In this document: one piece after another, positions 1 through 64,000 of the stretch
Layout: each line of letters opens with the position of its first letter
Position numbering within the stretch: position 1 is the first letter of the stretch
Source: an uncultured Desulfobacter sp.
GTDB lineage: Bacteria > Desulfobacterota > Desulfobacteria > Desulfobacterales > Desulfobacteraceae
Reading direction: 5' to 3'
Assembly (NCBI GenBank): GCA_963665095.1
Contig: OY762069.1
Location: forward strand, 640,001-704,000
Length of the DNA: 64,000 nucleotides
Position numbers and translations under genes: made by a program
Notes under the pieces: model-generated
Told to the model about the DNA's origin: nothing
The model's database searches: none
The model's input: the letters and a program-made list of their open reading frames with translations, nothing else

Positions 1-1
1 C

Positions 2-433
2 CCCATCCATATTCCACCCTTGCGGGAGCGAAGGGATGATATCCCGAAACTGGTGAGCTGGTTCGTGAATAAACACGAAAGAAAAATGGGTAAAAAGATC
101 ACTAGGATTTCCGAAGAGACCTTGGCGGATCTGTCGGGCCGCTATTGGGCCGGAAATGTCCGGGAGCTTGAAAATACCATACAGCGCGCCCTGATCGTCA
201 GCAGTCATGACCGGTTTGAGCTGTTTAATGACCGGCATTCTTCTCAGACTGAAGCGCCCCAGGTCCGCTTAGACACCCTTGAATCGGTTGAACGGGCACA
301 TATTCAGGCTGTGCTGGCTCAAACAAACGGAAGGATATACGGTCCCAAAGGTGCGGCTGTCATTCTGGACCTGAATCCCTCCACTTTGAGATTCAGAATT
401 AAAAAGCTGGGCATTACCAGAAACAAGCAATAA
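2..433 (+). CDS. Sigma54-dependent Fis-family activator, C-terminal part (5'-truncated by window)
   Basis: Frame open from base 2: PIHIPPLRER...WAGNVRELENTIQRA (AAA+ C-terminus) and C-terminal HTH 'GPKGAAVILDLNPSTLRFRIKKLGI'. Confidence 0.92.
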   Translation, partial: PIHIPPLRERRDDIPKLVSWFVNKHERKMGKKITRISEETLADLSGRYWAGNVRELENTIQRALIVSSHDRFELFNDRHSSQTEAPQVRLDTLESVERAHIQAVLAQTNGRIYGPKGAAVILDLNPSTLRFRIKKLGITRNKQ

Positions 434-442
434 CCATCCAAT

Positions 443-481
443 CGCAACATATGCCTGTTTTAGGAATATGTTGCGGTTTTT
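443..481 (+). terminator. Inverted repeat followed by T-run; probable intrinsic terminator (could alternatively be an activator binding site)
   Basis: cgcaacatat-gcct-gtttt-agga-atatgttgcg then gttttt, immediately after the stop codon at 433. Confidence 0.55.
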
Positions 482-572
482 CCCCATCACATTTCCTGCC
501 AAAATTTTCGCTTCAAGGAAATATCCGTTTATATTCAATCGGTTGAACAGAATTTAGTCCGTTTGATATCGG

Positions 573-588
573 TGGCATATATCTTTCA
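573..588 (+). promoter_or_regulatory. Possible sigma54 -24/-12 promoter for the abfD-like gene
   Basis: TGGCAT-ATATC-TTTCA resembles TGGCAC-N5-TTGC with an imperfect -12 box; adjacent to a sigma54 activator gene. Confidence 0.45.
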
Positions 589-654
589 ATTCAAGAATCA
601 TTCAAGAATCGGCCCTGGCCCCGGCCATAATTCAAACTCACAGGAGATACCAAT

Positions 655-2112
655 ATGCCAATTACAACAGCCAGCGACTATATCAACAGCCTCAAGCAGT
701 TGAACCCAACCATCTATTATATGGGAAAAACCATTCATGACGTCACCATACACCCGGCCACAGCCCCCCATGTGCGTGCCGCAGCCATGACCTATGCCAT
801 TGCCGGCCAGGATGAGTACCGGGAACTGGCCACTGCCACGTCTCATTTGACCGGGCGTACCATCAGCCGTTTCACGCATATCCATCAAAATACGGAAGAC
901 CTGATTAAAAAAGTAAAATTGCTCCGGAGCCTCGGGCAGAAAACCGGAACCTGCTTCCAGCGATGCGTTGGCTTTGACGGAATCAACGCTGTCTATGCAA
1001 CCATTTATGAGATTGATCAGGCATGTGGTACTGAATATATGGCCCGGTTCAGGGACTGGCTGGTCAGAATTCAAGATGAGAACCTGATGGTGGTCGGCGC
1101 CATGACAGATCCCAAGGGGGACCGCTCCAGAGGGCCCACCGAACAGGATGATCCGGATCAGTACGTTCACATTGTAAAGCGAAGCCCGGCCGGTATCGTC
1201 ATTCGGGGGGCCAAACTTCACATGACCGGTGCCGTCAACAGCCATGAAATCCTTGTCATGCCCACAACGGCCCTGGGCGAAACAGCAAAAGACTATGCAG
1301 TTGTCTGCTCCCTGACCATTGACGCCCCTGGGGTGAAGATGATTTTCGGGCGCCAGGCCAATGACAGCAGAAAGGACTTAAAAGAATCCATGGACGTGGG
1401 CAAACCGGCCTTTGGTGTTGTGGGAGGGGAAGCCATGCTGGTTTTTGAGGATGTGTTTGTGCCGTGGGAAAATGTCTATATGGATGGAGAAACGGATTTT
1501 GCCGGATTGATCGTTCACCGGTTTGCAGCCCATCACCGGGCCAATTACGGTGCCTGCAAAACCGGGCTGATGGATGTTCTCACCGGGGCAGTCAGTTACC
1601 TGACCCAGATCCAGGGCACCTCAAAGGGATCACATGTGAAGGACAAGGTAACTGAAATGATCCATTTGAGCGAAACGCTTTACAGCTCTTCCATTGCCTG
1701 TTCCGCAGAGGGCGCGAAAACGCCTTCCGGCGCATATCTCGTCAATACAATGCTGGCCAATGTCTGTAAACAGAACGTCACCCGGTTTCATTTTGAGGTT
1801 GCCCGCCTGGCAGTGGATCTGGCTGGCGGTTTTATTGCCACCATGCCGAGCGAACATGATTTGAACAACGAAGAGACCAGTTTCCTGGTCAGAAAGTATT
1901 TTGCCGGCGTTTCTAAGATTCCGGTGGAGGACCGCATCAAAATCGGCCGGCTGATTGAAGCCATGACCGGCGGCACGGGCCTTGTGGAATCCATGCACGG
2001 TGCCGGCTCCCCCCAGGCGCAACGAATCATGATTTTCAGGGAAGGGGATTTGAACAACAAAATCCGGATGGCCAAAGCCCTTGCCGGGATTCCCGGCAGG
2101 GAACCGCAATAG
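655..2112 (+). CDS. abfD: 4-hydroxybutyryl-CoA dehydratase / vinylacetyl-CoA isomerase (HpaB/AbfD family, FAD and [4Fe-4S])
   Basis: TGTCFQRCVGFDG, GAMTDPKGDRS, HHRANYGACKTG (Fe-S His/Cys ligands), ESMHGAGSPQAQR; SD 'aggaga' upstream. Confidence 0.85.
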   Translation: MPITTASDYINSLKQLNPTIYYMGKTIHDVTIHPATAPHVRAAAMTYAIAGQDEYRELATATSHLTGRTISRFTHIHQNTEDLIKKVKLLRSLGQKTGTCFQRCVGFDGINAVYATIYEIDQACGTEYMARFRDWLVRIQDENLMVVGAMTDPKGDRSRGPTEQDDPDQYVHIVKRSPAGIVIRGAKLHMTGAVNSHEILVMPTTALGETAKDYAVVCSLTIDAPGVKMIFGRQANDSRKDLKESMDVGKPAFGVVGGEAMLVFEDVFVPWENVYMDGETDFAGLIVHRFAAHHRANYGACKTGLMDVLTGAVSYLTQIQGTSKGSHVKDKVTEMIHLSETLYSSSIACSAEGAKTPSGAYLVNTMLANVCKQNVTRFHFEVARLAVDLAGGFIATMPSEHDLNNEETSFLVRKYFAGVSKIPVEDRIKIGRLIEAMTGGTGLVESMHGAGSPQAQRIMIFREGDLNNKIRMAKALAGIPGREPQ

Positions 2113-2204
2113 GTTCGGAGTATAGACGGATTCCTGCCCGGAAACCCTTTATCGGCAAGGTGCAACGCGGATTTGATTCCGGCCGGCGCAAGCCCTTATC
2201 GGTT

Positions 2205-3173
2205 TTAGAAGGTTGCGCCTTCTCCCTGCTTCAACAGGGCCGGGGCTTGTTTTCTGGGCTTTGCGATTTGCCGCAGCCAACCTGTATCCGGCGTATAATG
2301 GAGTCTGACCCTGAGAAATAATTCGTAGTTGATACTCCCGATGGTTAAATGATTGGATTCAGGTTCCCGTCCCCATGTCCAGACTTTTGATTTCAAAGCA
2401 GGGTCGTTGACGGGTGAAGGCTCCGGAACAAAGACCCAGTGGGTGACGTAGAAATAGGGCTTCATCTCCGGGACTTTTTTGTTGGCCGGTCTGCCGAGCC
2501 CCCAGAGTTCACAGACGGCTTCCCCTTTGGATAGCGGTCGCACCTGCCCTCCCGGCTCAAAGGTGTACATTGCCGTACAGGCCGGCGGAAGGAAATCGTG
2601 AATGCAAACCTGGAGTCCTTCGACAGAAAGCGCAAGATCCCCCGCTTTCACACTCAGAACTGAATTCAGCAAGGCCTTGTCACCCGAACTGCCGGTGGCC
2701 ATTACATCGCCCAGTTTGGTGCCGGAAGAAAGAGGCGACGGCTTGAATTGAGATCCTAATTTGGTAAACAGGTTGGAGTACTTGATGCAGTCGTCGTAAA
2801 GTTCGCTCCCGGCCCCCATCTTGGCCTTTTTGCCATACCGGTCTTTAAAGATGAGCATAAAACCGACGGTCAGGTAGATATCCAGAAGGCGATAATCGTC
2901 CAGAGAGTGAAATTTATTGATTAGCTGAATCCGCTTCCATACACGATCAGCAACATTGCCTTTGTTTTCAAAGAAGATGGCTTCGATCAGCGGGAGCAGG
3001 GATGATGGCCCGCTGGTGAAAAGGTTGGCCCAGATTACCGCAGTGAAACCACATACCCCCGAAAGCTGCTTAAGGCTCCATGGCCACAGCTTCATGTCCT
3101 GCCAGCGTTTTGGGAGATTTTTACCATACTTTTTGGGAATTGAATTAATTCTCATGTCGATATCGCCAGGCAT
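2205..3173 (-). CDS. Hypothetical protein, possible papain-like Cys-His fold
   Basis: 322-aa open frame; QLSGVCG, THWVFV and VWTWG motifs. Confidence 0.55.
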   Translation of the reverse strand: MPGDIDMRINSIPKKYGKNLPKRWQDMKLWPWSLKQLSGVCGFTAVIWANLFTSGPSSLLPLIEAIFFENKGNVADRVWKRIQLINKFHSLDDYRLLDIYLTVGFMLIFKDRYGKKAKMGAGSELYDDCIKYSNLFTKLGSQFKPSPLSSGTKLGDVMATGSSGDKALLNSVLSVKAGDLALSVEGLQVCIHDFLPPACTAMYTFEPGGQVRPLSKGEAVCELWGLGRPANKKVPEMKPYFYVTHWVFVPEPSPVNDPALKSKVWTWGREPESNHLTIGSINYELFLRVRLHYTPDTGWLRQIAKPRKQAPALLKQGEGATF

Positions 3174-4027
3174 TTTTTTAACCTTTCAAGTTTGGGGAAA
3201 ATAGGTACCTGCAAAATGTATTGGAATAACCCTATCAGCTGTACCGGCGCAAATCAAGCGGCAAGTTTCAGGGCAATCGCATGTAAAAAATACGGTTAAT
3301 CTCCAAGTAAATTGAATGGCAGCCAACGCTTCCAAGCAGCGTTGCGATATGGATTGCTGCCGCTATCCCTATCGGAAAAAGCCATTTTCTTTCATACATG
3401 AATGGGGGGGGAATACCCCGGCCCCGGCATGGAAGTCTTGTGGTTCAACCCGTTCCGGGCCGGTCGCCTGCCGTTCGCTGGCATCCGTTTGCACAACTTC
3501 TAAACTCGCTCCGTTAAACGGCAAGAACTGCGGTCCGGTAGGTCCTCAAACAACTTGCCGTTTTTGAACTCCGCTTCATTAAGAAGTTGTAGCAAACAGA
3601 TCCCTGATGCTCTCTTGCAGGTGACCGGCCCTCCACTGGAGGTCCGGAATAAAATTACGGATGATACCACTGTGTTTGAATTTGCCGGGGAAGTCAGTTG
3701 GAGAAGATTGGCTTTGGGGCTATGGGTGCTTTGGCGGCGCCGGGGAGGATAATACTTTATTATCCTTATGATCAGTTGTCGGCATTTTACACGCGATTGT
3801 CCTGGCAAGTTTCAAATCCACCGTCAGAGCCATGGCCCAAGGCCTTAAAAAACTTCAAGAACGCCGGTTCATGACCTTTACAAGAGGGACACGACGAAAA
3901 GGGAGGCCCGGACAGATCTTTTTCCTTCGTTTTAATGGGTGCTGCGGCTCCGGGGCGGGTACTTGACTTTGCCTGACAAAAAAACTACTCAGATATACGG
4001 CTGAAATAAAAAGAAAGGAATATTAAA

Positions 4028-4843
4028 ATGCCTTATTTTACAACCAATGACAAAGCAAAACTATTTTATGAAGACAAGGGCAGCGGTCGCCCCCTGATCA
4101 TGATTCCGGGCTGGGGGTGCTCCCATAATTTTTTTAAGAACAATATTGACGCATTGGCAAAGAGTTGCCGGGTCATTGCGCTGGACCTGCGCGGACATGG
4201 AGATTCGGGCAAGGTGGCGTGGGGACATCGGATTTCAAGGTATGCCAAGGATGTCAAAGAGCTCATTGAGGCGCTGGGGGTTGAAAATGTCACCCTTCTG
4301 GGGTGGTCCATGGGGGCGTCCATTATCTGGAGCTACATTGATCTGTTCGGCAATGAACACCTGGCCGGCCATGTGAGCGTGGACCAGTCTCCCAAACAGT
4401 ATTATGACGAAACTTGGCGCTGGGGGCAGCCCGGCTGCTATGATGCCGAAGCCCTGGCCATTCTGACAATCCGCCTGGAGTATGACCCTGAAAGTGCAGC
4501 CCGGGGCCTGGTTCCGGCCTGCTTTGGAGACGCACCTCCCACCCAGGATGAGGTTGAATATTTCGGAAGGGAAATCGACAAATGCCCGGGGAGAATTCGG
4601 GCACTGATCATGGCGGACCACACCCACCTGGACTGGCGGGATCTTCTGCCCACCATCAAGCTGCCGGTTCTTGTGTGTGTCGGGCGTCAGTCAAAGGTCT
4701 TTCCCTGGGAAGGCAGTGCCTATGTTGGAGAACAGATCCCCGGAGCCAAAACGGTTTTTTTTGAAAACAGCGGCCATATGCTGTTCTACACTGAACCTGG
4801 AAAATTCAATCAGACAGTGGCTGATTTCGTCAACAGCCTGTAA
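4028..4843 (+). CDS. Alpha/beta hydrolase (non-heme haloperoxidase/arylesterase-like)
   Basis: LFYEDKGSGRP, DLRGHGDS, nucleophile GWSMG, C-terminal SGHM; SD 'aaagga'. Confidence 0.92.
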   Translation: MPYFTTNDKAKLFYEDKGSGRPLIMIPGWGCSHNFFKNNIDALAKSCRVIALDLRGHGDSGKVAWGHRISRYAKDVKELIEALGVENVTLLGWSMGASIIWSYIDLFGNEHLAGHVSVDQSPKQYYDETWRWGQPGCYDAEALAILTIRLEYDPESAARGLVPACFGDAPPTQDEVEYFGREIDKCPGRIRALIMADHTHLDWRDLLPTIKLPVLVCVGRQSKVFPWEGSAYVGEQIPGAKTVFFENSGHMLFYTEPGKFNQTVADFVNSL

Positions 4844-4993
4844 ACTTGCGTCAGCCGGGGGCTGGCCTCTTCGCCACCGGTGTTGCTGTGGCCAGCACCC
4901 CGTTGTAACGCTATTCCTGGACAAAAAACCTTAGGTATTGTCACTTGGTCGCTGATGCTGTGAGTGGTACGCAACTGCCCGTTTAAACCGGTG

Positions 4994-6242
4994 TTATCGT
5001 CTTGCCCCACCGGAACTCCGGCAAATAAGGTCAATAATCAAGGTCTGCCCCATTGTCTTTATGATGGCTTTGACATCCACATGTTTTTCAAAATGCCGGG
5101 CCAGCATGTCATACTGTTGGTTCCTGGCCTGAAGACCGCACTCTTCCGGGACTTCCAGATCTTTCAAACCTAAAAGGCCCAGCCATTTTTTCAGGATGGG
5201 GGATGCGTCGAACAGCCCGTGCATATAGGTGCCCATGACCCGGCCCGAGCCTGCCATGGCACCGTCGAAATCCGTGCAGGGGGTCTGGTTTCTCTCTTTT
5301 ACGCTGAGCAGGCCGTCATTGGCGGTTTTTCCTGAAGCAATCTGGTCGGAAGAGCCTGTCTGGCCCATGTGAATTTCATAACCCAACCCTGGGGTGCCAT
5401 CCCATTCAAACTTGGAAATGGTGGTGGTTTTGGGCGCTTTAAGCACGGTTTCAAGGGGCAGAAGGCCCAAGCCGTCTGTGGCACCGGGGGTGCCTTCAAG
5501 GCCGTGGGGGTCATGCACTTTGGTGCCCAGCATCTGGTAGCCGCCGCAGACACCCAGGACATGGCCGTCTTTTTCTCGATCCACTCCATCCCTTCTTTGA
5601 ACAGGGCAATGTCGCCTCTGAACCGGTTGATGATAAAACCTGCAATCTGGTCTTTTTCCGCCTTGTTCAGGCAATCAAGTGTGCCCACGATCTGGGCAAA
5701 GACCCCGCCCCGGTCAATGTCTGCGGTGAGAATTACCGGTGCATGGGCATAGGCGGCCATTTTCAGGTTTACAATATCCTTGGACATGAGATTGACTTCC
5801 GCACAGGAACCCTCCCCCTCCAGCACCACGATATCATTGGCGGCGCGCAGCTGGTCCAGAGCCCCGCAGGCCGTATCCCACAGCCGGTCCTTTTCCTGGT
5901 GGTACTCCACAGCGGAAAGGTCCTTATGCACCTTCCCAAGCAGGACCACCTGGGAGCCGATCTGGGTAACGGGCTTGAGCAACACCGGGTTCATATCCAC
6001 ATGGGGGGCAATGCGGGCCGCTTCGGCCTGGACAATCTGGGCCCGGCCCATTTCAAGTCCTTCCGGGGTGACGCCTGAATTGTTGGACATATTCTGGGCC
6101 TTGTAAGGGGCCACCCGTTTCCCCTGGTTGGAAAAAATACGGCACAACGCCGTTGCCACCATGCTTTTGCCCACATCGGAACCAGTGCCGAATGCTGCGA
6201 TACACTTTGCTTTTTCAGGATTGGGGTCCTGGTCATTAGCAT
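4994..6242 (-). pseudogene. cobQ: Cobyric acid synthase, disrupted by an internal deletion with frameshift near 5565 and an apparent frameshift near 6211-6215
   Basis: AKCIAAFGTGSDVGKS, PYKAQNMSNNS, DIDRGGVFA, INRFRGD in one frame; GATase motifs LGVCGGYQMLG, GYEIHMG, GTYMHGLFD in another frame; the intervening CobQ region is missing. Confidence 0.88.
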
Positions 6243-6333
6243 GGCGTCAATTACCGGCAGTGACAGGGTTAACACCTTGAAACTTTGCAACTTTAACGTG
6301 AACATCTGCGGTCTGTCCGCAGCATGTTTTTGT

Positions 6334-7001
6334 GTGTGCCGGGCACGGCACGTGTTCTTAAAAGTGAGTCAAACGTAAACGATTTCAATGCCTTTGGCAA
6401 GTCTTAGACCCAGCCGGATGGAGGCGAAGGGTGTATGGTAGTGCAACGGGGTACCGGTGACGGTGCTTCGGGGGGAAGCCGCCTTGCTGAGGCAAGGTAC
6501 CACGAAGGTACGGGATGACGTACAGGAATCGGATATAAGGCGCACATACCGGGACGAGCCTGCACAACAAGGTGAAGTCCTTTATCCATTACAGGGTATG
6601 TCCGTAAATCCGGCATTCACGTACTGAAAGACACGTGTTTACCCCGGGAGATCTCCCATGTGCCGGATTGGCTGAGGGCCGGGTAACTGGTCCTGACCGC
6701 ATGGGAGAAGTCAGCAGAGGGCATAGTAGTCGGAAGAAACGAGCCGGGCCTCCCTGGCATGGGAGAAGTACACCCGGAGGCCTCACCCCGATGAAGGCCT
6801 GAACGGTACCCGGGCCGAATGGCTTGGGTAAATGGTTGTGGTGAGTAAGTAGAAGGATTTTATGGGAATAATGCGGCAGTGGCCGAAATTTCTATAGCAA
6901 GACTTTGCCCAAAACCCGATAAAATCGGTGGGATAACCTACAACTGATTTTATTCATACCAGCCGAACCGCCTTGGTACGTGATCCGTATGCCGGGTGGT
7001 G
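6334..7001 (+). mobile_element. ORF-less group II intron (5' end to domain V)
   Basis: 5' GTGTGCCGGGCACGGCACGTG; internal 'accccgggagatctc', 'aagtcagcagagggcatagtag' and 'gaaggcctgaac'; domain V 'gaaccgccttggtacgtgatccgtatgccgggtggtg' at 6965-7001; only about 160 nt where the RT ORF should be. Confidence 0.8.
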
Positions 7002-7210
7002 GTGTGCCATGAGAGCAGAAGGTTTTGCTCGAAACTGTAGGAAAGATGGAGGAAGGCCCTCCGGTGACGACTTCCAGAAGTAGTTACCAAACTACCGTGA
7101 GCTGCGTTGATTAAGAGTCAACGTGGTGAGCGTCACGGAAAAGGCAGGACAAAGAGCCTGTCAGGTATGAGATTTGGAGATGAGCGTAAGCGAACCGCTG
7201 ATGACGTGTC
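7002..7210 (+). mobile_element. 5' fragment of a second group II intron inserted at the 3' edge of domain V of the first
   Basis: New GTGTGCC start replaces the expected domain VI; contains the domain-I-like 'gatgagcgtaagcgaaccgctgatgacgtgtc'; no second domain V found. Confidence 0.6.
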
Positions 7211-7334
7211 TTGTTGTACCCCGTGAATGGATACGGGGAGGATGATTCAGGAGAACCATATTTCCCCTGGTAGGACAATTTTCGCTTTTATGGCCAGGAC
7301 AATGTGATTCCTGAGCTGAAAAATATGACACAAT

Positions 7335-7370
7335 AAAAAAAGAGGGGAACTGCTTTCCCCTCTTTTTGTT
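7335..7370. terminator. Bidirectional intrinsic terminator-like hairpin
   Basis: aaaaagaggggaa-ctgct-ttcccctcttttt. Confidence 0.75.
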
Positions 7371-7495
7371 TGTGGCCCTTTGAAATCAGTCCTTTTTAGG
7401 CTATATGAAAGTGCAGATGAACATGCAGGCTATATCTGATTGGCAGGATATGTCAGCAGTATTAAAACTGACTCAGTGGAAGATAGGGCAAAATT

Positions 7496-8110
7496 ATGAT
7501 CACGGCAGAGTTTTTAATCACATCACTGGTGGTGGTGCTGGTTCCGGGAACCGGTGTGATTTACACGGTGTCAAACGGGCTTTTTCTTGGCCGGCGGGCA
7601 GGCATTGCAGCGGCGTTCGGATGCACAGCCGGTATTATTCCCCATCTGACAGCCTGCATTCTGGGGTTGTCCGCAATTCTTCACACCAGTGCCCTGGTAT
7701 TTCAGACCGTTAAATATGCCGGTGCTGTATATCTTTTTTATCTGGCATGGGCCATGTGGCGGGAGACCGGGGGGATCTCCATTGCATCACCGTCGCATGA
7801 AAGCGGGCTGTGGCGGATTGCGGTAAGGGGGTTTTTGATCAACATACTTAACCCGAAGCTCTCTATTTTTTTTCTGGCCTTTCTGCCCTTGTTTGTATCC
7901 CCTGAAGCCGTTTCCCCGGTATGTCAGTTACTTTTGTTAAGCGCTGTGTTCATGGCAATGACTCTGGTTGTGTTTATCCTCTACGGGCTGTCGGCAAACG
8001 CTGCCCGCAGGTATATTGTGGGTTCCCCAAAGGTGGTGACCTGGATGCAGCGGTCTTTTGCCGCCATTTTTGCCATTCTTGGGGCTAAACTTGCCCTGGT
8101 CAATGAATAG
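7496..8110 (+). CDS. LysE/RhtB family translocator
   Basis: LVPGTGVIYTV, KYAGAVYLFYLAW, GFLINILNPK, FFLAFLPLF; hydrophobic helices. Confidence 0.93.
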   Translation: MITAEFLITSLVVVLVPGTGVIYTVSNGLFLGRRAGIAAAFGCTAGIIPHLTACILGLSAILHTSALVFQTVKYAGAVYLFYLAWAMWRETGGISIASPSHESGLWRIAVRGFLINILNPKLSIFFLAFLPLFVSPEAVSPVCQLLLLSAVFMAMTLVVFILYGLSANAARRYIVGSPKVVTWMQRSFAAIFAILGAKLALVNE

Positions 8111-8134
8111 AATATTTTGGAAAGGTAGTGTTGC

Positions 8135-8908
8135 ATGATGGGTCAGGATCCCGGTTTGATGCTCTTCTGGCAGTTACCGCTTCTGTTTGGGGTGGGAATT
8201 ATTGCAGGTATTTTAAATGTTCTGGCCGGCGGCGGCTCATTGCTGACCCTGCCGCTGCTTATCTTTATGGGGCTTCCCAGTGCCGTGGCCAACGGGACCA
8301 ACCGCGTGGCCATTTTCTGTCAGAACCTGTTTGCCATTCGCGGCTTTCGCAAGCAGGGCTATTTCCCGGTGGATCTGGTGCTGCTGTGCACCCCGACGGC
8401 GCTTCTGGGCAGCTGGCTGGGGGCCAGCCTTGCCATCAGTATGGATGATATCGTGTTCAACCGGTTGCTGGCCGGCATTATGATCTGTGTATTGATTTTC
8501 ACTGCCGTTGATCCCATGAAACGCATGCGAAAGGAAGATATTCGTTTCAGTGCATGGCGCAAGGGGGTACTGGCGATCTCTTTCTTTTTTGTGGGCATTT
8601 ACGGCGGCTTTGTCCAGGCGGGTGTGGGGTTTATTATCATTGCCGCACTGCTTGCCCACGGTCTGGATCTGGTGCGCATCAACGCGGTCAAGGTCTTTGT
8701 TGTGTTTGTATACACAGCGGTTGCTCTGGGCGTGTTTGTCTGGCACGGAGAGGTGAATTATCTGCTGGGATTTGGCCTTGCTGCAGGTAACTCCATAGGC
8801 GGGGCCATTGGCCCTAAACTTGCCGTTGACAAGGGCCATGACTGGATTAAGAAACTGGTCAATGTGACAGTGCTGGTCTTTGCGCTCAAACTGCTGATTT
8901 TTCCCTGA
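8135..8908 (+). CDS. TauE/SafE family (sulfite exporter-like) permease
   Basis: AGGGSLLTLPLL, ANGTNRV, GIYGGFVQAGVG; about 8 TM segments. Confidence 0.9.
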   Translation: MMGQDPGLMLFWQLPLLFGVGIIAGILNVLAGGGSLLTLPLLIFMGLPSAVANGTNRVAIFCQNLFAIRGFRKQGYFPVDLVLLCTPTALLGSWLGASLAISMDDIVFNRLLAGIMICVLIFTAVDPMKRMRKEDIRFSAWRKGVLAISFFFVGIYGGFVQAGVGFIIIAALLAHGLDLVRINAVKVFVVFVYTAVALGVFVWHGEVNYLLGFGLAAGNSIGGAIGPKLAVDKGHDWIKKLVNVTVLVFALKLLIFP

Positions 8909-9024
8909 TCCGGACTCAGGGGGCATGCCACATTCTCCTTGACAAAAATAAAGCGCCTATCTTAAGTACAGCCATGCCCTTTTGAGCAGACAGACCACAT
9001 TTGAATCCGGATAATTAGGAGCAG

Positions 9025-10416
9025 ATGCCCGTTATGAGTATCCCCGCCATTGATAAAAAGTTACTGGAAGCTTTGCTCAATAACCCCTATGAATGCCTTA
9101 TCCTCATTGACAACCAGGGCATTGTCCGCTTTATGAGCGATGCCAATGACGGCATTTATCATATCGACGTAAAAAACAGCATCGGGCGGCACATCAACGA
9201 AGTAAGCCCTAAAAGTGAAATGTTCAATGTTATTGAAACAGGAAAGGCTGTTATCGGCGAAAGCATGATCCTGAAAAATCAGGAAATGGTAGTTGGCAGA
9301 TTTCCGCTCTATCATAACGGGAAAATTATCGGTGTTGCCGGCAAATTAATGTTTCTCCATCCGGAAAAGCTCAAACAGCTCTACGAGCGCATCAATGTGC
9401 TTAAAGGCCGGATGGATTATTATAAAAATGAACTTCATAAGGCCTATGGCGCCTATTACGGGTTCAGCAATATTATTGGTAATTCAAAACCCATCCGGCA
9501 GGCCATTGAACTGGGGAAAAAAGTGGCGGCGTCAACCTCCCAGGTGCTGATCCAGGGGGAATCCGGTACGGGCAAGGAACTGTTTGCCCATGCCATACAT
9601 GAAGCCAGTAAACGCTGTGATCAGCCCTTTGTCAGTGTCAACTGTGCCTCAATTCCCAATGACCTGTTCGAGTCAGAGTTTTTCGGCTACCAGCCCGGGG
9701 CGTTTACCGGTGCCAATAAAAAGGGAAAGGTGGGAAAATTTGAAATTGCCCACGGCGGAACTATTTTCCTGGATGAGATCGGGGATATGCCCCTGAATCT
9801 TCAGACCAAGCTGTTGCGCGTGCTCCAGGAAAAGGAGATTGAACCCATTGGGGCGGCAAAGCCCAAAAAGGTGGACTTCCGGCTGATCAGTGCCACCAAC
9901 CAGAATATCGACGCATTGATAGAAAACAAACAGTTCCGCCTGGACCTTTACTACCGCATTAATCTGGTCACCATCAAGCTGCCGCCTTTAAGAAAAATAA
10001 AAACCGATATCCCTTTGCTGGCGGCCAGGTTTCTGGAAGACCTGGGCAGAAAAAGCGCGCCCTTTAAAATTTCTGACGAAGCCATGGCCGCACTCATGGA
10101 GTACTCATGGCCCGGCAATGTCCGGGAGCTGAAAAATGTGATAGAACGGGCCAGCATCGTTTGTAAAAATCAGTTTATCAGGCCGGCTGACCTGCCCAAC
10201 AGCATGCAGCAGGAGACAGGTCCGCTGCCTGCTTCCGCGCCGGCCATGGGTATCTGCGACTTTCCAGATCTTAAAACCCTGATGGAAGAGACGGAAAAAA
10301 AGGCCATTGCCGATGCACTGGCGCTCTCCAAAGGCAGACGGGCCAATGCAGCCGGGCTTCTGGGGATTCACCGGACTGGTCTTTATCAAAAAATGAAAAA
10401 ATACAACCTGATCTGA
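9025..10416 (+). CDS. PAS-domain sigma54-dependent transcriptional activator
   Basis: N-terminal PAS; GESGTGKE, GAFTGA, FLDEIGDM, WPGNVREL; C-terminal HTH. Confidence 0.95.
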   Translation: MPVMSIPAIDKKLLEALLNNPYECLILIDNQGIVRFMSDANDGIYHIDVKNSIGRHINEVSPKSEMFNVIETGKAVIGESMILKNQEMVVGRFPLYHNGKIIGVAGKLMFLHPEKLKQLYERINVLKGRMDYYKNELHKAYGAYYGFSNIIGNSKPIRQAIELGKKVAASTSQVLIQGESGTGKELFAHAIHEASKRCDQPFVSVNCASIPNDLFESEFFGYQPGAFTGANKKGKVGKFEIAHGGTIFLDEIGDMPLNLQTKLLRVLQEKEIEPIGAAKPKKVDFRLISATNQNIDALIENKQFRLDLYYRINLVTIKLPPLRKIKTDIPLLAARFLEDLGRKSAPFKISDEAMAALMEYSWPGNVRELKNVIERASIVCKNQFIRPADLPNSMQQETGPLPASAPAMGICDFPDLKTLMEETEKKAIADALALSKGRRANAAGLLGIHRTGLYQKMKKYNLI

Positions 10417-10649
10417 GTCTTTCAACAGTACCCTGTCTGAACGAGCATAAAATCATATACATGTATACAATTCTATTCCATGATATCAAAGTACCTGTAT
10501 TTATAAGGCATTACTGATATTTTTATCTGTTTCGTAGTAGTTCCTCTACCGGCTGGTTTCACATTTTTTAGGAGAGGCTATAGCAGAGGTATAATATATA
10601 TTTTATTATTTCAGATTGTTAACATTTAAATAGCCATATTGATCAGGGG

Positions 10650-10664
10650 TGGCAGGCAAATTGC
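10650..10664 (+). promoter_or_regulatory. Sigma54 -24/-12 promoter of the acyl-CoA operon
   Basis: TGGCAG-GCAAA-TTGC (GG-N10-GC), 50 nt upstream of the ATG at 10715 and downstream of a sigma54 activator gene. Confidence 0.8.
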
Positions 10665-10714
10665 CTATATATAGGAATGCCTGGCCAGATAATTTATAAG
10701 GGAATAGATATAAT

Positions 10715-11473
10715 ATGACCCAAAAACACCTTGTGATACAAAACAATCCCCCGGGAATTTTACAAATCGGCCTGAATCGCCCTGACAAAAAAAACGCCAT
10801 CACCCATGCCATGTACAATGCCATGAAAGAGGCACTGGTGGCGGCAGACCGTGACCCTGATATCCGTATCGTCATGCTCCACGGATCAGAAGAGGTATTC
10901 AGCTCCGGAAACGATCTGGCAGACTTTAACAACCGGAAGCCAGGGGTTCCCTCACCAGGGTCACTGTTCTTAAAAACCCTGTGTTCCGTTGAAAAACCGG
11001 TGGTGGCAGCTGTCTCCGGAATGGCCGTAGGCGTTGGCGCAACCCTGCTTCTGCACTGCGATATTGTATATGCCGCAACCCATACCAGGTTTCATTTACC
11101 CTTTGTGGACCTAGGGCTTTGTCCTGAAGCCGGTTCCACGCTTCTGCTGCCGTCATTTGCCGGATATAAAAAAGCTGCCCATGCCCTGATGTTTGGCGAT
11201 TCCTTTGACGCCTCAACAGCACTGTCCCTTGGGCTGGTTACAGAAATCGTCCCCAAAGAGGGCCTCATGGCGCATGCCCTGAATCAGGTAACCCGGCTTG
11301 CCGGCAAACCCGCCAATGCCCTGTTGCAGACCAAGCGGTTGATGAAACTGGGCTTTGACCGGAAACTACTGGACCATATGGATTTGGAGTTCGAGGAATT
11401 CGGCAGGCTTTTGTTTTCCAGCGAGTCCAGATCGCTTAGAGATAAAATACTTAAAAAAGAATCGAAAAAATAA
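10715..11473 (+). CDS. Enoyl-CoA hydratase/isomerase (crotonase family)
   Basis: NRPDKKNA, FSSGNDL, AVGVGATLLLHCD, LGLCPEAGS. Confidence 0.93.
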   Translation: MTQKHLVIQNNPPGILQIGLNRPDKKNAITHAMYNAMKEALVAADRDPDIRIVMLHGSEEVFSSGNDLADFNNRKPGVPSPGSLFLKTLCSVEKPVVAAVSGMAVGVGATLLLHCDIVYAATHTRFHLPFVDLGLCPEAGSTLLLPSFAGYKKAAHALMFGDSFDASTALSLGLVTEIVPKEGLMAHALNQVTRLAGKPANALLQTKRLMKLGFDRKLLDHMDLEFEEFGRLLFSSESRSLRDKILKKESKK

Positions 11474-11488
11474 TCAAGGAGATCAAGT

Positions 11489-12361
11489 ATGGAAATTTCG
11501 AAACTCGTCGTTGTGGGATCCGGACTCATGGGCAGCGGGATCGCCCAGGTTGCAGCTCAGGCCGGTAAACAGGTTATCTTGAATGATGTCTCCGAACAGG
11601 CCCTGGAAAAGGCCAAGGCATCCATTGCCTGGTCTGTGAAAAAATTTGTGGAAAAGAAAAAGATTCAGGAGGATGAAGAGACCATTTTATCCAGAATCAC
11701 ATTTACCTCGGATCTTGAGACAGCCCGGGATGCCCAGATAGGAATTGAAGCGGTTTTTGAGAACATGGAACTGAAACAAAAGATTTTCAAGGACCTGGAT
11801 CAGGTCCTGCCCTCCCAGGCGCTTATTGCCTCCAATACCTCTGCTATTCCCATTACGGAACTTGCAAGCGTGACCTTGCGGCCGGAAAAGGTTCTGGGCC
11901 TTCATTTTTTCAGCCCGGTTCCCATGATGCAGGCCGTAGAGGTGATCAAAGGAATTGCCACCAGTGAAGAGACCATGGCCACAGGCCTTGAATTTGCCCT
12001 GGCCATTGGCAAGGAACCCATCCGGGTCAACCGGGACGTGGCAGGATTTGTGATTAACCGGATCAACTTCCCCTCCACCATGGAGGCCATGCGGCTGGTG
12101 GAAGAGGGCGTGGCATCCTGTGAAGATATCGACAAGGGCTTAAAGCTTGCTTCAGGTAGGAAAATGGGGATATTTGAAACCGGAGATATGGTGGGACTGG
12201 ATATCACCTATGGCGCCCTTACGGCCATGTACGAGGAGACCGGCGATCCCAGATGGGTGCCCCCCCTGCTGCTGAGACGAAAGGTCAAGGCAGGCCATCT
12301 TGGCAGAAAGACAGGCAAGGGCTGGTATGAATACAATGAGGATGGATCACGTAAAGAATAA
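11489..12361 (+). CDS. 3-hydroxyacyl(butyryl)-CoA dehydrogenase
   Basis: VVGSGLMGSGIA, EAVFE, ASNTSAI, GLHFFSP, GHLGRKTGKGWY. Confidence 0.95.
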   Translation: MEISKLVVVGSGLMGSGIAQVAAQAGKQVILNDVSEQALEKAKASIAWSVKKFVEKKKIQEDEETILSRITFTSDLETARDAQIGIEAVFENMELKQKIFKDLDQVLPSQALIASNTSAIPITELASVTLRPEKVLGLHFFSPVPMMQAVEVIKGIATSEETMATGLEFALAIGKEPIRVNRDVAGFVINRINFPSTMEAMRLVEEGVASCEDIDKGLKLASGRKMGIFETGDMVGLDITYGALTAMYEETGDPRWVPPLLLRRKVKAGHLGRKTGKGWYEYNEDGSRKE

Positions 12362-12401
12362 CGCATGACGCCATACCGGCGTTATGAACAAGGAGTGGCA
12401 C

Positions 12402-13637
12402 ATGAGTGAAAAAATCGTACTGGCAGGCGGGGTCCGCACCCCTGTGGGCAGGTATATGGGCGGTCTCAAAGATGTTGAGGCCTATGACCTGGCTGCGCTG
12501 GTTCTGAACGCCGCCGTTAAAAAGGCAGGCATTGAGCCGGAACAGGTGGATGAAGTGATTCTGGGTCAGTCCTATCAGAACGGCGAATATGTCAATATCG
12601 CACGGATGGGACTTCTTGCGGCCGGATGGCCCGAGGCCATTGCCGGTCTCACCGTTGACCGGCGCTGCTGCAGCGGGCTTGAAAGCATCCGCCTGGGGGC
12701 GTCCCTGATTCTGTCCAACCAGGCCGAGGTGGTGGTTGCCGGGGGCGTGGAGAGCATGAGCCATGGGGAATTTTATCTGCCCGGCAATGTTAAGTGGGGC
12801 ATTGGGGGAGAAAAGGGCATGCCCCGGGGGCATGGTGATCTCTCCATCTGGGGGTTGCCCATGTATGACCGGATTCAAAGAGCCCGGGTCATGTCCCAGC
12901 CCATAGACCGCTACGGGGTGCTGCCCTCCATGATGTCCTGGGCTGAAACCGGTGCCGCTGAAGAGGGGATTACCAGGGAAGCCTGCGATGCCTGGGCCCT
13001 GGCGAGCCATCAAAAGGCCTGCAGCGCCATTGCCCGGGGAGACTTTGATCAGGAAATGGTGCCGGTATCCATGCCCCGGCGTAAAAAAGAGGATCTGGTT
13101 ATCAGCCGGGATGAAAATCCACGGGAAGATACCTCTCTTGAGCGCTTAAGCAAACTGAAACCGGTGCTGGGCGGGGTCTGCACGGCAGGTAACTCATCCA
13201 CAGAAAATGACGGCGCCGCCGCCTTGGTCATGTGCACGGAAAATAAGGCAAAAGAGCTGGGTATCAAGCCTTTGGCCTCTTTAAAATCCGTTGCTGTTGC
13301 AGGGGCAGATCCACGGCGCGCCTATTTGACCGTGCCGGCGGCAGTGGGAAAAGCGTTGACCACAGCCGGTGTCCAGCTCAAAGATCTGGACCTGGTGGAA
13401 ATACAGGAGGCCTTTGCAGCCCAGGTGCTGGCAGACCTCAAAGTCATGGGATATGAAGACCATGACCGGGTAAATGTGAACGGATCCGGCATTTCCTTAG
13501 GCCATCCCATTGCCTGCACCGGAACAAGGGTGCTGGTTTCCATGCTCTATGAGATGGAGCGACGGGATTCACATCTGGCCATGGAAACCATCTGCGGCGG
13601 AGGCGGCTTAGGTATTGCCGCTGTTGTGGAACGATAG
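12402..13637 (+). CDS. Acetyl-CoA C-acyltransferase (thiolase)
   Basis: RTPVG, RRCCSG, TAGNSS..NDGAA, EAFAAQ, GHPIACTG, CGGGG; SD 'aaggag' before the ATG at 12402. Confidence 0.95.
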   Translation: MSEKIVLAGGVRTPVGRYMGGLKDVEAYDLAALVLNAAVKKAGIEPEQVDEVILGQSYQNGEYVNIARMGLLAAGWPEAIAGLTVDRRCCSGLESIRLGASLILSNQAEVVVAGGVESMSHGEFYLPGNVKWGIGGEKGMPRGHGDLSIWGLPMYDRIQRARVMSQPIDRYGVLPSMMSWAETGAAEEGITREACDAWALASHQKACSAIARGDFDQEMVPVSMPRRKKEDLVISRDENPREDTSLERLSKLKPVLGGVCTAGNSSTENDGAAALVMCTENKAKELGIKPLASLKSVAVAGADPRRAYLTVPAAVGKALTTAGVQLKDLDLVEIQEAFAAQVLADLKVMGYEDHDRVNVNGSGISLGHPIACTGTRVLVSMLYEMERRDSHLAMETICGGGGLGIAAVVER

Positions 13638-13676
13638 ACCCCGATATGCACATTCCCTGACAAGGAGCCCGGATGC

Positions 13677-15497
13677 ATGCCCCAGATCATCGCTGACCAG
13701 AGGGATATTGAGTTCAACCTTTACGAGCTTTTTAACGTTGAAACCCTGTGCGGCCATAATAGATTTAAGGAATTTAATAAAGCGGCTTTTAAATTAATCC
13801 TGGCCGAAGCCCGGGAGTTTGCGTTGAAAGAGATGCTTTCCGTGTATCAGGGAGTCCATGCCCCGGGTGTCTGCTACAAGGATGGCGGGGTCCATGTGCC
13901 GGACAGTTTTCACCGGGTTCACCGGCATTACTGTGAAAACCTGTGGACAGCGCCTGCTTCGGACCGGGCCTTTGGCGGTCAGGGCCTGCCCCATCTGATC
14001 ACCGCAGCCATTGGCGAATACATGATGGGCTCCAACTGGTCCCTTTACGCCTATGGTTCCATGGGCGCTGTCACCGGCGATATTATCCGGCAGTTCGGTT
14101 CCCGTGCCCAGAAAAAGACCTATGTCAAAAAACTGTATGCAGGAGAGTGGGGGGGCAGCATCCTGCATACAGAGTCCTGGGCCGGAACCGACTTAGGTGC
14201 TTTGTCCGCAGGTGCTGCTATAAATCCTGACGGCACCTTTTCCATTACAGGAAGCAATATCTATATCACCAACGGCGATCATGACCTGTGTCAAAACATC
14301 ATCCATATGGTTCCGGCAAGGATCAAGGATGACCCGGAAGGGGCCATGGGGCTGTCCATGTTTATTGTTCCCAAATTTCTGATCCAAAGGGACGGCCGGC
14401 CCGGCGAACCCAATAATATTGTGTGCACGGGAATTGAAAGAAAACACGGGCTTCATGGCAGTGCCACCTGCTCAATGTCCCTTGGGTCTGGAAAACGTTG
14501 TGTCGGATACCTTCTTGGCCGGCAGAAACAGGGCATGCAGATCATCACCGCCATGATGAACCACTCCCGTCTGAACATGGGGCTGATGGCCCTGGCCTAT
14601 GGCTCCAGTGCCTACCTGTATGCCTTGAATTATGCCCGCAGCAGGATACAGGGCGGTATTCTTGAAAGCCTGGTTTATCCCGAAACCATGCCGGCACCCA
14701 TTATCCGCCACCCCGACGTGAAACAGAATCTTATGCAGATGAAAGCCGTGACCCAGGGGATGCGCAGTCTGATATATTATGCCATGGCCCTGAAGGACAG
14801 GGCGGCAGTTGAAACAGATACGGCGCAGCAACAGCAGCTTGAAACGCTTTTAAACCTGATGATTCCTCTGATCAAAGGCTATGGCTGTGAGCAGGGATAC
14901 AACACCTGCATAAGAGCCATCCAGGTATTTGGAGGGGTGGGCTATCTCAAGGATTATCTGGTGGAATCCATTGCCAGAGATTGTAAAATTACCACCCTTT
15001 TTGAGGGGTGCACTGAAATCCAGGCCATGGAACTGCTCAGCTTAAAGCTGTTGAAAGACCGGGGGCAGGCCCTTAATATCCTGGTCAAAAACATGACCGC
15101 ACTCATAAATAAAACCCGGGAACAGGATCAGGTTAAAGCCATGGGGCACAGTTTCAGTGTCCTTGTGACCCGGTTCAGCGAAGTCTGGGACCTGCTGGAA
15201 AATCAGCTGGAGGGCCATGAACCCAGGACCTGTTTTGCCTATGCCCCTGACTTTATGAACGTCATGGGAGAGGTCTGTATGGGATGGATGCTTTTATGGC
15301 GGGCGCATGTCGCTGAAACGGCCCTTGGACAGAAAAACATTGAAAAATCAGATCAGGATTTTTATACCAGTCAGATCAGGACGGCCCGTTATTTTTTTCA
15401 GGTGCTGATGCCGGTGACCCAGGGCCGAATTGAGGCACTTACCGTTTTCCCGTCCGTGATCTCGGAAGTGGCGGAGGCAGATTTCGGGGCCATATAG
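13677..15497 (+). CDS. Acyl-CoA dehydrogenase (long, about 600-aa type)
   Basis: FGGQGLP, TE..AGTDLG, ITNGDHD, ERKHGLHGSATC, IQVFGGVGY, FEG.TEIQA. Confidence 0.92.
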   Translation: MPQIIADQRDIEFNLYELFNVETLCGHNRFKEFNKAAFKLILAEAREFALKEMLSVYQGVHAPGVCYKDGGVHVPDSFHRVHRHYCENLWTAPASDRAFGGQGLPHLITAAIGEYMMGSNWSLYAYGSMGAVTGDIIRQFGSRAQKKTYVKKLYAGEWGGSILHTESWAGTDLGALSAGAAINPDGTFSITGSNIYITNGDHDLCQNIIHMVPARIKDDPEGAMGLSMFIVPKFLIQRDGRPGEPNNIVCTGIERKHGLHGSATCSMSLGSGKRCVGYLLGRQKQGMQIITAMMNHSRLNMGLMALAYGSSAYLYALNYARSRIQGGILESLVYPETMPAPIIRHPDVKQNLMQMKAVTQGMRSLIYYAMALKDRAAVETDTAQQQQLETLLNLMIPLIKGYGCEQGYNTCIRAIQVFGGVGYLKDYLVESIARDCKITTLFEGCTEIQAMELLSLKLLKDRGQALNILVKNMTALINKTREQDQVKAMGHSFSVLVTRFSEVWDLLENQLEGHEPRTCFAYAPDFMNVMGEVCMGWMLLWRAHVAETALGQKNIEKSDQDFYTSQIRTARYFFQVLMPVTQGRIEALTVFPSVISEVAEADFGAI

Positions 15498-15603
15498 TCA
15501 GTTCCTGTAGAAAAACGGCTTTTTTGCCAGTTGGCACTATGCCCTAAACCCTTATTCCTAATTAGACAGAATTCGTTATTTGCTGAAAGGATTTGACCAG
15601 AAC

Positions 15604-16029
15604 ATGACATTTCAATTTTCCCTGCCCCTTGAGGTGGATACAGGGTCAAAGGAGCCGGACAACCACCTGGTCCACCATAATCATATTTTACTGTTCCAGC
15701 AGGCCAGAGTGGCCTATCTGAAACAGTTTGGCTATACGGAACGAAATATTGAAGGGTTCCGGACTTTTATTGTAGAGGTGGCCTGTACGTATAAAAACGA
15801 GCTTTTCAATCAGGACCAAATTGAGGTCAAGTGCCGGATGGATGAGATTAAAGGTAAAGTGTTTTCCATGTCCTATTCCATTGAAAAGGACGGGATAGTC
15901 TGCGCCCATGGCATGACCAAAAGTATTTGCATCAACCCGGTTTCCAAAGAACCTGTCCCCGTTCCTGACGCTTTTGCGGCGGCAGTTGCCCGATACGAAT
16001 CAAAGGCAAACAGCCGTACTCAAGGGTAG
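15604..16029 (+). CDS. Acyl-CoA thioesterase (4HBT/hotdog fold), divergent
   Basis: FQQARVAYL, IVEVACTYKNEL, PVPVPDAF pattern; last gene of the beta-oxidation operon. Confidence 0.75.
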   Translation: MTFQFSLPLEVDTGSKEPDNHLVHHNHILLFQQARVAYLKQFGYTERNIEGFRTFIVEVACTYKNELFNQDQIEVKCRMDEIKGKVFSMSYSIEKDGIVCAHGMTKSICINPVSKEPVPVPDAFAAAVARYESKANSRTQG

Positions 16030-16241
16030 ACTGCCACTATCCCTATATATCAAATGGAACCCTTAAAGGACGGTTTGTACTTAGGCATCGCACAAAAATA
16101 AATAGCACATCTTGCTTGCCCTTTGCCCCATATACTGCGTTGCAGCAAAGGTTTGATAGGCTTGCTATTAAACGTTTGATGCGCTTTATATATGGATCAA
16201 AATTCAGCGCAATATTATGCCATTTATTTCCGCGCAATGTC

Positions 16242-16637
16242 TTAGTAGCGTTGATTTTCGATTTTTTTGAGTGCCTTTTCAAGGGATATGTTCCGCTCTT
16301 CAATGGTATTTTTTTTTGTTGTTGCGGAACCATAGATAATGAAAATATCTGCGGCCTTAGCTAATTTACGCAGGATTAGTTTTAGATCTGCCTTCCTGGC
16401 AGTGATCTGCAGGCCCTGGCTGGTATAACTTAGATCCACCAGACCCTGCTTCACGGCCGCTTCACCAATTGCGGCATTGATACCTCGGCCGGCATTACCT
16501 TGACATATGACCAGCATAAAAATCAGAATACATGTTTTTTTTAAACTGCCGGGGGGAGTAGTTTTACAAAGGTATCGGTTACGTGTGTCTGCCCAGAATT
16601 TCTGACTGAACAGTTTATGGCGATTCCGCAGTTTCAT
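16242..16637 (-). CDS. Hypothetical exported protein or truncated fragment (secretin N-domain/STN-like)
   Basis: Hydrophobic signal-like stretch, then ARKADLKLILRKLA...ISLEKALKKI and an abrupt end. Confidence 0.4.
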   Translation of the reverse strand: MKLRNRHKLFSQKFWADTRNRYLCKTTPPGSLKKTCILIFMLVICQGNAGRGINAAIGEAAVKQGLVDLSYTSQGLQITARKADLKLILRKLAKAADIFIIYGSATTKKNTIEERNISLEKALKKIENQRY

Positions 16638-17243
16638 TAAAAAACCTTCATCATCGGATTTGGCTTTATGTTTCGATAGTAATCGGGTCCTGTGTCGACT
16701 GATGTGAAAAGCCTTTTATGGCGCCCATTTCATTTTCGTCCCGTTCAAAGGGACCATCAAGATTGGATTGATTGTTCTTTTGGATTTTCAAAACAAAATA
16801 TTTATATTGTATACTATGTATTTTGTCAAATTTATGAGCATTGGTGACACAATATGCTGATATTTTATGTAAATACGCTATTAAATATTAGTTAGAATAC
16901 GTTTTAATTTGTAGTAGAAAATAGCTGTGTCAATATTGGTTTGAAAAAAGATGATGTGTAAATATTGCACAACTTGGAATTAGGCTTCGTTCTTCCTTGA
17001 AAGTGGTAAGTCGTTTTATATCAATTTGATATTATAAGATATTTTTTAAAGTATAGCGTCTTAATTGATTTGTTCGGCATGCAGGTATTGGGTCAATAGT
17101 TTACATTTCACTAAGATATATATGGCAAACCGTGTTGAAAATGTACATTCCAGGAAAATTTCTCTTGAAAAAAGCGTCCATTCAATATTTGAAATCAATA
17201 AATTATTCATAAAATCATATTGTTAGCTATCTGTATAACCACC

Positions 17244-17258
17244 TGGCATGAATATAGC
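17244..17258 (+). promoter_or_regulatory. Sigma54 -24/-12 promoter
   Basis: TGGCATGAATATAGC (GG-N10-GC) at the end of a long AT-rich intergenic region. Confidence 0.65.
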
Positions 17259-17456
17259 TAAATACCTTAACTGGTTAGGACCGAGTCTTATACGTTAACG
17301 CCCTAGCCGATGCTGAACTGAACCGGTATTGCGCAGATATGCCAGATGCCCACCAGAAGAATTCTCAAAGGAGTTTATCCATGAATCAGAATAGCGGAAA
17401 ACATGCATCCCCCTTACCTCTCAAAGTTAACATGTCAATAAATTAATCCCGTAATC

Positions 17457-18713
17457 ATGAAAACACTTGAACAGATTAACGATAAAATTGCGGCCGGGCA
17501 GGCGGTTGTGCTCACGGCCGATGAAATTATAGATTATGTGGACCGCAAAGGCCTTGATCAGGCTGCAAAAGAGGTTGATGTTGTTACCACTGCCACCTTT
17601 GGCCCCATGTGCTCGTCCGGATGTTTTTTAAACTTCGGCCACTCAAAACCCAAAATGCGGATGACCGAAGTCTGGGTGGATGATGTCATGGCCTATGCCG
17701 GGATTGCTGCCGTCGACGCCTATCTTGGCGCCACCCAGCTCAGACATAACGATCCTGCAAACATGTACCATCCCGGTGATTTTCTATACGGTGGCGGCCA
17801 TGTGATCGAAAAACTGGTGGCCGGTGAAGAGCTCCAGCTGTTTGCCCTGTCATACGGCACAGATGAGTATCCTCTCAAAGAACTGAGAACCTATTTCACC
17901 ATGGATGATCTCAACCAGGCCATCATGACCAACCCGAGGAACTGCTACCAGAACTATAATGTGGCGATCAACTGTTCTGACAGGCCCATATATACCTATC
18001 TGGGTGAACTGCGACCGAACATGAAAAACCTCACCTATTGTTCTGCGGGTCAGTTGTCTCCTCTGCTTAATGATCCTCTATATAGAACCATTGGTATCGG
18101 CACCAGCGTCTGGCTTGCAGGTGCCCGTGGACATGTGTACGCCCAGGGGACCCAGCATGCTTCGGATTGTCTGCGCGGCGACAATGATGTCCCCATGGAG
18201 GGAGCCGGCACCCTGGCTTTAACCGGCAACATGAAGGAGATGGACAGCGAATTTGTCCGCGGAGTCAGCCTGAAAGGATATGGGGTATCCCTGGCCTTAG
18301 GTGTGGGAATCCCGATCCCCATACTGGACAAAGAGGTCCTTAAATACTGCACGGTGCGTGACAGCGAAATCTTTGCCGAAGTCATTGACTATGCGTCCGC
18401 ATATCCCGAGCGTCGTGGGGATATTGTAGCCAGAGTCTCCTACGCAGATCTTAGAGGGGAAGAGTCCCAGATAGAAGAGGGCCTGGAATTTATACAATCT
18501 TTAAATGTGGACATTGACCTGACCATGAACAGCCTGTCATGGGACAAGGACAAATGCACCGGATGCGGCAATTGCGTGCCGCATTGTCCTACTGGCGCGC
18601 TTCATGTCGTAAATAACAGAACAAGGGAAATAGATTTCCAGCGGGATAAATGCATTGAATGCCGCAGCTGTATCAGAAACTGTCCTTTCGGGGCCTGCTC
18701 CTGTCTTTTCTGA
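17457..18713 (+). CDS. DUF39 homocysteine biosynthesis protein (aspartate-semialdehyde sulfurtransferase type) fused to a partial NIL and 2x[4Fe-4S] ferredoxin
   Basis: VDVVTTATFGPMCSSG, NPRNCYQNY, AGQLSPLLNDP, LGVGIPIP; C-terminal CTGCGNCVPHCP and CIECRSCIRNCP. Confidence 0.85.
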   Translation: MKTLEQINDKIAAGQAVVLTADEIIDYVDRKGLDQAAKEVDVVTTATFGPMCSSGCFLNFGHSKPKMRMTEVWVDDVMAYAGIAAVDAYLGATQLRHNDPANMYHPGDFLYGGGHVIEKLVAGEELQLFALSYGTDEYPLKELRTYFTMDDLNQAIMTNPRNCYQNYNVAINCSDRPIYTYLGELRPNMKNLTYCSAGQLSPLLNDPLYRTIGIGTSVWLAGARGHVYAQGTQHASDCLRGDNDVPMEGAGTLALTGNMKEMDSEFVRGVSLKGYGVSLALGVGIPIPILDKEVLKYCTVRDSEIFAEVIDYASAYPERRGDIVARVSYADLRGEESQIEEGLEFIQSLNVDIDLTMNSLSWDKDKCTGCGNCVPHCPTGALHVVNNRTREIDFQRDKCIECRSCIRNCPFGACSCLF

Positions 18714-18828
18714 TGCGGCCCGGAAAAGCGTTGTCATTTAAGGGTCAGGTATATGCGGTGGCGAACGGTCTGCCGAATGATTTTTCATGGTGAATTTCAC
18801 CACTACTATAATTTGAAAGAGAGGTATT

Positions 18829-20115
18829 ATGATTTATCCCAGTGAATATGAACTGGAAGAGGGCATGAACTATCCAACCAATGCCGATTTTACAGTAAAC
18901 CATTGTGAAACAACCGGCAGCGGCATTTATGCCCTGGATATCCTAGAATTAATTTCAGCCAAGTGCCCCCAGACCCAGGTGTTGTTGTTCACCCCGCCGG
19001 GGTCATTAAAATTTGCCAACCTAGGACTGAGGGCCGGGGCCTACCATTATTCTACATTGCCCATCAGTAATGAGGAGCTCAAGCTGCTCATGGAATCAGC
19101 CATACAGGCAAAACCCCAGTTAGGCCCCAACATGCTGTTTAAGGCCGATGCGGAGAAAACCACCTTTGAGAGCATGATCGGCAGATCTTCGGTGATGCAG
19201 AGAACTTACCGTCAGATTCGTCAGGCTGCTGCCACGGATATTCCGGTTCTGATTTCAGGAGAAACCGGTACGGGCAAGGAACTGGCAGCCCAGGCCATTC
19301 ATGAATTAAGCACCAGAACCAGCGCCGCCTGCATCCCGGTGCATATTGCCTCTCTTCCCCAGGATCTGGTGGCAAGCGAGTTGTTCGGTCATGTGGCCGG
19401 CGCGTTTACCGGGGCGTCCCGGTCCAGGAAGGGCTGTTTTGAACTGGCAGAGGGGGGAACTGTTTTCCTGGATGAGATCGGCACCATTGATCAGAAAATG
19501 CAGGTCAGCCTTCTTCGGCTTCTGGAGACCAGTGAATTCTGCAAAATCGGCAGCCAGGAGAGCCAGAAGGTTGATGTCCGGGTGATTGCCGCCACCAACG
19601 CAGACCTGGCCGATGAAATAAAGCTTGGCAATTTCAGGGAAGATCTATATTACCGCCTGGATGTTCTGAATATCGAAATGCCGCCGTTGCGGGAGCGCAA
19701 CGGGGATATCCCCTTGCTGGTCAGCCATTTTATCAAGCAGGCCTGTGACGATTTCAAAAAAAATATCCGGGGCATGTCTTCGGATTTCATTAATTGTGTA
19801 GAGGCCTATCCCTGGCCGGGCAATGTCAGGGGGCTGAAAAACGACATCCAGCGTGCCGTGGTCTCTGCCACTGAAGATGTCCTTAGAACAGGCAATCTGC
19901 CGGGACGAATCAGTCAGTACCAGGACCGGGAAACCCGGATGACCATCCGGGTGGGGATGACCATGGCCCAGGTGGAAAAGGAGCTGATTATCAGAACCCT
20001 GGGACACACCGGGGGAAACCGGTCCCGGGCCAGCGAAATCCTGGGCATTTCCCGCCGGGCCCTGTACAATAAAATGGAACGACACGGGCTGCAAAAAAAA
20101 TCTTCAACGGCCTGA
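18829..20115 (+). CDS. Sigma54-dependent regulator with a degenerate N-terminal receiver-like domain
   Basis: GETGTGKE, GAFTGA, FLDEIG, WPGNVR; HTH; N-terminus lacks a clear acidic pocket. Confidence 0.9.
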   Translation: MIYPSEYELEEGMNYPTNADFTVNHCETTGSGIYALDILELISAKCPQTQVLLFTPPGSLKFANLGLRAGAYHYSTLPISNEELKLLMESAIQAKPQLGPNMLFKADAEKTTFESMIGRSSVMQRTYRQIRQAAATDIPVLISGETGTGKELAAQAIHELSTRTSAACIPVHIASLPQDLVASELFGHVAGAFTGASRSRKGCFELAEGGTVFLDEIGTIDQKMQVSLLRLLETSEFCKIGSQESQKVDVRVIAATNADLADEIKLGNFREDLYYRLDVLNIEMPPLRERNGDIPLLVSHFIKQACDDFKKNIRGMSSDFINCVEAYPWPGNVRGLKNDIQRAVVSATEDVLRTGNLPGRISQYQDRETRMTIRVGMTMAQVEKELIIRTLGHTGGNRSRASEILGISRRALYNKMERHGLQKKSSTA

Positions 20116-20197
20116 CCCTCACATCCGGACCATTTATTCGTTTTGACAGGAGGCATATGGACGAAAAAACAGTCACCGAGTCTGTATATGAATCCTA

Positions 20198-22192
20198 TTA
20201 TGAATTGGCTTCTGACGCCAAAGGCGCAAAGAACCGAAAAGCACTGCCCTGGCCCAATTTACTTTTTACGGTAATAACGCCGTTATTTGCCTGTGCAATT
20301 CCAAGAACAACTGACAGATCCAGCCCTCGGCCCGGATCCTTGGTTGAGAAGAACGGATCAAATATTCTTTCGATGTTCTGCGCGTCAATTCCGCAGCCTG
20401 AGTCGGCCACCTCCAGACAGGCATACTCTTTGTGACCGGGACGCCAATTTACCGGGAATCGATGCTTTCGGGGTATTTCGCTGGCCTGAACACTCTTCAG
20501 GCTCAGATAGACCCTGCCTTTTTTCTGATAGGACTCTGCGGCATTGGTAATAAGGTTGGTGACAAGTTGCTGAATTTGATTTGCATCTCCGGAAATCATG
20601 GGGCCCTGGGCCGGAAAATCTGCATCGATAACAATATGTTCTGACAATGAGGCGCATATAAGGGATATTGTCATATTACATACCTTGCCCATATCCATTT
20701 TTTCTTTTCCGGAGGTGCTTTTTCCAAGGTACGTCAGCATCAGATCACCTACTTTTGCCGCGTTTTCAGTAAGCTGAATTGCTTTTTTCAGATTTTCAAG
20801 AGGGGATTTATCCAGTTCAATTAATTTAAGGCTCACTTCCAGATGCCCCATAATCCCCATCAGGTGATTGTTGAAGTGGTGGGCAATTGCACCTGCCATC
20901 CGGCTGAGGCTTTCCTTTTTTTTGAGGTGCCAGTTTTGAATTTGCAGTTCTTCGGTTTTCTGTTCCGCTTTTTTTTGTTCAGTAATATCATGAACAATGG
21001 AATGCAGATAGTTTTGGCCGTTCATTTCAACACCACTGCTGAACACCTCGACGTCTCGTATGGAACCGTCGGCCAAACGGTGCTGGAAATCAAAAAGAAT
21101 CCGTTCCTGCGTTTTTGCAATTTCCATTAATTTCTTAATTTCATCAACGGATTTCGTGTTGATTTGATTAATGTTCATTTGCGCAAGTATGGTGCTGGGC
21201 CATCCATAAAAATCCGCTGCGGCTTTGTTGGCAGATATAATCCGGCCTGTATCAGGATCAATAATAAGCTTTACGGCGGCATGATTATCAAACAGGTTTC
21301 GAAATGTTCGTTCACTTTCCCGCAGTGCTGTTTCTGCATTTTTTCGATCGGTAATATCCCGAACAACCGCAAGAATGTGGGGTTTCTCATTTTGGTAGAA
21401 GATGTTTGAGTTTATTTCAACGGGAAATATTTCACCTGATTTTTTAATATGCAATGTTTCAAAAGAAAGCTGCCCTTTTTCGAGCAGTTTTTGCCTGTGA
21501 TCCGGTTTCGCATGGCCATTAACATCCGGCTTAACCGTAATATCGGGCGCTGAAAGCATCATCAACTCATCATAGGTATACCCATATCGCTTACATGCGA
21601 TGTCATTGACTTCGACAAACCGTTCAAATCCCTCGTGTTTCAAAGGATGGACAAAGATGGCGTCATTGATCGAATTAAAAAATGTCTTAATTCGCTCCGA
21701 TTGTACGAAAAGTTCGTCCTTGGCCAATTTAGATTCGGTAATATCTATGACCGTGCCAATGACTTTTTCAACCTTATCTCCTTTCCAGAGTGGTTCGGCT
21801 GTGGTTCTAACCCATATCTTTTTTCCTGACGATTGTCGAATTTCAAACTCAAGTTCATAGGCAATTCCGTCCTCTTCACATCTATGAAAAGCATCCAGCA
21901 CTTTAGACTGGTCATCCAGGCGATAGCACTCAAGGCTTGCATTAATATGGTCGGAAGAATCAGGGGGAAACTGGCTGGGATCAAATCCATGCAGCCGATA
22001 CATCTCTTTTGTCCAGTGCATCTTTTGCTGTTCTACATTCCATTCCCATCCGCCTGTTTTTGCCAGGCGTTGGGTATTGGAAAGCAGCTGCCGGTTGCGC
22101 TCCAATTTTTCAGATATCCGTTTGCTTTCAGCGATATCAACCGTCAAACTTTTCATGCCTTTAAATTTTTTTAACAATGATTTCAAAAACAT
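20198..22192 (-). CDS. Multi-PAS sensor histidine kinase
   Basis: Three PAS/PAC repeats, AGAIAHHFNN H-box, NLITNA, DSGCGID, FDPFFSTK. Confidence 0.93.
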   Translation of the reverse strand: MFLKSLLKKFKGMKSLTVDIAESKRISEKLERNRQLLSNTQRLAKTGGWEWNVEQQKMHWTKEMYRLHGFDPSQFPPDSSDHINASLECYRLDDQSKVLDAFHRCEEDGIAYELEFEIRQSSGKKIWVRTTAEPLWKGDKVEKVIGTVIDITESKLAKDELFVQSERIKTFFNSINDAIFVHPLKHEGFERFVEVNDIACKRYGYTYDELMMLSAPDITVKPDVNGHAKPDHRQKLLEKGQLSFETLHIKKSGEIFPVEINSNIFYQNEKPHILAVVRDITDRKNAETALRESERTFRNLFDNHAAVKLIIDPDTGRIISANKAAADFYGWPSTILAQMNINQINTKSVDEIKKLMEIAKTQERILFDFQHRLADGSIRDVEVFSSGVEMNGQNYLHSIVHDITEQKKAEQKTEELQIQNWHLKKKESLSRMAGAIAHHFNNHLMGIMGHLEVSLKLIELDKSPLENLKKAIQLTENAAKVGDLMLTYLGKSTSGKEKMDMGKVCNMTISLICASLSEHIVIDADFPAQGPMISGDANQIQQLVTNLITNAAESYQKKGRVYLSLKSVQASEIPRKHRFPVNWRPGHKEYACLEVADSGCGIDAQNIERIFDPFFSTKDPGRGLDLSVVLGIAQANNGVITVKSKLGQGSAFRFFAPLASEANS

Positions 22193-22226
22193 GTTCAGGT
22201 GCCCGAAGTTTCAAAAAAATTTATCT

Positions 22227-22249
22227 GTCAGCTTAGGAGCTAAGCTGAC
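22227..22249. repeat. Perfect 10-bp inverted repeat upstream of the kinase gene (possible operator)
   Basis: gtcagcttag-gag-ctaagctgac. Confidence 0.5.
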
Positions 22250-22529
22250 TGAAGCTTAACACAAAATTTATAAACGTTCCAAATATCTTAATTTTTTTAG
22301 CTCTGGTGGTCTTGTTTTAAAACAGGAGGCCGTTCAGGAGTTGGCGGGCCAGGGCGTCATTTTTTGCCGCAGTATTTTAAACGGGACCGGCCGAACCTGG
22401 CTTGAATATATGCCATTATTATTTTAAATTACTCCTCTAAAGCTGCTATTATATCATTGATAAAATGCATGCTTTGGGGCGGCAGAAACCGAAACCCACC
22501 ACGGGCCAATTTAACAGGGATCCATAATA

Positions 22530-23936
22530 GTGATATGTGTTGTGAAACAGGCGGTCGTTTTAGCAGGATTGCTAATCATGATTGCTTTTGCCCGGGAGGG
22601 CATGGCAGCAGAAGATAGCTACACGCTTGAATTTACTCAGACCGAGCGGAAATGGCTGGATCAGAAAAGGACATTGCGGTTCAGTGAAGTTAACTGGAAG
22701 CCCCTGTCCGATGTTGACGGGTTTCCTGTCTACCAGGGTATTATTGCAGAGTATTTGAAACTTGTATCCGATGCCACGGGTATTAAAATGGCGTTTCACA
22801 AAAGTGACACGTGGCATGACGTTATTGAAAAATTTAAAGCCGATAAGATTGATTTAATACCGGCGCTCTCCATCCGGGATGATATCGGGGTCGATGTTGT
22901 ATTTACCCAGCCCTACCTGACCTTTCCGCTGGTAATCGCAACACGGCCGGCCATTGATTTCATCGGCTATACCAATGAATTAAATAAAAAAATAGTTGGT
23001 GTCGGCAGAAACTATACCAGTTATTATTTTTTGAAAAACAATTACCCGAAAATCACCCTGATCCAGACAGACGATGTGCCGCAAGGTCTGAAAATGTTGG
23101 AAGGCGGTGAGATTGATGCTTTTGTGGGGCACCTGGCTGTTATCCTGCATACCATCAACAATACCACGTTGAATGTCAAGATTGCGGGCAAAACAGAATA
23201 TGATTTTGAACACCGGATGGGGTTTCATAAAAATGATGAGATCGCTGCAGGGATATTCAATAAGGTGTTTTCACAGATTCCGGATCAGCAGCACAATCTG
23301 ATTTATAATAAATGGATTGAAATGGGCGATAAAAGGATCAACTATGCACTGATCTGGAAAGTAGCCGTCATTCTGGCCGTGTTTTTTTCAGGTGTGGGTG
23401 CGGTCATTATTTATCGATATTACCTTTTGAATCAGTTAAACCAAAAGCTGATAACAATGGCCAATACAGATGCCCTGACCCAGTGTGCCAATAGGAAAAA
23501 AATAAATGAGGATTTAAAGCTGGCAGAGTATAACTGGCATCGGTACCATATCCCTTTCAGTCTTATTCTGATTGATCTGGATAATTTCAAGCATGTTAAT
23601 GATTCATTCGGCCATGCAGTCGGAGATAAGGTTTTAAAAGATCTTTCTTTAATTTTGAAAAATAATGTCAGGATAACAGATACCGTTGGCCGGTGGGGTG
23701 GCGAGGAGTTTTTGATTGTCTGCGGGAATACCAATATCTACGGGGCAAAAGAGACAGCAGAAAAACTACGCAAACTTATCCATTCCCATCACTTTCCGGA
23801 AATAGAAAACATGACCGCCTCCTTTGGCATTTCCCAGTGCGGGGAAGAGGAGTTAATCAAAGATTTTTTTGTCCGTATTGATGCGGCCCTTTATCGCGCC
23901 AAAGAAAAGGGGAAAAATCGTATTGAGATATCATAG
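22530..23936 (+). CDS. Diguanylate cyclase with a periplasmic substrate-binding (SBP family 3) sensor
   Basis: Signal peptide, SBP domain, TM helix, DLDNFKHVNDSFGH, RWGGEEF. Confidence 0.95.
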   Translation: MICVVKQAVVLAGLLIMIAFAREGMAAEDSYTLEFTQTERKWLDQKRTLRFSEVNWKPLSDVDGFPVYQGIIAEYLKLVSDATGIKMAFHKSDTWHDVIEKFKADKIDLIPALSIRDDIGVDVVFTQPYLTFPLVIATRPAIDFIGYTNELNKKIVGVGRNYTSYYFLKNNYPKITLIQTDDVPQGLKMLEGGEIDAFVGHLAVILHTINNTTLNVKIAGKTEYDFEHRMGFHKNDEIAAGIFNKVFSQIPDQQHNLIYNKWIEMGDKRINYALIWKVAVILAVFFSGVGAVIIYRYYLLNQLNQKLITMANTDALTQCANRKKINEDLKLAEYNWHRYHIPFSLILIDLDNFKHVNDSFGHAVGDKVLKDLSLILKNNVRITDTVGRWGGEEFLIVCGNTNIYGAKETAEKLRKLIHSHHFPEIENMTASFGISQCGEEELIKDFFVRIDAALYRAKEKGKNRIEIS

Positions 23937-24334
23937 TCCCCCATTTTGTGAGTATGTGCGAAGGGATTGTCTGCAATCATCTGCAGCAGGCGTTCAATCT
24001 TCGAGTTGCCGCTTTTATTCAATTTTCCTGGCAGGGAATGCCAGTGAAAAGCAGCGGTAAGGCAGAGTCTGGGAAGCATTGGAAAGCCAGGACAAATGTT
24101 TGTATCTGCTTGCTGGCCGGAATCGCTTTATGGACACAATCAAGACGATTTTTTTTGTATAAAAGACAGTTTCATGGCCAAAATTTTTTATCCCTGCACT
24201 CAGATTTAGATGAAATATGTAATTGCAACTGAAGCAAAGGAGAGTAAAAAAGTTAGGGGTAAGGTCTCAGGAAATCTTCCCAAAGGTAAGGCGTCCTGAA
24301 TTGTCTGATTGAAGATCCGGGATTAACAATAAGC

Positions 24335-24363
24335 TTGACAAATATTGGGTTCCTTTATATAGC
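24335..24363 (+). promoter_or_regulatory. Candidate sigma70 promoter of the RiPP operon
   Basis: TTGACA-17 nt-TATAGC, about 90 nt upstream of the ATG at 24456. Confidence 0.55.
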
Positions 24364-24455
24364 TTTTACATTATTCGTATAAGAAATTTGTGGTTCAAGT
24401 GGTCGGGCGGATTTAATTGCACAAATGTAATAATTGTGATTGAAGACGTGGAGTT

Positions 24456-24920
24456 ATGTGGAGAATCAAACTCACTTTTGAAGTGATAACAGCTTTTGTT
24501 CATGCCAACTTAATTTTGTTGTTTACTAAAAACAAAATTCAAGTGCCTGCTGTAACAGAATCGACGTATTCTTATACTCAGGAAATTCAAAAATGGGTGA
24601 AATTTACCGATTTTCTTTTAAAATTCATGATTTACACACGCAAACACAATTGTTTTTTCAGGTCATTTGTTCGTATGAAAATATTAAGAAAAAGGAATGT
24701 ACCGGTAAAACTGAATATTGGTCTTCGAAATCTTGACGCGGATATTCATACACGTGGGCATTGCTGGCTGACGCTCGAAGACAGTCTGTTTTATGAAAAC
24801 ATGCTGTCTGAAACGCATCTGCTCCCTGATAAATTGTATCCTTTTTTTTTAGGTTCTTATAACGATGTGGTGTATTGGGTGAATGGGAAAGATGGAGATG
24901 ATTTAGTGAGATCGTCATAA
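24456..24920 (+). CDS. Lasso peptide biosynthesis B2-type leader peptidase (transglutaminase-like)
   Basis: NCFFRS...VKLNIG...GHCWL matches the CLxRS / GV / AHAW Cys-His pattern of B2 proteases; adjacent to an RRE gene. Confidence 0.82.
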   Translation: MWRIKLTFEVITAFVHANLILLFTKNKIQVPAVTESTYSYTQEIQKWVKFTDFLLKFMIYTRKHNCFFRSFVRMKILRKRNVPVKLNIGLRNLDADIHTRGHCWLTLEDSLFYENMLSETHLLPDKLYPFFLGSYNDVVYWVNGKDGDDLVRSS

Positions 24921-24972
24921 CGTAAACAGTAAAAATAAAAATTCTTGGAATTTGAAAGGTATAGAACGTAAC

Positions 24973-25260
24973 ATGCCAAGTCAAATTAACGATCAGGATA
25001 AATTCAAGCCAGTTGATGAAGTAACCTGGCGGGATATCAATGATGAAGTTGTTGCATTAAAGCTGGTTTCAGGGGAATATTATTCTTTTAATGAAATTGG
25101 AAGGCTTTCGTGGCTCTCTTTGACAGAAGGCAAACAGGTTTCACAAATTGTTGAAGATATCCTTAACAATTATGAAACAACCCCGGATCAGGCTGAAAAA
25201 GACTTGAATGAATTTATCCATGGATTGATAGAAAATAATTTATTGATCAAGGATGAATAA
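24973..25260 (+). CDS. PqqD-family RiPP recognition element (lasso B1-like)
   Basis: VTWRDINDEVVAL..GEYYSFNEIGRLSWLSL...AEKDLNEFIHGLIENNLL is the typical PqqD pattern; about 95 aa. Confidence 0.92.
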   Translation: MPSQINDQDKFKPVDEVTWRDINDEVVALKLVSGEYYSFNEIGRLSWLSLTEGKQVSQIVEDILNNYETTPDQAEKDLNEFIHGLIENNLLIKDE

Positions 25261-25299
25261 TTAGAATAAGTAAAAACTATGAAAGGAGGTGGGAAAAGG

Positions 25300-25383
25300 A
25301 TGAAAAAAGAATATGTTGCCCCAATGTTTTTCAAACATGCACCGCTGGAATCAGTAAGTACTACTTATTATTACTACTACTAA
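25300..25383 (+). CDS. Putative RiPP precursor peptide MKKEYVAPMFFKHAPLESVSTTYYYYY (27 aa; not in the ORF track)
   Basis: Strong SD AAGGAGGT at 25283-25290; YxxP leader motif; directly downstream of the RRE gene; ends in five Tyr then TAA (an alternative in-frame ATG lies at 25279). Confidence 0.88.
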   Translation: MKKEYVAPMFFKHAPLESVSTTYYYYY

Positions 25384-25488
25384 GTGGTGATTGGGTTATC
25401 TGTTGGATGAGACAGACAATCCGTGAGTCGGCTTTGTCTATTAATTTTAGGATGGACCCGATTTAATTTCAAACATGCAGTTCAAAGG

Positions 25489-25529
25489 ATATTGGCCAAG
25501 CGCCACTCTAAGTGGTGTTTGGCCAATAT
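25489..25529 (+). terminator. 19-bp stem-loop downstream of the precursor (attenuator or mRNA-stabilising hairpin)
   Basis: atattggccaagcgccact-cta-agtggtgtttggccaatat (two G-U pairs) followed by ttt. Confidence 0.7.
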
Positions 25530-25541
25530 TTTGGGAAAATT

Positions 25542-26564
25542 ATGGGATACGCACTCGGCGATATAACTTTTGATATTAAAGGATCTGAGACGCTGGTTAA
25601 AAAAGCGGTCTGCATCATGTTTGAGCTTGTCAAATGTCCTTTGAGTGATCCGGAACTTTCATTCCTGGTTCACGAGATTGAAGGGAATAATAGAGCCGCG
25701 CTTGAAAAAATTTTACCTCAATGGAGCGTGGAGAAAGCCCTTTCTCAGCCCCCATCGAATGACGTGGTAATGTACTTTGGCAATTCGTCAGACTTATGTA
25801 CAGAGGTTCTATCCGTCGCCGTTGATGACCTGTCTGTTTTTTGTTGTTATTACAGGCCGACTGATAAGGTTATTCACTATGTCCTTTACAAAAAGAACCC
25901 CGGTGCTGTGCTTTTATCTGTATCTTCAGTGATTGTGCCCACACTTTCAGAGTTGTTTTTTCAACACGCTAAAATGTTATTTCATGCTGCATCTGTTTAT
26001 ATCCCGGAGGCTGACACCGGGGTAATGATCGCTGCAGACAGTGGCGGTGGAAAAACAACCACGACCCTATCTTTATTGAGAAACGGGGCCAAAATGATCT
26101 GTGATGATTTAACCCTCGTCGGACCGGGACAAAATCAGACTTTGACCATGTCAGGGTTTCCCGAAAAAATGAATTTAACTGAAGATACCATATGTTTTTT
26201 CCCGGAATTGGCAGCACTGAGAAATGAGATTGCCCCTAATTTCCATTCAAAAAAATATCCAGTATTAATCAGCGATGTTTATGGAAACAACTGCATGGCT
26301 AAAAGTTGCAGGCTCGATCTTATTTACTTTATTTCCCGTAAGGATGACACGCCTTCTGCTACCCCCATGAATTTGTCTGAAGCATTTGGGAAGCTGTTAA
26401 AAGCCTGTACATTTGCCATAGAGCAGAACCCCACTAAGGAAAGGGCATCAAAATTGTTTTCAATTCTTGGGTCAGCTAAAATTTTTAAGTTGAATTCCGG
26501 AACCGATCCGGACCTGCTTGGCAGATGGATTATGGATAATTGTCAAAAACATTTGGCATCCTGA
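25542..26564 (+). CDS. HPr-kinase-like P-loop kinase (RiPP tailoring type)
   Basis: LFHAASV...MIAADSGGGKTT...MICDDL, the signature of HprK-related kinases. Confidence 0.82.
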   Translation: MGYALGDITFDIKGSETLVKKAVCIMFELVKCPLSDPELSFLVHEIEGNNRAALEKILPQWSVEKALSQPPSNDVVMYFGNSSDLCTEVLSVAVDDLSVFCCYYRPTDKVIHYVLYKKNPGAVLLSVSSVIVPTLSELFFQHAKMLFHAASVYIPEADTGVMIAADSGGGKTTTTLSLLRNGAKMICDDLTLVGPGQNQTLTMSGFPEKMNLTEDTICFFPELAALRNEIAPNFHSKKYPVLISDVYGNNCMAKSCRLDLIYFISRKDDTPSATPMNLSEAFGKLLKACTFAIEQNPTKERASKLFSILGSAKIFKLNSGTDPDLLGRWIMDNCQKHLAS

Positions 26565-26589
26565 TTTGCCAGATGACATCATAACGCGT

Positions 26590-28395
26590 ATGAATGAAAC
26601 TCGGGACAATAATAAATCACATAAAATAAGTGGGTTGGCTATGCTTGGTGACGCCGGTATCAGAACCATATCTATCCGGCGTACTTTAAAGTTTTTGTGG
26701 TATTACACAACACCTTACCTGACGGATCTGGCAAAAACATTTTTAACCTCCCTGCCGTTGATCTGCATGGGATGGACTATCCCCTGGATTTTTAAGAAAG
26801 TAACGGAACTTTTTGTACAGAATACCCCGTTAAAATCCATCATCCTGTGGCTGGTTATCGGGCTGTTAGCTGTCAGTCTCAAAAGTCTTCTCGAGATAAT
26901 TACCCAATACATCATGACCATTCTGCATGTTAAATTAAGTAATGATATCCGCAATGATATATATGAATATATTCAGAAAAATCCTTTAAGTTTTCATGTT
27001 CAGAATCGAAGCGGAGAGTTATCTAGTCTGATAACCAACGATACTTTTTCAGCAGCGGCCGGTGTCCTTGAAACCTATTCAACATTATGGCAGAATCCTG
27101 CAACCATTCTTTGCCTGATTGCTGTGATGCTTTATTTCAATCCTATCCTATCTGTTTTTGCCATCATTTCGGTCCCGATTATCAGTCTGTTAGTGGCAAA
27201 AGCAGGAAAAAAAGCACTTCAGGCAGAAAGAAACTATCTCGACAGGCAGAGCAAAATTCTTGGATGGATGGTTGAGTCTCTGGTAAATATCAAGCAGGTC
27301 AAATCATTCAACCTTGAAGACGAACGTAAGAAAAAAGTTGTTTCATACGGGGAAGATCTGATTCTGTTTCGAAGAAAAGCCCTGATGTCAAAGCTGATCG
27401 TCTCCCCTATCACCGAAATTGCCAGCAGCCTGACATTAATTTTAATGGGAGTTGTCGCATATCATCAGTTAGCCAACGGCTACACGACCTCCGGTGATAT
27501 TGTTGGCTGCCTTACTGCAGCCATCAGTCTAAAAAAACCCATTAAATCATTGTCTACTTCTTACGTTATTCTGCAAAAATCCATCGCGGCCATTGGAAGA
27601 ATCTCAGGGGTCGTTGGTACAATCACCGAGGTGGATGACGGCCGTGATTTTAATGAGTTGGTAAATGAAATTTCTTTCAAAAATATCGGCTATTCCTATG
27701 ACGGCCGCCATACTATTTTAAACCAGGTATCCTTTAAGATCCGTAAAGGTGAGAAAGTTGCCATCATAGGAAAATCAGGAGCAGGGAAAACCACATTGAT
27801 AGATTTACTCATTGGTTTTTTTCCCTGTCAGAAAGGTGAAATTGAAATCAACCAGATAAATCTGAAACAGATCCAACCAGCCTCCTGGCGAAGACATATC
27901 GGTGTTGTCACCCAGGAGCCCTATCTTTTTGATACAAGCATTGAAGAAAATATACGGGTGGGAGATCCGTCTGCCTCAGATGATCGCATCATGGACGTGA
28001 TCCGTCAGGCTGGCTGCAGCGAAATCATATCCAGACAACCCTATGGTATGCATACCAAGGTCGGGGAAAGAGGATTGCGGCTTTCAGGTGGTGAGCGCAA
28101 ACGTATTGCCCTTGCGCGCGCCCTGATACGTCCCATATCTGTCTTAATCCTTGATGAGGCCACAGGTGAGCTGGATCATGAAACTGAAAAAGGTATCCTT
28201 GAAACCATTGCCAGATTGTCATCAGATCTCATTATTATTCATGTTTCCCACAGAGACAGCGTACTTGATTATTGTGACCGGGCATTGATGATTAACCAGG
28301 GCAGGGTTCAGGAGGTGAGCATTGAGGCGTGCCGGGATAAGATCAAAACGCTGCAGAATGGGGATGTCGAGAAAAAAAGGGCTTCATTCAGGTGA
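26590..28395 (+). CDS. ABC transporter, fused permease/ATPase (exporter); start codon uncertain
   Basis: TM domain; GKSGAGKTT, LSGGERKRIALARA, LILDEAT; no N-terminal C39 peptidase domain. Confidence 0.93.
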   Translation: MNETRDNNKSHKISGLAMLGDAGIRTISIRRTLKFLWYYTTPYLTDLAKTFLTSLPLICMGWTIPWIFKKVTELFVQNTPLKSIILWLVIGLLAVSLKSLLEIITQYIMTILHVKLSNDIRNDIYEYIQKNPLSFHVQNRSGELSSLITNDTFSAAAGVLETYSTLWQNPATILCLIAVMLYFNPILSVFAIISVPIISLLVAKAGKKALQAERNYLDRQSKILGWMVESLVNIKQVKSFNLEDERKKKVVSYGEDLILFRRKALMSKLIVSPITEIASSLTLILMGVVAYHQLANGYTTSGDIVGCLTAAISLKKPIKSLSTSYVILQKSIAAIGRISGVVGTITEVDDGRDFNELVNEISFKNIGYSYDGRHTILNQVSFKIRKGEKVAIIGKSGAGKTTLIDLLIGFFPCQKGEIEINQINLKQIQPASWRRHIGVVTQEPYLFDTSIEENIRVGDPSASDDRIMDVIRQAGCSEIISRQPYGMHTKVGERGLRLSGGERKRIALARALIRPISVLILDEATGELDHETEKGILETIARLSSDLIIIHVSHRDSVLDYCDRALMINQGRVQEVSIEACRDKIKTLQNGDVEKKRASFR

Positions 28396-29222
28396 TGACT
28401 GCAACCATTTTAAATAGCAAAAAACAAAATCTGGCCTGTTTTTTTGACCGCCCGTCTAACTGCCGTGTTCTTCAGGAGGACCGGAATAAGGTGCTTTTAA
28501 AAACTGAGGATCCGGAAAATGCGCTTTTTATAAAAATTTTTAAATATCCGGAACTGATCGCTTCAAGATTTCAATATGGCAGATTTTCAGGTGGTAACCT
28601 TGAGCTTAAAAACTGTTTCAGACTGGCCCGGAAAGGTATTCGAACACCTGAGCCCATTGGCAGTGCCGTAAAACGAAACCGGCTTGGTTTTCCTGTCCAG
28701 TCCCTCTATGCGGCCCGGTGGGTTAAGGATTCATTTCCATTGCCGGTTTATATGGACCGGGGCTTGGCAGGCCGGCTTTCAAGTGGGTTTTCAATGGAAC
28801 GGTTCGTTGAAAATCTTGGGGTTTTTGTAGGGAAAATCAATCGTCAGGGTATATATTCCACAGACTTTAATGTAAGAAATTTTCTTGTAACACAGAGGAC
28901 AGAGTCTGAGAAAAATGGATCTGAAGAAATTTTTCTTGTGGACTATGAACGACTTTTTTTCAGAAGAGAAGTAAAATTGAAAGGTGCGCTTGTCGGTTTG
29001 TCCCATATAGGGGCACACCTGGTTTATGTGGATCCGGAGTTGATTTTTCCTTTCTGCACCGGTTTTGTCCGTCAATATTCGATTGGAATACCCTGTAAGG
29101 CTTTCGCTGATCTGGTAATGACGGCCTCTTTGAAAAAAAAGGAGCAATGGGATAGGGGCATTGCGAAAAAATTTGATCGGATAGCACGGCATATGTCCCA
29201 GAAAAGTTCTTCCAAAGGATAA
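28392..29222 (+). CDS. Kdo/WaaP (InaA)-family protein-kinase-like kinase
   Basis: LFIKIF, E..N...L...GIRTPEPIG, GIYSTDFNVRNFLV, FLVDYE. Confidence 0.78.
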   Translation: MMTATILNSKKQNLACFFDRPSNCRVLQEDRNKVLLKTEDPENALFIKIFKYPELIASRFQYGRFSGGNLELKNCFRLARKGIRTPEPIGSAVKRNRLGFPVQSLYAARWVKDSFPLPVYMDRGLAGRLSSGFSMERFVENLGVFVGKINRQGIYSTDFNVRNFLVTQRTESEKNGSEEIFLVDYERLFFRREVKLKGALVGLSHIGAHLVYVDPELIFPFCTGFVRQYSIGIPCKAFADLVMTASLKKKEQWDRGIAKKFDRIARHMSQKSSSKG

Positions 29223-29228
29223 ATATTA

Positions 29229-30314
29229 TTGATTTCAAAACCATCTCCCTTTATTGATGCTGAGTCCGGCAAGAAACTGTTAAGCAAACTGCTGCTCAGT
29301 CAGATGAATGCAGAGTCCCAGGATTTACGGCCGGTGCTCGGCCATCTGTCAGCGCACAGGTGGAGTAACTGGGTAACTGCCCACGGGTTCTCAAGCCTTT
29401 TTTTATATGCATGCAGTGACAGGGATATGATCCCTGAGTCCGTGCGGTTACAGTGGGAAAAGCTGCAGATCCAGCTCATGTTTAAAAATATTGGATTTTT
29501 TAAGACCGCGGACATGTTATTTGGGGAGCTTGAGAATGCTGGGATCAAAGCGGTTGCCATGCGGGGGGTGACACTTTTATATAAAATATATGCGGATCCC
29601 TGCATAAGGGTGATGGGAGATGTTGATATACTGATAAATCCACAGGATCATGAGATGCTGCGAACTTATCTGGCTGAAAGAAATTTCATCCCTAAAGCCA
29701 TTCATCGCAGCCAGTATGTCTACAAATTTGGCACCAGCAATGTTGAAATCCACTGGTCTTTAATTACGGCAAGGCGATACCGGGAAAGGATGGATACATC
29801 TGAGTTTATCTCAACCAGGCAACCTTTAGAGGTTAAGGATGGCCGTATTTTCTGCCTTACACCCGAAAATGAGTTGATTGGTCTGATAACCCATGCTGTT
29901 ATCCACCATGAACTTACCATCCTTAAACAGCTCTTTGATATTGCCCTTTATCTGCCCATGCCGGGTATCGACTGGCATTATATCGCAACTTGGTGTCGTA
30001 ACGCCCAGATGACCCGGATGTTTGTTTTTACCATCCAGTTGACAGGCCGCCTTTTTGAACTGGACGTGTCAAATATCCTTGGCCATTTTTACATCCAGCT
30101 TCCCAAATCCTGGGGAAAAATTATTGACGCATATATTGACGCTTTTTTTACAGTGGATATGTCGCAACTGTTTGCCCGAAAAAGAAATGCCATATACATG
30201 GCTGAAGGCCCATTAAAAAAGCTTGAGCAGTTTTTCACAATGTTCAGCATGTCCGAGGCAAAGGATATTTATAAAAGATATTTTGAAATTGATCACAAAG
30301 AGATAACAAATTAA
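29229..30314 (+). CDS. Nucleotidyltransferase family protein (NTP_transf_5 type, as found in some lasso clusters)
   Basis: MRGVTL...Y..PCIRVMGDVDILI, VEIHW, HAVIHH, LFDIA. Confidence 0.85.
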   Translation: MISKPSPFIDAESGKKLLSKLLLSQMNAESQDLRPVLGHLSAHRWSNWVTAHGFSSLFLYACSDRDMIPESVRLQWEKLQIQLMFKNIGFFKTADMLFGELENAGIKAVAMRGVTLLYKIYADPCIRVMGDVDILINPQDHEMLRTYLAERNFIPKAIHRSQYVYKFGTSNVEIHWSLITARRYRERMDTSEFISTRQPLEVKDGRIFCLTPENELIGLITHAVIHHELTILKQLFDIALYLPMPGIDWHYIATWCRNAQMTRMFVFTIQLTGRLFELDVSNILGHFYIQLPKSWGKIIDAYIDAFFTVDMSQLFARKRNAIYMAEGPLKKLEQFFTMFSMSEAKDIYKRYFEIDHKEITN

Positions 30315-30329
30315 TGTCACCGTTGAATT

Positions 30330-32495
30330 ATGCAAATGAAAAGCATTGAAACAAAAACAAGTAAATTTATGAATCAGGCCATTGAGATCCATCCTGATAA
30401 TCCGGATTGGAAAAACAAAGGGAACAGGGTGCGTGTTCTGTTTATCGCAGTGAACATTACAGGGTACTACAGCCTTCCGGTAAGAATTCATACCCTGATG
30501 CTCAGCCGTGATCCACAGTTCATGGAAAATTTTGATTTCAGATTTATTGAATTTGAGAATATAGAACCCGTTGATCGTCTGTTCCGGGTGACCAACGGAC
30601 TTTGTCCTGATATCATAGGTTTTTCTGTCAATATCTGGAACCGGGATATCTGTTTTCAACTTGCTGAGCGGCTGAAAACTGCCAACCCCCGTATTAAATG
30701 CATTGCGGGCGGCCAGGAGATGACCAATTCAACCGTTGATTATCTGAGCAGCCATCCTGAGATCGATTACATTATTGACGGGGAAGGAGAGATCCCACTG
30801 ACCCAGTTTTTGGCAAACTGGGATGCCGATCAACTTGATATACATGCGCCTGAAACGGTTTCAGGGCTTCATTACAGAAAAAACGGCACCCATGCTTTTA
30901 CAGGTCCTGCTCAGCTCGTGGACAGTCTCGACGATATCCCGTCCCCTATATTGTCCGGCCTGATTAACCCTGAAATCAGATACAGATTAGGCACCATGAT
31001 TGAAGGAACACGGGGGTGTCCGTTTAAATGCAGTTTTTGTTTTGAAGGCGGAGAAAAAAGAAAAGTAAGAACCGCATCCCTGGCGCGTATCAAAGAAGAA
31101 ATTGAATTTATGGCATCAAGAGGTGTGAAGTTTTTTCACCTTATGGATCCCATTTTATGCAACAGCAGCCCGGCCAGACTGAAAGAACTCGCCCGGTTTT
31201 TTGACAAAATGAATGCGCAGTATAAAGATATCGTGGTCTCTGTGGAAGCCTATGCCCACCATATTACCCTTGAAGTGGCCCAGTGCCTGAAAAACTTTCG
31301 CCTGATTGATATTGGGCTTCAAACGGTGAACCCTGAGACGGCAAAAGCCATTCACCGGCCGTGGCAGCCTGAAAAATTTAAAGCAGGGCTGGATTTTTTA
31401 AGGCAGGTCAAAGCACGGTTTACCATTTATTTAATCTGCGGGCTTCCCCACGAAACACTTGAGTCATTCATTGAAGGCATGTGTGTGGTCATCAATGAAA
31501 ATCCCTCCCAGCTTTTTTTTAATGAATTACTGCTGCTCAATGGCACCGAGCTTCGCAGAAGAGCGGTGGAGTATGGATACGTTTATGATGAGGCGCCGCC
31601 TTATCAGGTACACGCCAATCTGTGGATGAATAAAACCCAGCTCAGACTTGCCAACCTGATCGCAAAAGATGTTGAAAAGCGATATAACTTCTCTGCCAGA
31701 GCGGTTCATGCCAATTCTCCATGGGTTCCCGCAATTGCGGAAAGGTTTGACCATGCTGTTAAGATGGTTCCGGGAACCAGCTGCTCACAGAACTGTCCCG
31801 GATGCAGTCGGTCTGAAAATCAGACGGCCACGTTTTTCAATGATGCTGTCCTGTCACAATTAAACAGCACGGCAAACCGGGATATTGAAATTATCCTTGG
31901 TGACAGGTTTGAAAAAAATGACCTTCTCAAACTTATTGGCCAGCTGGTGCTGGCGGGCAGTGCCCGAATTAAGCTGGCAGCTCCGGTTCAGATTTTTGCC
32001 GATAGAGAGTGGCTCGAATTACTTGTAAACAGAGGTGTCTGGCATTTTAAGACCTTTATATCCGTACCGGATGATGCCGAATCCACAGATCTGCCAGCCA
32101 TGGTGGAAAATTTCATGAAGCAGCTGGAACATTTCAGTACACCTGTTGATTTAAGGGGGTATGCTTCTATATCACCACATATCGAACTGGTGGTTCTGTA
32201 CCACGATAATATGGATCAAAGTATGTTTTCACAGATTGCTTCCCTGGCGGCACGGACATACATATCTGTTATTACGGTGCCGTCCGATATCATGGACAGC
32301 AAAGGCCAAAGCTGGGAAGACGCGCTTTCGGACATGATCCGGATGGGTATGGACAAAGACACCTGGATTAAACTGCCACGGGGGATATGGCAGACCTATT
32401 TTTCAGATGAGCAGGTGGATACATCTGTTATCACTTCATTGGAAGAACTGGAAATGGTAAGTGCTGAGATTAATCAGCCCCCCTGCTTTGAATAA
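30330..32495 (+). CDS. Cobalamin-binding radical SAM protein with a C-terminal extension bearing a second CxxxCxxC
   Basis: B12 domain (DIIGFSVNIWN, AGGQE, DGEGE), RGCPFKCSFC, IGLQT, LICGLPHET; later CSQNCPGC. Confidence 0.9.
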   Translation: MQMKSIETKTSKFMNQAIEIHPDNPDWKNKGNRVRVLFIAVNITGYYSLPVRIHTLMLSRDPQFMENFDFRFIEFENIEPVDRLFRVTNGLCPDIIGFSVNIWNRDICFQLAERLKTANPRIKCIAGGQEMTNSTVDYLSSHPEIDYIIDGEGEIPLTQFLANWDADQLDIHAPETVSGLHYRKNGTHAFTGPAQLVDSLDDIPSPILSGLINPEIRYRLGTMIEGTRGCPFKCSFCFEGGEKRKVRTASLARIKEEIEFMASRGVKFFHLMDPILCNSSPARLKELARFFDKMNAQYKDIVVSVEAYAHHITLEVAQCLKNFRLIDIGLQTVNPETAKAIHRPWQPEKFKAGLDFLRQVKARFTIYLICGLPHETLESFIEGMCVVINENPSQLFFNELLLLNGTELRRRAVEYGYVYDEAPPYQVHANLWMNKTQLRLANLIAKDVEKRYNFSARAVHANSPWVPAIAERFDHAVKMVPGTSCSQNCPGCSRSENQTATFFNDAVLSQLNSTANRDIEIILGDRFEKNDLLKLIGQLVLAGSARIKLAAPVQIFADREWLELLVNRGVWHFKTFISVPDDAESTDLPAMVENFMKQLEHFSTPVDLRGYASISPHIELVVLYHDNMDQSMFSQIASLAARTYISVITVPSDIMDSKGQSWEDALSDMIRMGMDKDTWIKLPRGIWQTYFSDEQVDTSVITSLEELEMVSAEINQPPCFE

Positions 32496-32527
32496 ATGTA
32501 AATTTTTTGCATGAGAAAGGAATAGTT

Positions 32528-33511
32528 TTGGCAAATATTCTGATAACCAATCATTGTGTGAGGAAATGTACCTTTTGTTTTGCCCGATCCCGAATCGGTC
32601 AGTCGGCGGATACCCAAAAGGCAAGCCATATGTCTTTGGAGAACATACATAAGGTTATGGATTTCCTGGATAAGACAGATGATGATCAGCTCCGGCTTCT
32701 TGGCGGGGAGCCCACACTGCACCCGGAATTCATACGTATTGTTCAAGAGGGGATAGAGAGAAATTTTTATGTCCATATTTTTTCAAACTGCATGATGCCC
32801 AATCGTGTTGTTGATTTTCTTAAAACCGTGCCGGACAATAAATTATCCATTCTTGCAAACGTGTCTCCCCAGGAAAGCGATACCCCGGAACAAAAAAAAC
32901 GGGTGGAACGTACACTTGAACAACTGGGAAAAAAAATAACGGTCGGCATTACAGTGACAGCACCGGAGTTTGAGTATCAATTTCTCTTTGACCTGATAAA
33001 TAAATATAATTTGCGGCGCCGGATCCGGGTCGGCATTGCCCAGCCCATTGTCGGCATCTCAAATGAATTTCTGCCGCCCTCAAAGTACCGGGAAACAGGC
33101 AAGGCACTTGTAAAGATGGCCCTTGACAGCTATGAGCGCGACATGCTTATCGGCTTTGACTGCGGTCTTACCCAGTGTATGTTTTCTGAAATGGAAATTG
33201 GTATTCTGGCAAAGAAAAGCGAAGGATTCAGTATGGTTTGCGACCCCATTATTGATATTGGACCTGAGCTTGATGTCTGGCATTGTTTTCCTTTGTGTGA
33301 AGTTCTCAACACGAAACTGGATATGTTCAGAACCAGAAATCATATTGCAAAATTTTATAATAGCCGGTTAATGCCTTATAAAACATTTGGGTGCATGCCT
33401 GAATGCCGATCATGCGTTCATCTTCACCAGGGAACTTGTACCGGAGGGTGTATAGCCCATGCCATCAACTCGTTTAATCAGAAACCACCAGCAAGAATTG
33501 ATGCCGGTTAA
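32528..33511 (+). CDS. Radical SAM protein with a SPASM/twitch domain
   Basis: TNHCVRKCTFCFA, LLGGEPTLHP; C-terminal C...VWHCFP...CRSC...CTGGC; TTG start after SD 'aaagga'. Confidence 0.9.
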   Translation: MANILITNHCVRKCTFCFARSRIGQSADTQKASHMSLENIHKVMDFLDKTDDDQLRLLGGEPTLHPEFIRIVQEGIERNFYVHIFSNCMMPNRVVDFLKTVPDNKLSILANVSPQESDTPEQKKRVERTLEQLGKKITVGITVTAPEFEYQFLFDLINKYNLRRRIRVGIAQPIVGISNEFLPPSKYRETGKALVKMALDSYERDMLIGFDCGLTQCMFSEMEIGILAKKSEGFSMVCDPIIDIGPELDVWHCFPLCEVLNTKLDMFRTRNHIAKFYNSRLMPYKTFGCMPECRSCVHLHQGTCTGGCIAHAINSFNQKPPARIDAG

Positions 33512-33556
33512 AGCGATCAATTGGGACCCAAAAAGCTGGTTCACGGTGGTGATCAT

Positions 33557-35662
33557 TTAACATAGCTGTATGGTTCTGGTATACAAACGCCGTCTGAATC
33601 TGCTTGGCCTGCTGTCCTTTAGAATACATGACCACGGCAGCACAAGACGGCTGAGATATTTTTTTAAAAAAAACGGTTCAATAAGTTTCAGACCTTGTTC
33701 CGGAACTTTGCCCTGAACGGTTTTCTGCACACAGAACAGGAAATGTGCCAGAGCAGCCTCGTGTTTCCCTGGCCGTGCATGCTTTTGTATCCATTCCCAA
33801 TCTATCTTTTCGCTGTCTTTTTCAAGTATCTGGCGGATATCCACCATTCTGAGCATCCTGTCAAAATGATGTTCCCATATTGCATGAAGGCAGGAAGACA
33901 AGAAAAGATGGTTCACATTCAGACAGTTAATTTCAGTGCCTTGAAGGGAAATCTTTACCGCAGAGTCAAGACAGTTTTTAAACCTAAAAAGAGACGCCTG
34001 GTTTCCGGGCAACATGGGATAGGCATCCCAGTGAATTTCCACTGTTATGCCATTTTTTTGAAATGGCAGCTCTCCTTTGCCCATCCAGTAATCCCTTGTG
34101 CCGAATGGTATTGGTTTATACCCGTTCGCAGTTAAAAGAGATTCGATTTCCGGGATGCTTTGGGTATGGCAGACAATATCTATATCCCGACTGTGCCGCT
34201 GCCAGGGATGGGGATAATAGTTCGAGGCGAATCCCGGGCCCCTGAGGAATAAAAAATCGTGTTGCTGCTCTGTCAGCAGACAATGAACATGAACCGTCTC
34301 TTTACAAAGCTTCACATAACGATTCTTTGCATCGGACATAATTTTTTCAGCATCTACCCATAAAGGAATAGACTGCCCAGCTCTGGATTCTGCCATCCAT
34401 TTGGCGGCAAAGGGTTCCAGCCTGTGATACGTTACCAGATCCCAGATTCTGTGGAAAACAGCAGGGGTGTCCATGTTCACGGCAGGCATTGATTCTTCGG
34501 TTTCAGATGATCCCAGAGAAAAGTCAAGCATATGGTGAAACCATTGAACAGTATCCATGGAATCCATTTTTGCTGATGCGCTGTTACTGGACGGGTGGCC
34601 TGGTTTTTGGTTGTGCTTTTTTTTTGTGGCTGTAAAGGAGAAACCAAATCTGCCTTTGGCTGCCTGACTGGCCAGCCACTCACCTAACTTCACAGGATCG
34701 TTGCCTGTATTGAGTCTATAGATGCTGCACTTTTCTATCAGCCCCCACAGAATTTCCATGCTTTTATCATTTTTTTTTGCCTCATGGGCAAATGTATGAC
34801 CTTTCATCAGAACGGGCAGGCTTTCATGGAGTTCAAGTCTGTTTAAACTGGGGCCTTTTTTTGTGATCCGTGGGATGAGCAGTGCTTTTACAATCCCCTG
34901 GCCGGCCATGCCGTCCTTTTGAAAAATCTGGATCGGGTCCACAGGCGTTTTATAATCCCCTGATCGCTCTTTTTTCAGTTTTATAAAGTCAAGCTCAGGA
35001 AAGAATTCAATGGTTTTCTGTGTCAGGTTCACCTGTTTTGCAATGCCCTCAACAATAATGCCACGTTCTGACACGGACAGGGTAACCAGATCATCAGAAA
35101 TAAAGTGAAATCCTTCACGGGTCAAGGAAATCGTTGTGGACGTTTTGCCACCGCCGCTGTCTGCAATGATCAAAATCGCATCCCCTGCCGGGGATACAAC
35201 ACAACCGGCATGTAGCAGGGCTTTCCCTTGAATTAAGAGTAACTCTCTGAGCGCTGGAATCAGGACTGTGTTAAAGAGTAACGGGCTTTTTCCTGTTTCT
35301 TCGGGCACTTCAGTCACAACCAAAAGATCTGTATACGGCGCCAGTGAAACAGCAAACGCGCTGAGCTCAGCGCCCTTTAAAATAACAACAAAGCCATATT
35401 CTTTATTGTATTCGATATAGGGGTCTTCACCAGGGTCCATTTTCAAATAAATATGTTGCACCCATTCCGGCATTGCGCTGATAAACGCATTGCCTTTTTC
35501 CAAGGTCATTTTGATATCAATTCCCCGGTCTGTCTCCGGGATACGATTTAAAATGAACATCTTGTTAACAGGCCCTGTAAGTATTTCCGGAGGCGAGATG
35601 AAACGCAAGTTCAGGCCGGCCCAGCTATAGCAGAAAATGTCACTTATATTTTTAGATTCCAT
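33557..35662 (-). CDS. Fusion of an HPr-kinase-like domain and a nucleotidyltransferase (NTP_transf_5) domain
   Basis: N-half LLHAGCV...IIADSGGGKTS...ISDDL; C-half LRGPGF...YPHPWQRHSRDIDI, VEIHW, CLHAIWEH, MVDI. Confidence 0.85.
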   Translation of the reverse strand: MESKNISDIFCYSWAGLNLRFISPPEILTGPVNKMFILNRIPETDRGIDIKMTLEKGNAFISAMPEWVQHIYLKMDPGEDPYIEYNKEYGFVVILKGAELSAFAVSLAPYTDLLVVTEVPEETGKSPLLFNTVLIPALRELLLIQGKALLHAGCVVSPAGDAILIIADSGGGKTSTTISLTREGFHFISDDLVTLSVSERGIIVEGIAKQVNLTQKTIEFFPELDFIKLKKERSGDYKTPVDPIQIFQKDGMAGQGIVKALLIPRITKKGPSLNRLELHESLPVLMKGHTFAHEAKKNDKSMEILWGLIEKCSIYRLNTGNDPVKLGEWLASQAAKGRFGFSFTATKKKHNQKPGHPSSNSASAKMDSMDTVQWFHHMLDFSLGSSETEESMPAVNMDTPAVFHRIWDLVTYHRLEPFAAKWMAESRAGQSIPLWVDAEKIMSDAKNRYVKLCKETVHVHCLLTEQQHDFLFLRGPGFASNYYPHPWQRHSRDIDIVCHTQSIPEIESLLTANGYKPIPFGTRDYWMGKGELPFQKNGITVEIHWDAYPMLPGNQASLFRFKNCLDSAVKISLQGTEINCLNVNHLFLSSCLHAIWEHHFDRMLRMVDIRQILEKDSEKIDWEWIQKHARPGKHEAALAHFLFCVQKTVQGKVPEQGLKLIEPFFLKKYLSRLVLPWSCILKDSRPSRFRRRLYTRTIQLC

Positions 35663-35679
35663 TATAATATTCCATGGCG

Positions 35680-37572
35680 TTAAAAATAGGTTTCCAGCCA
35701 TATGGCAATGGATATCAGACCAATAAAAAGATCCCTGTCCATTGGTACGCCGCATCGGTATAAGGTGTACATTTGCTGAATCCCGGCAGGATCAAATAGT
35801 CCGGAATCCGCTAATGTGTCAGAAAAAAGTTTGGACTCAATGAATTGTGCACTATCTTCCTGAATCCACTGGGCATACGGAACCGTTCCCCCGAAACCTA
35901 TTTTGGTACATTTCAATGTTGTGTCAGGCAACCTGTCCGCCATGGCTTTTTTAAATATATTTTTTGATATTGGCTGGTGCAGGTTGTCCCCTATTTTTAA
36001 CCTGGCGGGGATTCTTGCGGCCAGTTCAACCATGTTAACATCAAGAAATGGGGAGCGTATTTCAACGCCATGGGCCATTCCCATCCGGTCGTTTATTTCT
36101 GAAAAACTGTATTGACTGACGCAGTTCAGGTGCTGGGCAAACAACCCGTCGAAAAGATTATCAGCACCGCTGTCCAGGTATGCGCTGGCACAAATGTCAG
36201 ACGGCGTGTTCTCTTGGCAGATTTCCAGCATAGCGTCAGTATATATTTTTTTTTGAATGTCCAGGTGATTGTATCGAAGGGCGGGGAAAGCCCGTTCCGG
36301 ATGACACCCGGCGCGCTTCCCTATAATTTCAAGTGCAAATTTTTCATCTTTTGTAAGGCCCTTTTCGGGGAGTGCCAGGGCGCCTTTGGCATTCGTCCAT
36401 TTCCCAAGATAATGATCCCAAAGATGCATCAGTGCATGGTCATTGTACCCTCCGAACAACTCGTCTCCCCCTGCACCGCAAAATGCCACTTTAACACTTT
36501 TCCCTATTTCCTGTGACAGCAGGTAGGCATCCATGGGAACAGGGGTGGCAATGGGTTCCCCATGATGACGGATTACCTCTTTCATTACAGAAAAATTGTC
36601 AGACCGGATGTTATATTCAAAATGCCTTGTCTGGTATCTGTCTGCTATCTGTCTTGCAGAAAGGGTTTCCTGGACATTTGCCGGGGTCTCTTCCTGTGCG
36701 CTGATACGAAAAGTTGGAAAGTCTTTGAGCGCTCTGCTCATGGAGGCCACAACCGCGCTGGAGTCAATGCCGCCGGATAACAGCGCGCCAACCGGGGTGT
36801 CAGACCGGCACATAAGAGAAACAGTCTGATCAAAACAGTTTCTGATCTCTTCAATGCACTCTTGTTCATCAGAAAGCCGGCTTGACGGGTCAAAGGTGCA
36901 GGACCAGTATTGGGTCAATTCAGCACGGTCATATGAAATTTCAATATAGTGGGCCGGAGGAAGTTTTTTGATATCCTTGAAAGCAGTTTTCGGCGCGATG
37001 GGATGCATAAAAGACATTGCCAGATTAATCCCCACAGGATCAATTCGTCTCGGAACTTCCGGGCATGAAAGAATCGCTGGAATTTCAGAGGCAAAAATAA
37101 ATTTATGGCTGTCTTCAAAATAATAAAGGGGTTTTTCTCCCATTCTGTCCCGGGCAATGAACAGTTTGCGGGTCTTCTGGTCCCAAATGGCAAATGCATA
37201 CATACCTCTGAGTAACGAGAGACATTGAGCCCCGGTTCGTTTATACAGCAGTAAGACAACTTCTGTATCACTTTGGGTGGCAAAGGACTCTCCCTGCCGG
37301 ATAAGCTGTTCCCGAAGTGAGCGAAAATTATAGATCTCTCCGTTAAAGGCGATGGTAAAACGGCCACAGGGTGAGGTCATGGGCTGATCAGAACGTGGTA
37401 CCGGATCCATAATGGCCAGACGGTTTACGCCTAATGCAATAGGGCTTTGGGTGAATGTTCCCTGGCTGTCCGGGCCCCGATGCGCTATGGCCTGAAGCAT
37501 GATTTCCAACTCTTTTTGAAGGGTGTTGCTCTCCTTGCTGTTTCTCTGAAAAATTCCCGCAATTCCGCACAT
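35680..37572 (-). CDS. Asparagine synthetase B-like glutamine amidotransferase
   Basis: MCGIAG (Ntn Cys), FNGEIYN, ARDRMGEKPLY, LLSGGIDSS, GGDELFGGY, EIRSPFLD. Confidence 0.93.
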   Translation of the reverse strand: MCGIAGIFQRNSKESNTLQKELEIMLQAIAHRGPDSQGTFTQSPIALGVNRLAIMDPVPRSDQPMTSPCGRFTIAFNGEIYNFRSLREQLIRQGESFATQSDTEVVLLLYKRTGAQCLSLLRGMYAFAIWDQKTRKLFIARDRMGEKPLYYFEDSHKFIFASEIPAILSCPEVPRRIDPVGINLAMSFMHPIAPKTAFKDIKKLPPAHYIEISYDRAELTQYWSCTFDPSSRLSDEQECIEEIRNCFDQTVSLMCRSDTPVGALLSGGIDSSAVVASMSRALKDFPTFRISAQEETPANVQETLSARQIADRYQTRHFEYNIRSDNFSVMKEVIRHHGEPIATPVPMDAYLLSQEIGKSVKVAFCGAGGDELFGGYNDHALMHLWDHYLGKWTNAKGALALPEKGLTKDEKFALEIIGKRAGCHPERAFPALRYNHLDIQKKIYTDAMLEICQENTPSDICASAYLDSGADNLFDGLFAQHLNCVSQYSFSEINDRMGMAHGVEIRSPFLDVNMVELAARIPARLKIGDNLHQPISKNIFKKAMADRLPDTTLKCTKIGFGGTVPYAQWIQEDSAQFIESKLFSDTLADSGLFDPAGIQQMYTLYRCGVPMDRDLFIGLISIAIWLETYF

Positions 37573-37831
37573 ACGCCAGCGCCTTTGATTTGATTACACC
37601 TGAAAACAGTTTGCCTCTCGTTAGCACAATAAGATATAGCGGTCAACGACAAACCTGCTCCCCTGAGCCACCATCAAGGCACACTTGTAAAGGCTGCCAG
37701 TGATTATTCCGGCAAATTGACTGAAAGTCAGACCTGTGTACGGCACCTCTTTATTTAATCATTCAAACACGGCACAGTTAGTTTGCAAGTTAGATGAATA
37801 TGGGGGCTATATGACAATGGCCTGTCAAGAA

Positions 37832-39625
37832 TCAGGTATCACACGAATCAATATGTGGTTTGAGTTCAGGCATTTTCTCCATGGTGTACTCATACCCGAT
37901 ATCAATGATCTCTTTTGCATTGTTATAGGCTGTTAAAGGGAAATGGGAAACCGGCAGCTCAAGGTAATAATCTGCCAGCGACATAATACGCTTGCGCTGG
38001 GCAAGGCCGCCGATCTGGTTGGCATAGGTCAGAATGGATTTCAGGCCGGGCATGGCGGATGACTTTTTATTAAACCGGGACTTGATGACATCCCAGTTGT
38101 TGAGCGCTGTGGTCTGGGGGTCCACACAGATGTCCTCTTTAATGTCAACATCCAGGGCAATGATGGTGCCGTTGCCCCGCCGCCGTTCAAGGGCGGTGCC
38201 CAGCCGCCCGCGCATGGCCTGAACCGGGACGTTTTCCAGAATGGCCCCGTCCACCATCAACTGGCCGTCTTTTATTACGGGGGGCAAAAGGCCTGCCGGA
38301 GAATTGCTGGCCAGAACCGCCTGCCACAAGGGGCCTGAATCAATGACGGTAGTGTCGGCACGGCTTAAGTTGCAGGCGGCTGAAAAATAGGTCATCCAGA
38401 TATTTTGTACCTGTGTATCCCCAAAAATTTTTCTAAGCGACTTTTCATAATTCCTGCCGGAAAAAATGGATACAATGGGAAGGTCTAATTTGATGATGCC
38501 TTTGGTAAATTTCAGGATGGTACTGTGAATCTCTTCTCTGGGAATCCCAAAGGCATAGAATGCCCCGATAAGGGCGCCCATACTGTTACCGCCTAAAAGA
38601 TCCACTGGAATGCCGTTCTCTTCAAATGCTTTTAATGCACCTAAATGGGCAAAGCCCCTGGCTCCGCCGCCACCGAGCACGATGCCGACGGCCTTGCCCA
38701 CTAGAAACCGGGCAATGCGCTGGTAATCGGACAGATCCTCCGGGCTTGCCGGATATACGCGCTCCACATCCCTGGGATGCTGCCATGCCAGTTTGTCATC
38801 ACACAGGCTTGATTTGCCAGGGTGAAGAACAATGAGATGTTTCCTCATCAGCCGGGTACCGGGGTCATTGGCAAGAAGTATTTCAACCGGTGACAACTCC
38901 TTTCCTGAGCCTGCGTCCGCCACAAAAAGTATTTGATCCGCATGCTTGAAGTTTTCAAGCGGTGAGTTTGTATCAGATAGCCGGACCTGATAAACAAGAA
39001 AATCGTTTTCTGCTTCCAGGGCATCAATGTTCAGATGTTCACCAGAGAATGTAGTTTCCAGCAGGACGTGGCGGGCCCTGCCCATATCTGAAAATGCAAG
39101 GGTCAGATTATGGGTGACCCGGTCGGCATCCACGCTGTCTGTCAGCGGAATAACGACAAATGAGTGGGCCCGTTTCTGGCTTTCCACCCTTCGGGCATGG
39201 CGCAGGTGATTGTATATGGCCTGGGAAAAAACACGGTTTATTTCCACCGGATATTTTTTAAGCAGAGACTCGAAATCTTTTTTTAAAAGAACGCCCAGGA
39301 CCGATGTTCTTAAGGCTGTAATATCCGCAGCCCTTTGCTGGTCCAGGATCACCCCTAACTCCCCGACGATTTCACCAGGCAGAATCTCATTGAACAGCAT
39401 GATATTGCCGTCTTTGCCCTGCCTTGATACTCTTAACCTGCCGGAAACCAGTATGAAAAGAGAGTCTACATTATCCCCTTCAGATATCACCTGGGTGCCG
39501 CCTGCCACCTCTCGGATCTGAAGCGTGTCAACCAGTTCGTTTAAAACCGGGTCGGGAAGTTTTCGGAATTCCAGACCAACTTTAAGCAACTCCACAATCT
39601 GATCTTTGTAAAACTTCATTTCCAC
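37832..39625 (-). CDS. Cyclic-nucleotide-binding patatin-like phospholipase (NTE/RssA-like)
   Basis: cNMP domain (GEIVGELG..QRAADI), GGGGARGFAH, GNSMG, VDGA. Confidence 0.92.
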   Translation of the reverse strand: MEMKFYKDQIVELLKVGLEFRKLPDPVLNELVDTLQIREVAGGTQVISEGDNVDSLFILVSGRLRVSRQGKDGNIMLFNEILPGEIVGELGVILDQQRAADITALRTSVLGVLLKKDFESLLKKYPVEINRVFSQAIYNHLRHARRVESQKRAHSFVVIPLTDSVDADRVTHNLTLAFSDMGRARHVLLETTFSGEHLNIDALEAENDFLVYQVRLSDTNSPLENFKHADQILFVADAGSGKELSPVEILLANDPGTRLMRKHLIVLHPGKSSLCDDKLAWQHPRDVERVYPASPEDLSDYQRIARFLVGKAVGIVLGGGGARGFAHLGALKAFEENGIPVDLLGGNSMGALIGAFYAFGIPREEIHSTILKFTKGIIKLDLPIVSIFSGRNYEKSLRKIFGDTQVQNIWMTYFSAACNLSRADTTVIDSGPLWQAVLASNSPAGLLPPVIKDGQLMVDGAILENVPVQAMRGRLGTALERRRGNGTIIALDVDIKEDICVDPQTTALNNWDVIKSRFNKKSSAMPGLKSILTYANQIGGLAQRKRIMSLADYYLELPVSHFPLTAYNNAKEIIDIGYEYTMEKMPELKPHIDSCDT

Positions 39626-39937
39626 CTCAAAAATTGCACCATCTGGCAGGGCCGAATGGCGGCAGACAAAACTTTATGAACGAAATAACAGGCAACCAGT
39701 TGACTGCCTGCACTCTGTTATCGTAGAATTCGCTTTAAGAAATTCTGCGACAGGCTGTATTGCGGGGTTATGCAGTCAGGCACTGTTTGGGACTATTTTT
39801 CATGTAGCCCAAAGTGAAGTAAAGTGTATCATAGATTTAAATAAAGATGAACCTGGCCGACTTTTTTTTCAACACATGGCATTGCTGTCAGACGGTAAAT
39901 TTCGGGTGCATCCCAAAGAAAACAGGATATCAAGAAG

Positions 39938-40951
39938 ATGAAGCTTGCCTGGATCTGGCCGTTTATGTTATCAGGAGTCATTCTCTGGGCGTTCTGGCGA
40001 TATGATTTTTCAGAAGCGGTTAAAGCGTATCACACGATTGATTGGCCGCTGATAGGCCTGTCCTTTATTTTTAATGTGTGCATTTTGTACTTTCGTGCAT
40101 ATAAATGGGCACTTGTTTTCAAACCCATGGCCCAAAGATTATCCCATTTCAACGGATGCCTGTCAGTCTTTGCCGGCTGCCTTGTGAATATGGTGGTACC
40201 GGCCCGGGCCGGCGGCCTGGTCCAGGCATGGATTATCGGCAGAAAGGAACATGTCAGTGTGAGTGCGGCGCTTGGCACTGTCACGCTGGTTCGGATTTTT
40301 GACAGTGCCATGCTTGTTTTTTTGGGGCTATGGGTTTTTATTTTTCTGAACATACCCAAAGCAGGAAATGACTACATTATATCAGTTATTAAAGCAGCAG
40401 GGTCGGCTGGTTTTTTTTTGGTGATTCTTGTTATTATCCTGTTCATGTTCACCCGGAACCCAAATGCCATGGACAGAATGTTGTTCTTTTTGTTTAAATT
40501 CTTGCCTGGCCGGCTTAAGCCGGGAACAACGCAGGCGGTCATTGGATTCCGGCAGGGGTTAATGGGTCTTAACTCTGTCTGGATTGTCGGTTTCAGCCTT
40601 TTGTTGAGCCTTGTTTTCTGGTTGCTTTGCGCTGTGAACGTCTATATTCTGCTCAACGCCCTTGGCCTGGAAGTGGCCGGGATAATCAGTCCGATACTGC
40701 TTCTGCTGGCACAGGCATTTTCCATGGGCATTCCGGCTCCGGCCAATGCCGGTCCCTACCATGCAGCGACGATAACGGTACTGGCTTTGTATGGAATTCC
40801 GTCTCAATCCGCATTATACGCCGCCGTGATTATGCATGGGGTCATGTTTATTTCAAATACGTTTCCCGGTCTGTTGTACCTGTGGCTGGATAAAACAGAA
40901 GTTGTTACGATGCTGAAAGGAATCAATGATGTCAGAAGAAACCTGCAGTAA
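39938..40951 (+). CDS. Lysylphosphatidylglycerol synthase TM / flippase-like membrane protein (UPF0104)
   Basis: FRAYKW, NMVVPARAG, VRIFD, PAPANAGPYH; multiple TM helices. Confidence 0.85.
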   Translation: MKLAWIWPFMLSGVILWAFWRYDFSEAVKAYHTIDWPLIGLSFIFNVCILYFRAYKWALVFKPMAQRLSHFNGCLSVFAGCLVNMVVPARAGGLVQAWIIGRKEHVSVSAALGTVTLVRIFDSAMLVFLGLWVFIFLNIPKAGNDYIISVIKAAGSAGFFLVILVIILFMFTRNPNAMDRMLFFLFKFLPGRLKPGTTQAVIGFRQGLMGLNSVWIVGFSLLLSLVFWLLCAVNVYILLNALGLEVAGIISPILLLLAQAFSMGIPAPANAGPYHAATITVLALYGIPSQSALYAAVIMHGVMFISNTFPGLLYLWLDKTEVVTMLKGINDVRRNLQ

Positions 40952-43900
40952 CCGATTCCCGCTCTCCCTTGTCCAGGAGGAGATCTGGCTGTCCCAGATG
41001 ATTCATAATGGTTTGCCTTTGTACAATATTGGCGGGTTTTATAAGCTTAACGGCTTCATTGACACAGAAATTTTTATCCGTGCCCATGAGATGATGACCC
41101 GGCAGAATGACGCTTTCCGGATGCGGTTTCAAAAAGGTGAGACACTTCCCTGGATTGAATTTTGTGACACGGCCCGTCCGGTAACACTCAAGGATTTTTC
41201 GCAGCATGCGGATCCGGACAGAGCCGCCATGCAATGGTGGGAAAAACTGTTTTGTACGCCCTATGAAATTCATGATGCCCAGTTGTCCCGGTATTATCTG
41301 GTAAAGGCCTGTGATACACAGTTCTATTATGTGGCTTCCGGCCATCACCTTTCCATGGACGGTTTTTCATTTGCCCTTCTTATCAGGCGGATTGCTGAAA
41401 ATTATAATGCCCTGATCAATGGTACCAATACAGATAACAAGCCCTCCTACAGGGAGTTTATTTCCAGCGATGCCGCTTACAGACAATCAGAGGCCTTTAA
41501 GGCGGCTAAGGCCTTTTGGACAAATAAATTTTCTGTTATACCCAAGCCGGTGATTCCACGTCGTTATGCGGCAGGATACGGCCGTACGGCGGTCCCCAGT
41601 GTTTTTTCCCACATTCTTCTAACGCCTGAGTTTTACGATCAGCTCATCGGACTGTCTGCGCAGCATAAAGGAAACGTTTTTTTTCTTCTGGCGGCAGTTC
41701 TTTATACCTATTTCCTGCGGACAACGGATATTGAAACCTTTGTTTTCTCCATGCCGCTTCTCAACCGGCCATCCCCTGAATTCATGGGGACAATGGGGCC
41801 TTTTGTCAACGTGATTCCGGTCTGTCTTGATTTTGGTCTGGATATTGACATTCAAACCTTTTTCAAGCGGCTCAAAGCCGAGCTTAAAGAATCTTTGCCG
41901 TTCCAGCGTTTCCCCTTAGGTGAGATCAACAGGGCAGCCGGCTTAAATAAAACCGGCCGCAGCCAGATTTTTGATATCAGCCTCTCCTATGAGCGGTTTG
42001 ACTACAAAATTGATTTCAACGGCACGCCCTTTGAAGTCAACACCATGCACAACGGGTGGGACCAGACCCCTTTGACCCTGGCCATCAAGGAATATCAGAA
42101 GGAATTAGGGGTAAAGCTGGAGTTCTATTATAACTTAAGCGCATATAAAGCAGGCGAAATTGATTACCTCATGGAACGGGTCCGGTTCATGCTGGAACAG
42201 ATGGCTGAAAACCCCGGCATCGCCCTGAACCAGCTTAAAATCATACCGGAAAGGGAGACGCACAAACTGCTCAATGGGTTTAACGCGAATGCCAGAAACG
42301 CCCCGGTACCTTCCGGCAACATCTGTGACAGGTTCAAACAGGCTGCTATGGCCTATTCCGACTGCACGGCCGTTCAGTTCGGCAGCCGGCAGATCACCTA
42401 CCAGACCCTTGATCGCAGGTCTGAGTGTCTGGCCGCCTATCTTCGCCCCTTTCTGAAACAGCCTGAAAATATTGTGGGCATTTATGCCCAAAAATCCATT
42501 GAGATGGTGGTGGGTATCCTTGCCGTTGTCAAGGCGGGCGGTGCCTATTTACCCTTGGATCCGGACTATCCTTCTGACCGCATTCGGTTCATGATTGAGG
42601 ATTCCGGCACAGATGTCATTTTGACCCAGAAACACCTTGTGCGAAATCTGGGCAGCGAAAAAGACCATACCCTGGTGGTCCTGGATGATTTTTTCTATGG
42701 CGATCATCCCGTTGAAAAAACAAAATATGATCTGACTTCAGATCATATTGCCTATGTGATTTATACCTCCGGCACAACAGGCCGTCCCAAAGGGGTCATG
42801 TGTACCCACGGCGGGCTTGTCAACCTTGTGGCGGCCCAGAATCGGATATTTGACATTACCCACGAAAGTCGGCTTCTGCAATTTGCATCCCTGTGCTTTG
42901 ATGCTTCTGTTTCAGAGGTCTTCACCGCGCTGACCGCAGGTGCGACGCTGGTTCTGGCCGGCAAAGACCAGTTAATGCCGGGGCGGCCGTTGCTGGACAC
43001 CCTTGATACGCAAAAAATTACCCACGTAACCCTGCCACCTTCGGCCCTGGCCGTTATGGATCCTTGCCCGCTGTCGCACCTTTCAACCCTGGTCACGGCA
43101 GGAGAACCCTGTCCGGCCAGGCTGTTCAGAAAATGGGGCAAGGGATTAAGATTTATTAATGCTTACGGACCCACTGAAGCCACGGTGTGTGCTTCTGCCA
43201 GGATATGCAGCCATGAAACCACCACTAACCTGCCCATGGGAACGCCCATAGACAATACCTGCCTTTATGTGCTTGATGCCAATCTTGAGCCGGTACCTTT
43301 GGGGGTACCAGGCCATTTGTATATTGCCGGTGCCGGGGTGGCAAAAGGATACCTGAACCGGCCTGAACTGACCCGGGAAAAATTTATTGAAAATCCCTTT
43401 AAACACATGGACGGATACGATCGGTTATACCACACCGGGGATATGGTCCGGTTTTTAACAGACACCTCCATGATGTTTATGGGGAGGGGGGATCATCAGG
43501 TCAAGATAAGAGGCTACCGGATTGAACCTGAAGAGGTTGAAAAGGTGATTTCCGATCATCCCAGGGTATCGGAAGTGGCTGTCGTTCCTAAAACACTTCC
43601 GTCATTGGACAGGTATCTTGCTGCGTTTTATTCAATCGGAAGCACACCGGCTGACAACGCCTGCACCGCAGATATCAGGCAGTTTGCCAAGCAGCGCCTC
43701 CCCGAATATATGATCCCTGCCCGTTTTATTCCCATGGGCAGGCTGCCCCATACAGGCGCCGGAAAGCTGGACCGTCGCAAGCTTGAGGAAACAGAGCCCG
43801 AAAGTACCTGTTCTCAACAGCCTGACGCACCACCGGCAGATGAAACAGAAAAAAAGGTACAGGCCCAGTTTGAAAAAGCCATGAATGGCGCAGCCCCGGC

Positions 43901-44813
43901 CATTGGCGTTCATGACGATTTTTTTGAATCCGGTATGGATTCCCTGACAGCAGTGCGGTTCATCAATCACCTGGAAAAAGCCTTCAGCCACAGGGTGTTG
44001 TTTTCAGAACTGATGAATAACAGCACGATCCATTCGCTTGCCAGGCTGTTTTCACTTCATGGGGATACGCGAAAGGCGGACCGCCGGATGCTTGTACCCA
44101 TTACAAACAGTGGCGATAAAGCTCCGTTTTTCTGCGTTACTGCCGGATACGGGGATGTGGTTAAACTGCGCGGTCTTTCCCTGCACCTTGGAAAAAATCA
44201 GCCCTTTTTCATGCTGCAGCCCAATACCATTGACAGGGCCGTTGCCGCTACTACCCTGGCACAGCAGTACAAGGCGGAAATTTTGCGGCAAAATCCCGAT
44301 GGTCCCTACCTGCTTGGCGGATACAGTGCCGGCGGTGTGCTGGCCTATGAAACAGCACGTCTGCTTCAGGAGCAGGGATGTGACGTGGCGCTTCTGGTCA
44401 TGATCGGTGCGCCGTGGAGCTATGGAAAATCTATCCATCTGGTGAACAGAAAAATTCGGCGCCTGATATTAAAGCTGCTGCCGGACCCTGGGGATAAGAT
44501 CGCCTCAAATTTTTTAGAAATTCTGCGTGCCATTTTTCTTGACCAGGGGCTTCAATATCATCTGGATTCCCTTGTGGGTTATTGTCCAAAGGGGTATAAA
44601 GGAAAAACTGACTATTTTCAGGGGAAATGGGCCATGTCCAGATTTCTGGGCACCCACCGCAACTGGATGAGACGTGCCAGGGGCCCTTTTAACCTGCACA
44701 TGCTCCCCGGCAATCATGACAGCTTCATGAGAGAACCCCATGTGGCCGTTCTGGCCCAAAGGCTGAAGCGTTGCCTCAGTGCCGTTGACCGGGAAAAAGG
44801 GGGGTACAAATGA
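40926..44813 (+). CDS. Mono-modular NRPS (C-A-T-TE)
   Basis: C: HHLSMDG; A: YTSGTTGRPKG, NAYGPTE, YHTGD, GKLDR; T: DDFFESGMDSL; TE: GYSAG, GNHDS. Confidence 0.96.
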   Translation: MMSEETCSNRFPLSLVQEEIWLSQMIHNGLPLYNIGGFYKLNGFIDTEIFIRAHEMMTRQNDAFRMRFQKGETLPWIEFCDTARPVTLKDFSQHADPDRAAMQWWEKLFCTPYEIHDAQLSRYYLVKACDTQFYYVASGHHLSMDGFSFALLIRRIAENYNALINGTNTDNKPSYREFISSDAAYRQSEAFKAAKAFWTNKFSVIPKPVIPRRYAAGYGRTAVPSVFSHILLTPEFYDQLIGLSAQHKGNVFFLLAAVLYTYFLRTTDIETFVFSMPLLNRPSPEFMGTMGPFVNVIPVCLDFGLDIDIQTFFKRLKAELKESLPFQRFPLGEINRAAGLNKTGRSQIFDISLSYERFDYKIDFNGTPFEVNTMHNGWDQTPLTLAIKEYQKELGVKLEFYYNLSAYKAGEIDYLMERVRFMLEQMAENPGIALNQLKIIPERETHKLLNGFNANARNAPVPSGNICDRFKQAAMAYSDCTAVQFGSRQITYQTLDRRSECLAAYLRPFLKQPENIVGIYAQKSIEMVVGILAVVKAGGAYLPLDPDYPSDRIRFMIEDSGTDVILTQKHLVRNLGSEKDHTLVVLDDFFYGDHPVEKTKYDLTSDHIAYVIYTSGTTGRPKGVMCTHGGLVNLVAAQNRIFDITHESRLLQFASLCFDASVSEVFTALTAGATLVLAGKDQLMPGRPLLDTLDTQKITHVTLPPSALAVMDPCPLSHLSTLVTAGEPCPARLFRKWGKGLRFINAYGPTEATVCASARICSHETTTNLPMGTPIDNTCLYVLDANLEPVPLGVPGHLYIAGAGVAKGYLNRPELTREKFIENPFKHMDGYDRLYHTGDMVRFLTDTSMMFMGRGDHQVKIRGYRIEPEEVEKVISDHPRVSEVAVVPKTLPSLDRYLAAFYSIGSTPADNACTADIRQFAKQRLPEYMIPARFIPMGRLPHTGAGKLDRRKLEETEPESTCSQQPDAPPADETEKKVQAQFEKAMNGAAPAIGVHDDFFESGMDSLTAVRFINHLEKAFSHRVLFSELMNNSTIHSLARLFSLHGDTRKADRRMLVPITNSGDKAPFFCVTAGYGDVVKLRGLSLHLGKNQPFFMLQPNTIDRAVAATTLAQQYKAEILRQNPDGPYLLGGYSAGGVLAYETARLLQEQGCDVALLVMIGAPWSYGKSIHLVNRKIRRLILKLLPDPGDKIASNFLEILRAIFLDQGLQYHLDSLVGYCPKGYKGKTDYFQGKWAMSRFLGTHRNWMRRARGPFNLHMLPGNHDSFMREPHVAVLAQRLKRCLSAVDREKGGYK

Positions 44814-46042
44814 ATATCACCATTGTCGCACTGGGCTCCAGTGGCGATGTATATCCAACCCTTGCGCTGGGTATTGGTTTGCAAAAAGCGGGATGCCGGG
44901 TCTGCCTGGCTGCCAACCCTCTCTTTGAAGCCGATATCCTGAAACGCGGTATTACGTTTTTTCCCATCCGCACCTTATTAAGGCAGTCCCTGGCCAGCAG
45001 TCCCAACAGTCTGTATCCGGCCAAATCCCTTGACCCCTTGCGGTTTCTCGGTTTGAAAAAGCGTCATATCACGCCGATCATGGAAAGCATTGTCTCCGAT
45101 ATCCGCGATGCCTGCCAGGATGCGGATTTGATTCTTTATAATATGCTGGGACTTCCTGCCCATTATTTTGCACGGCAGATGGGTATCAAAGCCTGCCCCA
45201 TCTGCCTTCAGCCCCTGGGCCGGACCAAGGGGTTTCCAAGTCCTGTGATTTCATCAAGCATTCCTGTGCCTAAAATGCTGAATGCCGCAAGTTACTGGAT
45301 TGTTGAAAAATGTATGAATCTGTTTTTACGAAACAGCGGACAGCTGAAGGGCAGGTCGTCTTTCAAAGATCTCATTCAGGAGCTGTATTCAGATAATATT
45401 CCCGTGCTCCATGGCTTCAGCTCCTGTGTGCTGCCAAAACCGTCTGACTGGTCGGACAGCATGCATATTACCGGATACTGGTTTCTGGATACCCCTATGG
45501 ACTGGCAGGCGGATGAAGATCTTCTGGCATTCCTGAAAAAAGGGCCTGCCCCTGTGTGTGTGGGCTTTGGTTCCATGAATGATCCCGATATCACCACCAT
45601 TATCAAAAAGGCGGTTCAGGGTGTGCTTGAGGCCGGTCACCGGGCGCTTCTTCTGACCGGATGGAGCGGAGAGGCGTTTAAGGACCTTAGTTGTCCGGAT
45701 CTTTACGTGGCAAAGAGCATTCCTCACTCCTGGCTTTTTCCACAGGTATCTGCCGTGGTGCATCATGGCGGTGCCGGCACCACCGCTGCAGCCATCAGAG
45801 CAGGTATTCCGTCAGTGATTATTCCCTTCTTTTTTGATCAGGGATTCTGGGCCGATCGTCTGGAAAAACTTGGCGCAGGCCCTCCGCTTCTGTCCAAAAA
45901 GACCTTAAGCCCCGGAACCATGGCATCCTGCATTAACCAGGCCCTGGATGACAGACACCTCCATGATAAACTGGACCGGCTCAGTTTTCAGGTGAACATG
46001 GAAAACGGGGTTGAGAATGCGGTCAGCCTTCTGCTGGCATAG
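44810..46042 (+). CDS. Family 1 glycosyltransferase (sterol glucosyltransferase / GT28-N type)
   Basis: GSSGDVYP, TGYWFL, VGFGSM, PHSWLFP, HHGGAGTT, PFFFDQ. Confidence 0.93.
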   Translation: MNITIVALGSSGDVYPTLALGIGLQKAGCRVCLAANPLFEADILKRGITFFPIRTLLRQSLASSPNSLYPAKSLDPLRFLGLKKRHITPIMESIVSDIRDACQDADLILYNMLGLPAHYFARQMGIKACPICLQPLGRTKGFPSPVISSSIPVPKMLNAASYWIVEKCMNLFLRNSGQLKGRSSFKDLIQELYSDNIPVLHGFSSCVLPKPSDWSDSMHITGYWFLDTPMDWQADEDLLAFLKKGPAPVCVGFGSMNDPDITTIIKKAVQGVLEAGHRALLLTGWSGEAFKDLSCPDLYVAKSIPHSWLFPQVSAVVHHGGAGTTAAAIRAGIPSVIIPFFFDQGFWADRLEKLGAGPPLLSKKTLSPGTMASCINQALDDRHLHDKLDRLSFQVNMENGVENAVSLLLA

Positions 46043-46426
46043 CTCTGGCTTTTTCACCGGCCTGCTTACATCCTGTGTTGCGGGGCGTTTTAGAGGTATT
46101 TTATCTAACTTCACGTCATCATTTTTTGTTTTGTACGACAGAAAACTGACAGTTGCTTTTTTTAAATCAAAGTACTAAGCTCTGCCTTGTGTAGTGGCAA
46201 GACAGCGCGAAGCCTTTAAGAGATGATACGAAACACATTTCATTACATGGTTTAAAGGACATGATTTACATATCCCGGCAGATTGGCTTTGATCTGTCCC
46301 TTCTTGATAGTCTGCGAATGCTGCCTGCCATTGTTTGCCCTTCTTTGGAATTAACTTTATTGCGGATATAACCTGCGTCATTAAAAAAAGATTTAATTAT
46401 TATTTAAGTCTTTGCTGGAAAACACG

Positions 46427-49400
46427 ATGCGCTTAACTATACTTCCTGCCTGTGTCACATATCTGTTTTCTGTCCTGTTTCTGTGGTTCATGACTGTAGT
46501 TTCTGCCATGGGCAGCCAGATACCGGAGAAGGTTGAAGTGGCTGTGGGAATGGACTCTGTTCCCTATTATTATTTAGATCAGGACAATCAGGCCGCCGGC
46601 CTGGTGGTAGATATCTGGAAGCTGTGGTCCAGGCAGACCGGAATTAAGGTAGTATTTAAATCCTATCCATTTTATCAGACCCTGACCGCCGTACAGGATG
46701 GTGAGGCTGATATTCACGCCGGATGCTTTTTCAGTGAAGAGCGAAGCAGATCCCTTGATTTCGTCACGCCTGTGGCAACGGTGCGAACCCATTTTTTTGT
46801 CAGGAAAAATATACTGGGCGTCAAAAGCCTGGTGGATTTAAGGGGATTTCGCATTGGTGTCATCAAAGGAGATGCCGCCATCGGCTACTTGAAACAAAAG
46901 ATGCCCGATGCCTCCCTGGCCATGTATACAGATAACCAGTCTTTGTTTAATGCTGTAAAATCCGGTGATATTCTTGCCTTTGTGAAAGATACCAATATCG
47001 CCCTGGCCATGCTGAAACAAAAGGGGATTTTAAGCCAGTACCGGTATTTTGATCAGGAACCCCTTTATGAAGCAGACTGGCTTTGCGCCGTGCGCCGGGG
47101 CAATACGGATTTGGCAGACATCGTCAGAAACGGGATGCAGTCCATTGCCCAAAGTAAAAAAGAGGCGGTTCTCCAGAAATGGACCGGCAGAACACAGGCA
47201 TTGGACGCAGATGCTCTGATTATAGCCTGCTGCAGTGAATATCCGCCCATGTCCATGATCAGTGCATCCGGCCATCCTTCCGGCATGCTGGTGGATGTCT
47301 GGCGGCTGTGGTCTGCCAAAACAGGGCAGAAAATAAAATTCCGATTTTTCAACTGGGAAGATTCCCTCAAAGCCCTTGAGGATGGCAGGGCTGATATCCA
47401 CTCCGGGCTGTTCAGATCTATCACGCGGGAGAAGTCTCTGGGATTTTCCAAACCTTTCTACCGGGTGGAAAGTGGCTTTTTCTATCGACTTGGGCCGGAT
47501 GCCCCTGAAAGGCTTTCCGATCTGAAAGATAAACCTGTTGGCGTTGATGCCGGCACCATTCAGCTGGATTATCTGCAAAGCGGTAATCATGCTTTTCACC
47601 CCTTTCCGGTAAAAACAGATCTTATCCATGAAGCCGCCCAGGGATCTTTTGATGCGTTTTTTGCCGAATTGCCATATGTATCAGCGCAGCTGGAGCGTAG
47701 AGGAGAGCAGGGCGTGTACGATCTTTTACCCCAGGGCCGGCTGGTTATGGCGCTCCATGCCGGGGTGGCAAAGAAGCATTCCGCACGCCTTGATACCATA
47801 GACAAAGGGTTTGCCGCCATTTCCGATGTTGAACTGGCAGATATAGAGGCCCGCTGGATTAAAGATCCGGACCTGCGCCGGTTCAGCAGCGATGCGCTGG
47901 AAAATATACTCTCCCGGGAAGAGAAGAACTGGTTGAAAGATCACCAGGTCATTCCCCTTCTTGGCGATGCTACCTGGCCCCCCATTGGATTTGCCGATGA
48001 GACTGGCCGGTACAAAGGGGTGGCGGCTGACTATATAAAGCTGATCGGCCGTCGTCTAGGGGTCCGTTTTGAGGTTATCAGTGATTATACCTGGAACCAG
48101 ATGATGACCCAGGTCAAGTCCGGCAAGGCAAACGGCATCACCTGTATTGTCCGGGAAAATGACAGGGAAAATTTTCTTTCATTCAGTAACCCCTATTTTG
48201 TGTGCCCCTATGTGATTGTTACCCGAAAGGACCGTCCGGCCATATCCGGTATTGAGGACCTGTCTGGCAGGACACTGGCCATTGAGAATGGGTATTTTCT
48301 TCATACCCGGCTGAAACAGGAGTACCCGAAAGTCATTCTTAAACCCGTGGAGAATACCCGGACGGCCCTTGACACTGTTGTCACTGGAGAAGCAGATGCC
48401 TATATCGGCAATCTCATGGTGATCAAATACCTGTTGAATGAAAAAGGGATCAGCGATCTGAAGATTGCAGCCCCGTCCCCATGGCCCGGTTCCAGATTAT
48501 GCATGGGTATCCGCAAGGACTGGCCCTTTTTGATATCCGCCATTGACAAGGCCATTGAAAATATCTCCCAGGAATCACACCGGCTGATTAACCAGCACTG
48601 GATGGAGGATTCAGGGGATATGGAACAGGAGGTCATGTTTCTGCTCTCTCCCCGTGAGAAAGCATGGTTGAAAGCCCATCCCGAAATAAGGCTTGGGATT
48701 GATCCTGCCTGGCCGCCCTTTGAATTTTTTTCAAGGAAATACGGATACTCAGGACTGGCTTCTGAATATATCCGGCAGATTGGAAAACGGCTTAATATAA
48801 CCATGACCCCTCAAACCGGTCAGACCTGGCCCGAGGCTCTGGACATGGGGAAAAACAGGGCAGTGGACCTGTTTCCCTGTATTGTCCCCAGCCCGGGCAG
48901 GAAGCAATTCCTTGAATTCACAAAACCATATCTCTCTTTTCCCATGGTGGTGGCCGCCAGGGCCAGTTTCCCCTTTATCAGTGGCCTCAATGAACTGGAA
49001 GGAAAGAAGGTGGTTGTGGTCAAAGGCTATGTATCCCATGAGATCCTTGAAAAAGAGTTTCCCCGTCTTGAACTTGAGACTGTGGAATCGGTTAATCATG
49101 GATTGAAACTGGTCAGCCAGGGCAGGGCAGACGTTTTTGTGGGAAATCTGGCATCCATTACCTACAGTTCCAAGAAAATGGGACTGACCAATATTAAAAT
49201 TTCCGCAGTTACCCCATACCTGTTTGAGTTGTCCATGGGCGTCAGGAAGGACTGGCCCCAACTTGTATCCATCCTTGATAAAACCCTGAACACCATGCCC
49301 GAGGCTGAAAAAAATAAAATCCGGGATGCATGGATCAGCATGCAGTTTGAGCACCGGATCAACTGGAGCCTTCTGTGGAAATGGATCCTGGGCATGACAC

Positions 49401-51772
49401 TTGTTTCCGGAACCATTCTGGGCGTTATTCTTTTTTCCAACAACAAATTGAAAAAAGAGGTAAATGAAAGAAAACGGGTGGAAGAGGCATTAATGGAGAG
49501 CTACTCGCAACTGTCCATCGCTGTGGCTGAAGCGAAAAGCGAAAAGCGAAAGGCGTTAGCTGCAGACAAGGCAAAAAGTGAGTTCCTTGCCAATATGAGC
49601 CATGAAATCCGCACCCCCATGAACGCGATTACCGGCATGACCCATCTGGTTATGCAAACGGAGCTGGATACCCGGCAGAAAGATTATGTGCATAAGATTG
49701 ATGCATCAGCTAAATCTTTGCTGAACCTGATCAACGATATTCTTGATTTTTCAAAGATTGAAGCCGGGAAAATGGATATGGAGGTGGTTGAGTTCAGCCT
49801 GGATGAGACCATGGAAAATCTTGCCAGCCTGATTACGGTGAAAGCAGGCGGTAAAAAGGATATAGAGGTGTTATTCCGGATGGACCCCGGAATTCCTGAC
49901 TTGCTGATGGGAGATCCATTAAGATTGAATCAGGTGCTGGTCAACCTTGGAAACAATGCGGTAAAGTTTACTGAAAAAGGACACATCATTGTATCTGTGG
50001 ATATGTTGGAAAAAACCGAAGAGCAGGTGGTTATAGAATTTTCAGTAACAGACAGCGGCATCGGCATGACCCCGGCACAGCAGGAAAAGCTGTTCAAAGC
50101 CTTCAGCCAGGCGGATTCCTCCACCACGCGGAAATATGGCGGCACAGGACTGGGACTGGCCATCTCAAAGCGCATCGTTGAAATGATGGGAGGACAAATC
50201 CGGCTTGAGAGTGTTGCCGGTAAAGGCAGTACCTTCTCCTTTTCAGTTCCTTTCAAGACCGGCCCGCAGGCGGACAGAATACTGCCCTGCCTGGATGATG
50301 ATATGGCGGATATCCGGGTGATGGTAATTGATGATAATCCTGCATCCAGGAATATTTTTATCCAGATGTTTGGCGTTTTCTCCATTTCAGCCCAAGGCGC
50401 TGATTCCGGGAAAAAGGGCCTTGCCATGATCAAGGCTTCGGAACGGCCTTACGATCTTGTGCTGATTGACTATCAGATGCCGGATATGGACGGGTTTGAA
50501 ACCGTTCTGGAGATCAAAACGCATTATTCCGATACCCCCTGTCCCAAAATTATTCTGGCCTGTTCCACAGAGGATGATACACTTATTTCCAAGGCCAGTG
50601 ATATGGGTATTGACGGGGTTCTTTTTAAGCCCTGTACCTATTCGGCACTATTTAACACTCTTTTGACAGTCTTTGGCCGGCAGAAACTGATGCCGGACAG
50701 GCAGTCCCGTATCCGGAAGCTTCCCAGGTCGATACTTGGGGCCTCAATTCTTCTGGTGGAGGATCATGATATCAATCAGCAGGTGGCAAAGGAGATCCTG
50801 GAAGGCGCCGGCTTTTTTGTCAGTATCGCGAATAATGGAAAGCAGGCCCTTTCCATGGTATTGGAGCAGATGTTTGATCTGGTTCTCATGGACCTGCAGA
50901 TGCCGGTGATGGACGGATATGAAGCCACCCGTGAAATCAGGCGCTACAAAGATGACAAGGCGCTTCCCATCATTGCCATGACTGCTTCTGCCATGCCCCG
51001 GGACCGGGAAAGAGCCATGGCTGCCGGTATGAACGCCCATGTGAGTAAACCCATTGATTTAAATGAACTGTTCCAGGCCCTGTCGCAGTGGATCAAACCG
51101 GGCCAAAGGCCCTTACCCCAGGGATTTGGCAAACAGCCGGGTAAGACGGTTTCCCTTTTGGATGTGCCCGGTATTTCAGTGGGAAAGGCCCTGTCCCGTC
51201 TGGATAATAACCAGGATCTTTACCTTGACCTGCTGGTTAAATTTAAACAGAGTTATTCCCATGCGGACCGACAGTTATGGCAACTTATTGAAACAGGGCA
51301 GGCTGAAGATGCCAGACGGCTGGCACACTCCATCAAAGGGGTGGCCGGAAATATCGGTATGACTGGCGTTCAGGAAGCGGCAGCAGGCCTGGAAACAGCC
51401 TTCCGTAACAGGGCCTCAGCTGAGTATGATACCCTGATGGCCCAATTTTCAGACGGGCTGCCTCTTGTTCTGGCATCTGTTGACCAGCTGACAAAGGATG
51501 TGGCAAATAAGCAGGAGAACAAGTTGGCTGGCAATTCTGATCTCAGATCGCCCGGGGAACTTGTCTCAATGCTGCGGGATCTTGCCCCGTACGTTAAAAA
51601 ACGTGAAGCCAAACCGGCAAAGGAGCTGATAAAAAATATTACCGATCTGTCATGGCCCCGGGGTTTTGCGTCTGATGTGGAAGAGTTAGGACAGTTGATT
51701 GGAAGGTACCAGTTTAAGCCTGCTTTACAAGTTATTGAAAAAATGATGAGTGAATTTGAAAATATAGGATAA
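46427..51772 (+). CDS. Hybrid sensor histidine kinase with four periplasmic SBP domains, HisKA-HATPase, two REC domains and Hpt
   Basis: Four SBP family 3 repeats; FLANMSHEIRTPMN; GGTGLGL; LIDYQMP and LMDLQMP; AHSIKGVAGNIG. Confidence 0.95.
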   Translation: MRLTILPACVTYLFSVLFLWFMTVVSAMGSQIPEKVEVAVGMDSVPYYYLDQDNQAAGLVVDIWKLWSRQTGIKVVFKSYPFYQTLTAVQDGEADIHAGCFFSEERSRSLDFVTPVATVRTHFFVRKNILGVKSLVDLRGFRIGVIKGDAAIGYLKQKMPDASLAMYTDNQSLFNAVKSGDILAFVKDTNIALAMLKQKGILSQYRYFDQEPLYEADWLCAVRRGNTDLADIVRNGMQSIAQSKKEAVLQKWTGRTQALDADALIIACCSEYPPMSMISASGHPSGMLVDVWRLWSAKTGQKIKFRFFNWEDSLKALEDGRADIHSGLFRSITREKSLGFSKPFYRVESGFFYRLGPDAPERLSDLKDKPVGVDAGTIQLDYLQSGNHAFHPFPVKTDLIHEAAQGSFDAFFAELPYVSAQLERRGEQGVYDLLPQGRLVMALHAGVAKKHSARLDTIDKGFAAISDVELADIEARWIKDPDLRRFSSDALENILSREEKNWLKDHQVIPLLGDATWPPIGFADETGRYKGVAADYIKLIGRRLGVRFEVISDYTWNQMMTQVKSGKANGITCIVRENDRENFLSFSNPYFVCPYVIVTRKDRPAISGIEDLSGRTLAIENGYFLHTRLKQEYPKVILKPVENTRTALDTVVTGEADAYIGNLMVIKYLLNEKGISDLKIAAPSPWPGSRLCMGIRKDWPFLISAIDKAIENISQESHRLINQHWMEDSGDMEQEVMFLLSPREKAWLKAHPEIRLGIDPAWPPFEFFSRKYGYSGLASEYIRQIGKRLNITMTPQTGQTWPEALDMGKNRAVDLFPCIVPSPGRKQFLEFTKPYLSFPMVVAARASFPFISGLNELEGKKVVVVKGYVSHEILEKEFPRLELETVESVNHGLKLVSQGRADVFVGNLASITYSSKKMGLTNIKISAVTPYLFELSMGVRKDWPQLVSILDKTLNTMPEAEKNKIRDAWISMQFEHRINWSLLWKWILGMTLVSGTILGVILFSNNKLKKEVNERKRVEEALMESYSQLSIAVAEAKSEKRKALAADKAKSEFLANMSHEIRTPMNAITGMTHLVMQTELDTRQKDYVHKIDASAKSLLNLINDILDFSKIEAGKMDMEVVEFSLDETMENLASLITVKAGGKKDIEVLFRMDPGIPDLLMGDPLRLNQVLVNLGNNAVKFTEKGHIIVSVDMLEKTEEQVVIEFSVTDSGIGMTPAQQEKLFKAFSQADSSTTRKYGGTGLGLAISKRIVEMMGGQIRLESVAGKGSTFSFSVPFKTGPQADRILPCLDDDMADIRVMVIDDNPASRNIFIQMFGVFSISAQGADSGKKGLAMIKASERPYDLVLIDYQMPDMDGFETVLEIKTHYSDTPCPKIILACSTEDDTLISKASDMGIDGVLFKPCTYSALFNTLLTVFGRQKLMPDRQSRIRKLPRSILGASILLVEDHDINQQVAKEILEGAGFFVSIANNGKQALSMVLEQMFDLVLMDLQMPVMDGYEATREIRRYKDDKALPIIAMTASAMPRDRERAMAAGMNAHVSKPIDLNELFQALSQWIKPGQRPLPQGFGKQPGKTVSLLDVPGISVGKALSRLDNNQDLYLDLLVKFKQSYSHADRQLWQLIETGQAEDARRLAHSIKGVAGNIGMTGVQEAAAGLETAFRNRASAEYDTLMAQFSDGLPLVLASVDQLTKDVANKQENKLAGNSDLRSPGELVSMLRDLAPYVKKREAKPAKELIKNITDLSWPRGFASDVEELGQLIGRYQFKPALQVIEKMMSEFENIG

Positions 51773-51775
51773 ATT

Positions 51776-52867
51776 ATGGCGGAATTATCTCAGATGCGTG
51801 TTCTGGTGGTGGATGACGTTGAAACCAATGTTGATATCCTTGTGGAGACCCTGGGGAATGATTACCGGGTCAGCGTGGCCATGGACGGTGAATCGGCCCT
51901 GGAAATTATTGAGGAAGATCCTCCGGATATTATCCTTATGGATATCATGATGCCCGGGATTAACGGATACGAGGTCTGTGCGCGACTGAAATCAAAAACA
52001 GCCACCCGGGATATCCCTGTGGTTTTTTTAACAGCACTGTCTGAAGAGGAAAACGAAGCCAAGGGGCTGGCCCTGGGGGCAGTGGATTACATCACAAAAC
52101 CCTTCAGGGCTGCGCTGGTCAAGGCCCGTGTGAAAAATCACCTGGAGCTGAAGCAGCACAAGGATCATCTGGAAAATCTGGTGGCCCGGCGTACCAGGGA
52201 GGTTTTGTTAACCCAGGAAATCAGCATGGAAAGTATTGGCACCCTGGCTGAGTTCAGGGATCCTGAAACCGGAGGGCATATCAAGCGCACCCAGCATTAT
52301 ATTAAAGCGCTTGCCGATCAACTTAAACTTCTGCCCAGGTATAGCTCCATGCTCAATGAAGAGATCATAGACAGAATATATAAATGCGCACCCTTGCATG
52401 ACATCGGGAAAGTGGCCATACCCGATGCCATACTTAAAAAACCGGGGAAGCTGACTGAAGATGAATTCAACGTGATGAAAACCCATACCATCCATGGGTA
52501 TGAGGTGCTGCTCTCCGGTAAAACCCGTCTGGACACCGGGGCCTACCTGAAATGTGCCGGCTCCATTGCCCTGACTCACCATGAAAAGTGGGACGGGTCA
52601 GGTTATCCCCGGGGGCTTTCAGGGGATAACATTCCTGTGGAGGGGCGGCTGATGGCCATTGCCGATGTCTATGATGCACTGGTCTCCAGGCGGGTGTATA
52701 AGCCGCCGTTGCCCCATTCAAAAGCCATGTCCATTATCCTTGATGGCAGAGCACACCATTTTGATCCTGAAATGGTGGATGTGTTTGAACGCCAGGGTGA
52801 AGCATTCAGGGCCATTGCCATAGAATTTGCAGACCATGAAGATGAAATCAAAACCTTGCAGTGCTGA
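51776..52867 (+). CDS. Response regulator with HD-GYP c-di-GMP phosphodiesterase domain (RpfG-like)
   Basis: REC domain; ETGGHIKR, LHDIGK, HHEKWDGSGYP, ADVYDAL. Confidence 0.95.
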   Translation: MAELSQMRVLVVDDVETNVDILVETLGNDYRVSVAMDGESALEIIEEDPPDIILMDIMMPGINGYEVCARLKSKTATRDIPVVFLTALSEEENEAKGLALGAVDYITKPFRAALVKARVKNHLELKQHKDHLENLVARRTREVLLTQEISMESIGTLAEFRDPETGGHIKRTQHYIKALADQLKLLPRYSSMLNEEIIDRIYKCAPLHDIGKVAIPDAILKKPGKLTEDEFNVMKTHTIHGYEVLLSGKTRLDTGAYLKCAGSIALTHHEKWDGSGYPRGLSGDNIPVEGRLMAIADVYDALVSRRVYKPPLPHSKAMSIILDGRAHHFDPEMVDVFERQGEAFRAIAIEFADHEDEIKTLQC

Positions 52868-52889
52868 CTGCCATAAAAATAAGGGGTAG

Positions 52890-54068
52890 GTGATGGAGCA
52901 GGGCGTTGTACATGAACAGGCGGTGATGGTGGTTGAAGATTGCGAGCCTGATATTGATGCACTGGTAGCCTGTTTAAGCGGTAATTACAAGATTCAGGTG
53001 GCAACTGACGGGGAGAGTGCCCTTTCAAGCATGCGGCAGAATGTACCTGACATGGTGCTTCTGGACATTTTGATGCCCGGCATGGACGGATTTGAGGTGT
53101 GCCGGCAGATTAAGGCAGACCCTGCCCTGCAGGATGTGCTGGTTATCTTTGTCACCAGCCTGACTGAGGAGGTGGATGAAACCAGGGGGCTGGAAATGGG
53201 CGCTGTGGACTATATCACCAAGCCGTTTAACTTTGCTGTGATCCGCGCCAAGGTGAAGACCCACCTTGAGCTGGCCATGGCCAGAAAGGAGCTGGCATAC
53301 CAGAATCAAATCCTTAAAGAAAATATTGAACTGCGGGAACAGGTGGATCAGATTTATCGTCATGATTTGAAAACCCCGATTCAGACAGTGCTTGGAGCTG
53401 CCCAGATCATGCAAACCTCACGGACGCTTGACGAAAATAGACAAAAGTGGCTGGTACAGGAGCAGATCAACGCCTGCTTTAACATGATTGACATGCTTAA
53501 CCGCACCATGATGCTTTATAAAATGGAAAAGGATGCCTGCCCTCTGAATGTGACCCGTGTGGATGTGATGCCGGTTTTTGATCGGATTTTCATGGCGTTT
53601 TCCAAACGGATGTCCAAAAGAGGCATCCAGGCAGGCGTTTCTATGAATGGCGCACTGGTTCACTCCGGTCAGAAGTACATGATTTCCTGCGATGAAATGC
53701 TTTTCTACATCATGATGACCAACCTGTTTCAAAATGCCCTGGATGCTTCCCCAAACAACGCCACCATTGATATCAGAATTCAAGACCGGGAACGGGAATA
53801 TATTGAAATTGAGATGGAAAACCAGGGCCTTATCCCGAAGTCGATTCGTGACCGTTTTTTTGAAAAGTTTGTCACCCATGGGAAAGCCAATGGCACGGGG
53901 ATCGGAACCTATTCAGCCATGCTTACAGCTAAGCTGCATGGCGGCAGCATTGACTTTTTTTTATCCGAATTGAATAACACAACCCGTATCCGTGTATCTC
54001 TTCCCAAGGACCCACCAGGCTGTCCTTTTGAAAATAATGATGTTGATAAGGGATCGTCATTTTCATGA
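52890..54068 (+). CDS. Hybrid REC-histidine kinase
   Basis: REC (LLDILMP), RHDLKTP, NLFQNA, GTGIG. Confidence 0.92.
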   Translation: MMEQGVVHEQAVMVVEDCEPDIDALVACLSGNYKIQVATDGESALSSMRQNVPDMVLLDILMPGMDGFEVCRQIKADPALQDVLVIFVTSLTEEVDETRGLEMGAVDYITKPFNFAVIRAKVKTHLELAMARKELAYQNQILKENIELREQVDQIYRHDLKTPIQTVLGAAQIMQTSRTLDENRQKWLVQEQINACFNMIDMLNRTMMLYKMEKDACPLNVTRVDVMPVFDRIFMAFSKRMSKRGIQAGVSMNGALVHSGQKYMISCDEMLFYIMMTNLFQNALDASPNNATIDIRIQDREREYIEIEMENQGLIPKSIRDRFFEKFVTHGKANGTGIGTYSAMLTAKLHGGSIDFFLSELNNTTRIRVSLPKDPPGCPFENNDVDKGSSFS

Positions 54069-54112
54069 AGCACACTGCTTTTTAAACGTGTTAGGAAGAT
54101 CAAAATAAAACA

Positions 54113-54140
54113 GCCGGCAGTTTGAAATAAAACTGCCGGC
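54113..54140. terminator. Intrinsic terminator between convergent genes
   Basis: gccggcagttt-gaaata-aaactgccggc, with an A-run upstream (T-tail on the minus strand). Confidence 0.75.
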
Positions 54141-54166
54141 CATTAGTGATGTCTTTTACCGCTTTA

Positions 54167-55492
54167 CTACATAGCGGTTTCCGGATGGAAAACGTTTACC
54201 TCTTTGAGATCATCTCCAAGGTATTCTCTTTCATTGGGGCCAAGAATACCTAAAGACAGACAGAGCAGGGTCCACAGATGAACAACGCCGTAATGTGCTT
54301 CGTAATGTTCGGAAAGCTCATGGATCTGGGCATGGCAGTTGTGACAGGCGGCAATGCAATAATCTGCACCAGTCGCCTGGATCTGCTGGTCTTTTGTTTT
54401 TCCGTAGGTCAGGCGTTCGTCTTTAAAGCCTGACTGGAGAAATCCGCCGCCACCGCCGCAACAATAGTTATTGGAACGGTTGGGCTGCATATCAATGAAG
54501 TTTTCTTCTCCCACAATGGATTTCACAACAAAACGCAGATCGTCGGCAATGGGGTCGCCATAGCTCTTCCTGACGATCTGGCAGGGATCCTGTACCGTAA
54601 ATTTAATCTTCAGGTCTTTGTTCCAGTCGGAGCTGGGTTTCAGCCGACCTTCACGGATCCATTTTGCATAGTATTCGTAAATATTTTTAATTTCTAAACC
54701 ATCAGTATCAAGATTGAATTTTTTCGCTCCGGCCCGGACCGAGTAAGTTACGTGCCCTCACTCGGTATTGAGGTACGTCTTACACCCCAACTTTCTTGCC
54801 TGATTGATACTGGTGGATGTCAGATGTTTCCAGGACTCGTCATCGGCCAGAAACATGCAGTAGTTTTCACCGCCCCATCCCTTGGAACCGTAGGTCCAGT
54901 TGATGCCGGCTGTGTGAAGAATTTTCCATAAGGGGACCATCTCGTCCGGTTCGGTGACTGGTTCCCTGGAGTTCTGGTTAAGGAAAAATTCAGCCCCTTC
55001 CTTGTCTATGGGTGCTTCCATCTCTTCGAATTCGGGCTGGGCTTCCTGATACTCTTCCAGGACATCCCCAACCACAAATTCAAAATCTTCTTCGCTGGTC
55101 CCCATGGCAGAGCCGGTATCGTTTTTCAAAGCGGCATCACAGGAGCCCAGAATTCCTCTGGGGCGTTCTTCCCTGGGTCTTAAGGCCCGTGCGTTGAAAA
55201 CAAGCTGGGGAATATCAATTTTCATGGGGCAGACATAGATACAGCGCATGCACATGGTACACATCCAGGGCCAGTCAGATGCGGCAATCTCTTCATCCAT
55301 GCCCAGGGCAGCCATGCGTAAGAATTTTCTGGGGTCCATATCTGCCAGCCCGGTGGCCGGGCAGCCTGATGAGCAGGCGCCGCAGGTCAGGCAGGCATTG
55401 AGATTTCCACCCTCGGGCAGAATCTCTTTAACCTTGTCAATAAAAGTAGAGGCCTTTTTCCTTCGGCCCAGTTTGATGACACTTTCTGCCAT
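54167..55492 (-). CDS. HdrD/GlpC-like Fe-S oxidoreductase (2x[4Fe-4S] plus CCG domains), probable selenoprotein with in-frame UGA at 54758-54760
   Basis: CLTCGACSSGCP, CTMCMRCIYVCP; LNTE-TGA-GH aligns with the ECGH motif; the frame stays open through QDPC, CCGGGGG and ACHNC to the stop at 54167. Confidence 0.88.
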
Positions 55493-55975
55493 GTCGCTTC
55501 CTTTCTTCAATACAGTTAAAGGGTAACAATCGGCCTGTTAATCTTAGTCGTGGGTTCCCATAATGACATAGATATTGATGACTTGGATATCACCTTGATA
55601 GTCAGTACAGGTGCCGCAATCGACAAATGTAAATTTTTTCAAACGGGTTTCCCCATATTCTTACAGCAGGGGTGAGTATTTTCTAACAACCTGAATACAC
55701 ACGGCATAACTTGTATCAATAGAAACCTTTTACCCTGCAGGTGGAAAACTATAGCAAATAATAATATTGAATTCAATTGCTTGATCAAAATTTGCTTCAT
55801 CCAGTTCCTGGTACCTGGTTTTTAAGGTACGTTCAGATAGGCTGGCAGCCTTTTTCAGGCCTGCCGGAAGGCTGAAAGTCCCATGGAAAAAATTACTTCC
55901 ATGCACCTGGGGGATAGGTTAGTATGTTGAAGTTTAAAAAACGTAGCCCTGATTTACTAACCGGACCTGAAAATT

Positions 55976-56863
55976 GTGGAGCGCAGATATTTTTTAAAAC
56001 TTACCGGATCAGCCGTTTTAAGCGGCCTGCTCCTGCCGTTGCCCCCTGGAGTTAAAAATGCCCTGGCCTGGCGGCACCCTGTTCCATCCGGTCTGGTTTC
56101 AGATCACGGTGTTAAGGATGCCTTGGACCCCCCATCTTCTTCCCGGGCACAACGGACGATCAAGACATGTTTTTTTAACCGGCATTATCAGGACGATCTG
56201 TTTTTATCCACCGATGAAATGCCGCTTTTGTTGTCAAGCCTTGGTCGCTTTAAACGTGTCCAGAGAACGATTGGTCACGGCAACTTTTGTCTTGCCGGGT
56301 TTGATGATGCCCTTTCCTGTGCCAGATCCTACAGCAGGGTCGGATCATTTACCCGGCAGGAGATTGATTTCCTGGAGAAACTGTTTCACCGGTCTGCTGC
56401 AGATTATGGCTTCATGGGAAAAAAAACAGTTGACCGGATAACCTGGCAGGTCCCGGTTGATCAAACTGTTAAAATTCATGGTACAGGCAATTATTTATTC
56501 AAAGGCAGCCCTGAAGCCTTATACCGGGATATTTGCAGGAAAATCGGGCCGGATGCTGTCCTGACCTCGGGGATCCGAGGGGTGAGCAAGCAGTTTCTGC
56601 TCTTTATGGACAAGGCGGCAGACAGTCAGGGCAACCTCTCCATGGCATCACGTTCCCTGGCCCCCCCGGGATACTCCTTTCATGCCACCGGAGACTTTGA
56701 CATGGGGGAAAAGGGATTCGGGGTTGATAATTTTACTGAAAAATTTACAAGGACCCGAGTATACAACCAGCTCTCTGACCTGGGCTATATTAAATTCAGG
56801 TATGGCCCCAATAACCACCTTGGGGTAAGATTTGAACCCTGGCATGTTGAAGTGGCGTCCTGA
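55976..56863 (+). CDS. Tat-exported M15 family D,D-carboxypeptidase (VanY-like)
   Basis: RRYFLK Tat motif; TSGIR, APPGYSFHATGDFD, FEPWH. Confidence 0.88.
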   Translation: MERRYFLKLTGSAVLSGLLLPLPPGVKNALAWRHPVPSGLVSDHGVKDALDPPSSSRAQRTIKTCFFNRHYQDDLFLSTDEMPLLLSSLGRFKRVQRTIGHGNFCLAGFDDALSCARSYSRVGSFTRQEIDFLEKLFHRSAADYGFMGKKTVDRITWQVPVDQTVKIHGTGNYLFKGSPEALYRDICRKIGPDAVLTSGIRGVSKQFLLFMDKAADSQGNLSMASRSLAPPGYSFHATGDFDMGEKGFGVDNFTEKFTRTRVYNQLSDLGYIKFRYGPNNHLGVRFEPWHVEVAS

Positions 56864-56880
56864 CGCTACTCGAATTCTGG

Positions 56881-56910
56881 CCCCCTCCGCGGTTTAAAGC
56901 CGGAGAGGGG
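56881..56910. terminator. GC-rich hairpin between convergent genes
   Basis: ccccctccgcggtttaaagccggagagggg. Confidence 0.5.
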
Positions 56911-56922
56911 ACCTGAGCGCAA

Positions 56923-57807
56923 TTATTTTGCTTTTTTAAAGGTCAGAAAAGGACAAAGTTTACAAATATCAAATCCAGGATAGGTTTCGCCGGTGCGCGG
57001 GAAGGAGACTCCGCCGTCCCTGATGGTTCTTTCCAGCATCCAGTGGACGGTTGGTTCCATTTGTGTATATGGCATAATCCAGTTCACCTCTCCCTGCTCT
57101 GTTTTGCCGGCAGTATAACTGCTGCTGCACATTTGGGTAATGTTGAATTTCTGCATCACATGACATTGAACGCACCCGTGACAGATGGAGGAATTCATGG
57201 TCATGATCGTTTGGAGAGGATGATTGTCAAAGGCCGCATTCCAGTCATTTCCCAGATGGTATGATTGCAGCACATCGCACATGCCATGGATCAGGTCCGG
57301 TGTAAACGGGGCTTTATGCAAAGGCGCCGTGGCAAAGGCAAGGGGAGATTCGGGCAGCCGTTTTTTTGTTTTTATAAACCGCTCTGCCTGTTCCCTGTCC
57401 TTGGTGTACTTTAAATGGCTTTTTATTTCAGACTCATCCATCTCCTTCCACTTTAAAACAAATTTTGCATTGCCGCATCCCATTTTATCTTCTGTGCCGA
57501 GAAGAATATCCCCCCGCTGCCGGGAAGCCGCAACATATGCGCAAAATGTTATCGCTTTAATCGCGGTTTTATATTCTACATTATTTTTAAACTCATCCAG
57601 TTCGGCCTGGTCAAAAAAGTATTTAACTGCCACGGGATAGTATTTCATTTTCAGGATATTTCGAAGGGCAAAAACAATATCTGAGTTTGAAAGTGTTCCT
57701 CCGTTCTGGTCCGCGTTTTCCAGAAGCCGTTTGGCCAGTTCTACATCATCCATGTACATTGCGGTATTGATACCTGTTTCTGCCTGAGTGTTATTGTTTT
57801 TAGCCAT
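56923..57807 (-). CDS. DUF169 family protein
   Basis: LKMKYYPVAVK, TFCAYV, MGCGNA, APLHKAPFTPD, SICH pattern. Confidence 0.75.
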   Translation of the reverse strand: MAKNNNTQAETGINTAMYMDDVELAKRLLENADQNGGTLSNSDIVFALRNILKMKYYPVAVKYFFDQAELDEFKNNVEYKTAIKAITFCAYVAASRQRGDILLGTEDKMGCGNAKFVLKWKEMDESEIKSHLKYTKDREQAERFIKTKKRLPESPLAFATAPLHKAPFTPDLIHGMCDVLQSYHLGNDWNAAFDNHPLQTIMTMNSSICHGCVQCHVMQKFNITQMCSSSYTAGKTEQGEVNWIMPYTQMEPTVHWMLERTIRDGGVSFPRTGETYPGFDICKLCPFLTFKKAK

Positions 57808-57923
57808 GCATCTCTCCCTATGTTGAAATTGAAAGCCCTTGTTTCTATAAATATAAAATTAAGAGCTTTTTAATGAATCTGAAAAAGCCGAAAACGACTT
57901 CCCTGTGTACGGCCAACATGTCT

Positions 57924-57938
57924 GCACTATTTATACCA
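57924..57938 (-). promoter_or_regulatory. Sigma54 -24/-12 promoter for the DUF169 gene
   Basis: Minus strand TGGTATAAATAGTGC (GG-N10-GC). Confidence 0.6.
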
Positions 57939-58414
57939 TTGGTAAATACAAATAGCAGGATAAAGGGTCTGAAACCCGGCCAATAATTGTTTCCGAAATT
58001 TTTATGCATCTTTGTCAGGTTTTTCCGGGATGACGGCTGCCGGGGAGAGTTGCAGTATTTTTATTGCAGGGCTCCCCTTAATGCCATAAAAAATCTGCGG
58101 CGAAAAATATGTACCTATACCAAAGCGCTGCTGCATGCCTGACCAAAGTCCGGGCGCTTGTTCCTTTTGCATGAAGATATGCAATAAAAAAAATGCGGCG
58201 CAATGTTTTTATTGCGCAGTATTTTTCTGCCAAATTCCCATTTTAGATTTCTGTGCATGCGTAACTAATTGATTTTAAATAATTATATCTGTTTTTTGAA
58301 ATATCACACTTAAGAAATGTTTTACAGGTTCGGAAAACAGGGCATGCGAATAGTTGTTAATTTTATATTACATTTCAATATATTGACACAAATCAGGCCC
58401 GGGGATGCCTTCCA

Positions 58415-58429
58415 TGGCATGGTTATGGC
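58415..58429 (+). promoter_or_regulatory. Sigma54 -24/-12 promoter for the TauE operon
   Basis: TGGCATGGTTATGGC (GG-N10-GC). Confidence 0.55.
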
Positions 58430-58603
58430 TATGACTTAAAGGCCCAAGGGATGAAAACGTTAAGAGATGGTTTGTGGTTCTGGTGCAGGAAGGATTTTTA
58501 AGTTCCCCATGGAAACCGGAAAATTAAAGGCCTTTGCACTGGCAGGATAATGACCCGGGATGTTCGAAAATACCGGACACCCTTATTATTGAGGAGAAGA
58601 GGT

Positions 58604-59746
58604 ATGAAGTTGAAGTTCAAATGGTTTGTTTTATTTCTGGCGGCAGCCGCGCTGATTCTGCCACTTATGGCAGCAACACCCGTTATGGCGGATCAATTGG
58701 CCGATGCCATTGCGGCCGTCCCGCAGGGCACAGGACCCGGTCAGATTGACCCTTCGGCTCCTGCTGGGATTTTCGGCATTCCTGGAGCACCTTCGCCGGG
58801 TCTTTTGCTCTGCTTCTGCTGGGCGATCTGGGTGGGCTGGATTTTTTCCACAGTGGGGGCGTTCGGCGGTATCATGGCCGGCGTGGGGCATATCTCCATT
58901 TATGGGATGGGACCTTATGCTAAAACCTTTAAAGACACCTCCCCCACGGTGAACAAGATGCTCACCGACAGTATCCGGGTCTCCAACCAGTGGCTGGTGG
59001 GACTGTCTGCCCTGGTGTCAAGTTTCAATTACGGCAAGCAGAAACGCCTGGTAACCTCTCTGGGGATTTTCATGGGTGCCGGTGCCCTGTTTGCCACCCT
59101 TCTGGTGGTGTTCACCACGGCCGGTAAGGTGAAGTTTTCCCAGTATCAGGGGTGGTTCGGTCTGTGCGTATTCCTGATTTTTGCCTTCATGGTCTACGAA
59201 ATGTCCCCCAAGGGCCAGGCTTCTAAAAAGTCCGCCAAAGCAGCAGCCAAAGCCTTTGAAGATACGGTGAAAAACAAGGGCCAGATTGAGGACCAGGGCG
59301 TTAAAACCCTGAAATGGAGTTTTGCCAAAACAGAAATTTCGTTTTTCGGACAGCAGTTTTCTTTCAGCCCTGTCTGGGCTTTTTTTGGCGGCTTCTGCAT
59401 CTCTGCTCTGGCCTCCTTCATCGGTGTGGGTGGCGGCTTCCTCTATGTACCGTTTTTAACGAGTGTGGTGGGGCTGCCCATGTTTGTTGTGGCTGGCACA
59501 TCTGCCGTGGCGGTACTCATCGGAATGATCTTTTCCATCTTCAACTTCATGGTGCTCAAAGGCGTTATGGTCTACTGGCCCATGATCGGTATTGAGTTGT
59601 TAGGGGTTTTTGTGGGGTCCATGATTGGTCCGAGAACCGGAAAGTACATTCCTGAAAAGGTATTGAAATGGATCTTTCTGATCCTGGCCTTCTACATTGG
59701 TATCCGGTACACCCTGAGAGGTTTTTTCGGTATTGCAATGCTCTAA
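58604..59746 (+). CDS. TauE/SafE family permease with N-terminal signal/extension
   Basis: FSTVGAFGGIMAGVGH, GVGGGFLYVPFL, VAGTSA; SD 'gaggagaagagg'. Confidence 0.9.
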   Translation: MKLKFKWFVLFLAAAALILPLMAATPVMADQLADAIAAVPQGTGPGQIDPSAPAGIFGIPGAPSPGLLLCFCWAIWVGWIFSTVGAFGGIMAGVGHISIYGMGPYAKTFKDTSPTVNKMLTDSIRVSNQWLVGLSALVSSFNYGKQKRLVTSLGIFMGAGALFATLLVVFTTAGKVKFSQYQGWFGLCVFLIFAFMVYEMSPKGQASKKSAKAAAKAFEDTVKNKGQIEDQGVKTLKWSFAKTEISFFGQQFSFSPVWAFFGGFCISALASFIGVGGGFLYVPFLTSVVGLPMFVVAGTSAVAVLIGMIFSIFNFMVLKGVMVYWPMIGIELLGVFVGSMIGPRTGKYIPEKVLKWIFLILAFYIGIRYTLRGFFGIAML

Positions 59747-59947
59747 TTAATAGTTTTTTTAGCGAAGAGTCTGCCGCTGCCGTGTTATATGAAAATCTGC
59801 AATTCTGACAACCGCGAGGGTGTTTAACGTTGCAGATTTTCATAGGCCTTGCATCCGGGCAGCTCTTGGTTCAAACCCGATGGTGGGTTGACGTACGGAT
59901 TGTGTCCCGTCACGCAGCCTGATGTTTTAAAAACAGGAGAAGAAAAA

Positions 59948-60499
59948 ATGGTCACCACCTTTAATCAGTTTTACTATGCCATTGACTCGTACATTATCTA
60001 TTTCTACCGGGTTACCGGCATTGGCATGGTGGATTATATGATAGGGACCTTTTGTCTTTCCATGATCGCCGTGATGCTGGGGGAGCTGACCATCTCCCTT
60101 GCGTTACGCTTCAATACAGCCTATCTGACCGGGTTGTCCAATCAGATGAAAGAAAAGGAAACGCTTTCCATTCAGGCCTATGAATCCGGTAACATGGCCG
60201 GATATAAAGCGCTGAACAAAGAGGCCACCGATGCCTGGGGCCGAAAATTTTTTGCCATGATGGCCCATACCGCCGCTATTTTATGGCCGGTTCCCTTTGC
60301 CTTGGGCTGGATGCAGACCCGTTTTGCCGGCATTGAGTTCCCTATTTTATTTCCCTTTTCCCTGGTCACGGATTCCGTGGGGTATACATTCTCTTTTTTC
60401 CCGATTTATGTCCTGGCACGGATTGTTTTCGGAAAGTTAAGACCTCATCTGCCCTATTTTTCTTCGGTCCACCGTCGGTTGACCCGGCTTTCCGCCTGA
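59948..60499 (+). CDS. Hypothetical membrane protein
   Basis: SD 'aggag', TM helices, YKALNKEA, LWPVPFALGWM. Confidence 0.8.
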   Translation: MVTTFNQFYYAIDSYIIYFYRVTGIGMVDYMIGTFCLSMIAVMLGELTISLALRFNTAYLTGLSNQMKEKETLSIQAYESGNMAGYKALNKEATDAWGRKFFAMMAHTAAILWPVPFALGWMQTRFAGIEFPILFPFSLVTDSVGYTFSFFPIYVLARIVFGKLRPHLPYFSSVHRRLTRLSA

Positions 60500-60621
60500 T
60501 TTTATTTTCCCAGAGGGGGCAGAAAAGAACCGGTTCCTGGTGTGTTCAGATGTTTTCCTGTTGAAACCAGCGGGTTCGGTTTCTATAATAGGTTTTTAAA
60601 AATCAAAGAGGCGATGCAGCT

Positions 60622-61098
60622 GTGAGATATGTTAAATTCTGGGTGGCACCGGTTCTGGCGCTGCCTTTTTTTCTTTTACCCGGGAATGCCTGGGCCCTTC
60701 AGCTCCATGCGGGATCAGAGGGAATTATCACCCACCAGATCGGGCACCTGTTTTTTCTTTTCTCCATGGTTGTCCTCATGTTCATCATCAGCGGCAAGGG
60801 ACTGGACAGCCAGAAAGGGTGGCGCCTGATCCAGATGGCTGCTTTTTTCTTCATCCTCTGGAACGGCTGCGCCATTACCGCCCACTTTCTGGACAACCAG
60901 ATCTATGCGGTCAGTGTAGAGCGCCTTTCCCATGCGGTTGCCAGAATCCGGGTTCAGAATAACTCAGGGCTTTTGGGCTGGCTGTATTACGGGCTCAAAC
61001 TGGATCACCTGCTCTGCGTACCGGCAATGACTCTATTGTACAAAGGGCTTTCCTGCCTGGTTGACGAACAAAAAAAAATTAAAGGGGACCGGCCGTGA
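60622..61098 (+). CDS. Hypothetical membrane protein with conserved-looking His residues
   Basis: Signal-like start; HQIGH, AHFLD, LDHLLCVPA; translationally coupled to the kinase gene. Confidence 0.78.
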   Translation: MRYVKFWVAPVLALPFFLLPGNAWALQLHAGSEGIITHQIGHLFFLFSMVVLMFIISGKGLDSQKGWRLIQMAAFFFILWNGCAITAHFLDNQIYAVSVERLSHAVARIRVQNNSGLLGWLYYGLKLDHLLCVPAMTLLYKGLSCLVDEQKKIKGDRP

Positions 61099-62594
61099 TT
61101 GCTCCGTACCTGCCCATTGTGGTGATAGATGTTCTGGGCTCCATGGCCATGGTGGTGTTGTCTCTGCTCTGCTGCTACAAGGCAAGAATCTTAAGGGAAA
61201 TAGATCCGGATAACGCCTTGTTTCTCTATCTGGCCTGGATTTCCACCGGATTTATGATCTTTGCCGTATCCCGGTCCTTCGGGCATATTTTAAGACAGTT
61301 TCTCCTTCTGACATCCCACACGGAAATATGGCAGATGATCAGCTCCTTTTCAGGCAGCGTGAATACGGTCTCTTTTATGCTGGTGAGCCTGATCACCCTG
61401 TTTTTCAATCAAAGCTGGAATATCAATGAAAAGATCCTCTCCTCCCGTGAAAAACTGGCAGCAGCCCACGGCCAACTGTTAAGCCTGAACCAGACCCTGG
61501 AACAAAAGGTGGTGGAGCGTACGGAAATGCTCACCAGCTCAGAGCACAAGGCAAGGCGTATTTTTGAGTACTCCCTGGATACCATCCTGGTCACCGACGC
61601 CCAGTTTAAAATTCAGGAGATCAACAATGCCGGTATCCATCTCACCGGGTATAAAAAAGAACAGATGCTGGCGCTGAATATGGGGCTGATGGATTTCATC
61701 GCCCGTTTTGCAGACTGGGAACAGATCTTAAGCCAGCTCAATACCAGTGAGTATGTCGTCAACGAAGAGACCGATATTTTGAAATCCGATCAGACAAAGG
61801 TCCGGGTGCTGATCACCGGCGGCGTGGATTACGGGGCATTTGGCTGTGCCAAAACCTTCCACTTTATTATCAAGGATATCAATGAGAAAAAACAGATGGA
61901 GCAGCAGATCGCCCAGGCTGACAAGCTCGCAGCCTTAGGCGAACTTTCTGCGGGTGTGGCCCATGAGATCAACAACCCTTTGGGAATCATCCTTGGATAC
62001 ACCCAGCTGATGCTCAAGGAGCCATCCGGGTTTGAAGAGGACCTCAAAGTGATTGAAAAGCATGTGAAAAACTGCCGGGAGGTCGTCAGTGACCTGCTCT
62101 CTTTCTCACGCAAAGGCTCCCGTGAAATGAGCACGGTAAATATCCATGACATGCTGGACGGGATGGTTAAATTTTTAAGTAACCATGCTGATTTCAGAAA
62201 GGTTCATATCCACCTTGCCTTGTGGGAAAAGGATACGCTTCTGATCAGGGGCAATACCCAGGAATTGACCCAGGTGGTTTTAAACCTGATGATCAATGCC
62301 TGTCATGCTGTCCATGACACCCCGTCCGGCATCATAGAGGTCAGCACCCGCAGGGTTGACGATTTCGCTGTTATTGAGGTTTCGGATAACGGCACCGGCA
62401 TTCAGGAGCAGCACCTGTTGCGCATCTTTGATCCGTTTTTCACTACAAAACCAGTGGGGCAGGGGACCGGGTTGGGACTTTCCGTGGGATATGGTATTAT
62501 CCGCCGGCACAACGGGGATATCACCGCAGTAAACAGGCCGGATCAGGGGGCTGTATTTACTGTGCGTCTGCCCCTGGAACCACAGGAGACATAA
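61095..62594 (+). CDS. Membrane PAS sensor histidine kinase (NtrB-like)
   Basis: TM helices, PAS, GVAHEINNPL, NLMINA, FDPFFTTK, GTGLGL. Confidence 0.95.
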   Translation: MIAPYLPIVVIDVLGSMAMVVLSLLCCYKARILREIDPDNALFLYLAWISTGFMIFAVSRSFGHILRQFLLLTSHTEIWQMISSFSGSVNTVSFMLVSLITLFFNQSWNINEKILSSREKLAAAHGQLLSLNQTLEQKVVERTEMLTSSEHKARRIFEYSLDTILVTDAQFKIQEINNAGIHLTGYKKEQMLALNMGLMDFIARFADWEQILSQLNTSEYVVNEETDILKSDQTKVRVLITGGVDYGAFGCAKTFHFIIKDINEKKQMEQQIAQADKLAALGELSAGVAHEINNPLGIILGYTQLMLKEPSGFEEDLKVIEKHVKNCREVVSDLLSFSRKGSREMSTVNIHDMLDGMVKFLSNHADFRKVHIHLALWEKDTLLIRGNTQELTQVVLNLMINACHAVHDTPSGIIEVSTRRVDDFAVIEVSDNGTGIQEQHLLRIFDPFFTTKPVGQGTGLGLSVGYGIIRRHNGDITAVNRPDQGAVFTVRLPLEPQET

Positions 62595-62605
62595 AGGGGC
62601 ATACG

Positions 62606-64000
62606 ATGACATCGCATATTTTAGTGGTTGATGATGAAAAAGACATGACCCGCCTGCTTCAGAGGTCTTTGGAGCCCGAACTGGACTGCCGGGTCACCAT
62701 GGCATTTTCAGGTGAAATGGCGCTAAATGTGCTCGGACAGTCAGATGCGCCCTTTGATCTTGTTATCAGCGATATCCGCATGCCCGGGATGGACGGATTT
62801 GAGCTTCTTGAGCACCTGAAAAAACAATACCCGGATCTCACTGTTGTGATGCTGACGGCCTACGGAAATATTGAGTCAGCCGTTGCCGCCATAAAAAAGG
62901 GGGCATACGATTACATTTCCAAACCCTTTGAGCAGAATGAAATCTTATACAAAATCCAGAAGGCCTTGGAGCGCAGCCGGCTGATTTCCGAAAACCGACG
63001 GCTCCAGAAGGCCTGCCAGTCCTCATCCCTTCCCCTGATCGGCCAGAGCCCGGCCATGCAGAAGGTGTTTGAGAAAATTTCCCTTGTGGCGGATTCTGAT
63101 GTAACCGTCTTAATTACCGGTGAGTCCGGTACCGGCAAAGACCTCACCGCAAGATCCATTCACGCATTAAGCCCTAGAAGAAACAAACCTTATATTCCTG
63201 TCAACTGCCCCACCATCCCGGAGCATATCCTTGAAAGCGAGCTTTTCGGCTATAAAAAGGGGGCGTTCACCAATGCCTACCGGGATAAGACCGGACTTTT
63301 CCAGGAGGCCAACCAGGGCACCATCTTTTTAGATGAGATCGGGGATGTAGGGCCCACCATTCAGACCAAGCTGCTCAGGGTGATCCAGGAAAAAGAGGTC
63401 AAGCCCTTAGGCGATACCCGGGTGGACCATGTGGATGTCCGAATTATTGCCTCCACCAACCAGGATCTGCGCCAGAAAATTGCCGACAAGGAGTTCCGGG
63501 AGGATTTTTTTTACCGGCTCTCTGTGATCACCATTGAACTGCCCCCTTTGCGGGACCGGGTTACGGATATCCCGCTGTTGTGCGAACACCTTCTGTCCAA
63601 ACACTGCGAAAAACTGAACAAGCCAGCCAAACATCTGTCTGAAAACGTTCTGGACCTTTTGATGAAACAGCCCTGGCAGGGCAATGTAAGGGAGCTTGAA
63701 AATGTGCTTGTCCAGGGAATACTTTATGCTGAAGGCCAGACCATTGGCCTGACCGATATCCCTGTCAAAAAAGAGCGTGAGACCGAGTGTTTCAGCATGG
63801 ATTTTAATAAAGAACTTGGCAAGCTGACCTATAAGGAGGCCAAGGAGGATATCCTCACCCGTTTCAACCACAGCTATATCGGGGCCATGCTATCCATGAC
63901 CCAGGGAAATATCACCCAGGCAGCCAGGCGCTGTGCCATGGACCGCCAGGCCCTTCAGCAGATCATGAAGCGGTATGCCATTGATCCGGACCAGTTCCGG
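62606..64000 (+). CDS. NtrC-family sigma54 response regulator (3'-truncated by window; not in the ORF track)
   Basis: ATG at 62606: MTSHILVVDDEK, SDIRMPGMDG, GESGTGKD, GAFTNA, FLDEIG, WQGNVRELEN; HTH region runs to the window end. Confidence 0.95.
   Translation, partial: MTSHILVVDDEKDMTRLLQRSLEPELDCRVTMAFSGEMALNVLGQSDAPFDLVISDIRMPGMDGFELLEHLKKQYPDLTVVMLTAYGNIESAVAAIKKGAYDYISKPFEQNEILYKIQKALERSRLISENRRLQKACQSSSLPLIGQSPAMQKVFEKISLVADSDVTVLITGESGTGKDLTARSIHALSPRRNKPYIPVNCPTIPEHILESELFGYKKGAFTNAYRDKTGLFQEANQGTIFLDEIGDVGPTIQTKLLRVIQEKEVKPLGDTRVDHVDVRIIASTNQDLRQKIADKEFREDFFYRLSVITIELPPLRDRVTDIPLLCEHLLSKHCEKLNKPAKHLSENVLDLLMKQPWQGNVRELENVLVQGILYAEGQTIGLTDIPVKKERETECFSMDFNKELGKLTYKEAKEDILTRFNHSYIGAMLSMTQGNITQAARRCAMDRQALQQIMKRYAIDPDQFR

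Follow-up and report, generated by a model that had tools for sequence, protein, structure and literature searches.

A Conserved Gene Cluster Predicted to Encode a Cyclase-Free, Tyrosine-Rich RiPP in an Uncultured Desulfobacter sp.

Gene Content of the Locus

The window analyzed here is a stretch of 64,000 nucleotides on contig OY762069.1 of an uncultured Desulfobacter sp. (GCA_963665095.1). Within it, positions 24454–37572 form the exact block held in common with a genome of the same genus (73% identity), and all eleven genes were confirmed at the places, in the order, and on the strands given in the original prediction. The plus strand carries genes for a B2-type peptidase, an RRE, a 27-aa ORF, an HprK-like kinase, an MsbA-like ABC exporter, a Kdo/WaaP kinase, NTP_transf_5, a radical SAM enzyme dependent on cobalamin (B12-rSAM), and a second radical SAM enzyme (rSAM), in this order. 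The minus strand encodes AsnB, composed of a Cys-led GATase and an Asn synthase domain, and a fusion of an HprK-like kinase with NTP_transf_5. The predicted features are:

24456..24920, plus strand: lasso-B2-type cysteine leader peptidase, 154 aa (PF13471, 26.3 bits vs. cut-off 26)
24952..25260, plus strand: discrete RRE (B1/PqqD; PF05402, E 1e-13), probable start ATG 24973
25284..25289, plus strand: ribosome-binding site AGGAGG, 10 nt upstream of the precursor ATG
25300..25383, plus strand: precursor peptide, 27 aa, with YxxPxF leader, HxPLESVS junction, and core with five terminal Tyr
25369..25377, plus strand: Tyr triad, predicted radical SAM site, positions 20–22 counted from the leader Tyr
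25512..26564, plus strand: HprK-like peptide kinase (PF07475 scores below cut-off; carries His158, Walker A, and DD motifs)
26518..28395, plus strand: MsbA-like ABC exporter, accessory (PF00664 and PF00005)
28392..29222, plus strand: Kdo/WaaP-family kinase, accessory (PF06293)
29229..30314, plus strand: NTP_transf_5 (PsmN/LppN-like) with DxD motif (PF14907, E 2e-34)
30330..32495, plus strand: cobalamin-dependent radical SAM enzyme (PF02310 and PF04055)
32507..33511, plus strand: radical SAM/SPASM enzyme, 334 aa, subfamily unnamed, no fused RRE (model and fold search)
33557..35755, minus strand: HprK-like kinase fused to NTP_transf_5, accessory (PF07475 and PF14907)
35680..37572, minus strand: AsnB-type glutamine amidotransferase, accessory (TIGR01536, 406.8 vs. 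cut-off 267)

An Rfam scan of positions 23000–39000 gave no match, and signals in a promoter and terminator scan of the cluster region were at or below chance.

Precursor Peptide and Leader Processing

The 27-aa ORF had been proposed as the precursor gene, and 53 distinct precursors with the pattern YxxPxFxxHxPLESVS-x(2-3)-Tyr-run, together with a coding signature, establish it as genuine. In 25 DNA sequences the Tyr codons are mixed (86 TAC, 78 TAT), and leader divergence by codon position is 0.32/0.24/0.67, thus highest at the third position. Both observations point to a coding sequence and rule out a microsatellite origin of the Tyr run. The precursor is present as a single copy in its own 6.9-Mb genome, where three reading stretches in six frames end in at least four Tyr and the leader motif is found in the precursor only.

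Counted from the leader Tyr (encoded at 25312), the triad positions are Tyr in 53, 52, and 52 of the 53 precursors, a count that profile retrieval favors, and they stand in constant register with the leader, not with the C-terminus. The core, originally estimated at 5–6 residues, is longer according to published leader registers, which give 6–8 residues for the window peptide; across the family it measures 8–15 residues in the -15 register. Asp and Glu are absent after position 15 in 52 of the 53 precursors, the exception being an Asp at position 17. Ser and Thr occupy no invariant position in the core, and one core (L039) has none after position 15. The Tyr run ranges from 2 to 12 residues, a variation that a single defined ring does not account for.

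Lasso-type leader machinery had also been predicted, and its components, a discrete RRE, a B2 protein, and a [Y/W]xxPx[hydrophobic] leader, are indeed present next to the Tyr-rich core. The solved structures nearest to the RRE are TbiB1, PbaB1, TfuB1, and LppB. Residues D77 and F81 of the RRE are at least 90% conserved and represent the Asp-x3-Phe pair that holds the leader Tyr/Pro in LppB. Leader binding would agree with both the leader motif and these pocket residues. The B2 protein scores 26.8 on NF033537, under the cut-off of 33, and its Cys66 and His102 are invariant in 23 of 23 aligned homologs.

Distribution and Conserved Gene Set

A single-sequence search of GTDB for the locus gave no match, and an alignment-based query succeeded. 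The hosts are scattered anaerobes, including sulfate reducers, and cultured, named carriers such as Desulfosarcina variabilis (L031) exist; the sample contains many incomplete MAGs and genomes related to one another. As anticipated for homologous loci, a YxxP...Y(n) ORF accompanies the orthologous SPASM enzyme in 22 of 24 genomes. Of the ten rSAM genomes that had contributed no precursor to the profile, eight carry one. Among 400 other genomes of the phylum the precursor was found in three, at the places of three of the SPASM-rSAM genomes, and a further search yielded 29 representative clusters, all with leader and Tyr run.

RRE, B2 (22/24 genomes, by a profile partly built from the same genomes), precursor, NTP_transf_5, B12-rSAM, SPASM-rSAM, and an HprK-like kinase constitute a near-constant set, and conservation shows the precursor to be a coding sequence that accompanies the other members. 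The set of about eight tailoring domains in the original prediction does not define the class, since only an accessory role falls to AsnB, the Kdo kinase, the ABC exporter, and the kinase-NTase fusion: the exporter is missing from several long loci, and the Kdo kinase and the full-length fusion occur in the same 9 of 24 genomes, with about four joint changes on the rSAM tree. An additional rSAM, absent from the present cluster, is found in 9 of 24 loci.

These features support the view that the ~13-kb block is a conserved, cyclase-free RiPP cluster combining lasso-type RRE/B2 machinery with a Tyr-rich core, and its product is likely an undescribed kind of natural-product peptide. No description of the cluster was found in the freely accessible literature or in the searchable supplements of RRE-mining papers.

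Radical SAM Enzymes

The best family of the B12-rSAM is KedN5 (142 bits vs. a cut-off of 700), and its nearest solved structures are CysS and TokK; these three are methylases. Its C-terminus appears to contain a partly degenerate second rSAM-like domain with a CxxxCxxC motif at residue 485, which is present in most, not all, orthologs. In a profile–profile comparison with the SPASM enzyme this C-terminal domain stayed unaligned and only the N-terminal CxxxCxxC motifs matched; the second-domain call consequently rests on the motif and on an Atlas lead to rSAM clusters with low shared-feature counts.

For the 334-aa rSAM, Pfam calls no SPASM domain and no NCBIfam cut-off is reached. The label is borne out by an AlphaFold model (pLDDT 90.7) whose best fold match is SuiB (Z 20.5, rmsd 3.5 Å, 291 aligned), and a C-terminal Cys is conserved. 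A SuiB-like fold by itself does not establish the reaction of this enzyme. In a FastTree phylogeny the poly-Tyr clade falls together with RRE clusters that have precursors ending in YYH/YYW. Moreover, 58 of 115 more distant SPASM loci contain ORFs with aromatic-x-aromatic-P-N/T/C tails, mostly YWYPN; this pattern, chosen after the data had been seen, occurs in 5 of 43,607 ORFs of the own genome. The Tyr triad keeps its register to the leader, and distant homologs lie beside proteins ending in Y-W/Y-Y, so that the triad is the likely radical SAM target. However, the YWYPN proteins also bear Cys-rich tails, and CrpC makes thioethers on a Cys-rich protein (PMC13692751). The YWYPN-associated rSAM could do likewise, which would weaken the argument for a shared Tyr target. 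Among B12-rSAMs, ApyD β-methylates Tyr (PMC11117315), and PbsB cross-links YTY rather than methylating it (PMC12257519); given the latter precedent, the roles of the two cluster rSAMs could differ from those assigned below.

Kinases, Nucleotidyltransferases, and AsnB

NTP_transf_5 is encoded in 22 of 24 loci and conserves D131 and D133; no solved-structure relatives were found for this protein or for the Kdo kinase. PsmN is required for additions of +162/+324 Da on phosphate, PsmK/PsmN attaching first phosphate and then hexose (PMC6993621). By this analogy the nucleotidylation initially proposed is a weaker candidate than phospho-glycosylation, as PsmN adds hexose and not a nucleotide. LppN was inactive in a heterologous host (PMC13381572). 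Neither LppK (PMC13381572) nor BsfK (PMC10368454) phosphorylates Ser-to-Tyr variants. These kinases reject Tyr, yet the core has no invariant Ser/Thr, and the kinase target is thus ambiguous.

AsnB scores 248.6 on the lasso cyclase model NF033535, under its cut-off of 525, and NF033561 failed as well. A close homolog is encoded in 10 of 24 genomes, each time at the cluster, and none was found in the other 14. A function as lasso cyclase is rejected on the basis of the glutamine-hydrolysing score, this occurrence, and the absence of an acceptor Asp/Glu.

Proposed Pathway and Alternatives

All chemistry of the cluster is inferred. In the pathway that we favor, with a little better than an even chance of being correct as a whole, a leader gripped by the RRE would present the core for a SPASM-catalyzed cross-link within the Tyr triad, C-methylation of the triad by the B12 enzyme, and addition of phosphate and sugar, before B2 releases a non-lasso peptide of 6–8 residues. 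Binding of the YxxPxF leader by the RRE and cleavage by B2 after V19, S20, or T21 of the 27-mer are strongly suggested; the three sites would yield cores with calculated masses of 1122.46, 1035.42, and 934.38 Da, respectively. The SPASM enzyme may join Tyr residues i and i+2 without the use of oxygen (-2 Da), in a cross-link of the Cβ-aryl type as in SuiB/triceptides. The B12 enzyme would carry out sp3 methylation, perhaps repeatedly, with +14 Da for each methyl group; the most likely site is Tyr Cβ, as for ApyD. The HprK-like kinase would phosphorylate either a Thr/Ser that precedes the Tyr run or the hydroxyl of a Tyr, and this phosphate may then be capped with a sugar by NTP_transf_5, as happens with PsmN. 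More speculatively, the Kdo/WaaP kinase and the kinase-NTase fusion might extend this phospho-sugar decoration. AsnB would amidate the core at its single carboxyl group, that of the C-terminus, and export of the product would fall to the ABC transporter.

Alternatively, although we deem this unlikely, the main chemistry could take place on the Tyr hydroxyls and yield an LPP-like poly-Tyr peptide with multiple O-phosphorylations or O-nucleotidylations, with the rSAMs methylating or epimerizing and forming no rings. In GlnE/GlnD, Tyr is modified by nucleotidyltransferases of this fold; for five Tyr the cluster offers three kinase domains and two NTase domains; and the Ser/Thr-free core L039 belongs to a cluster that retains NTP_transf_5, the Kdo kinase, and the kinase-NTase fusion. 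Such a polyanionic linear product, perhaps serving at the cell surface or in metal binding, would resemble the LPPs, which are linear and polyphosphorylated (PMC13381572). However, characterized HprK-type peptide kinases reject Tyr, and the SPASM enzyme is most like cross-linkers and is kept in a sister system (L051) without NTP_transf_5 in the stretch examined.

PQQ and mycofactocin are small molecules derived from a feedstock peptide scaffold. It is improbable, but would suit the near-homopolymeric Tyr run of variable length, the dispensable exporter, and the anaerobic hosts, that the poly-Tyr peptide is such a feedstock, from which the rSAMs make an excised, cofactor-like or metal-binding small molecule that the kinases and NTP transferases phosphorylate, nucleotidylate, or glycosylate. 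Kdo/WaaP kinases, whose substrates are sugars rather than peptides, would also fit. Against this stand the fixation of the triad to the leader and not to the C-terminus, examined neighbors among which no conserved exopeptidase was found (a CAAX protease occurs in one subgroup only), and gene maps without a conserved partner oxidoreductase.

Finally, a degenerate or unusual lasso cluster with AsnB as cyclase, or a glycolipid/LPS-modification locus with an incidental short ORF, is very improbable. AsnB is homologous to lasso cyclases, the MsbA-like transporter and the Kdo kinase resemble LPS genes, and glycosyl-, sulfo-, or formyltransferases lie near some loci, but acceptor and consistent cyclase are lacking as described above, and the precursor, which shows coding selection, follows the cluster in its occurrence.

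Significance

The favored pathway may extend to a new RiPP class of anaerobes, a proposal to which we assign slightly less than even chances: SPASM and two-domain B12 enzymes would cross-link and methylate poly-Tyr, the Tyr also being O-phosphorylated or phospho-glycosylated, and the SPASM lineage would in addition act on Y-W/Y-Y C-terminal motifs. If so, the targets of this lineage would span short peptides to full-size WD40 proteins in many phyla. The best-known Tyr-Tyr cross-links in RiPPs come from O2-dependent P450s (PMC12257519); the family would show dense tyrosine chemistry without oxygen. It offers two uncharacterized radical SAM subfamilies with a substrate of less than 30 residues, as well as a small system in which to study the NTP_transf_5 enzymes of the PsmN/LppN type, which still await explanation, and the L039 core would be a clean case for an HprK-type or Kdo-type kinase acting on RiPP tyrosine.

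Comparison with Known Systems

SynChlorMet systems combine an HprK-like protein, PqqD, and two rSAMs, but the cluster proteins stay below the cut-offs for ScmD (31.5 of 100) and ScmC (17.5 of 125), as does the accessory rSAM of a relative for ScmF (27 of 400). SuiB, of the streptide/triceptide type, is the best structural match of the SPASM enzyme, but the two share 14–16% identity and differ in substrate and in the SPASM enzyme's lack of a fused RRE. The resemblance to triceptides, which are marked by an aromatic-to-Cβ link that an rSAM makes in a three-residue motif, lies in the fold. TsrC and PesC (AS-like C-terminal amidases/nitrile synthase of RiPPs; PMC13060819) are glutamine-dependent AS-like enzymes like AsnB, whose DExFGGY motif would fit their Glu-Tyr dyad by spacing, not by alignment; in contrast to them, AsnB is accessory in the poly-Tyr family, and it may form an amide or a nitrile or act on a sugar.

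Aminopyruvatides (ApyD, ApyO; PMC11117315) likewise feature Tyr β-methylation by a B12-rSAM and a Tyr-x-Tyr cross-link near the C-terminus. However, an O2-dependent P450 forms their cross-link, the class is defined by an MNIO, and the window B12-rSAM reaches 44 bits on the ApyD model (cut-off 750). In biphenomycin-like RiPPs a B12-rSAM (PbsB) can couple Tyr-x-Tyr rings, but these need an MNIO, an arginase, and a TldD protease and are described with neither kinases nor B2 (PMC12257519). No MNIO, P450, or arginase was detected among the cluster proteins.

Lasso peptides share the discrete RRE, B2 (here only at the Pfam cut-off), and the leader motif with the poly-Tyr clusters, which however fail to provide the Asp/Glu at core position 7–9 needed for the macrolactam and the cyclase present in every lasso cluster. 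Pseudomycoidin (PMC6993621), Bsf (PMC10368454), and the paeninodin-like Pba clusters come closer, with split B1/B2, HprK-like kinase, PsmN-like NTP transferase, ABC exporter, and [Y/W]xxPx[hydrophobic] leader. Unlike the poly-Tyr cluster, they have a macrolactam acceptor and cyclase; Ser/Thr are the substrates of their kinases, which did not accept Tyr where this was tried, and radical SAM enzymes do not figure in their descriptions.

The closest relative is the LPP system (linear polyphosphorylated peptides, 2026; lpp cluster, Paenibacillus alginolyticus; PMC13381572), which has in common with the present cluster the discrete RRE, the HprK-like kinase, the NTP transferase, the MsbA-like exporter, the lack of a cyclase, and a YxxP leader with His at the ninth position. 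This half of the architecture has already been published; the novelty lies in the other half, B2, two or more rSAMs, and the poly-Tyr core. LPPs, which stem from Bacillota, have precursors of 35–200 aa, no rSAM listed among their core genes, and an archaeal-type SpI signal peptidase, which is absent from the 11 cluster proteins, where B2 is found instead. Furthermore, the LPP consensus YxxPxVLxHQxIxFETxxS with phosphorylated Ser3 does not match the poly-Tyr family, in which the equivalent position 19 is Tyr, Thr, Ile, Val, or Phe and never Ser in the 53 precursors. The poly-Tyr cluster belongs to neither the lasso peptides nor the LPP family.

Gene content and boundaries

Every gene named in the original prediction was located where it had been placed, within a cluster of eleven genes (24456-37572):

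Plus strand, in order: lasso-type cysteine leader peptidase (B2); leader-binding domain protein (RRE); short ORF; HprK-like kinase; MsbA-like exporter; Kdo/WaaP kinase; NTP_transf_5 nucleotidyltransferase (NTase); B12 radical SAM enzyme (B12-rSAM); 334-aa rSAM (SPASM enzyme)
Minus strand, convergent with these: AsnB; HprK-NTP_transf_5 fusion

The two HprK domains, the two NTase domains, the two rSAMs, the Kdo kinase, B2 and AsnB all appear to retain intact catalytic motifs. The cluster is a discrete unit with a patchy distribution, because 24454-37572 can be aligned over its full length, at 73% identity, to another genome of the genus (G020) while its flanks lack a match in the 30 kb of G020 compared, its GC content is low (43.7% vs. 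48.7% for the genome; equal or lower in 28 of 526 tiles), and an orthologous rSAM is present in 2 of 60 relatives (1 of 24 within the genus). A cNMP-binding patatin-like phospholipase (37832-39625) adjoins the boundary. A separate downstream cluster (39938-52867), comprising a flippase-like membrane protein, a single-module NRPS (C-A-T-TE) and a 1786-aa ORF, is absent from the G020 stretch compared.

The precursor and its core

The short ORF could start at 25279 (34 aa), but a 27-aa peptide was chosen because AGGAGG (25284-25289) precedes the ATG at 25300. Homologous loci were gathered with an rSAM alignment (79 from GTDB, 80 from metagenomes); 24 GTDB loci share 43–67% rSAM identity and belong mostly to Desulfobacterota, besides Nitrospirota, Cloacimonadota and two Verrucomicrobia. 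The YxxP...Y(n) ORF expected at such loci was indeed recovered, with precursor profile matches in 22 of 24 genomes; the profile was built partly from 14 of these, and 8 of the other 10 matched. Both misses are Verrucomicrobia MAGs branching outside the remaining genomes in the rSAM tree. Among 400 other genomes of the phylum the profile gave three matches, with coordinates identical to three rSAM-bearing genomes, and all 29 matches among 1.84 billion representatives contain leader and Tyr run.

Numbered from the leader Tyr, the 53 distinct precursors conserve Y1 (52), P4 (53), F6 (45), H9 (43), P11 (45), L12 (44), E/D13 (48), S/T14 (45), V/A15 (52) and S/A/G/T16 (53), and a Tyr triad at positions 20–22 (53, 52 and 52), columns that retrieval by profile favors. 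The Tyr run uses a mixture of codons, and most leader substitutions affect third codon positions. The window's precursor is a genuine gene. It matches no Pfam or NCBIfam model, and four homologous precursors scanned have no NCBIfam match. One locus carries two tandem precursors (L030:3905-4128), the second degenerate (leader Tyr replaced by Cys, Tyr run broken). In Desulfamplus magnetovallimortis (L044, L212) the cluster halves lie ~20 kb apart, an integrase fragment adjoins one half, and the precursor has a diverged leader with the Tyr run still intact.

Published registers place the leader aromatic residue at -15 in PbaA and -16 in LppA (PMC13381572, in part) and at -17 in BsfA (PMC10368454, in part), registers that would give the window's precursor cores of 8, 7 and 6 residues, respectively. 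With the -15 register, position -2 is Ser/Thr and +1 a small residue; with the -16 register, -2 is Val, resembling Bsf-type leaders. Of the 5–6 residues originally proposed, six corresponds to the -17 register, whereas five is compatible with none of the three.

Core and accessory genes

Among the 24 genomes, many of them incomplete, at least 20 have a match to an HprK-like domain, 23 to an HprK or NTase domain and 22 to B2; NTP_transf_5 occurs in 22 loci and a B12-rSAM in 23. AsnB (10 of 24, every copy at the cluster) and the Kdo kinase with the full-length kinase-NTase fusion (an identical set of 9 of 24) are patchy, so the eight-domain set put forward earlier does not define the family, and the window holds one of its richest versions. 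Mapped onto the rSAM tree, the latter pair changes jointly about four times, by gain or loss, related genomes being non-independent. An additional rSAM of ~490 aa is present in nine loci; no orthologue was found in the window's own genome. A second B12-rSAM type occurs at L032:11026-12867 and L035:9744-11723, at the latter apparently as the only type within the stretch examined. Lineage-specific add-ons include a DUF2079 membrane protein (L043:8624-10441; also L023, L181), a sulfotransferase (L101:10953-11933), a formyltransferase (L031:13080-13757) and a CAAX protease (L025:8183-8977).

Kinases, nucleotidyltransferases and AsnB

In the pseudomycoidin system PsmK phosphorylates, and PsmN is required for decorating the phosphate with one or two hexoses (PMC6993621, in part); because of this requirement, phospho-glycosylation is better founded than nucleotidylation for the cluster NTases. 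Both LppK (PMC13381572, in part) and BsfK (PMC10368454, in part) were inactive on Ser-to-Tyr variants. Thr ahead of the Tyr run is usual, not invariant (among 53 precursors, 28 have T18 and 10 have T19), and one core (L039) has no Ser/Thr beyond position 15, yet its locus keeps the kinase/NTase enzymes. Kdo/WaaP kinases phosphorylate sugars. Since the Kdo kinase also co-occurs with the second kinase-NTase, the two might form a chain-extending module, the weakest inference made here. AsnB is glutamine-dependent according to its profile and Cys1; as the core lacks Asp/Glu, its C-terminus would be the natural acceptor candidate, with RiPP precedents in PMC13060819 (in part).

Radical SAM enzymes

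The 334-aa enzyme has a confident predicted fold with structural matches to SuiB, anSME, ChlB, SkfB, CteB and PqqE (12–20% identity), and scores below every NCBIfam cut-off. Its poly-Tyr clade (support 0.93, rSAM tree) groups with RRE/B2 clusters with short YxxP precursors ending in YYH or YYW:

L051:9236-9400, sister precursor
L058:4323-4448, sister precursor
L142:22-252, sister precursor
L162:8302-8487, sister precursor

The L058 cluster has a nearly identical enzyme set plus a WD40 protein. Distant SPASM homologues adjoin proteins, most of them WD40 propellers with a Cys-rich tail, whose C-terminus is mainly YWYPN or YYYPN; such an ending, a pattern picked after the fact, is found at 58 of 115 loci (43 of 61 among those >12 kb), vs. 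5 of 43,607 ORFs in the window's own genome. The triad is the likely target of the SPASM enzyme, because a C-terminal Tyr-aromatic-Tyr motif is common to the loci of its homologues; in the WD40/YWYPN loci, the Cys-rich tails would be a competing target. The WD40 arrays (L045, L052, L055-L057, L141, L146, L153, L157, L163, L171, L177 and others) have twin-Arg-like N-termini, Cys-rich tails, a conserved C-terminal Y-W/Y-Y-P-N and only generic RefSeq names.

The closest matches to the B12 enzyme are CysS, TokK and KedN5, and a second CxxxCxxC is present in most of its orthologues. Precedents exist for Tyr beta-methylation (ApyD; PMC11117315, in part) and for Tyr-x-Tyr coupling (PbsB; PMC12257519, in part); we would favor beta-methylation, because the nearest relatives are methylases.

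Comparison with known classes

The locus is very probably a genuine, conserved RiPP cluster. The specific mechanism proposed is, as a whole, slightly favored, and a more tentative proposition is that the cluster represents a novel class whose tyrosine chemistry is also new. No description of the cluster was found in the literature and supplements of RRE-mining papers; subscription literature and further datasets may contain one. Linear polyphosphorylated peptides (LPP) were rejected since B2 replaces the archaeal-type signal peptidase I, Ser3 is absent and two rSAMs are present, and a lasso peptide since acceptor and cyclase are absent. Features of aminopyruvatide, biphenomycin-like and SynChlorMet systems are lacking in the cluster. 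The likeness to LPP lies in the kinase/NTase/export half, which resembles that system in its working.

Follow-up and report, generated by a model that had tools for sequence, protein, structure and literature searches.

A tyrosine-tailed peptide of an uncultured Desulfobacter is a putative precursor of a non-lasso RiPP class

The uncultured Desulfobacter sp. encodes a 27-residue peptide that ends in five consecutive tyrosines and is almost certainly a real and conserved RiPP precursor. Its gene lies directly behind a stand-alone RRE gene, in the 64,000-nucleotide stretch of contig OY762069.1 analysed here as a whole (the window). The peptide probably represents a non-lasso RiPP class, of which we found no description. 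The chemistry we infer for its product comprises Tyr cross-links, methylation, phosphorylation and amidation, and this combined reading, the best available, is held with slightly better than even confidence. The relevant features, in window coordinates, are as follows.

24456–24920, plus strand: lasso-type B2 cysteine leader peptidase (PF13471, 26.3 bits; cut-off 26)
24973–25260, plus strand: stand-alone RRE of the B1 type (PF05402, 51.8 bits; alternative upstream TTG start at 24952)
25283–25290, plus strand: Shine-Dalgarno sequence AAGGAGGT; similar sites also precede homologous peptides
25300–25383, plus strand: precursor peptide gene, 27 residues (MKKEYVAPMFFKHAPLESVSTTYYYYY), with a YxxPxF leader motif, HxPLESVS, then two Thr and five Tyr
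25369–25377, plus strand: Tyr24-Tyr25-Tyr26, the positions +19 to +21 from the leader Tyr, conserved with very few exceptions and predicted to be modified
25488–25530, plus strand: 20-bp hairpin after the precursor gene (-31.5 kcal/mol, z -9.7)
25512–26564, plus strand: HprK-like kinase, start uncertain (PF07475, below cut-off)
26518–28395, plus strand: MsbA-like ABC exporter (PF00664, PF00005; 11 of 20 precursor loci)
28392–29222, plus strand: Kdo/WaaP-type kinase (PF06293, 29.6 bits; 10 of 20 loci)
29229–30314, plus strand: nucleotidyltransferase, NTP_transf_5 (PF14907, 119.7 bits; DxD invariant in 16 of 16)
30330–32495, plus strand: B12-dependent radical SAM enzyme, TokK/CysS-like, with a degenerate C-terminal domain (PF02310, PF04055)
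32507–33511, plus strand: radical SAM enzyme with a SPASM-like cysteine domain, the family marker (PF04055)
33557–35755, minus strand: second HprK-like kinase fused to a second nucleotidyltransferase (PF07475, PF14907; 9 of 20 loci)
35680–37572, minus strand: glutamine-dependent amidotransferase of the AsnB type (TIGR01536, 406.8 bits; cut-off 267.1; 12 of 20 loci)

A preliminary description of this DNA had proposed a Shine-Dalgarno sequence followed by a 27-codon ORF, and both are confirmed: the ATG at 25300 stands 9 nt behind the Shine-Dalgarno sequence, and the 3′ end reads ACT ACT TAT TAT TAC TAC TAC TAA, closing at 25383. An alternative in-frame ATG at 25279 yields a 34-residue form, the one deposited by public gene callers. 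Public gene calls exist for this form and for five of seven homologous peptides looked up, either unnamed or as 'hypothetical protein'. We prefer 25300 as the probable precursor start, which the position of the Shine-Dalgarno sequence fits. That sequence is weak evidence by itself, because AAGGAGGT is found 256 times in the genome. The tyrosine ending is far rarer. Translating the 6.9-Mb genome in six frames gives 518,364 stop-delimited segments, of which ten end in three Tyr, none in four and the precursor alone in five, making it the only one with at least four. An assembly slip as the origin of the run is ruled out, since the stretch is free of indels in four of four sequencing runs; three of these are identical to the assembly and possibly its source, and the fourth carries 12 substitutions over 2201 bases, none inside the precursor ORF. 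The cluster is present in one copy in the genome.

The peptide belongs to a family that was reached through the SPASM enzyme. A word-indexed search gave 335 homologues of this protein, and a scan of genome contigs confirmed 189 relatives, of which 80 were kept. The SPASM clade that includes the window, G020 and G054 comprises 27 loci (identity at least 43%; support 99 in a quick tree), and a search for short ORFs behind homologous RRE genes, a check the preliminary description had suggested, found a poly-Tyr peptide directly after the RRE in 20 of them. Of the seven loci without one, six lie on contigs that break off upstream of the enzymes. The seventh, Desulfamplus magnetovallimortis (L035), is a true miss: it has the nucleotidyltransferase, B12 and SPASM genes and an assembly gap nearby, and no RRE, B2 or precursor was found within 10 kb. 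Two rows were dropped, L096 (a chance match within a long ORF) and L059 (a regex hit that lies on the other strand at a YPN locus). Across the 20 precursor loci, the RRE, a nucleotidyltransferase and a B12 radical SAM enzyme each occur 20 times, HprK 19 and B2 18, followed by AsnB (12), the ABC exporter (11), the Kdo kinase (10) and a third radical SAM enzyme (9); the SPASM enzyme is present in 20 of 20 by selection, the loci having been found through it. The constant partners of the peptide are the RRE, the B2 peptidase, the HprK-like kinase, the nucleotidyltransferase, the TokK-like B12 radical SAM enzyme and the SPASM enzyme. A short ribosomal precursor, divided into leader and core and clustered with an RRE and enzymes in all 20 loci, is the arrangement of an RRE-dependent RiPP.

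The reverse search, with a DNA pattern of the peptide in metagenomes, returned 24 matches, 23 of which are genuine short Tyr-tailed ORFs. An RRE lies 300–430 nt upstream in 19 of these 23; of the other four, two stand before the exporter, kinase and radical SAM genes, one sits on a short contig and one has its RRE downstream. A profile search gave 29 clusters at 50% identity with peptides of 29–59 residues, and divergent peptides ending in YYW, YYH and YYYHII adjoin more distant SPASM enzymes (L050, L042, L107). Most carriers with a name belong to Thermodesulfobacteriota; Nitrospirota and Cloacimonadota are also represented. A cultured strain of Desulfosarcina variabilis carries the locus L023. 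The distribution of the cluster is patchy: of 400 genomes from across the phylum, 3 contain the peptide pattern and none the control pattern, and full-length B12 orthologues occur in 2 of 60 relatives. The low GC content of the main operon (24456–33511, 42.6%, versus 46.2% in the convergent pair and 48.7% in the genome) is in keeping with a patchy, mobile cluster.

Several loci depart from the common plan. Tandem precursors occur at L022:3923-4125, the second with a divergent core ending in YTYYSRYW, and in L105 and L116 a precursor ending in YYYWY accompanies an RRE (and a B2 in L105), with no modifying enzymes detected within 12 kb. The third radical SAM enzyme, of about 470–500 residues with a long N-terminal extension, is found in L012, L014, L017, L020–L022, L026, L030 and L032; an unbroken end of 6–7 Tyr occurs in eight of these nine loci versus none of the 11 without the enzyme, although kin among them are not independent. 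Other accessory genes vary: DUF2079 (L012, L015, L046), a CAAX protease (L017, L020, L021), a formyltransferase (L023, L027), a second B12 radical SAM enzyme (L024, L025) and an aspartyl protease (L022), which suggest sub-families with further tailoring or membrane steps.

The leader consensus across homologues is YxxPxFxxHxPLESVS. Y5, P8 and F10, which had been mapped onto the lasso-type RRE motif, are conserved, but two companion assignments find no support: the column of A14, taken as the lasso Gly position, holds E, D, K, A, N, Q, P or V and never G, and that of T21, considered as a −2 Thr, is variable, with Thr in 7 of 20 peptides. The wider proposal of a RiPP-type precursor with a non-lasso core is supported by the conserved family and its leader. 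The core lacks Asp, Glu and Cys, as the preliminary description had noted; acidic residues after the leader are found in 0 of 20 genome-set peptides, and of the 29 profile hits one has a single Asp, at +16. Core length is only 6–14 residues across the family. No Pfam or NCBIfam model covers the precursor, the lasso_cyano model matches 2 of 19 precursors weakly (E 0.023), and Atlas look-alikes of the peptide all score below 0.9, one of them a lasso-leader cluster at 0.81, at most a lead.

The tyrosines keep a fixed register. In the 20 peptides found through the radical SAM enzyme, Tyr occupies leader-Tyr +19, +20 and +21 in 20, 19 and 19 cases, and in the profile hits it holds all three positions in 29 of 29; the metagenome set, in which the search pattern imposed the invariance of the trio, is left out of these counts. 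The register holds whether the spacer between leader and run is two or three residues, and the flanks vary (among the 29 profile hits, Tyr at +18 in 13 and at +22 in 21), so the run appears to consist of a fixed-register trio, Tyr24–26 here, and an optional extension. Run length, which the preliminary description thought could differ between strains, ranges between species from 3 to 12 Tyr. The codons also bear out the earlier suggestion of selection on Tyr over a microsatellite. The 33 peptides counted, which include the false match L059 that was left out of the 20-locus co-occurrence set, use TAC 107 times and TAT 104; neighbouring Tyr codons differ in 71 of 157 pairs, where independence would give 78.5, and such near-independent mixing speaks for selection acting on the amino acid.

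Two leader cleavage sites have to be considered. A cut after Ser20, giving the core TTYYYYY, has an even chance in our estimate, and one after Thr21, the site first proposed, giving TYYYYY, is the less favoured candidate. Unmodified, these two cores would have masses of 1035.42 and 934.37 Da, and the whole precursor one of 3355.60 Da. The candidate −2 columns in the 20 peptides are Val19 (16 Val, 4 Ala) and Ser20 (15 Ser, 4 Ala, 1 Gly), and the Thr expected at −2 of a lasso leader appears in neither. A cut after Ser20, with Val or Ala at −2, would fit the conservation at least as well as one after Thr21. In the Bsf lasso system, where a kinase and a transferase are also present, the −2 residue is Ile or Val, and the usual Tyr-17 spacing would favour Ser20 as the −2 residue, that is, a cut after Thr21 (PMC10368454).

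On the plus strand the cluster runs in the order B2, RRE, precursor, HprK-like kinase, MsbA-like exporter, Kdo/WaaP kinase, nucleotidyltransferase, B12 radical SAM and SPASM enzyme; AsnB and the kinase-nucleotidyltransferase fusion form a convergent pair on the minus strand. Alignments with homologues find the catalytic motifs intact in all cluster enzymes. In B2, which scores 26.8 against NF033537 (cut-off 33), Cys66 and His102 are invariant in 18 of 18 aligned homologues, with no conserved third triad residue in the alignment, and its profile had no match in the PDB. The best PDB relatives of the RRE are TbiB1, 9x90, TfuB1 and 9x8z. His158, the GGK-T Walker A motif and an Asp-Asp pair are invariant in 12 of 12 HprK-like kinases, the Lys, DxN and DxE motifs in 9 of 9 Kdo/WaaP-type kinases, the catalytic motifs of the fusion protein in 9 of 9, and the N-terminal (glutaminase) Cys of AsnB in 10 of 10. 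AsnB scores 248.6 against the lasso cyclase model NF033535 (cut-off 525) and is a candidate C-terminal amidase-type enzyme rather than a lasso cyclase. As to RNA elements, the hairpin at 25488–25530 is likely to be an mRNA-stabilising or processing element rather than a U-tailed terminator. The region scanned holds no terminator-like site, Rfam gave nothing near a gathering score, and a promoter scan returned 3 sites versus 5.7 expected.

Other parts of the window were considered separately. The genes at 39938–46042, encoding an LPG-synthase-type membrane protein, a single-module NRPS (C-A-T-TE) and a GT1-type glycosyltransferase, were excluded from the precursor cluster, since L011, a locus from the same genus, has other genes in that place; they form a small cluster of their own. 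At 17457–18713, a 418-residue ORF passes from what we take to be a homocysteine-biosynthesis-like region straight into a ferredoxin-like end and may carry an internal deletion.

The modification central to our reading would be made by the SPASM enzyme. It carries CxxxCxxC and SPASM-like auxiliary cysteines (predicted cluster ligands), its Atlas look-alikes include a SPASM-annotated cluster, and it matches solved structures in the N-terminal core only; in the comparison with characterised cross-linkers (triceptide, darobactin and streptide types), none of the best 25 of 62 NCBIfam families reached its cut-off (best, 42 bits). Sister enzymes (27–35% identity) share its eight auxiliary Cys in all 10 cases checked. 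Of their 56 loci, 33 encode, no more than 10 kb from the enzyme, a long protein whose C-terminus reads Y-x-Y-P-[N/S], usually YWYPN (30 loci when only YPN endings are counted); the other 23 have no Y-x-Y-P tail in the available DNA (12 of 31 among loci of at least 20 kb). Tyr stands at both places in 51 of 52 YP[N/S] tails, and Y-x-Y-P-[N/S] ends occur in 0 of 16,168 long segments of this genome. That the two branches have both the enzyme family and Tyr-x-Tyr in common suggests a cross-link that joins residues two positions apart, and Tyr-x-Tyr is the likely target of the SPASM enzyme. The target of the sister enzymes could be another motif, as Cys-rich repeats and further radical SAM enzymes, with PapB-like matches, are encoded at the YxYPN loci too. 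The tail proteins themselves, at sister loci L036–L092 except L046 (for example L047:12699-14162 and L053:14516-15007), are WD40 proteins whose Cys-rich tails end in YWYPN; four that were scanned reached no NCBIfam cut-off, and L047 also encodes a YcaO and a PapB-like radical SAM enzyme.

Cross-linking by ApyO and in the cittilins is the work of P450 enzymes and hence needs oxygen, which would be scarce for the hosts of the poly-Tyr cluster. The literature offers several precedents for the bond itself: ApyO cross-links Tyr-x-Tyr on YLY (PMC11117315), the B12 radical SAM enzyme PbsB can cross-link Tyr on YTY (PMC12257519), and the Tyr-rich core of the cittilins is cross-linked as well (10.1101/2020.05.25.114512). 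The aminopyruvatides (ApyO, ApyD) and the biphenomycin-like peptides (PbsB) share with the poly-Tyr system RRE dependence, a Tyr-x-Tyr cross-link and a B12 radical SAM enzyme. They differ in that the link is made by a P450 or the B12 enzyme and an MNIO is present, and the available passages describe no Tyr homopolymer, lasso-type leader peptidase or kinases (PMC11117315; PMC12257519). The cittilins are alike in their 27-residue precursor and short C-terminal Tyr-rich cross-linked core and differ in their P450, prolyl endopeptidase and four-residue core, with no RRE/B2 or radical SAM enzyme named in the parts available (10.1101/2020.05.25.114512).

The B12 enzyme has an invariant CxxxCxxC and Trp103 in 17 of 17 sequences, and Trp103 aligns with TokK Trp76, a residue that the TokK paper, in the passages available, gives to TokK, ThnK and CysS only (10.1101/2021.07.10.451909). 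Among solved structures it is closest to CysS and TokK, which together with the retained Trp76 equivalent makes C-methylation the better guess; the score against the ApyD model is 44 bits (cut-off 750). The sequential methylases TokK, ThnK and CysS, its best PDB matches, differ in having small-molecule substrates, and identity to them is low, with the C-terminal half unrelated. A B12 radical SAM enzyme that makes beta-methyl-Tyr is known in ApyD (PMC11117315), and PbsB is a case in which such an enzyme serves as the cross-linker instead (PMC12257519).

A pathway can be proposed from these parts. The adjacent RRE would, very probably, bind the YxxPxF leader and deliver the core to the enzymes. 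The SPASM enzyme would then, as seems likely, act on Tyr-x-Tyr, Tyr24 to Tyr26 first, and we lean slightly towards a C-C link, aryl-to-C-beta or aryl-aryl, over epimerisation. With similarly guarded confidence, the TokK/CysS-like enzyme would C-methylate the core, for example to beta-methyl-Tyr. The HprK-like kinases would, with reasonable likelihood, place a phosphate on a hydroxyl close to where the core begins, and the nucleotidyltransferases would add a nucleotide or sugar to this phosphate. AsnB would, rather likely, amidate the C-terminus, the sole carboxylate of the core and the likeliest substrate of this enzyme because the core has no acidic side chain. B2 would remove the leader after Ser20, at even chances, or after Thr21, less probably, and the ABC exporter would secrete the product. 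The Tyr-x-Tyr cross-link is, by a small excess of confidence, the best single mechanism. More tentatively, and rather doubtfully, the SPASM enzyme might move along the run and build a ladder of fused Tyr-x-Tyr rings without oxygen, its size set by the run length (3–12); this scaffold would then be methylated, phospho-nucleotidylated and amidated, and full-size WD40 proteins from many phyla would receive the same link, on their YxYPN tails, from this enzyme family.

Other explanations share much of this gene set. The same RiPP class might have a SPASM enzyme that epimerises or edits the Tyr run without cross-links, yielding a linear methylated, phosphorylated and amidated D/L peptide. Peptide epimerases use a spare Cys as hydrogen donor, and an extra one, Cys296, is invariant in 36 of 36 enzymes of the poly-Tyr clade and absent in 10 of 10 more distant ones; runs of up to 12 Tyr would also suit a processive enzyme. 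We nevertheless consider this unlikely, as the fixed three-Tyr register and the sister Y-x-Y tails point to a paired-residue reaction and no epimerase family is among the best 25 NCBIfam matches. Alternatively, the product could resemble the linear polyphosphorylated peptides (LPPs) and be tied to the envelope; as the defining chemistry, Tyr/Thr hydroxyls would be phosphorylated and receive a nucleotide or sugar, and the radical SAM enzymes would tailor the appended group. LPPs and phosphorylated lasso peptides are both marked by an HprK-like kinase paired with an NTP_transf_5 protein (PMC13381572; PMC9266682). Consistent with this, the nucleotidyltransferase is found in 20 and HprK in 19 of 20 loci, the cluster holds a Kdo/WaaP kinase and MsbA-like exporter, and glycosyltransferase, lipid A acyltransferase and DUF2079 genes adjoin several loci. 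LPP clusters reside in capsule loci (PMC13381572), and the first invariant Tyr, at leader-Tyr +19, lies at the distance of the phosphorylated Ser3 in BsfA (Tyr-17 register, PMC10368454). BsfK and LppK, however, act on Ser3 (PMC10368454; PMC13381572), and LppK rejects Tyr and Thr in its place (PMC13381572), whereas position 3 of the poly-Tyr core is Tyr (or Thr/Val) under both candidate cuts, with no conserved Ser. Moreover, the sister SPASM enzymes track Y-x-Y tails where kinases and transferases are mostly undetected, and the envelope neighbours vary by locus. Between a stand-alone HprK and a Thr ahead of the Tyr run no clean link emerged; L025 and L026 encode the kinase but lack the Thr. This envelope-tied reading is, in our estimate, quite unlikely.

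Two further readings would remove the peptide from the proposed class altogether. Attenuator leaders combine a codon-family run with strong hairpins behind it, and the ORF likewise has a one-codon-family run followed by strong hairpins. It is nonetheless very improbable that the ORF encodes a Tyr-sensing attenuator peptide or arose as a microsatellite by-product or by chance: the RRE-binding-type leader is conserved across several phyla in a fixed place behind the RRE, TAT/TAC use is near-random, no terminator-like site is present, and the genes downstream vary from locus to locus and do not serve Tyr biosynthesis. A lasso peptide with AsnB as its cyclase would account for the presence of B1, B2, an asparagine-synthetase homologue, HprK and a nucleotidyltransferase, the gene set of paeninodin/Bsf-type lassos, and for the weak lasso_cyano matches. 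The B1 RRE with its [Y/W]xxPx[L/V/I/F/A] motif (PMC13381572) and the transglutaminase-like B2, which just reaches its Pfam cut-off, are lasso traits too. Yet none of the 20 peptides has an Asp or Glu acceptor at core position 7–9, the core has only 6–14 residues, AsnB keeps its glutaminase Cys and scores as TIGR01536 and below the NF033535 cut-off, and it is missing from 8 of 20 loci within the available DNA. The lasso reading is barely credible, and the predicted product of the precursor is not a lasso.

Our preferred reading, a cross-linked non-lasso RiPP, has its closest relatives among systems with kinases. The LPP clusters share the stand-alone RRE, HprK-like kinase, NTP transferase, MsbA-like exporter and lack of a cyclase, and their YxxP leader has a His eight residues past the Tyr, as in the poly-Tyr leader. 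They differ in an SpI-type peptidase, long variable cores phosphorylated on Ser3 and an origin in Bacillota, and the core genes given in the passages available include no radical SAM enzyme (PMC13381572), whereas poly-Tyr loci have B2, a poly-Tyr core and two to four radical SAM enzymes. An SpI-type peptidase domain is absent from the ten proteins of the cluster, where B2 stands instead. The phosphorylated lasso systems, Bsf (PMC10368454) and pseudomycoidin with PsmK/PsmN (PMC9266682), share B1, B2, an HprK-like kinase, a nucleotidyltransferase and an ABC exporter, and the Ile/Val at −2 in Bsf fits one of the candidate poly-Tyr cuts; the poly-Tyr cluster differs from them in having no macrolactam acceptor, no lasso cyclase and added radical SAM enzymes. 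In the literature searched, which covers few subscription journals, no description of the poly-Tyr peptide was found, and PLESVS and YWYPN are absent from the papers listed. The passages available from the RRE-Finder, structure-based RRE, daptide and protease-review papers, and from three papers' supplements, make no mention of it. RRE-Finder reports about 300 lasso-type RREs that adjoin radical SAM enzymes and are unexplained; the poly-Tyr family may be among them, and its clusters may be listed uncommented in large RRE datasets outside the literature searched.

The family appears to define a RiPP class with a near-homopolymer core, made mostly by sulfate reducers and their relatives, bacteria whose natural products have received little study. 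It would place the lasso leader/B1/B2 module in the service of a non-lasso product, a module that the available passages of a recent review give only for lasso peptides (PMC10885120). The 27-residue peptide offers a minimal substrate for an uncharacterised radical SAM family of more than 300 homologues and for a TokK-like B12 enzyme, and also for the NTP_transf_5 proteins that stand beside RiPP kinases (PsmN, BsfN, LppN). If the proposed chemistry is true, the SPASM enzyme would be an oxygen-independent, iterative Tyr-Tyr cross-linker useful for peptide macrocyclisation, and one new radical reaction would be common to tiny peptides and large proteins.
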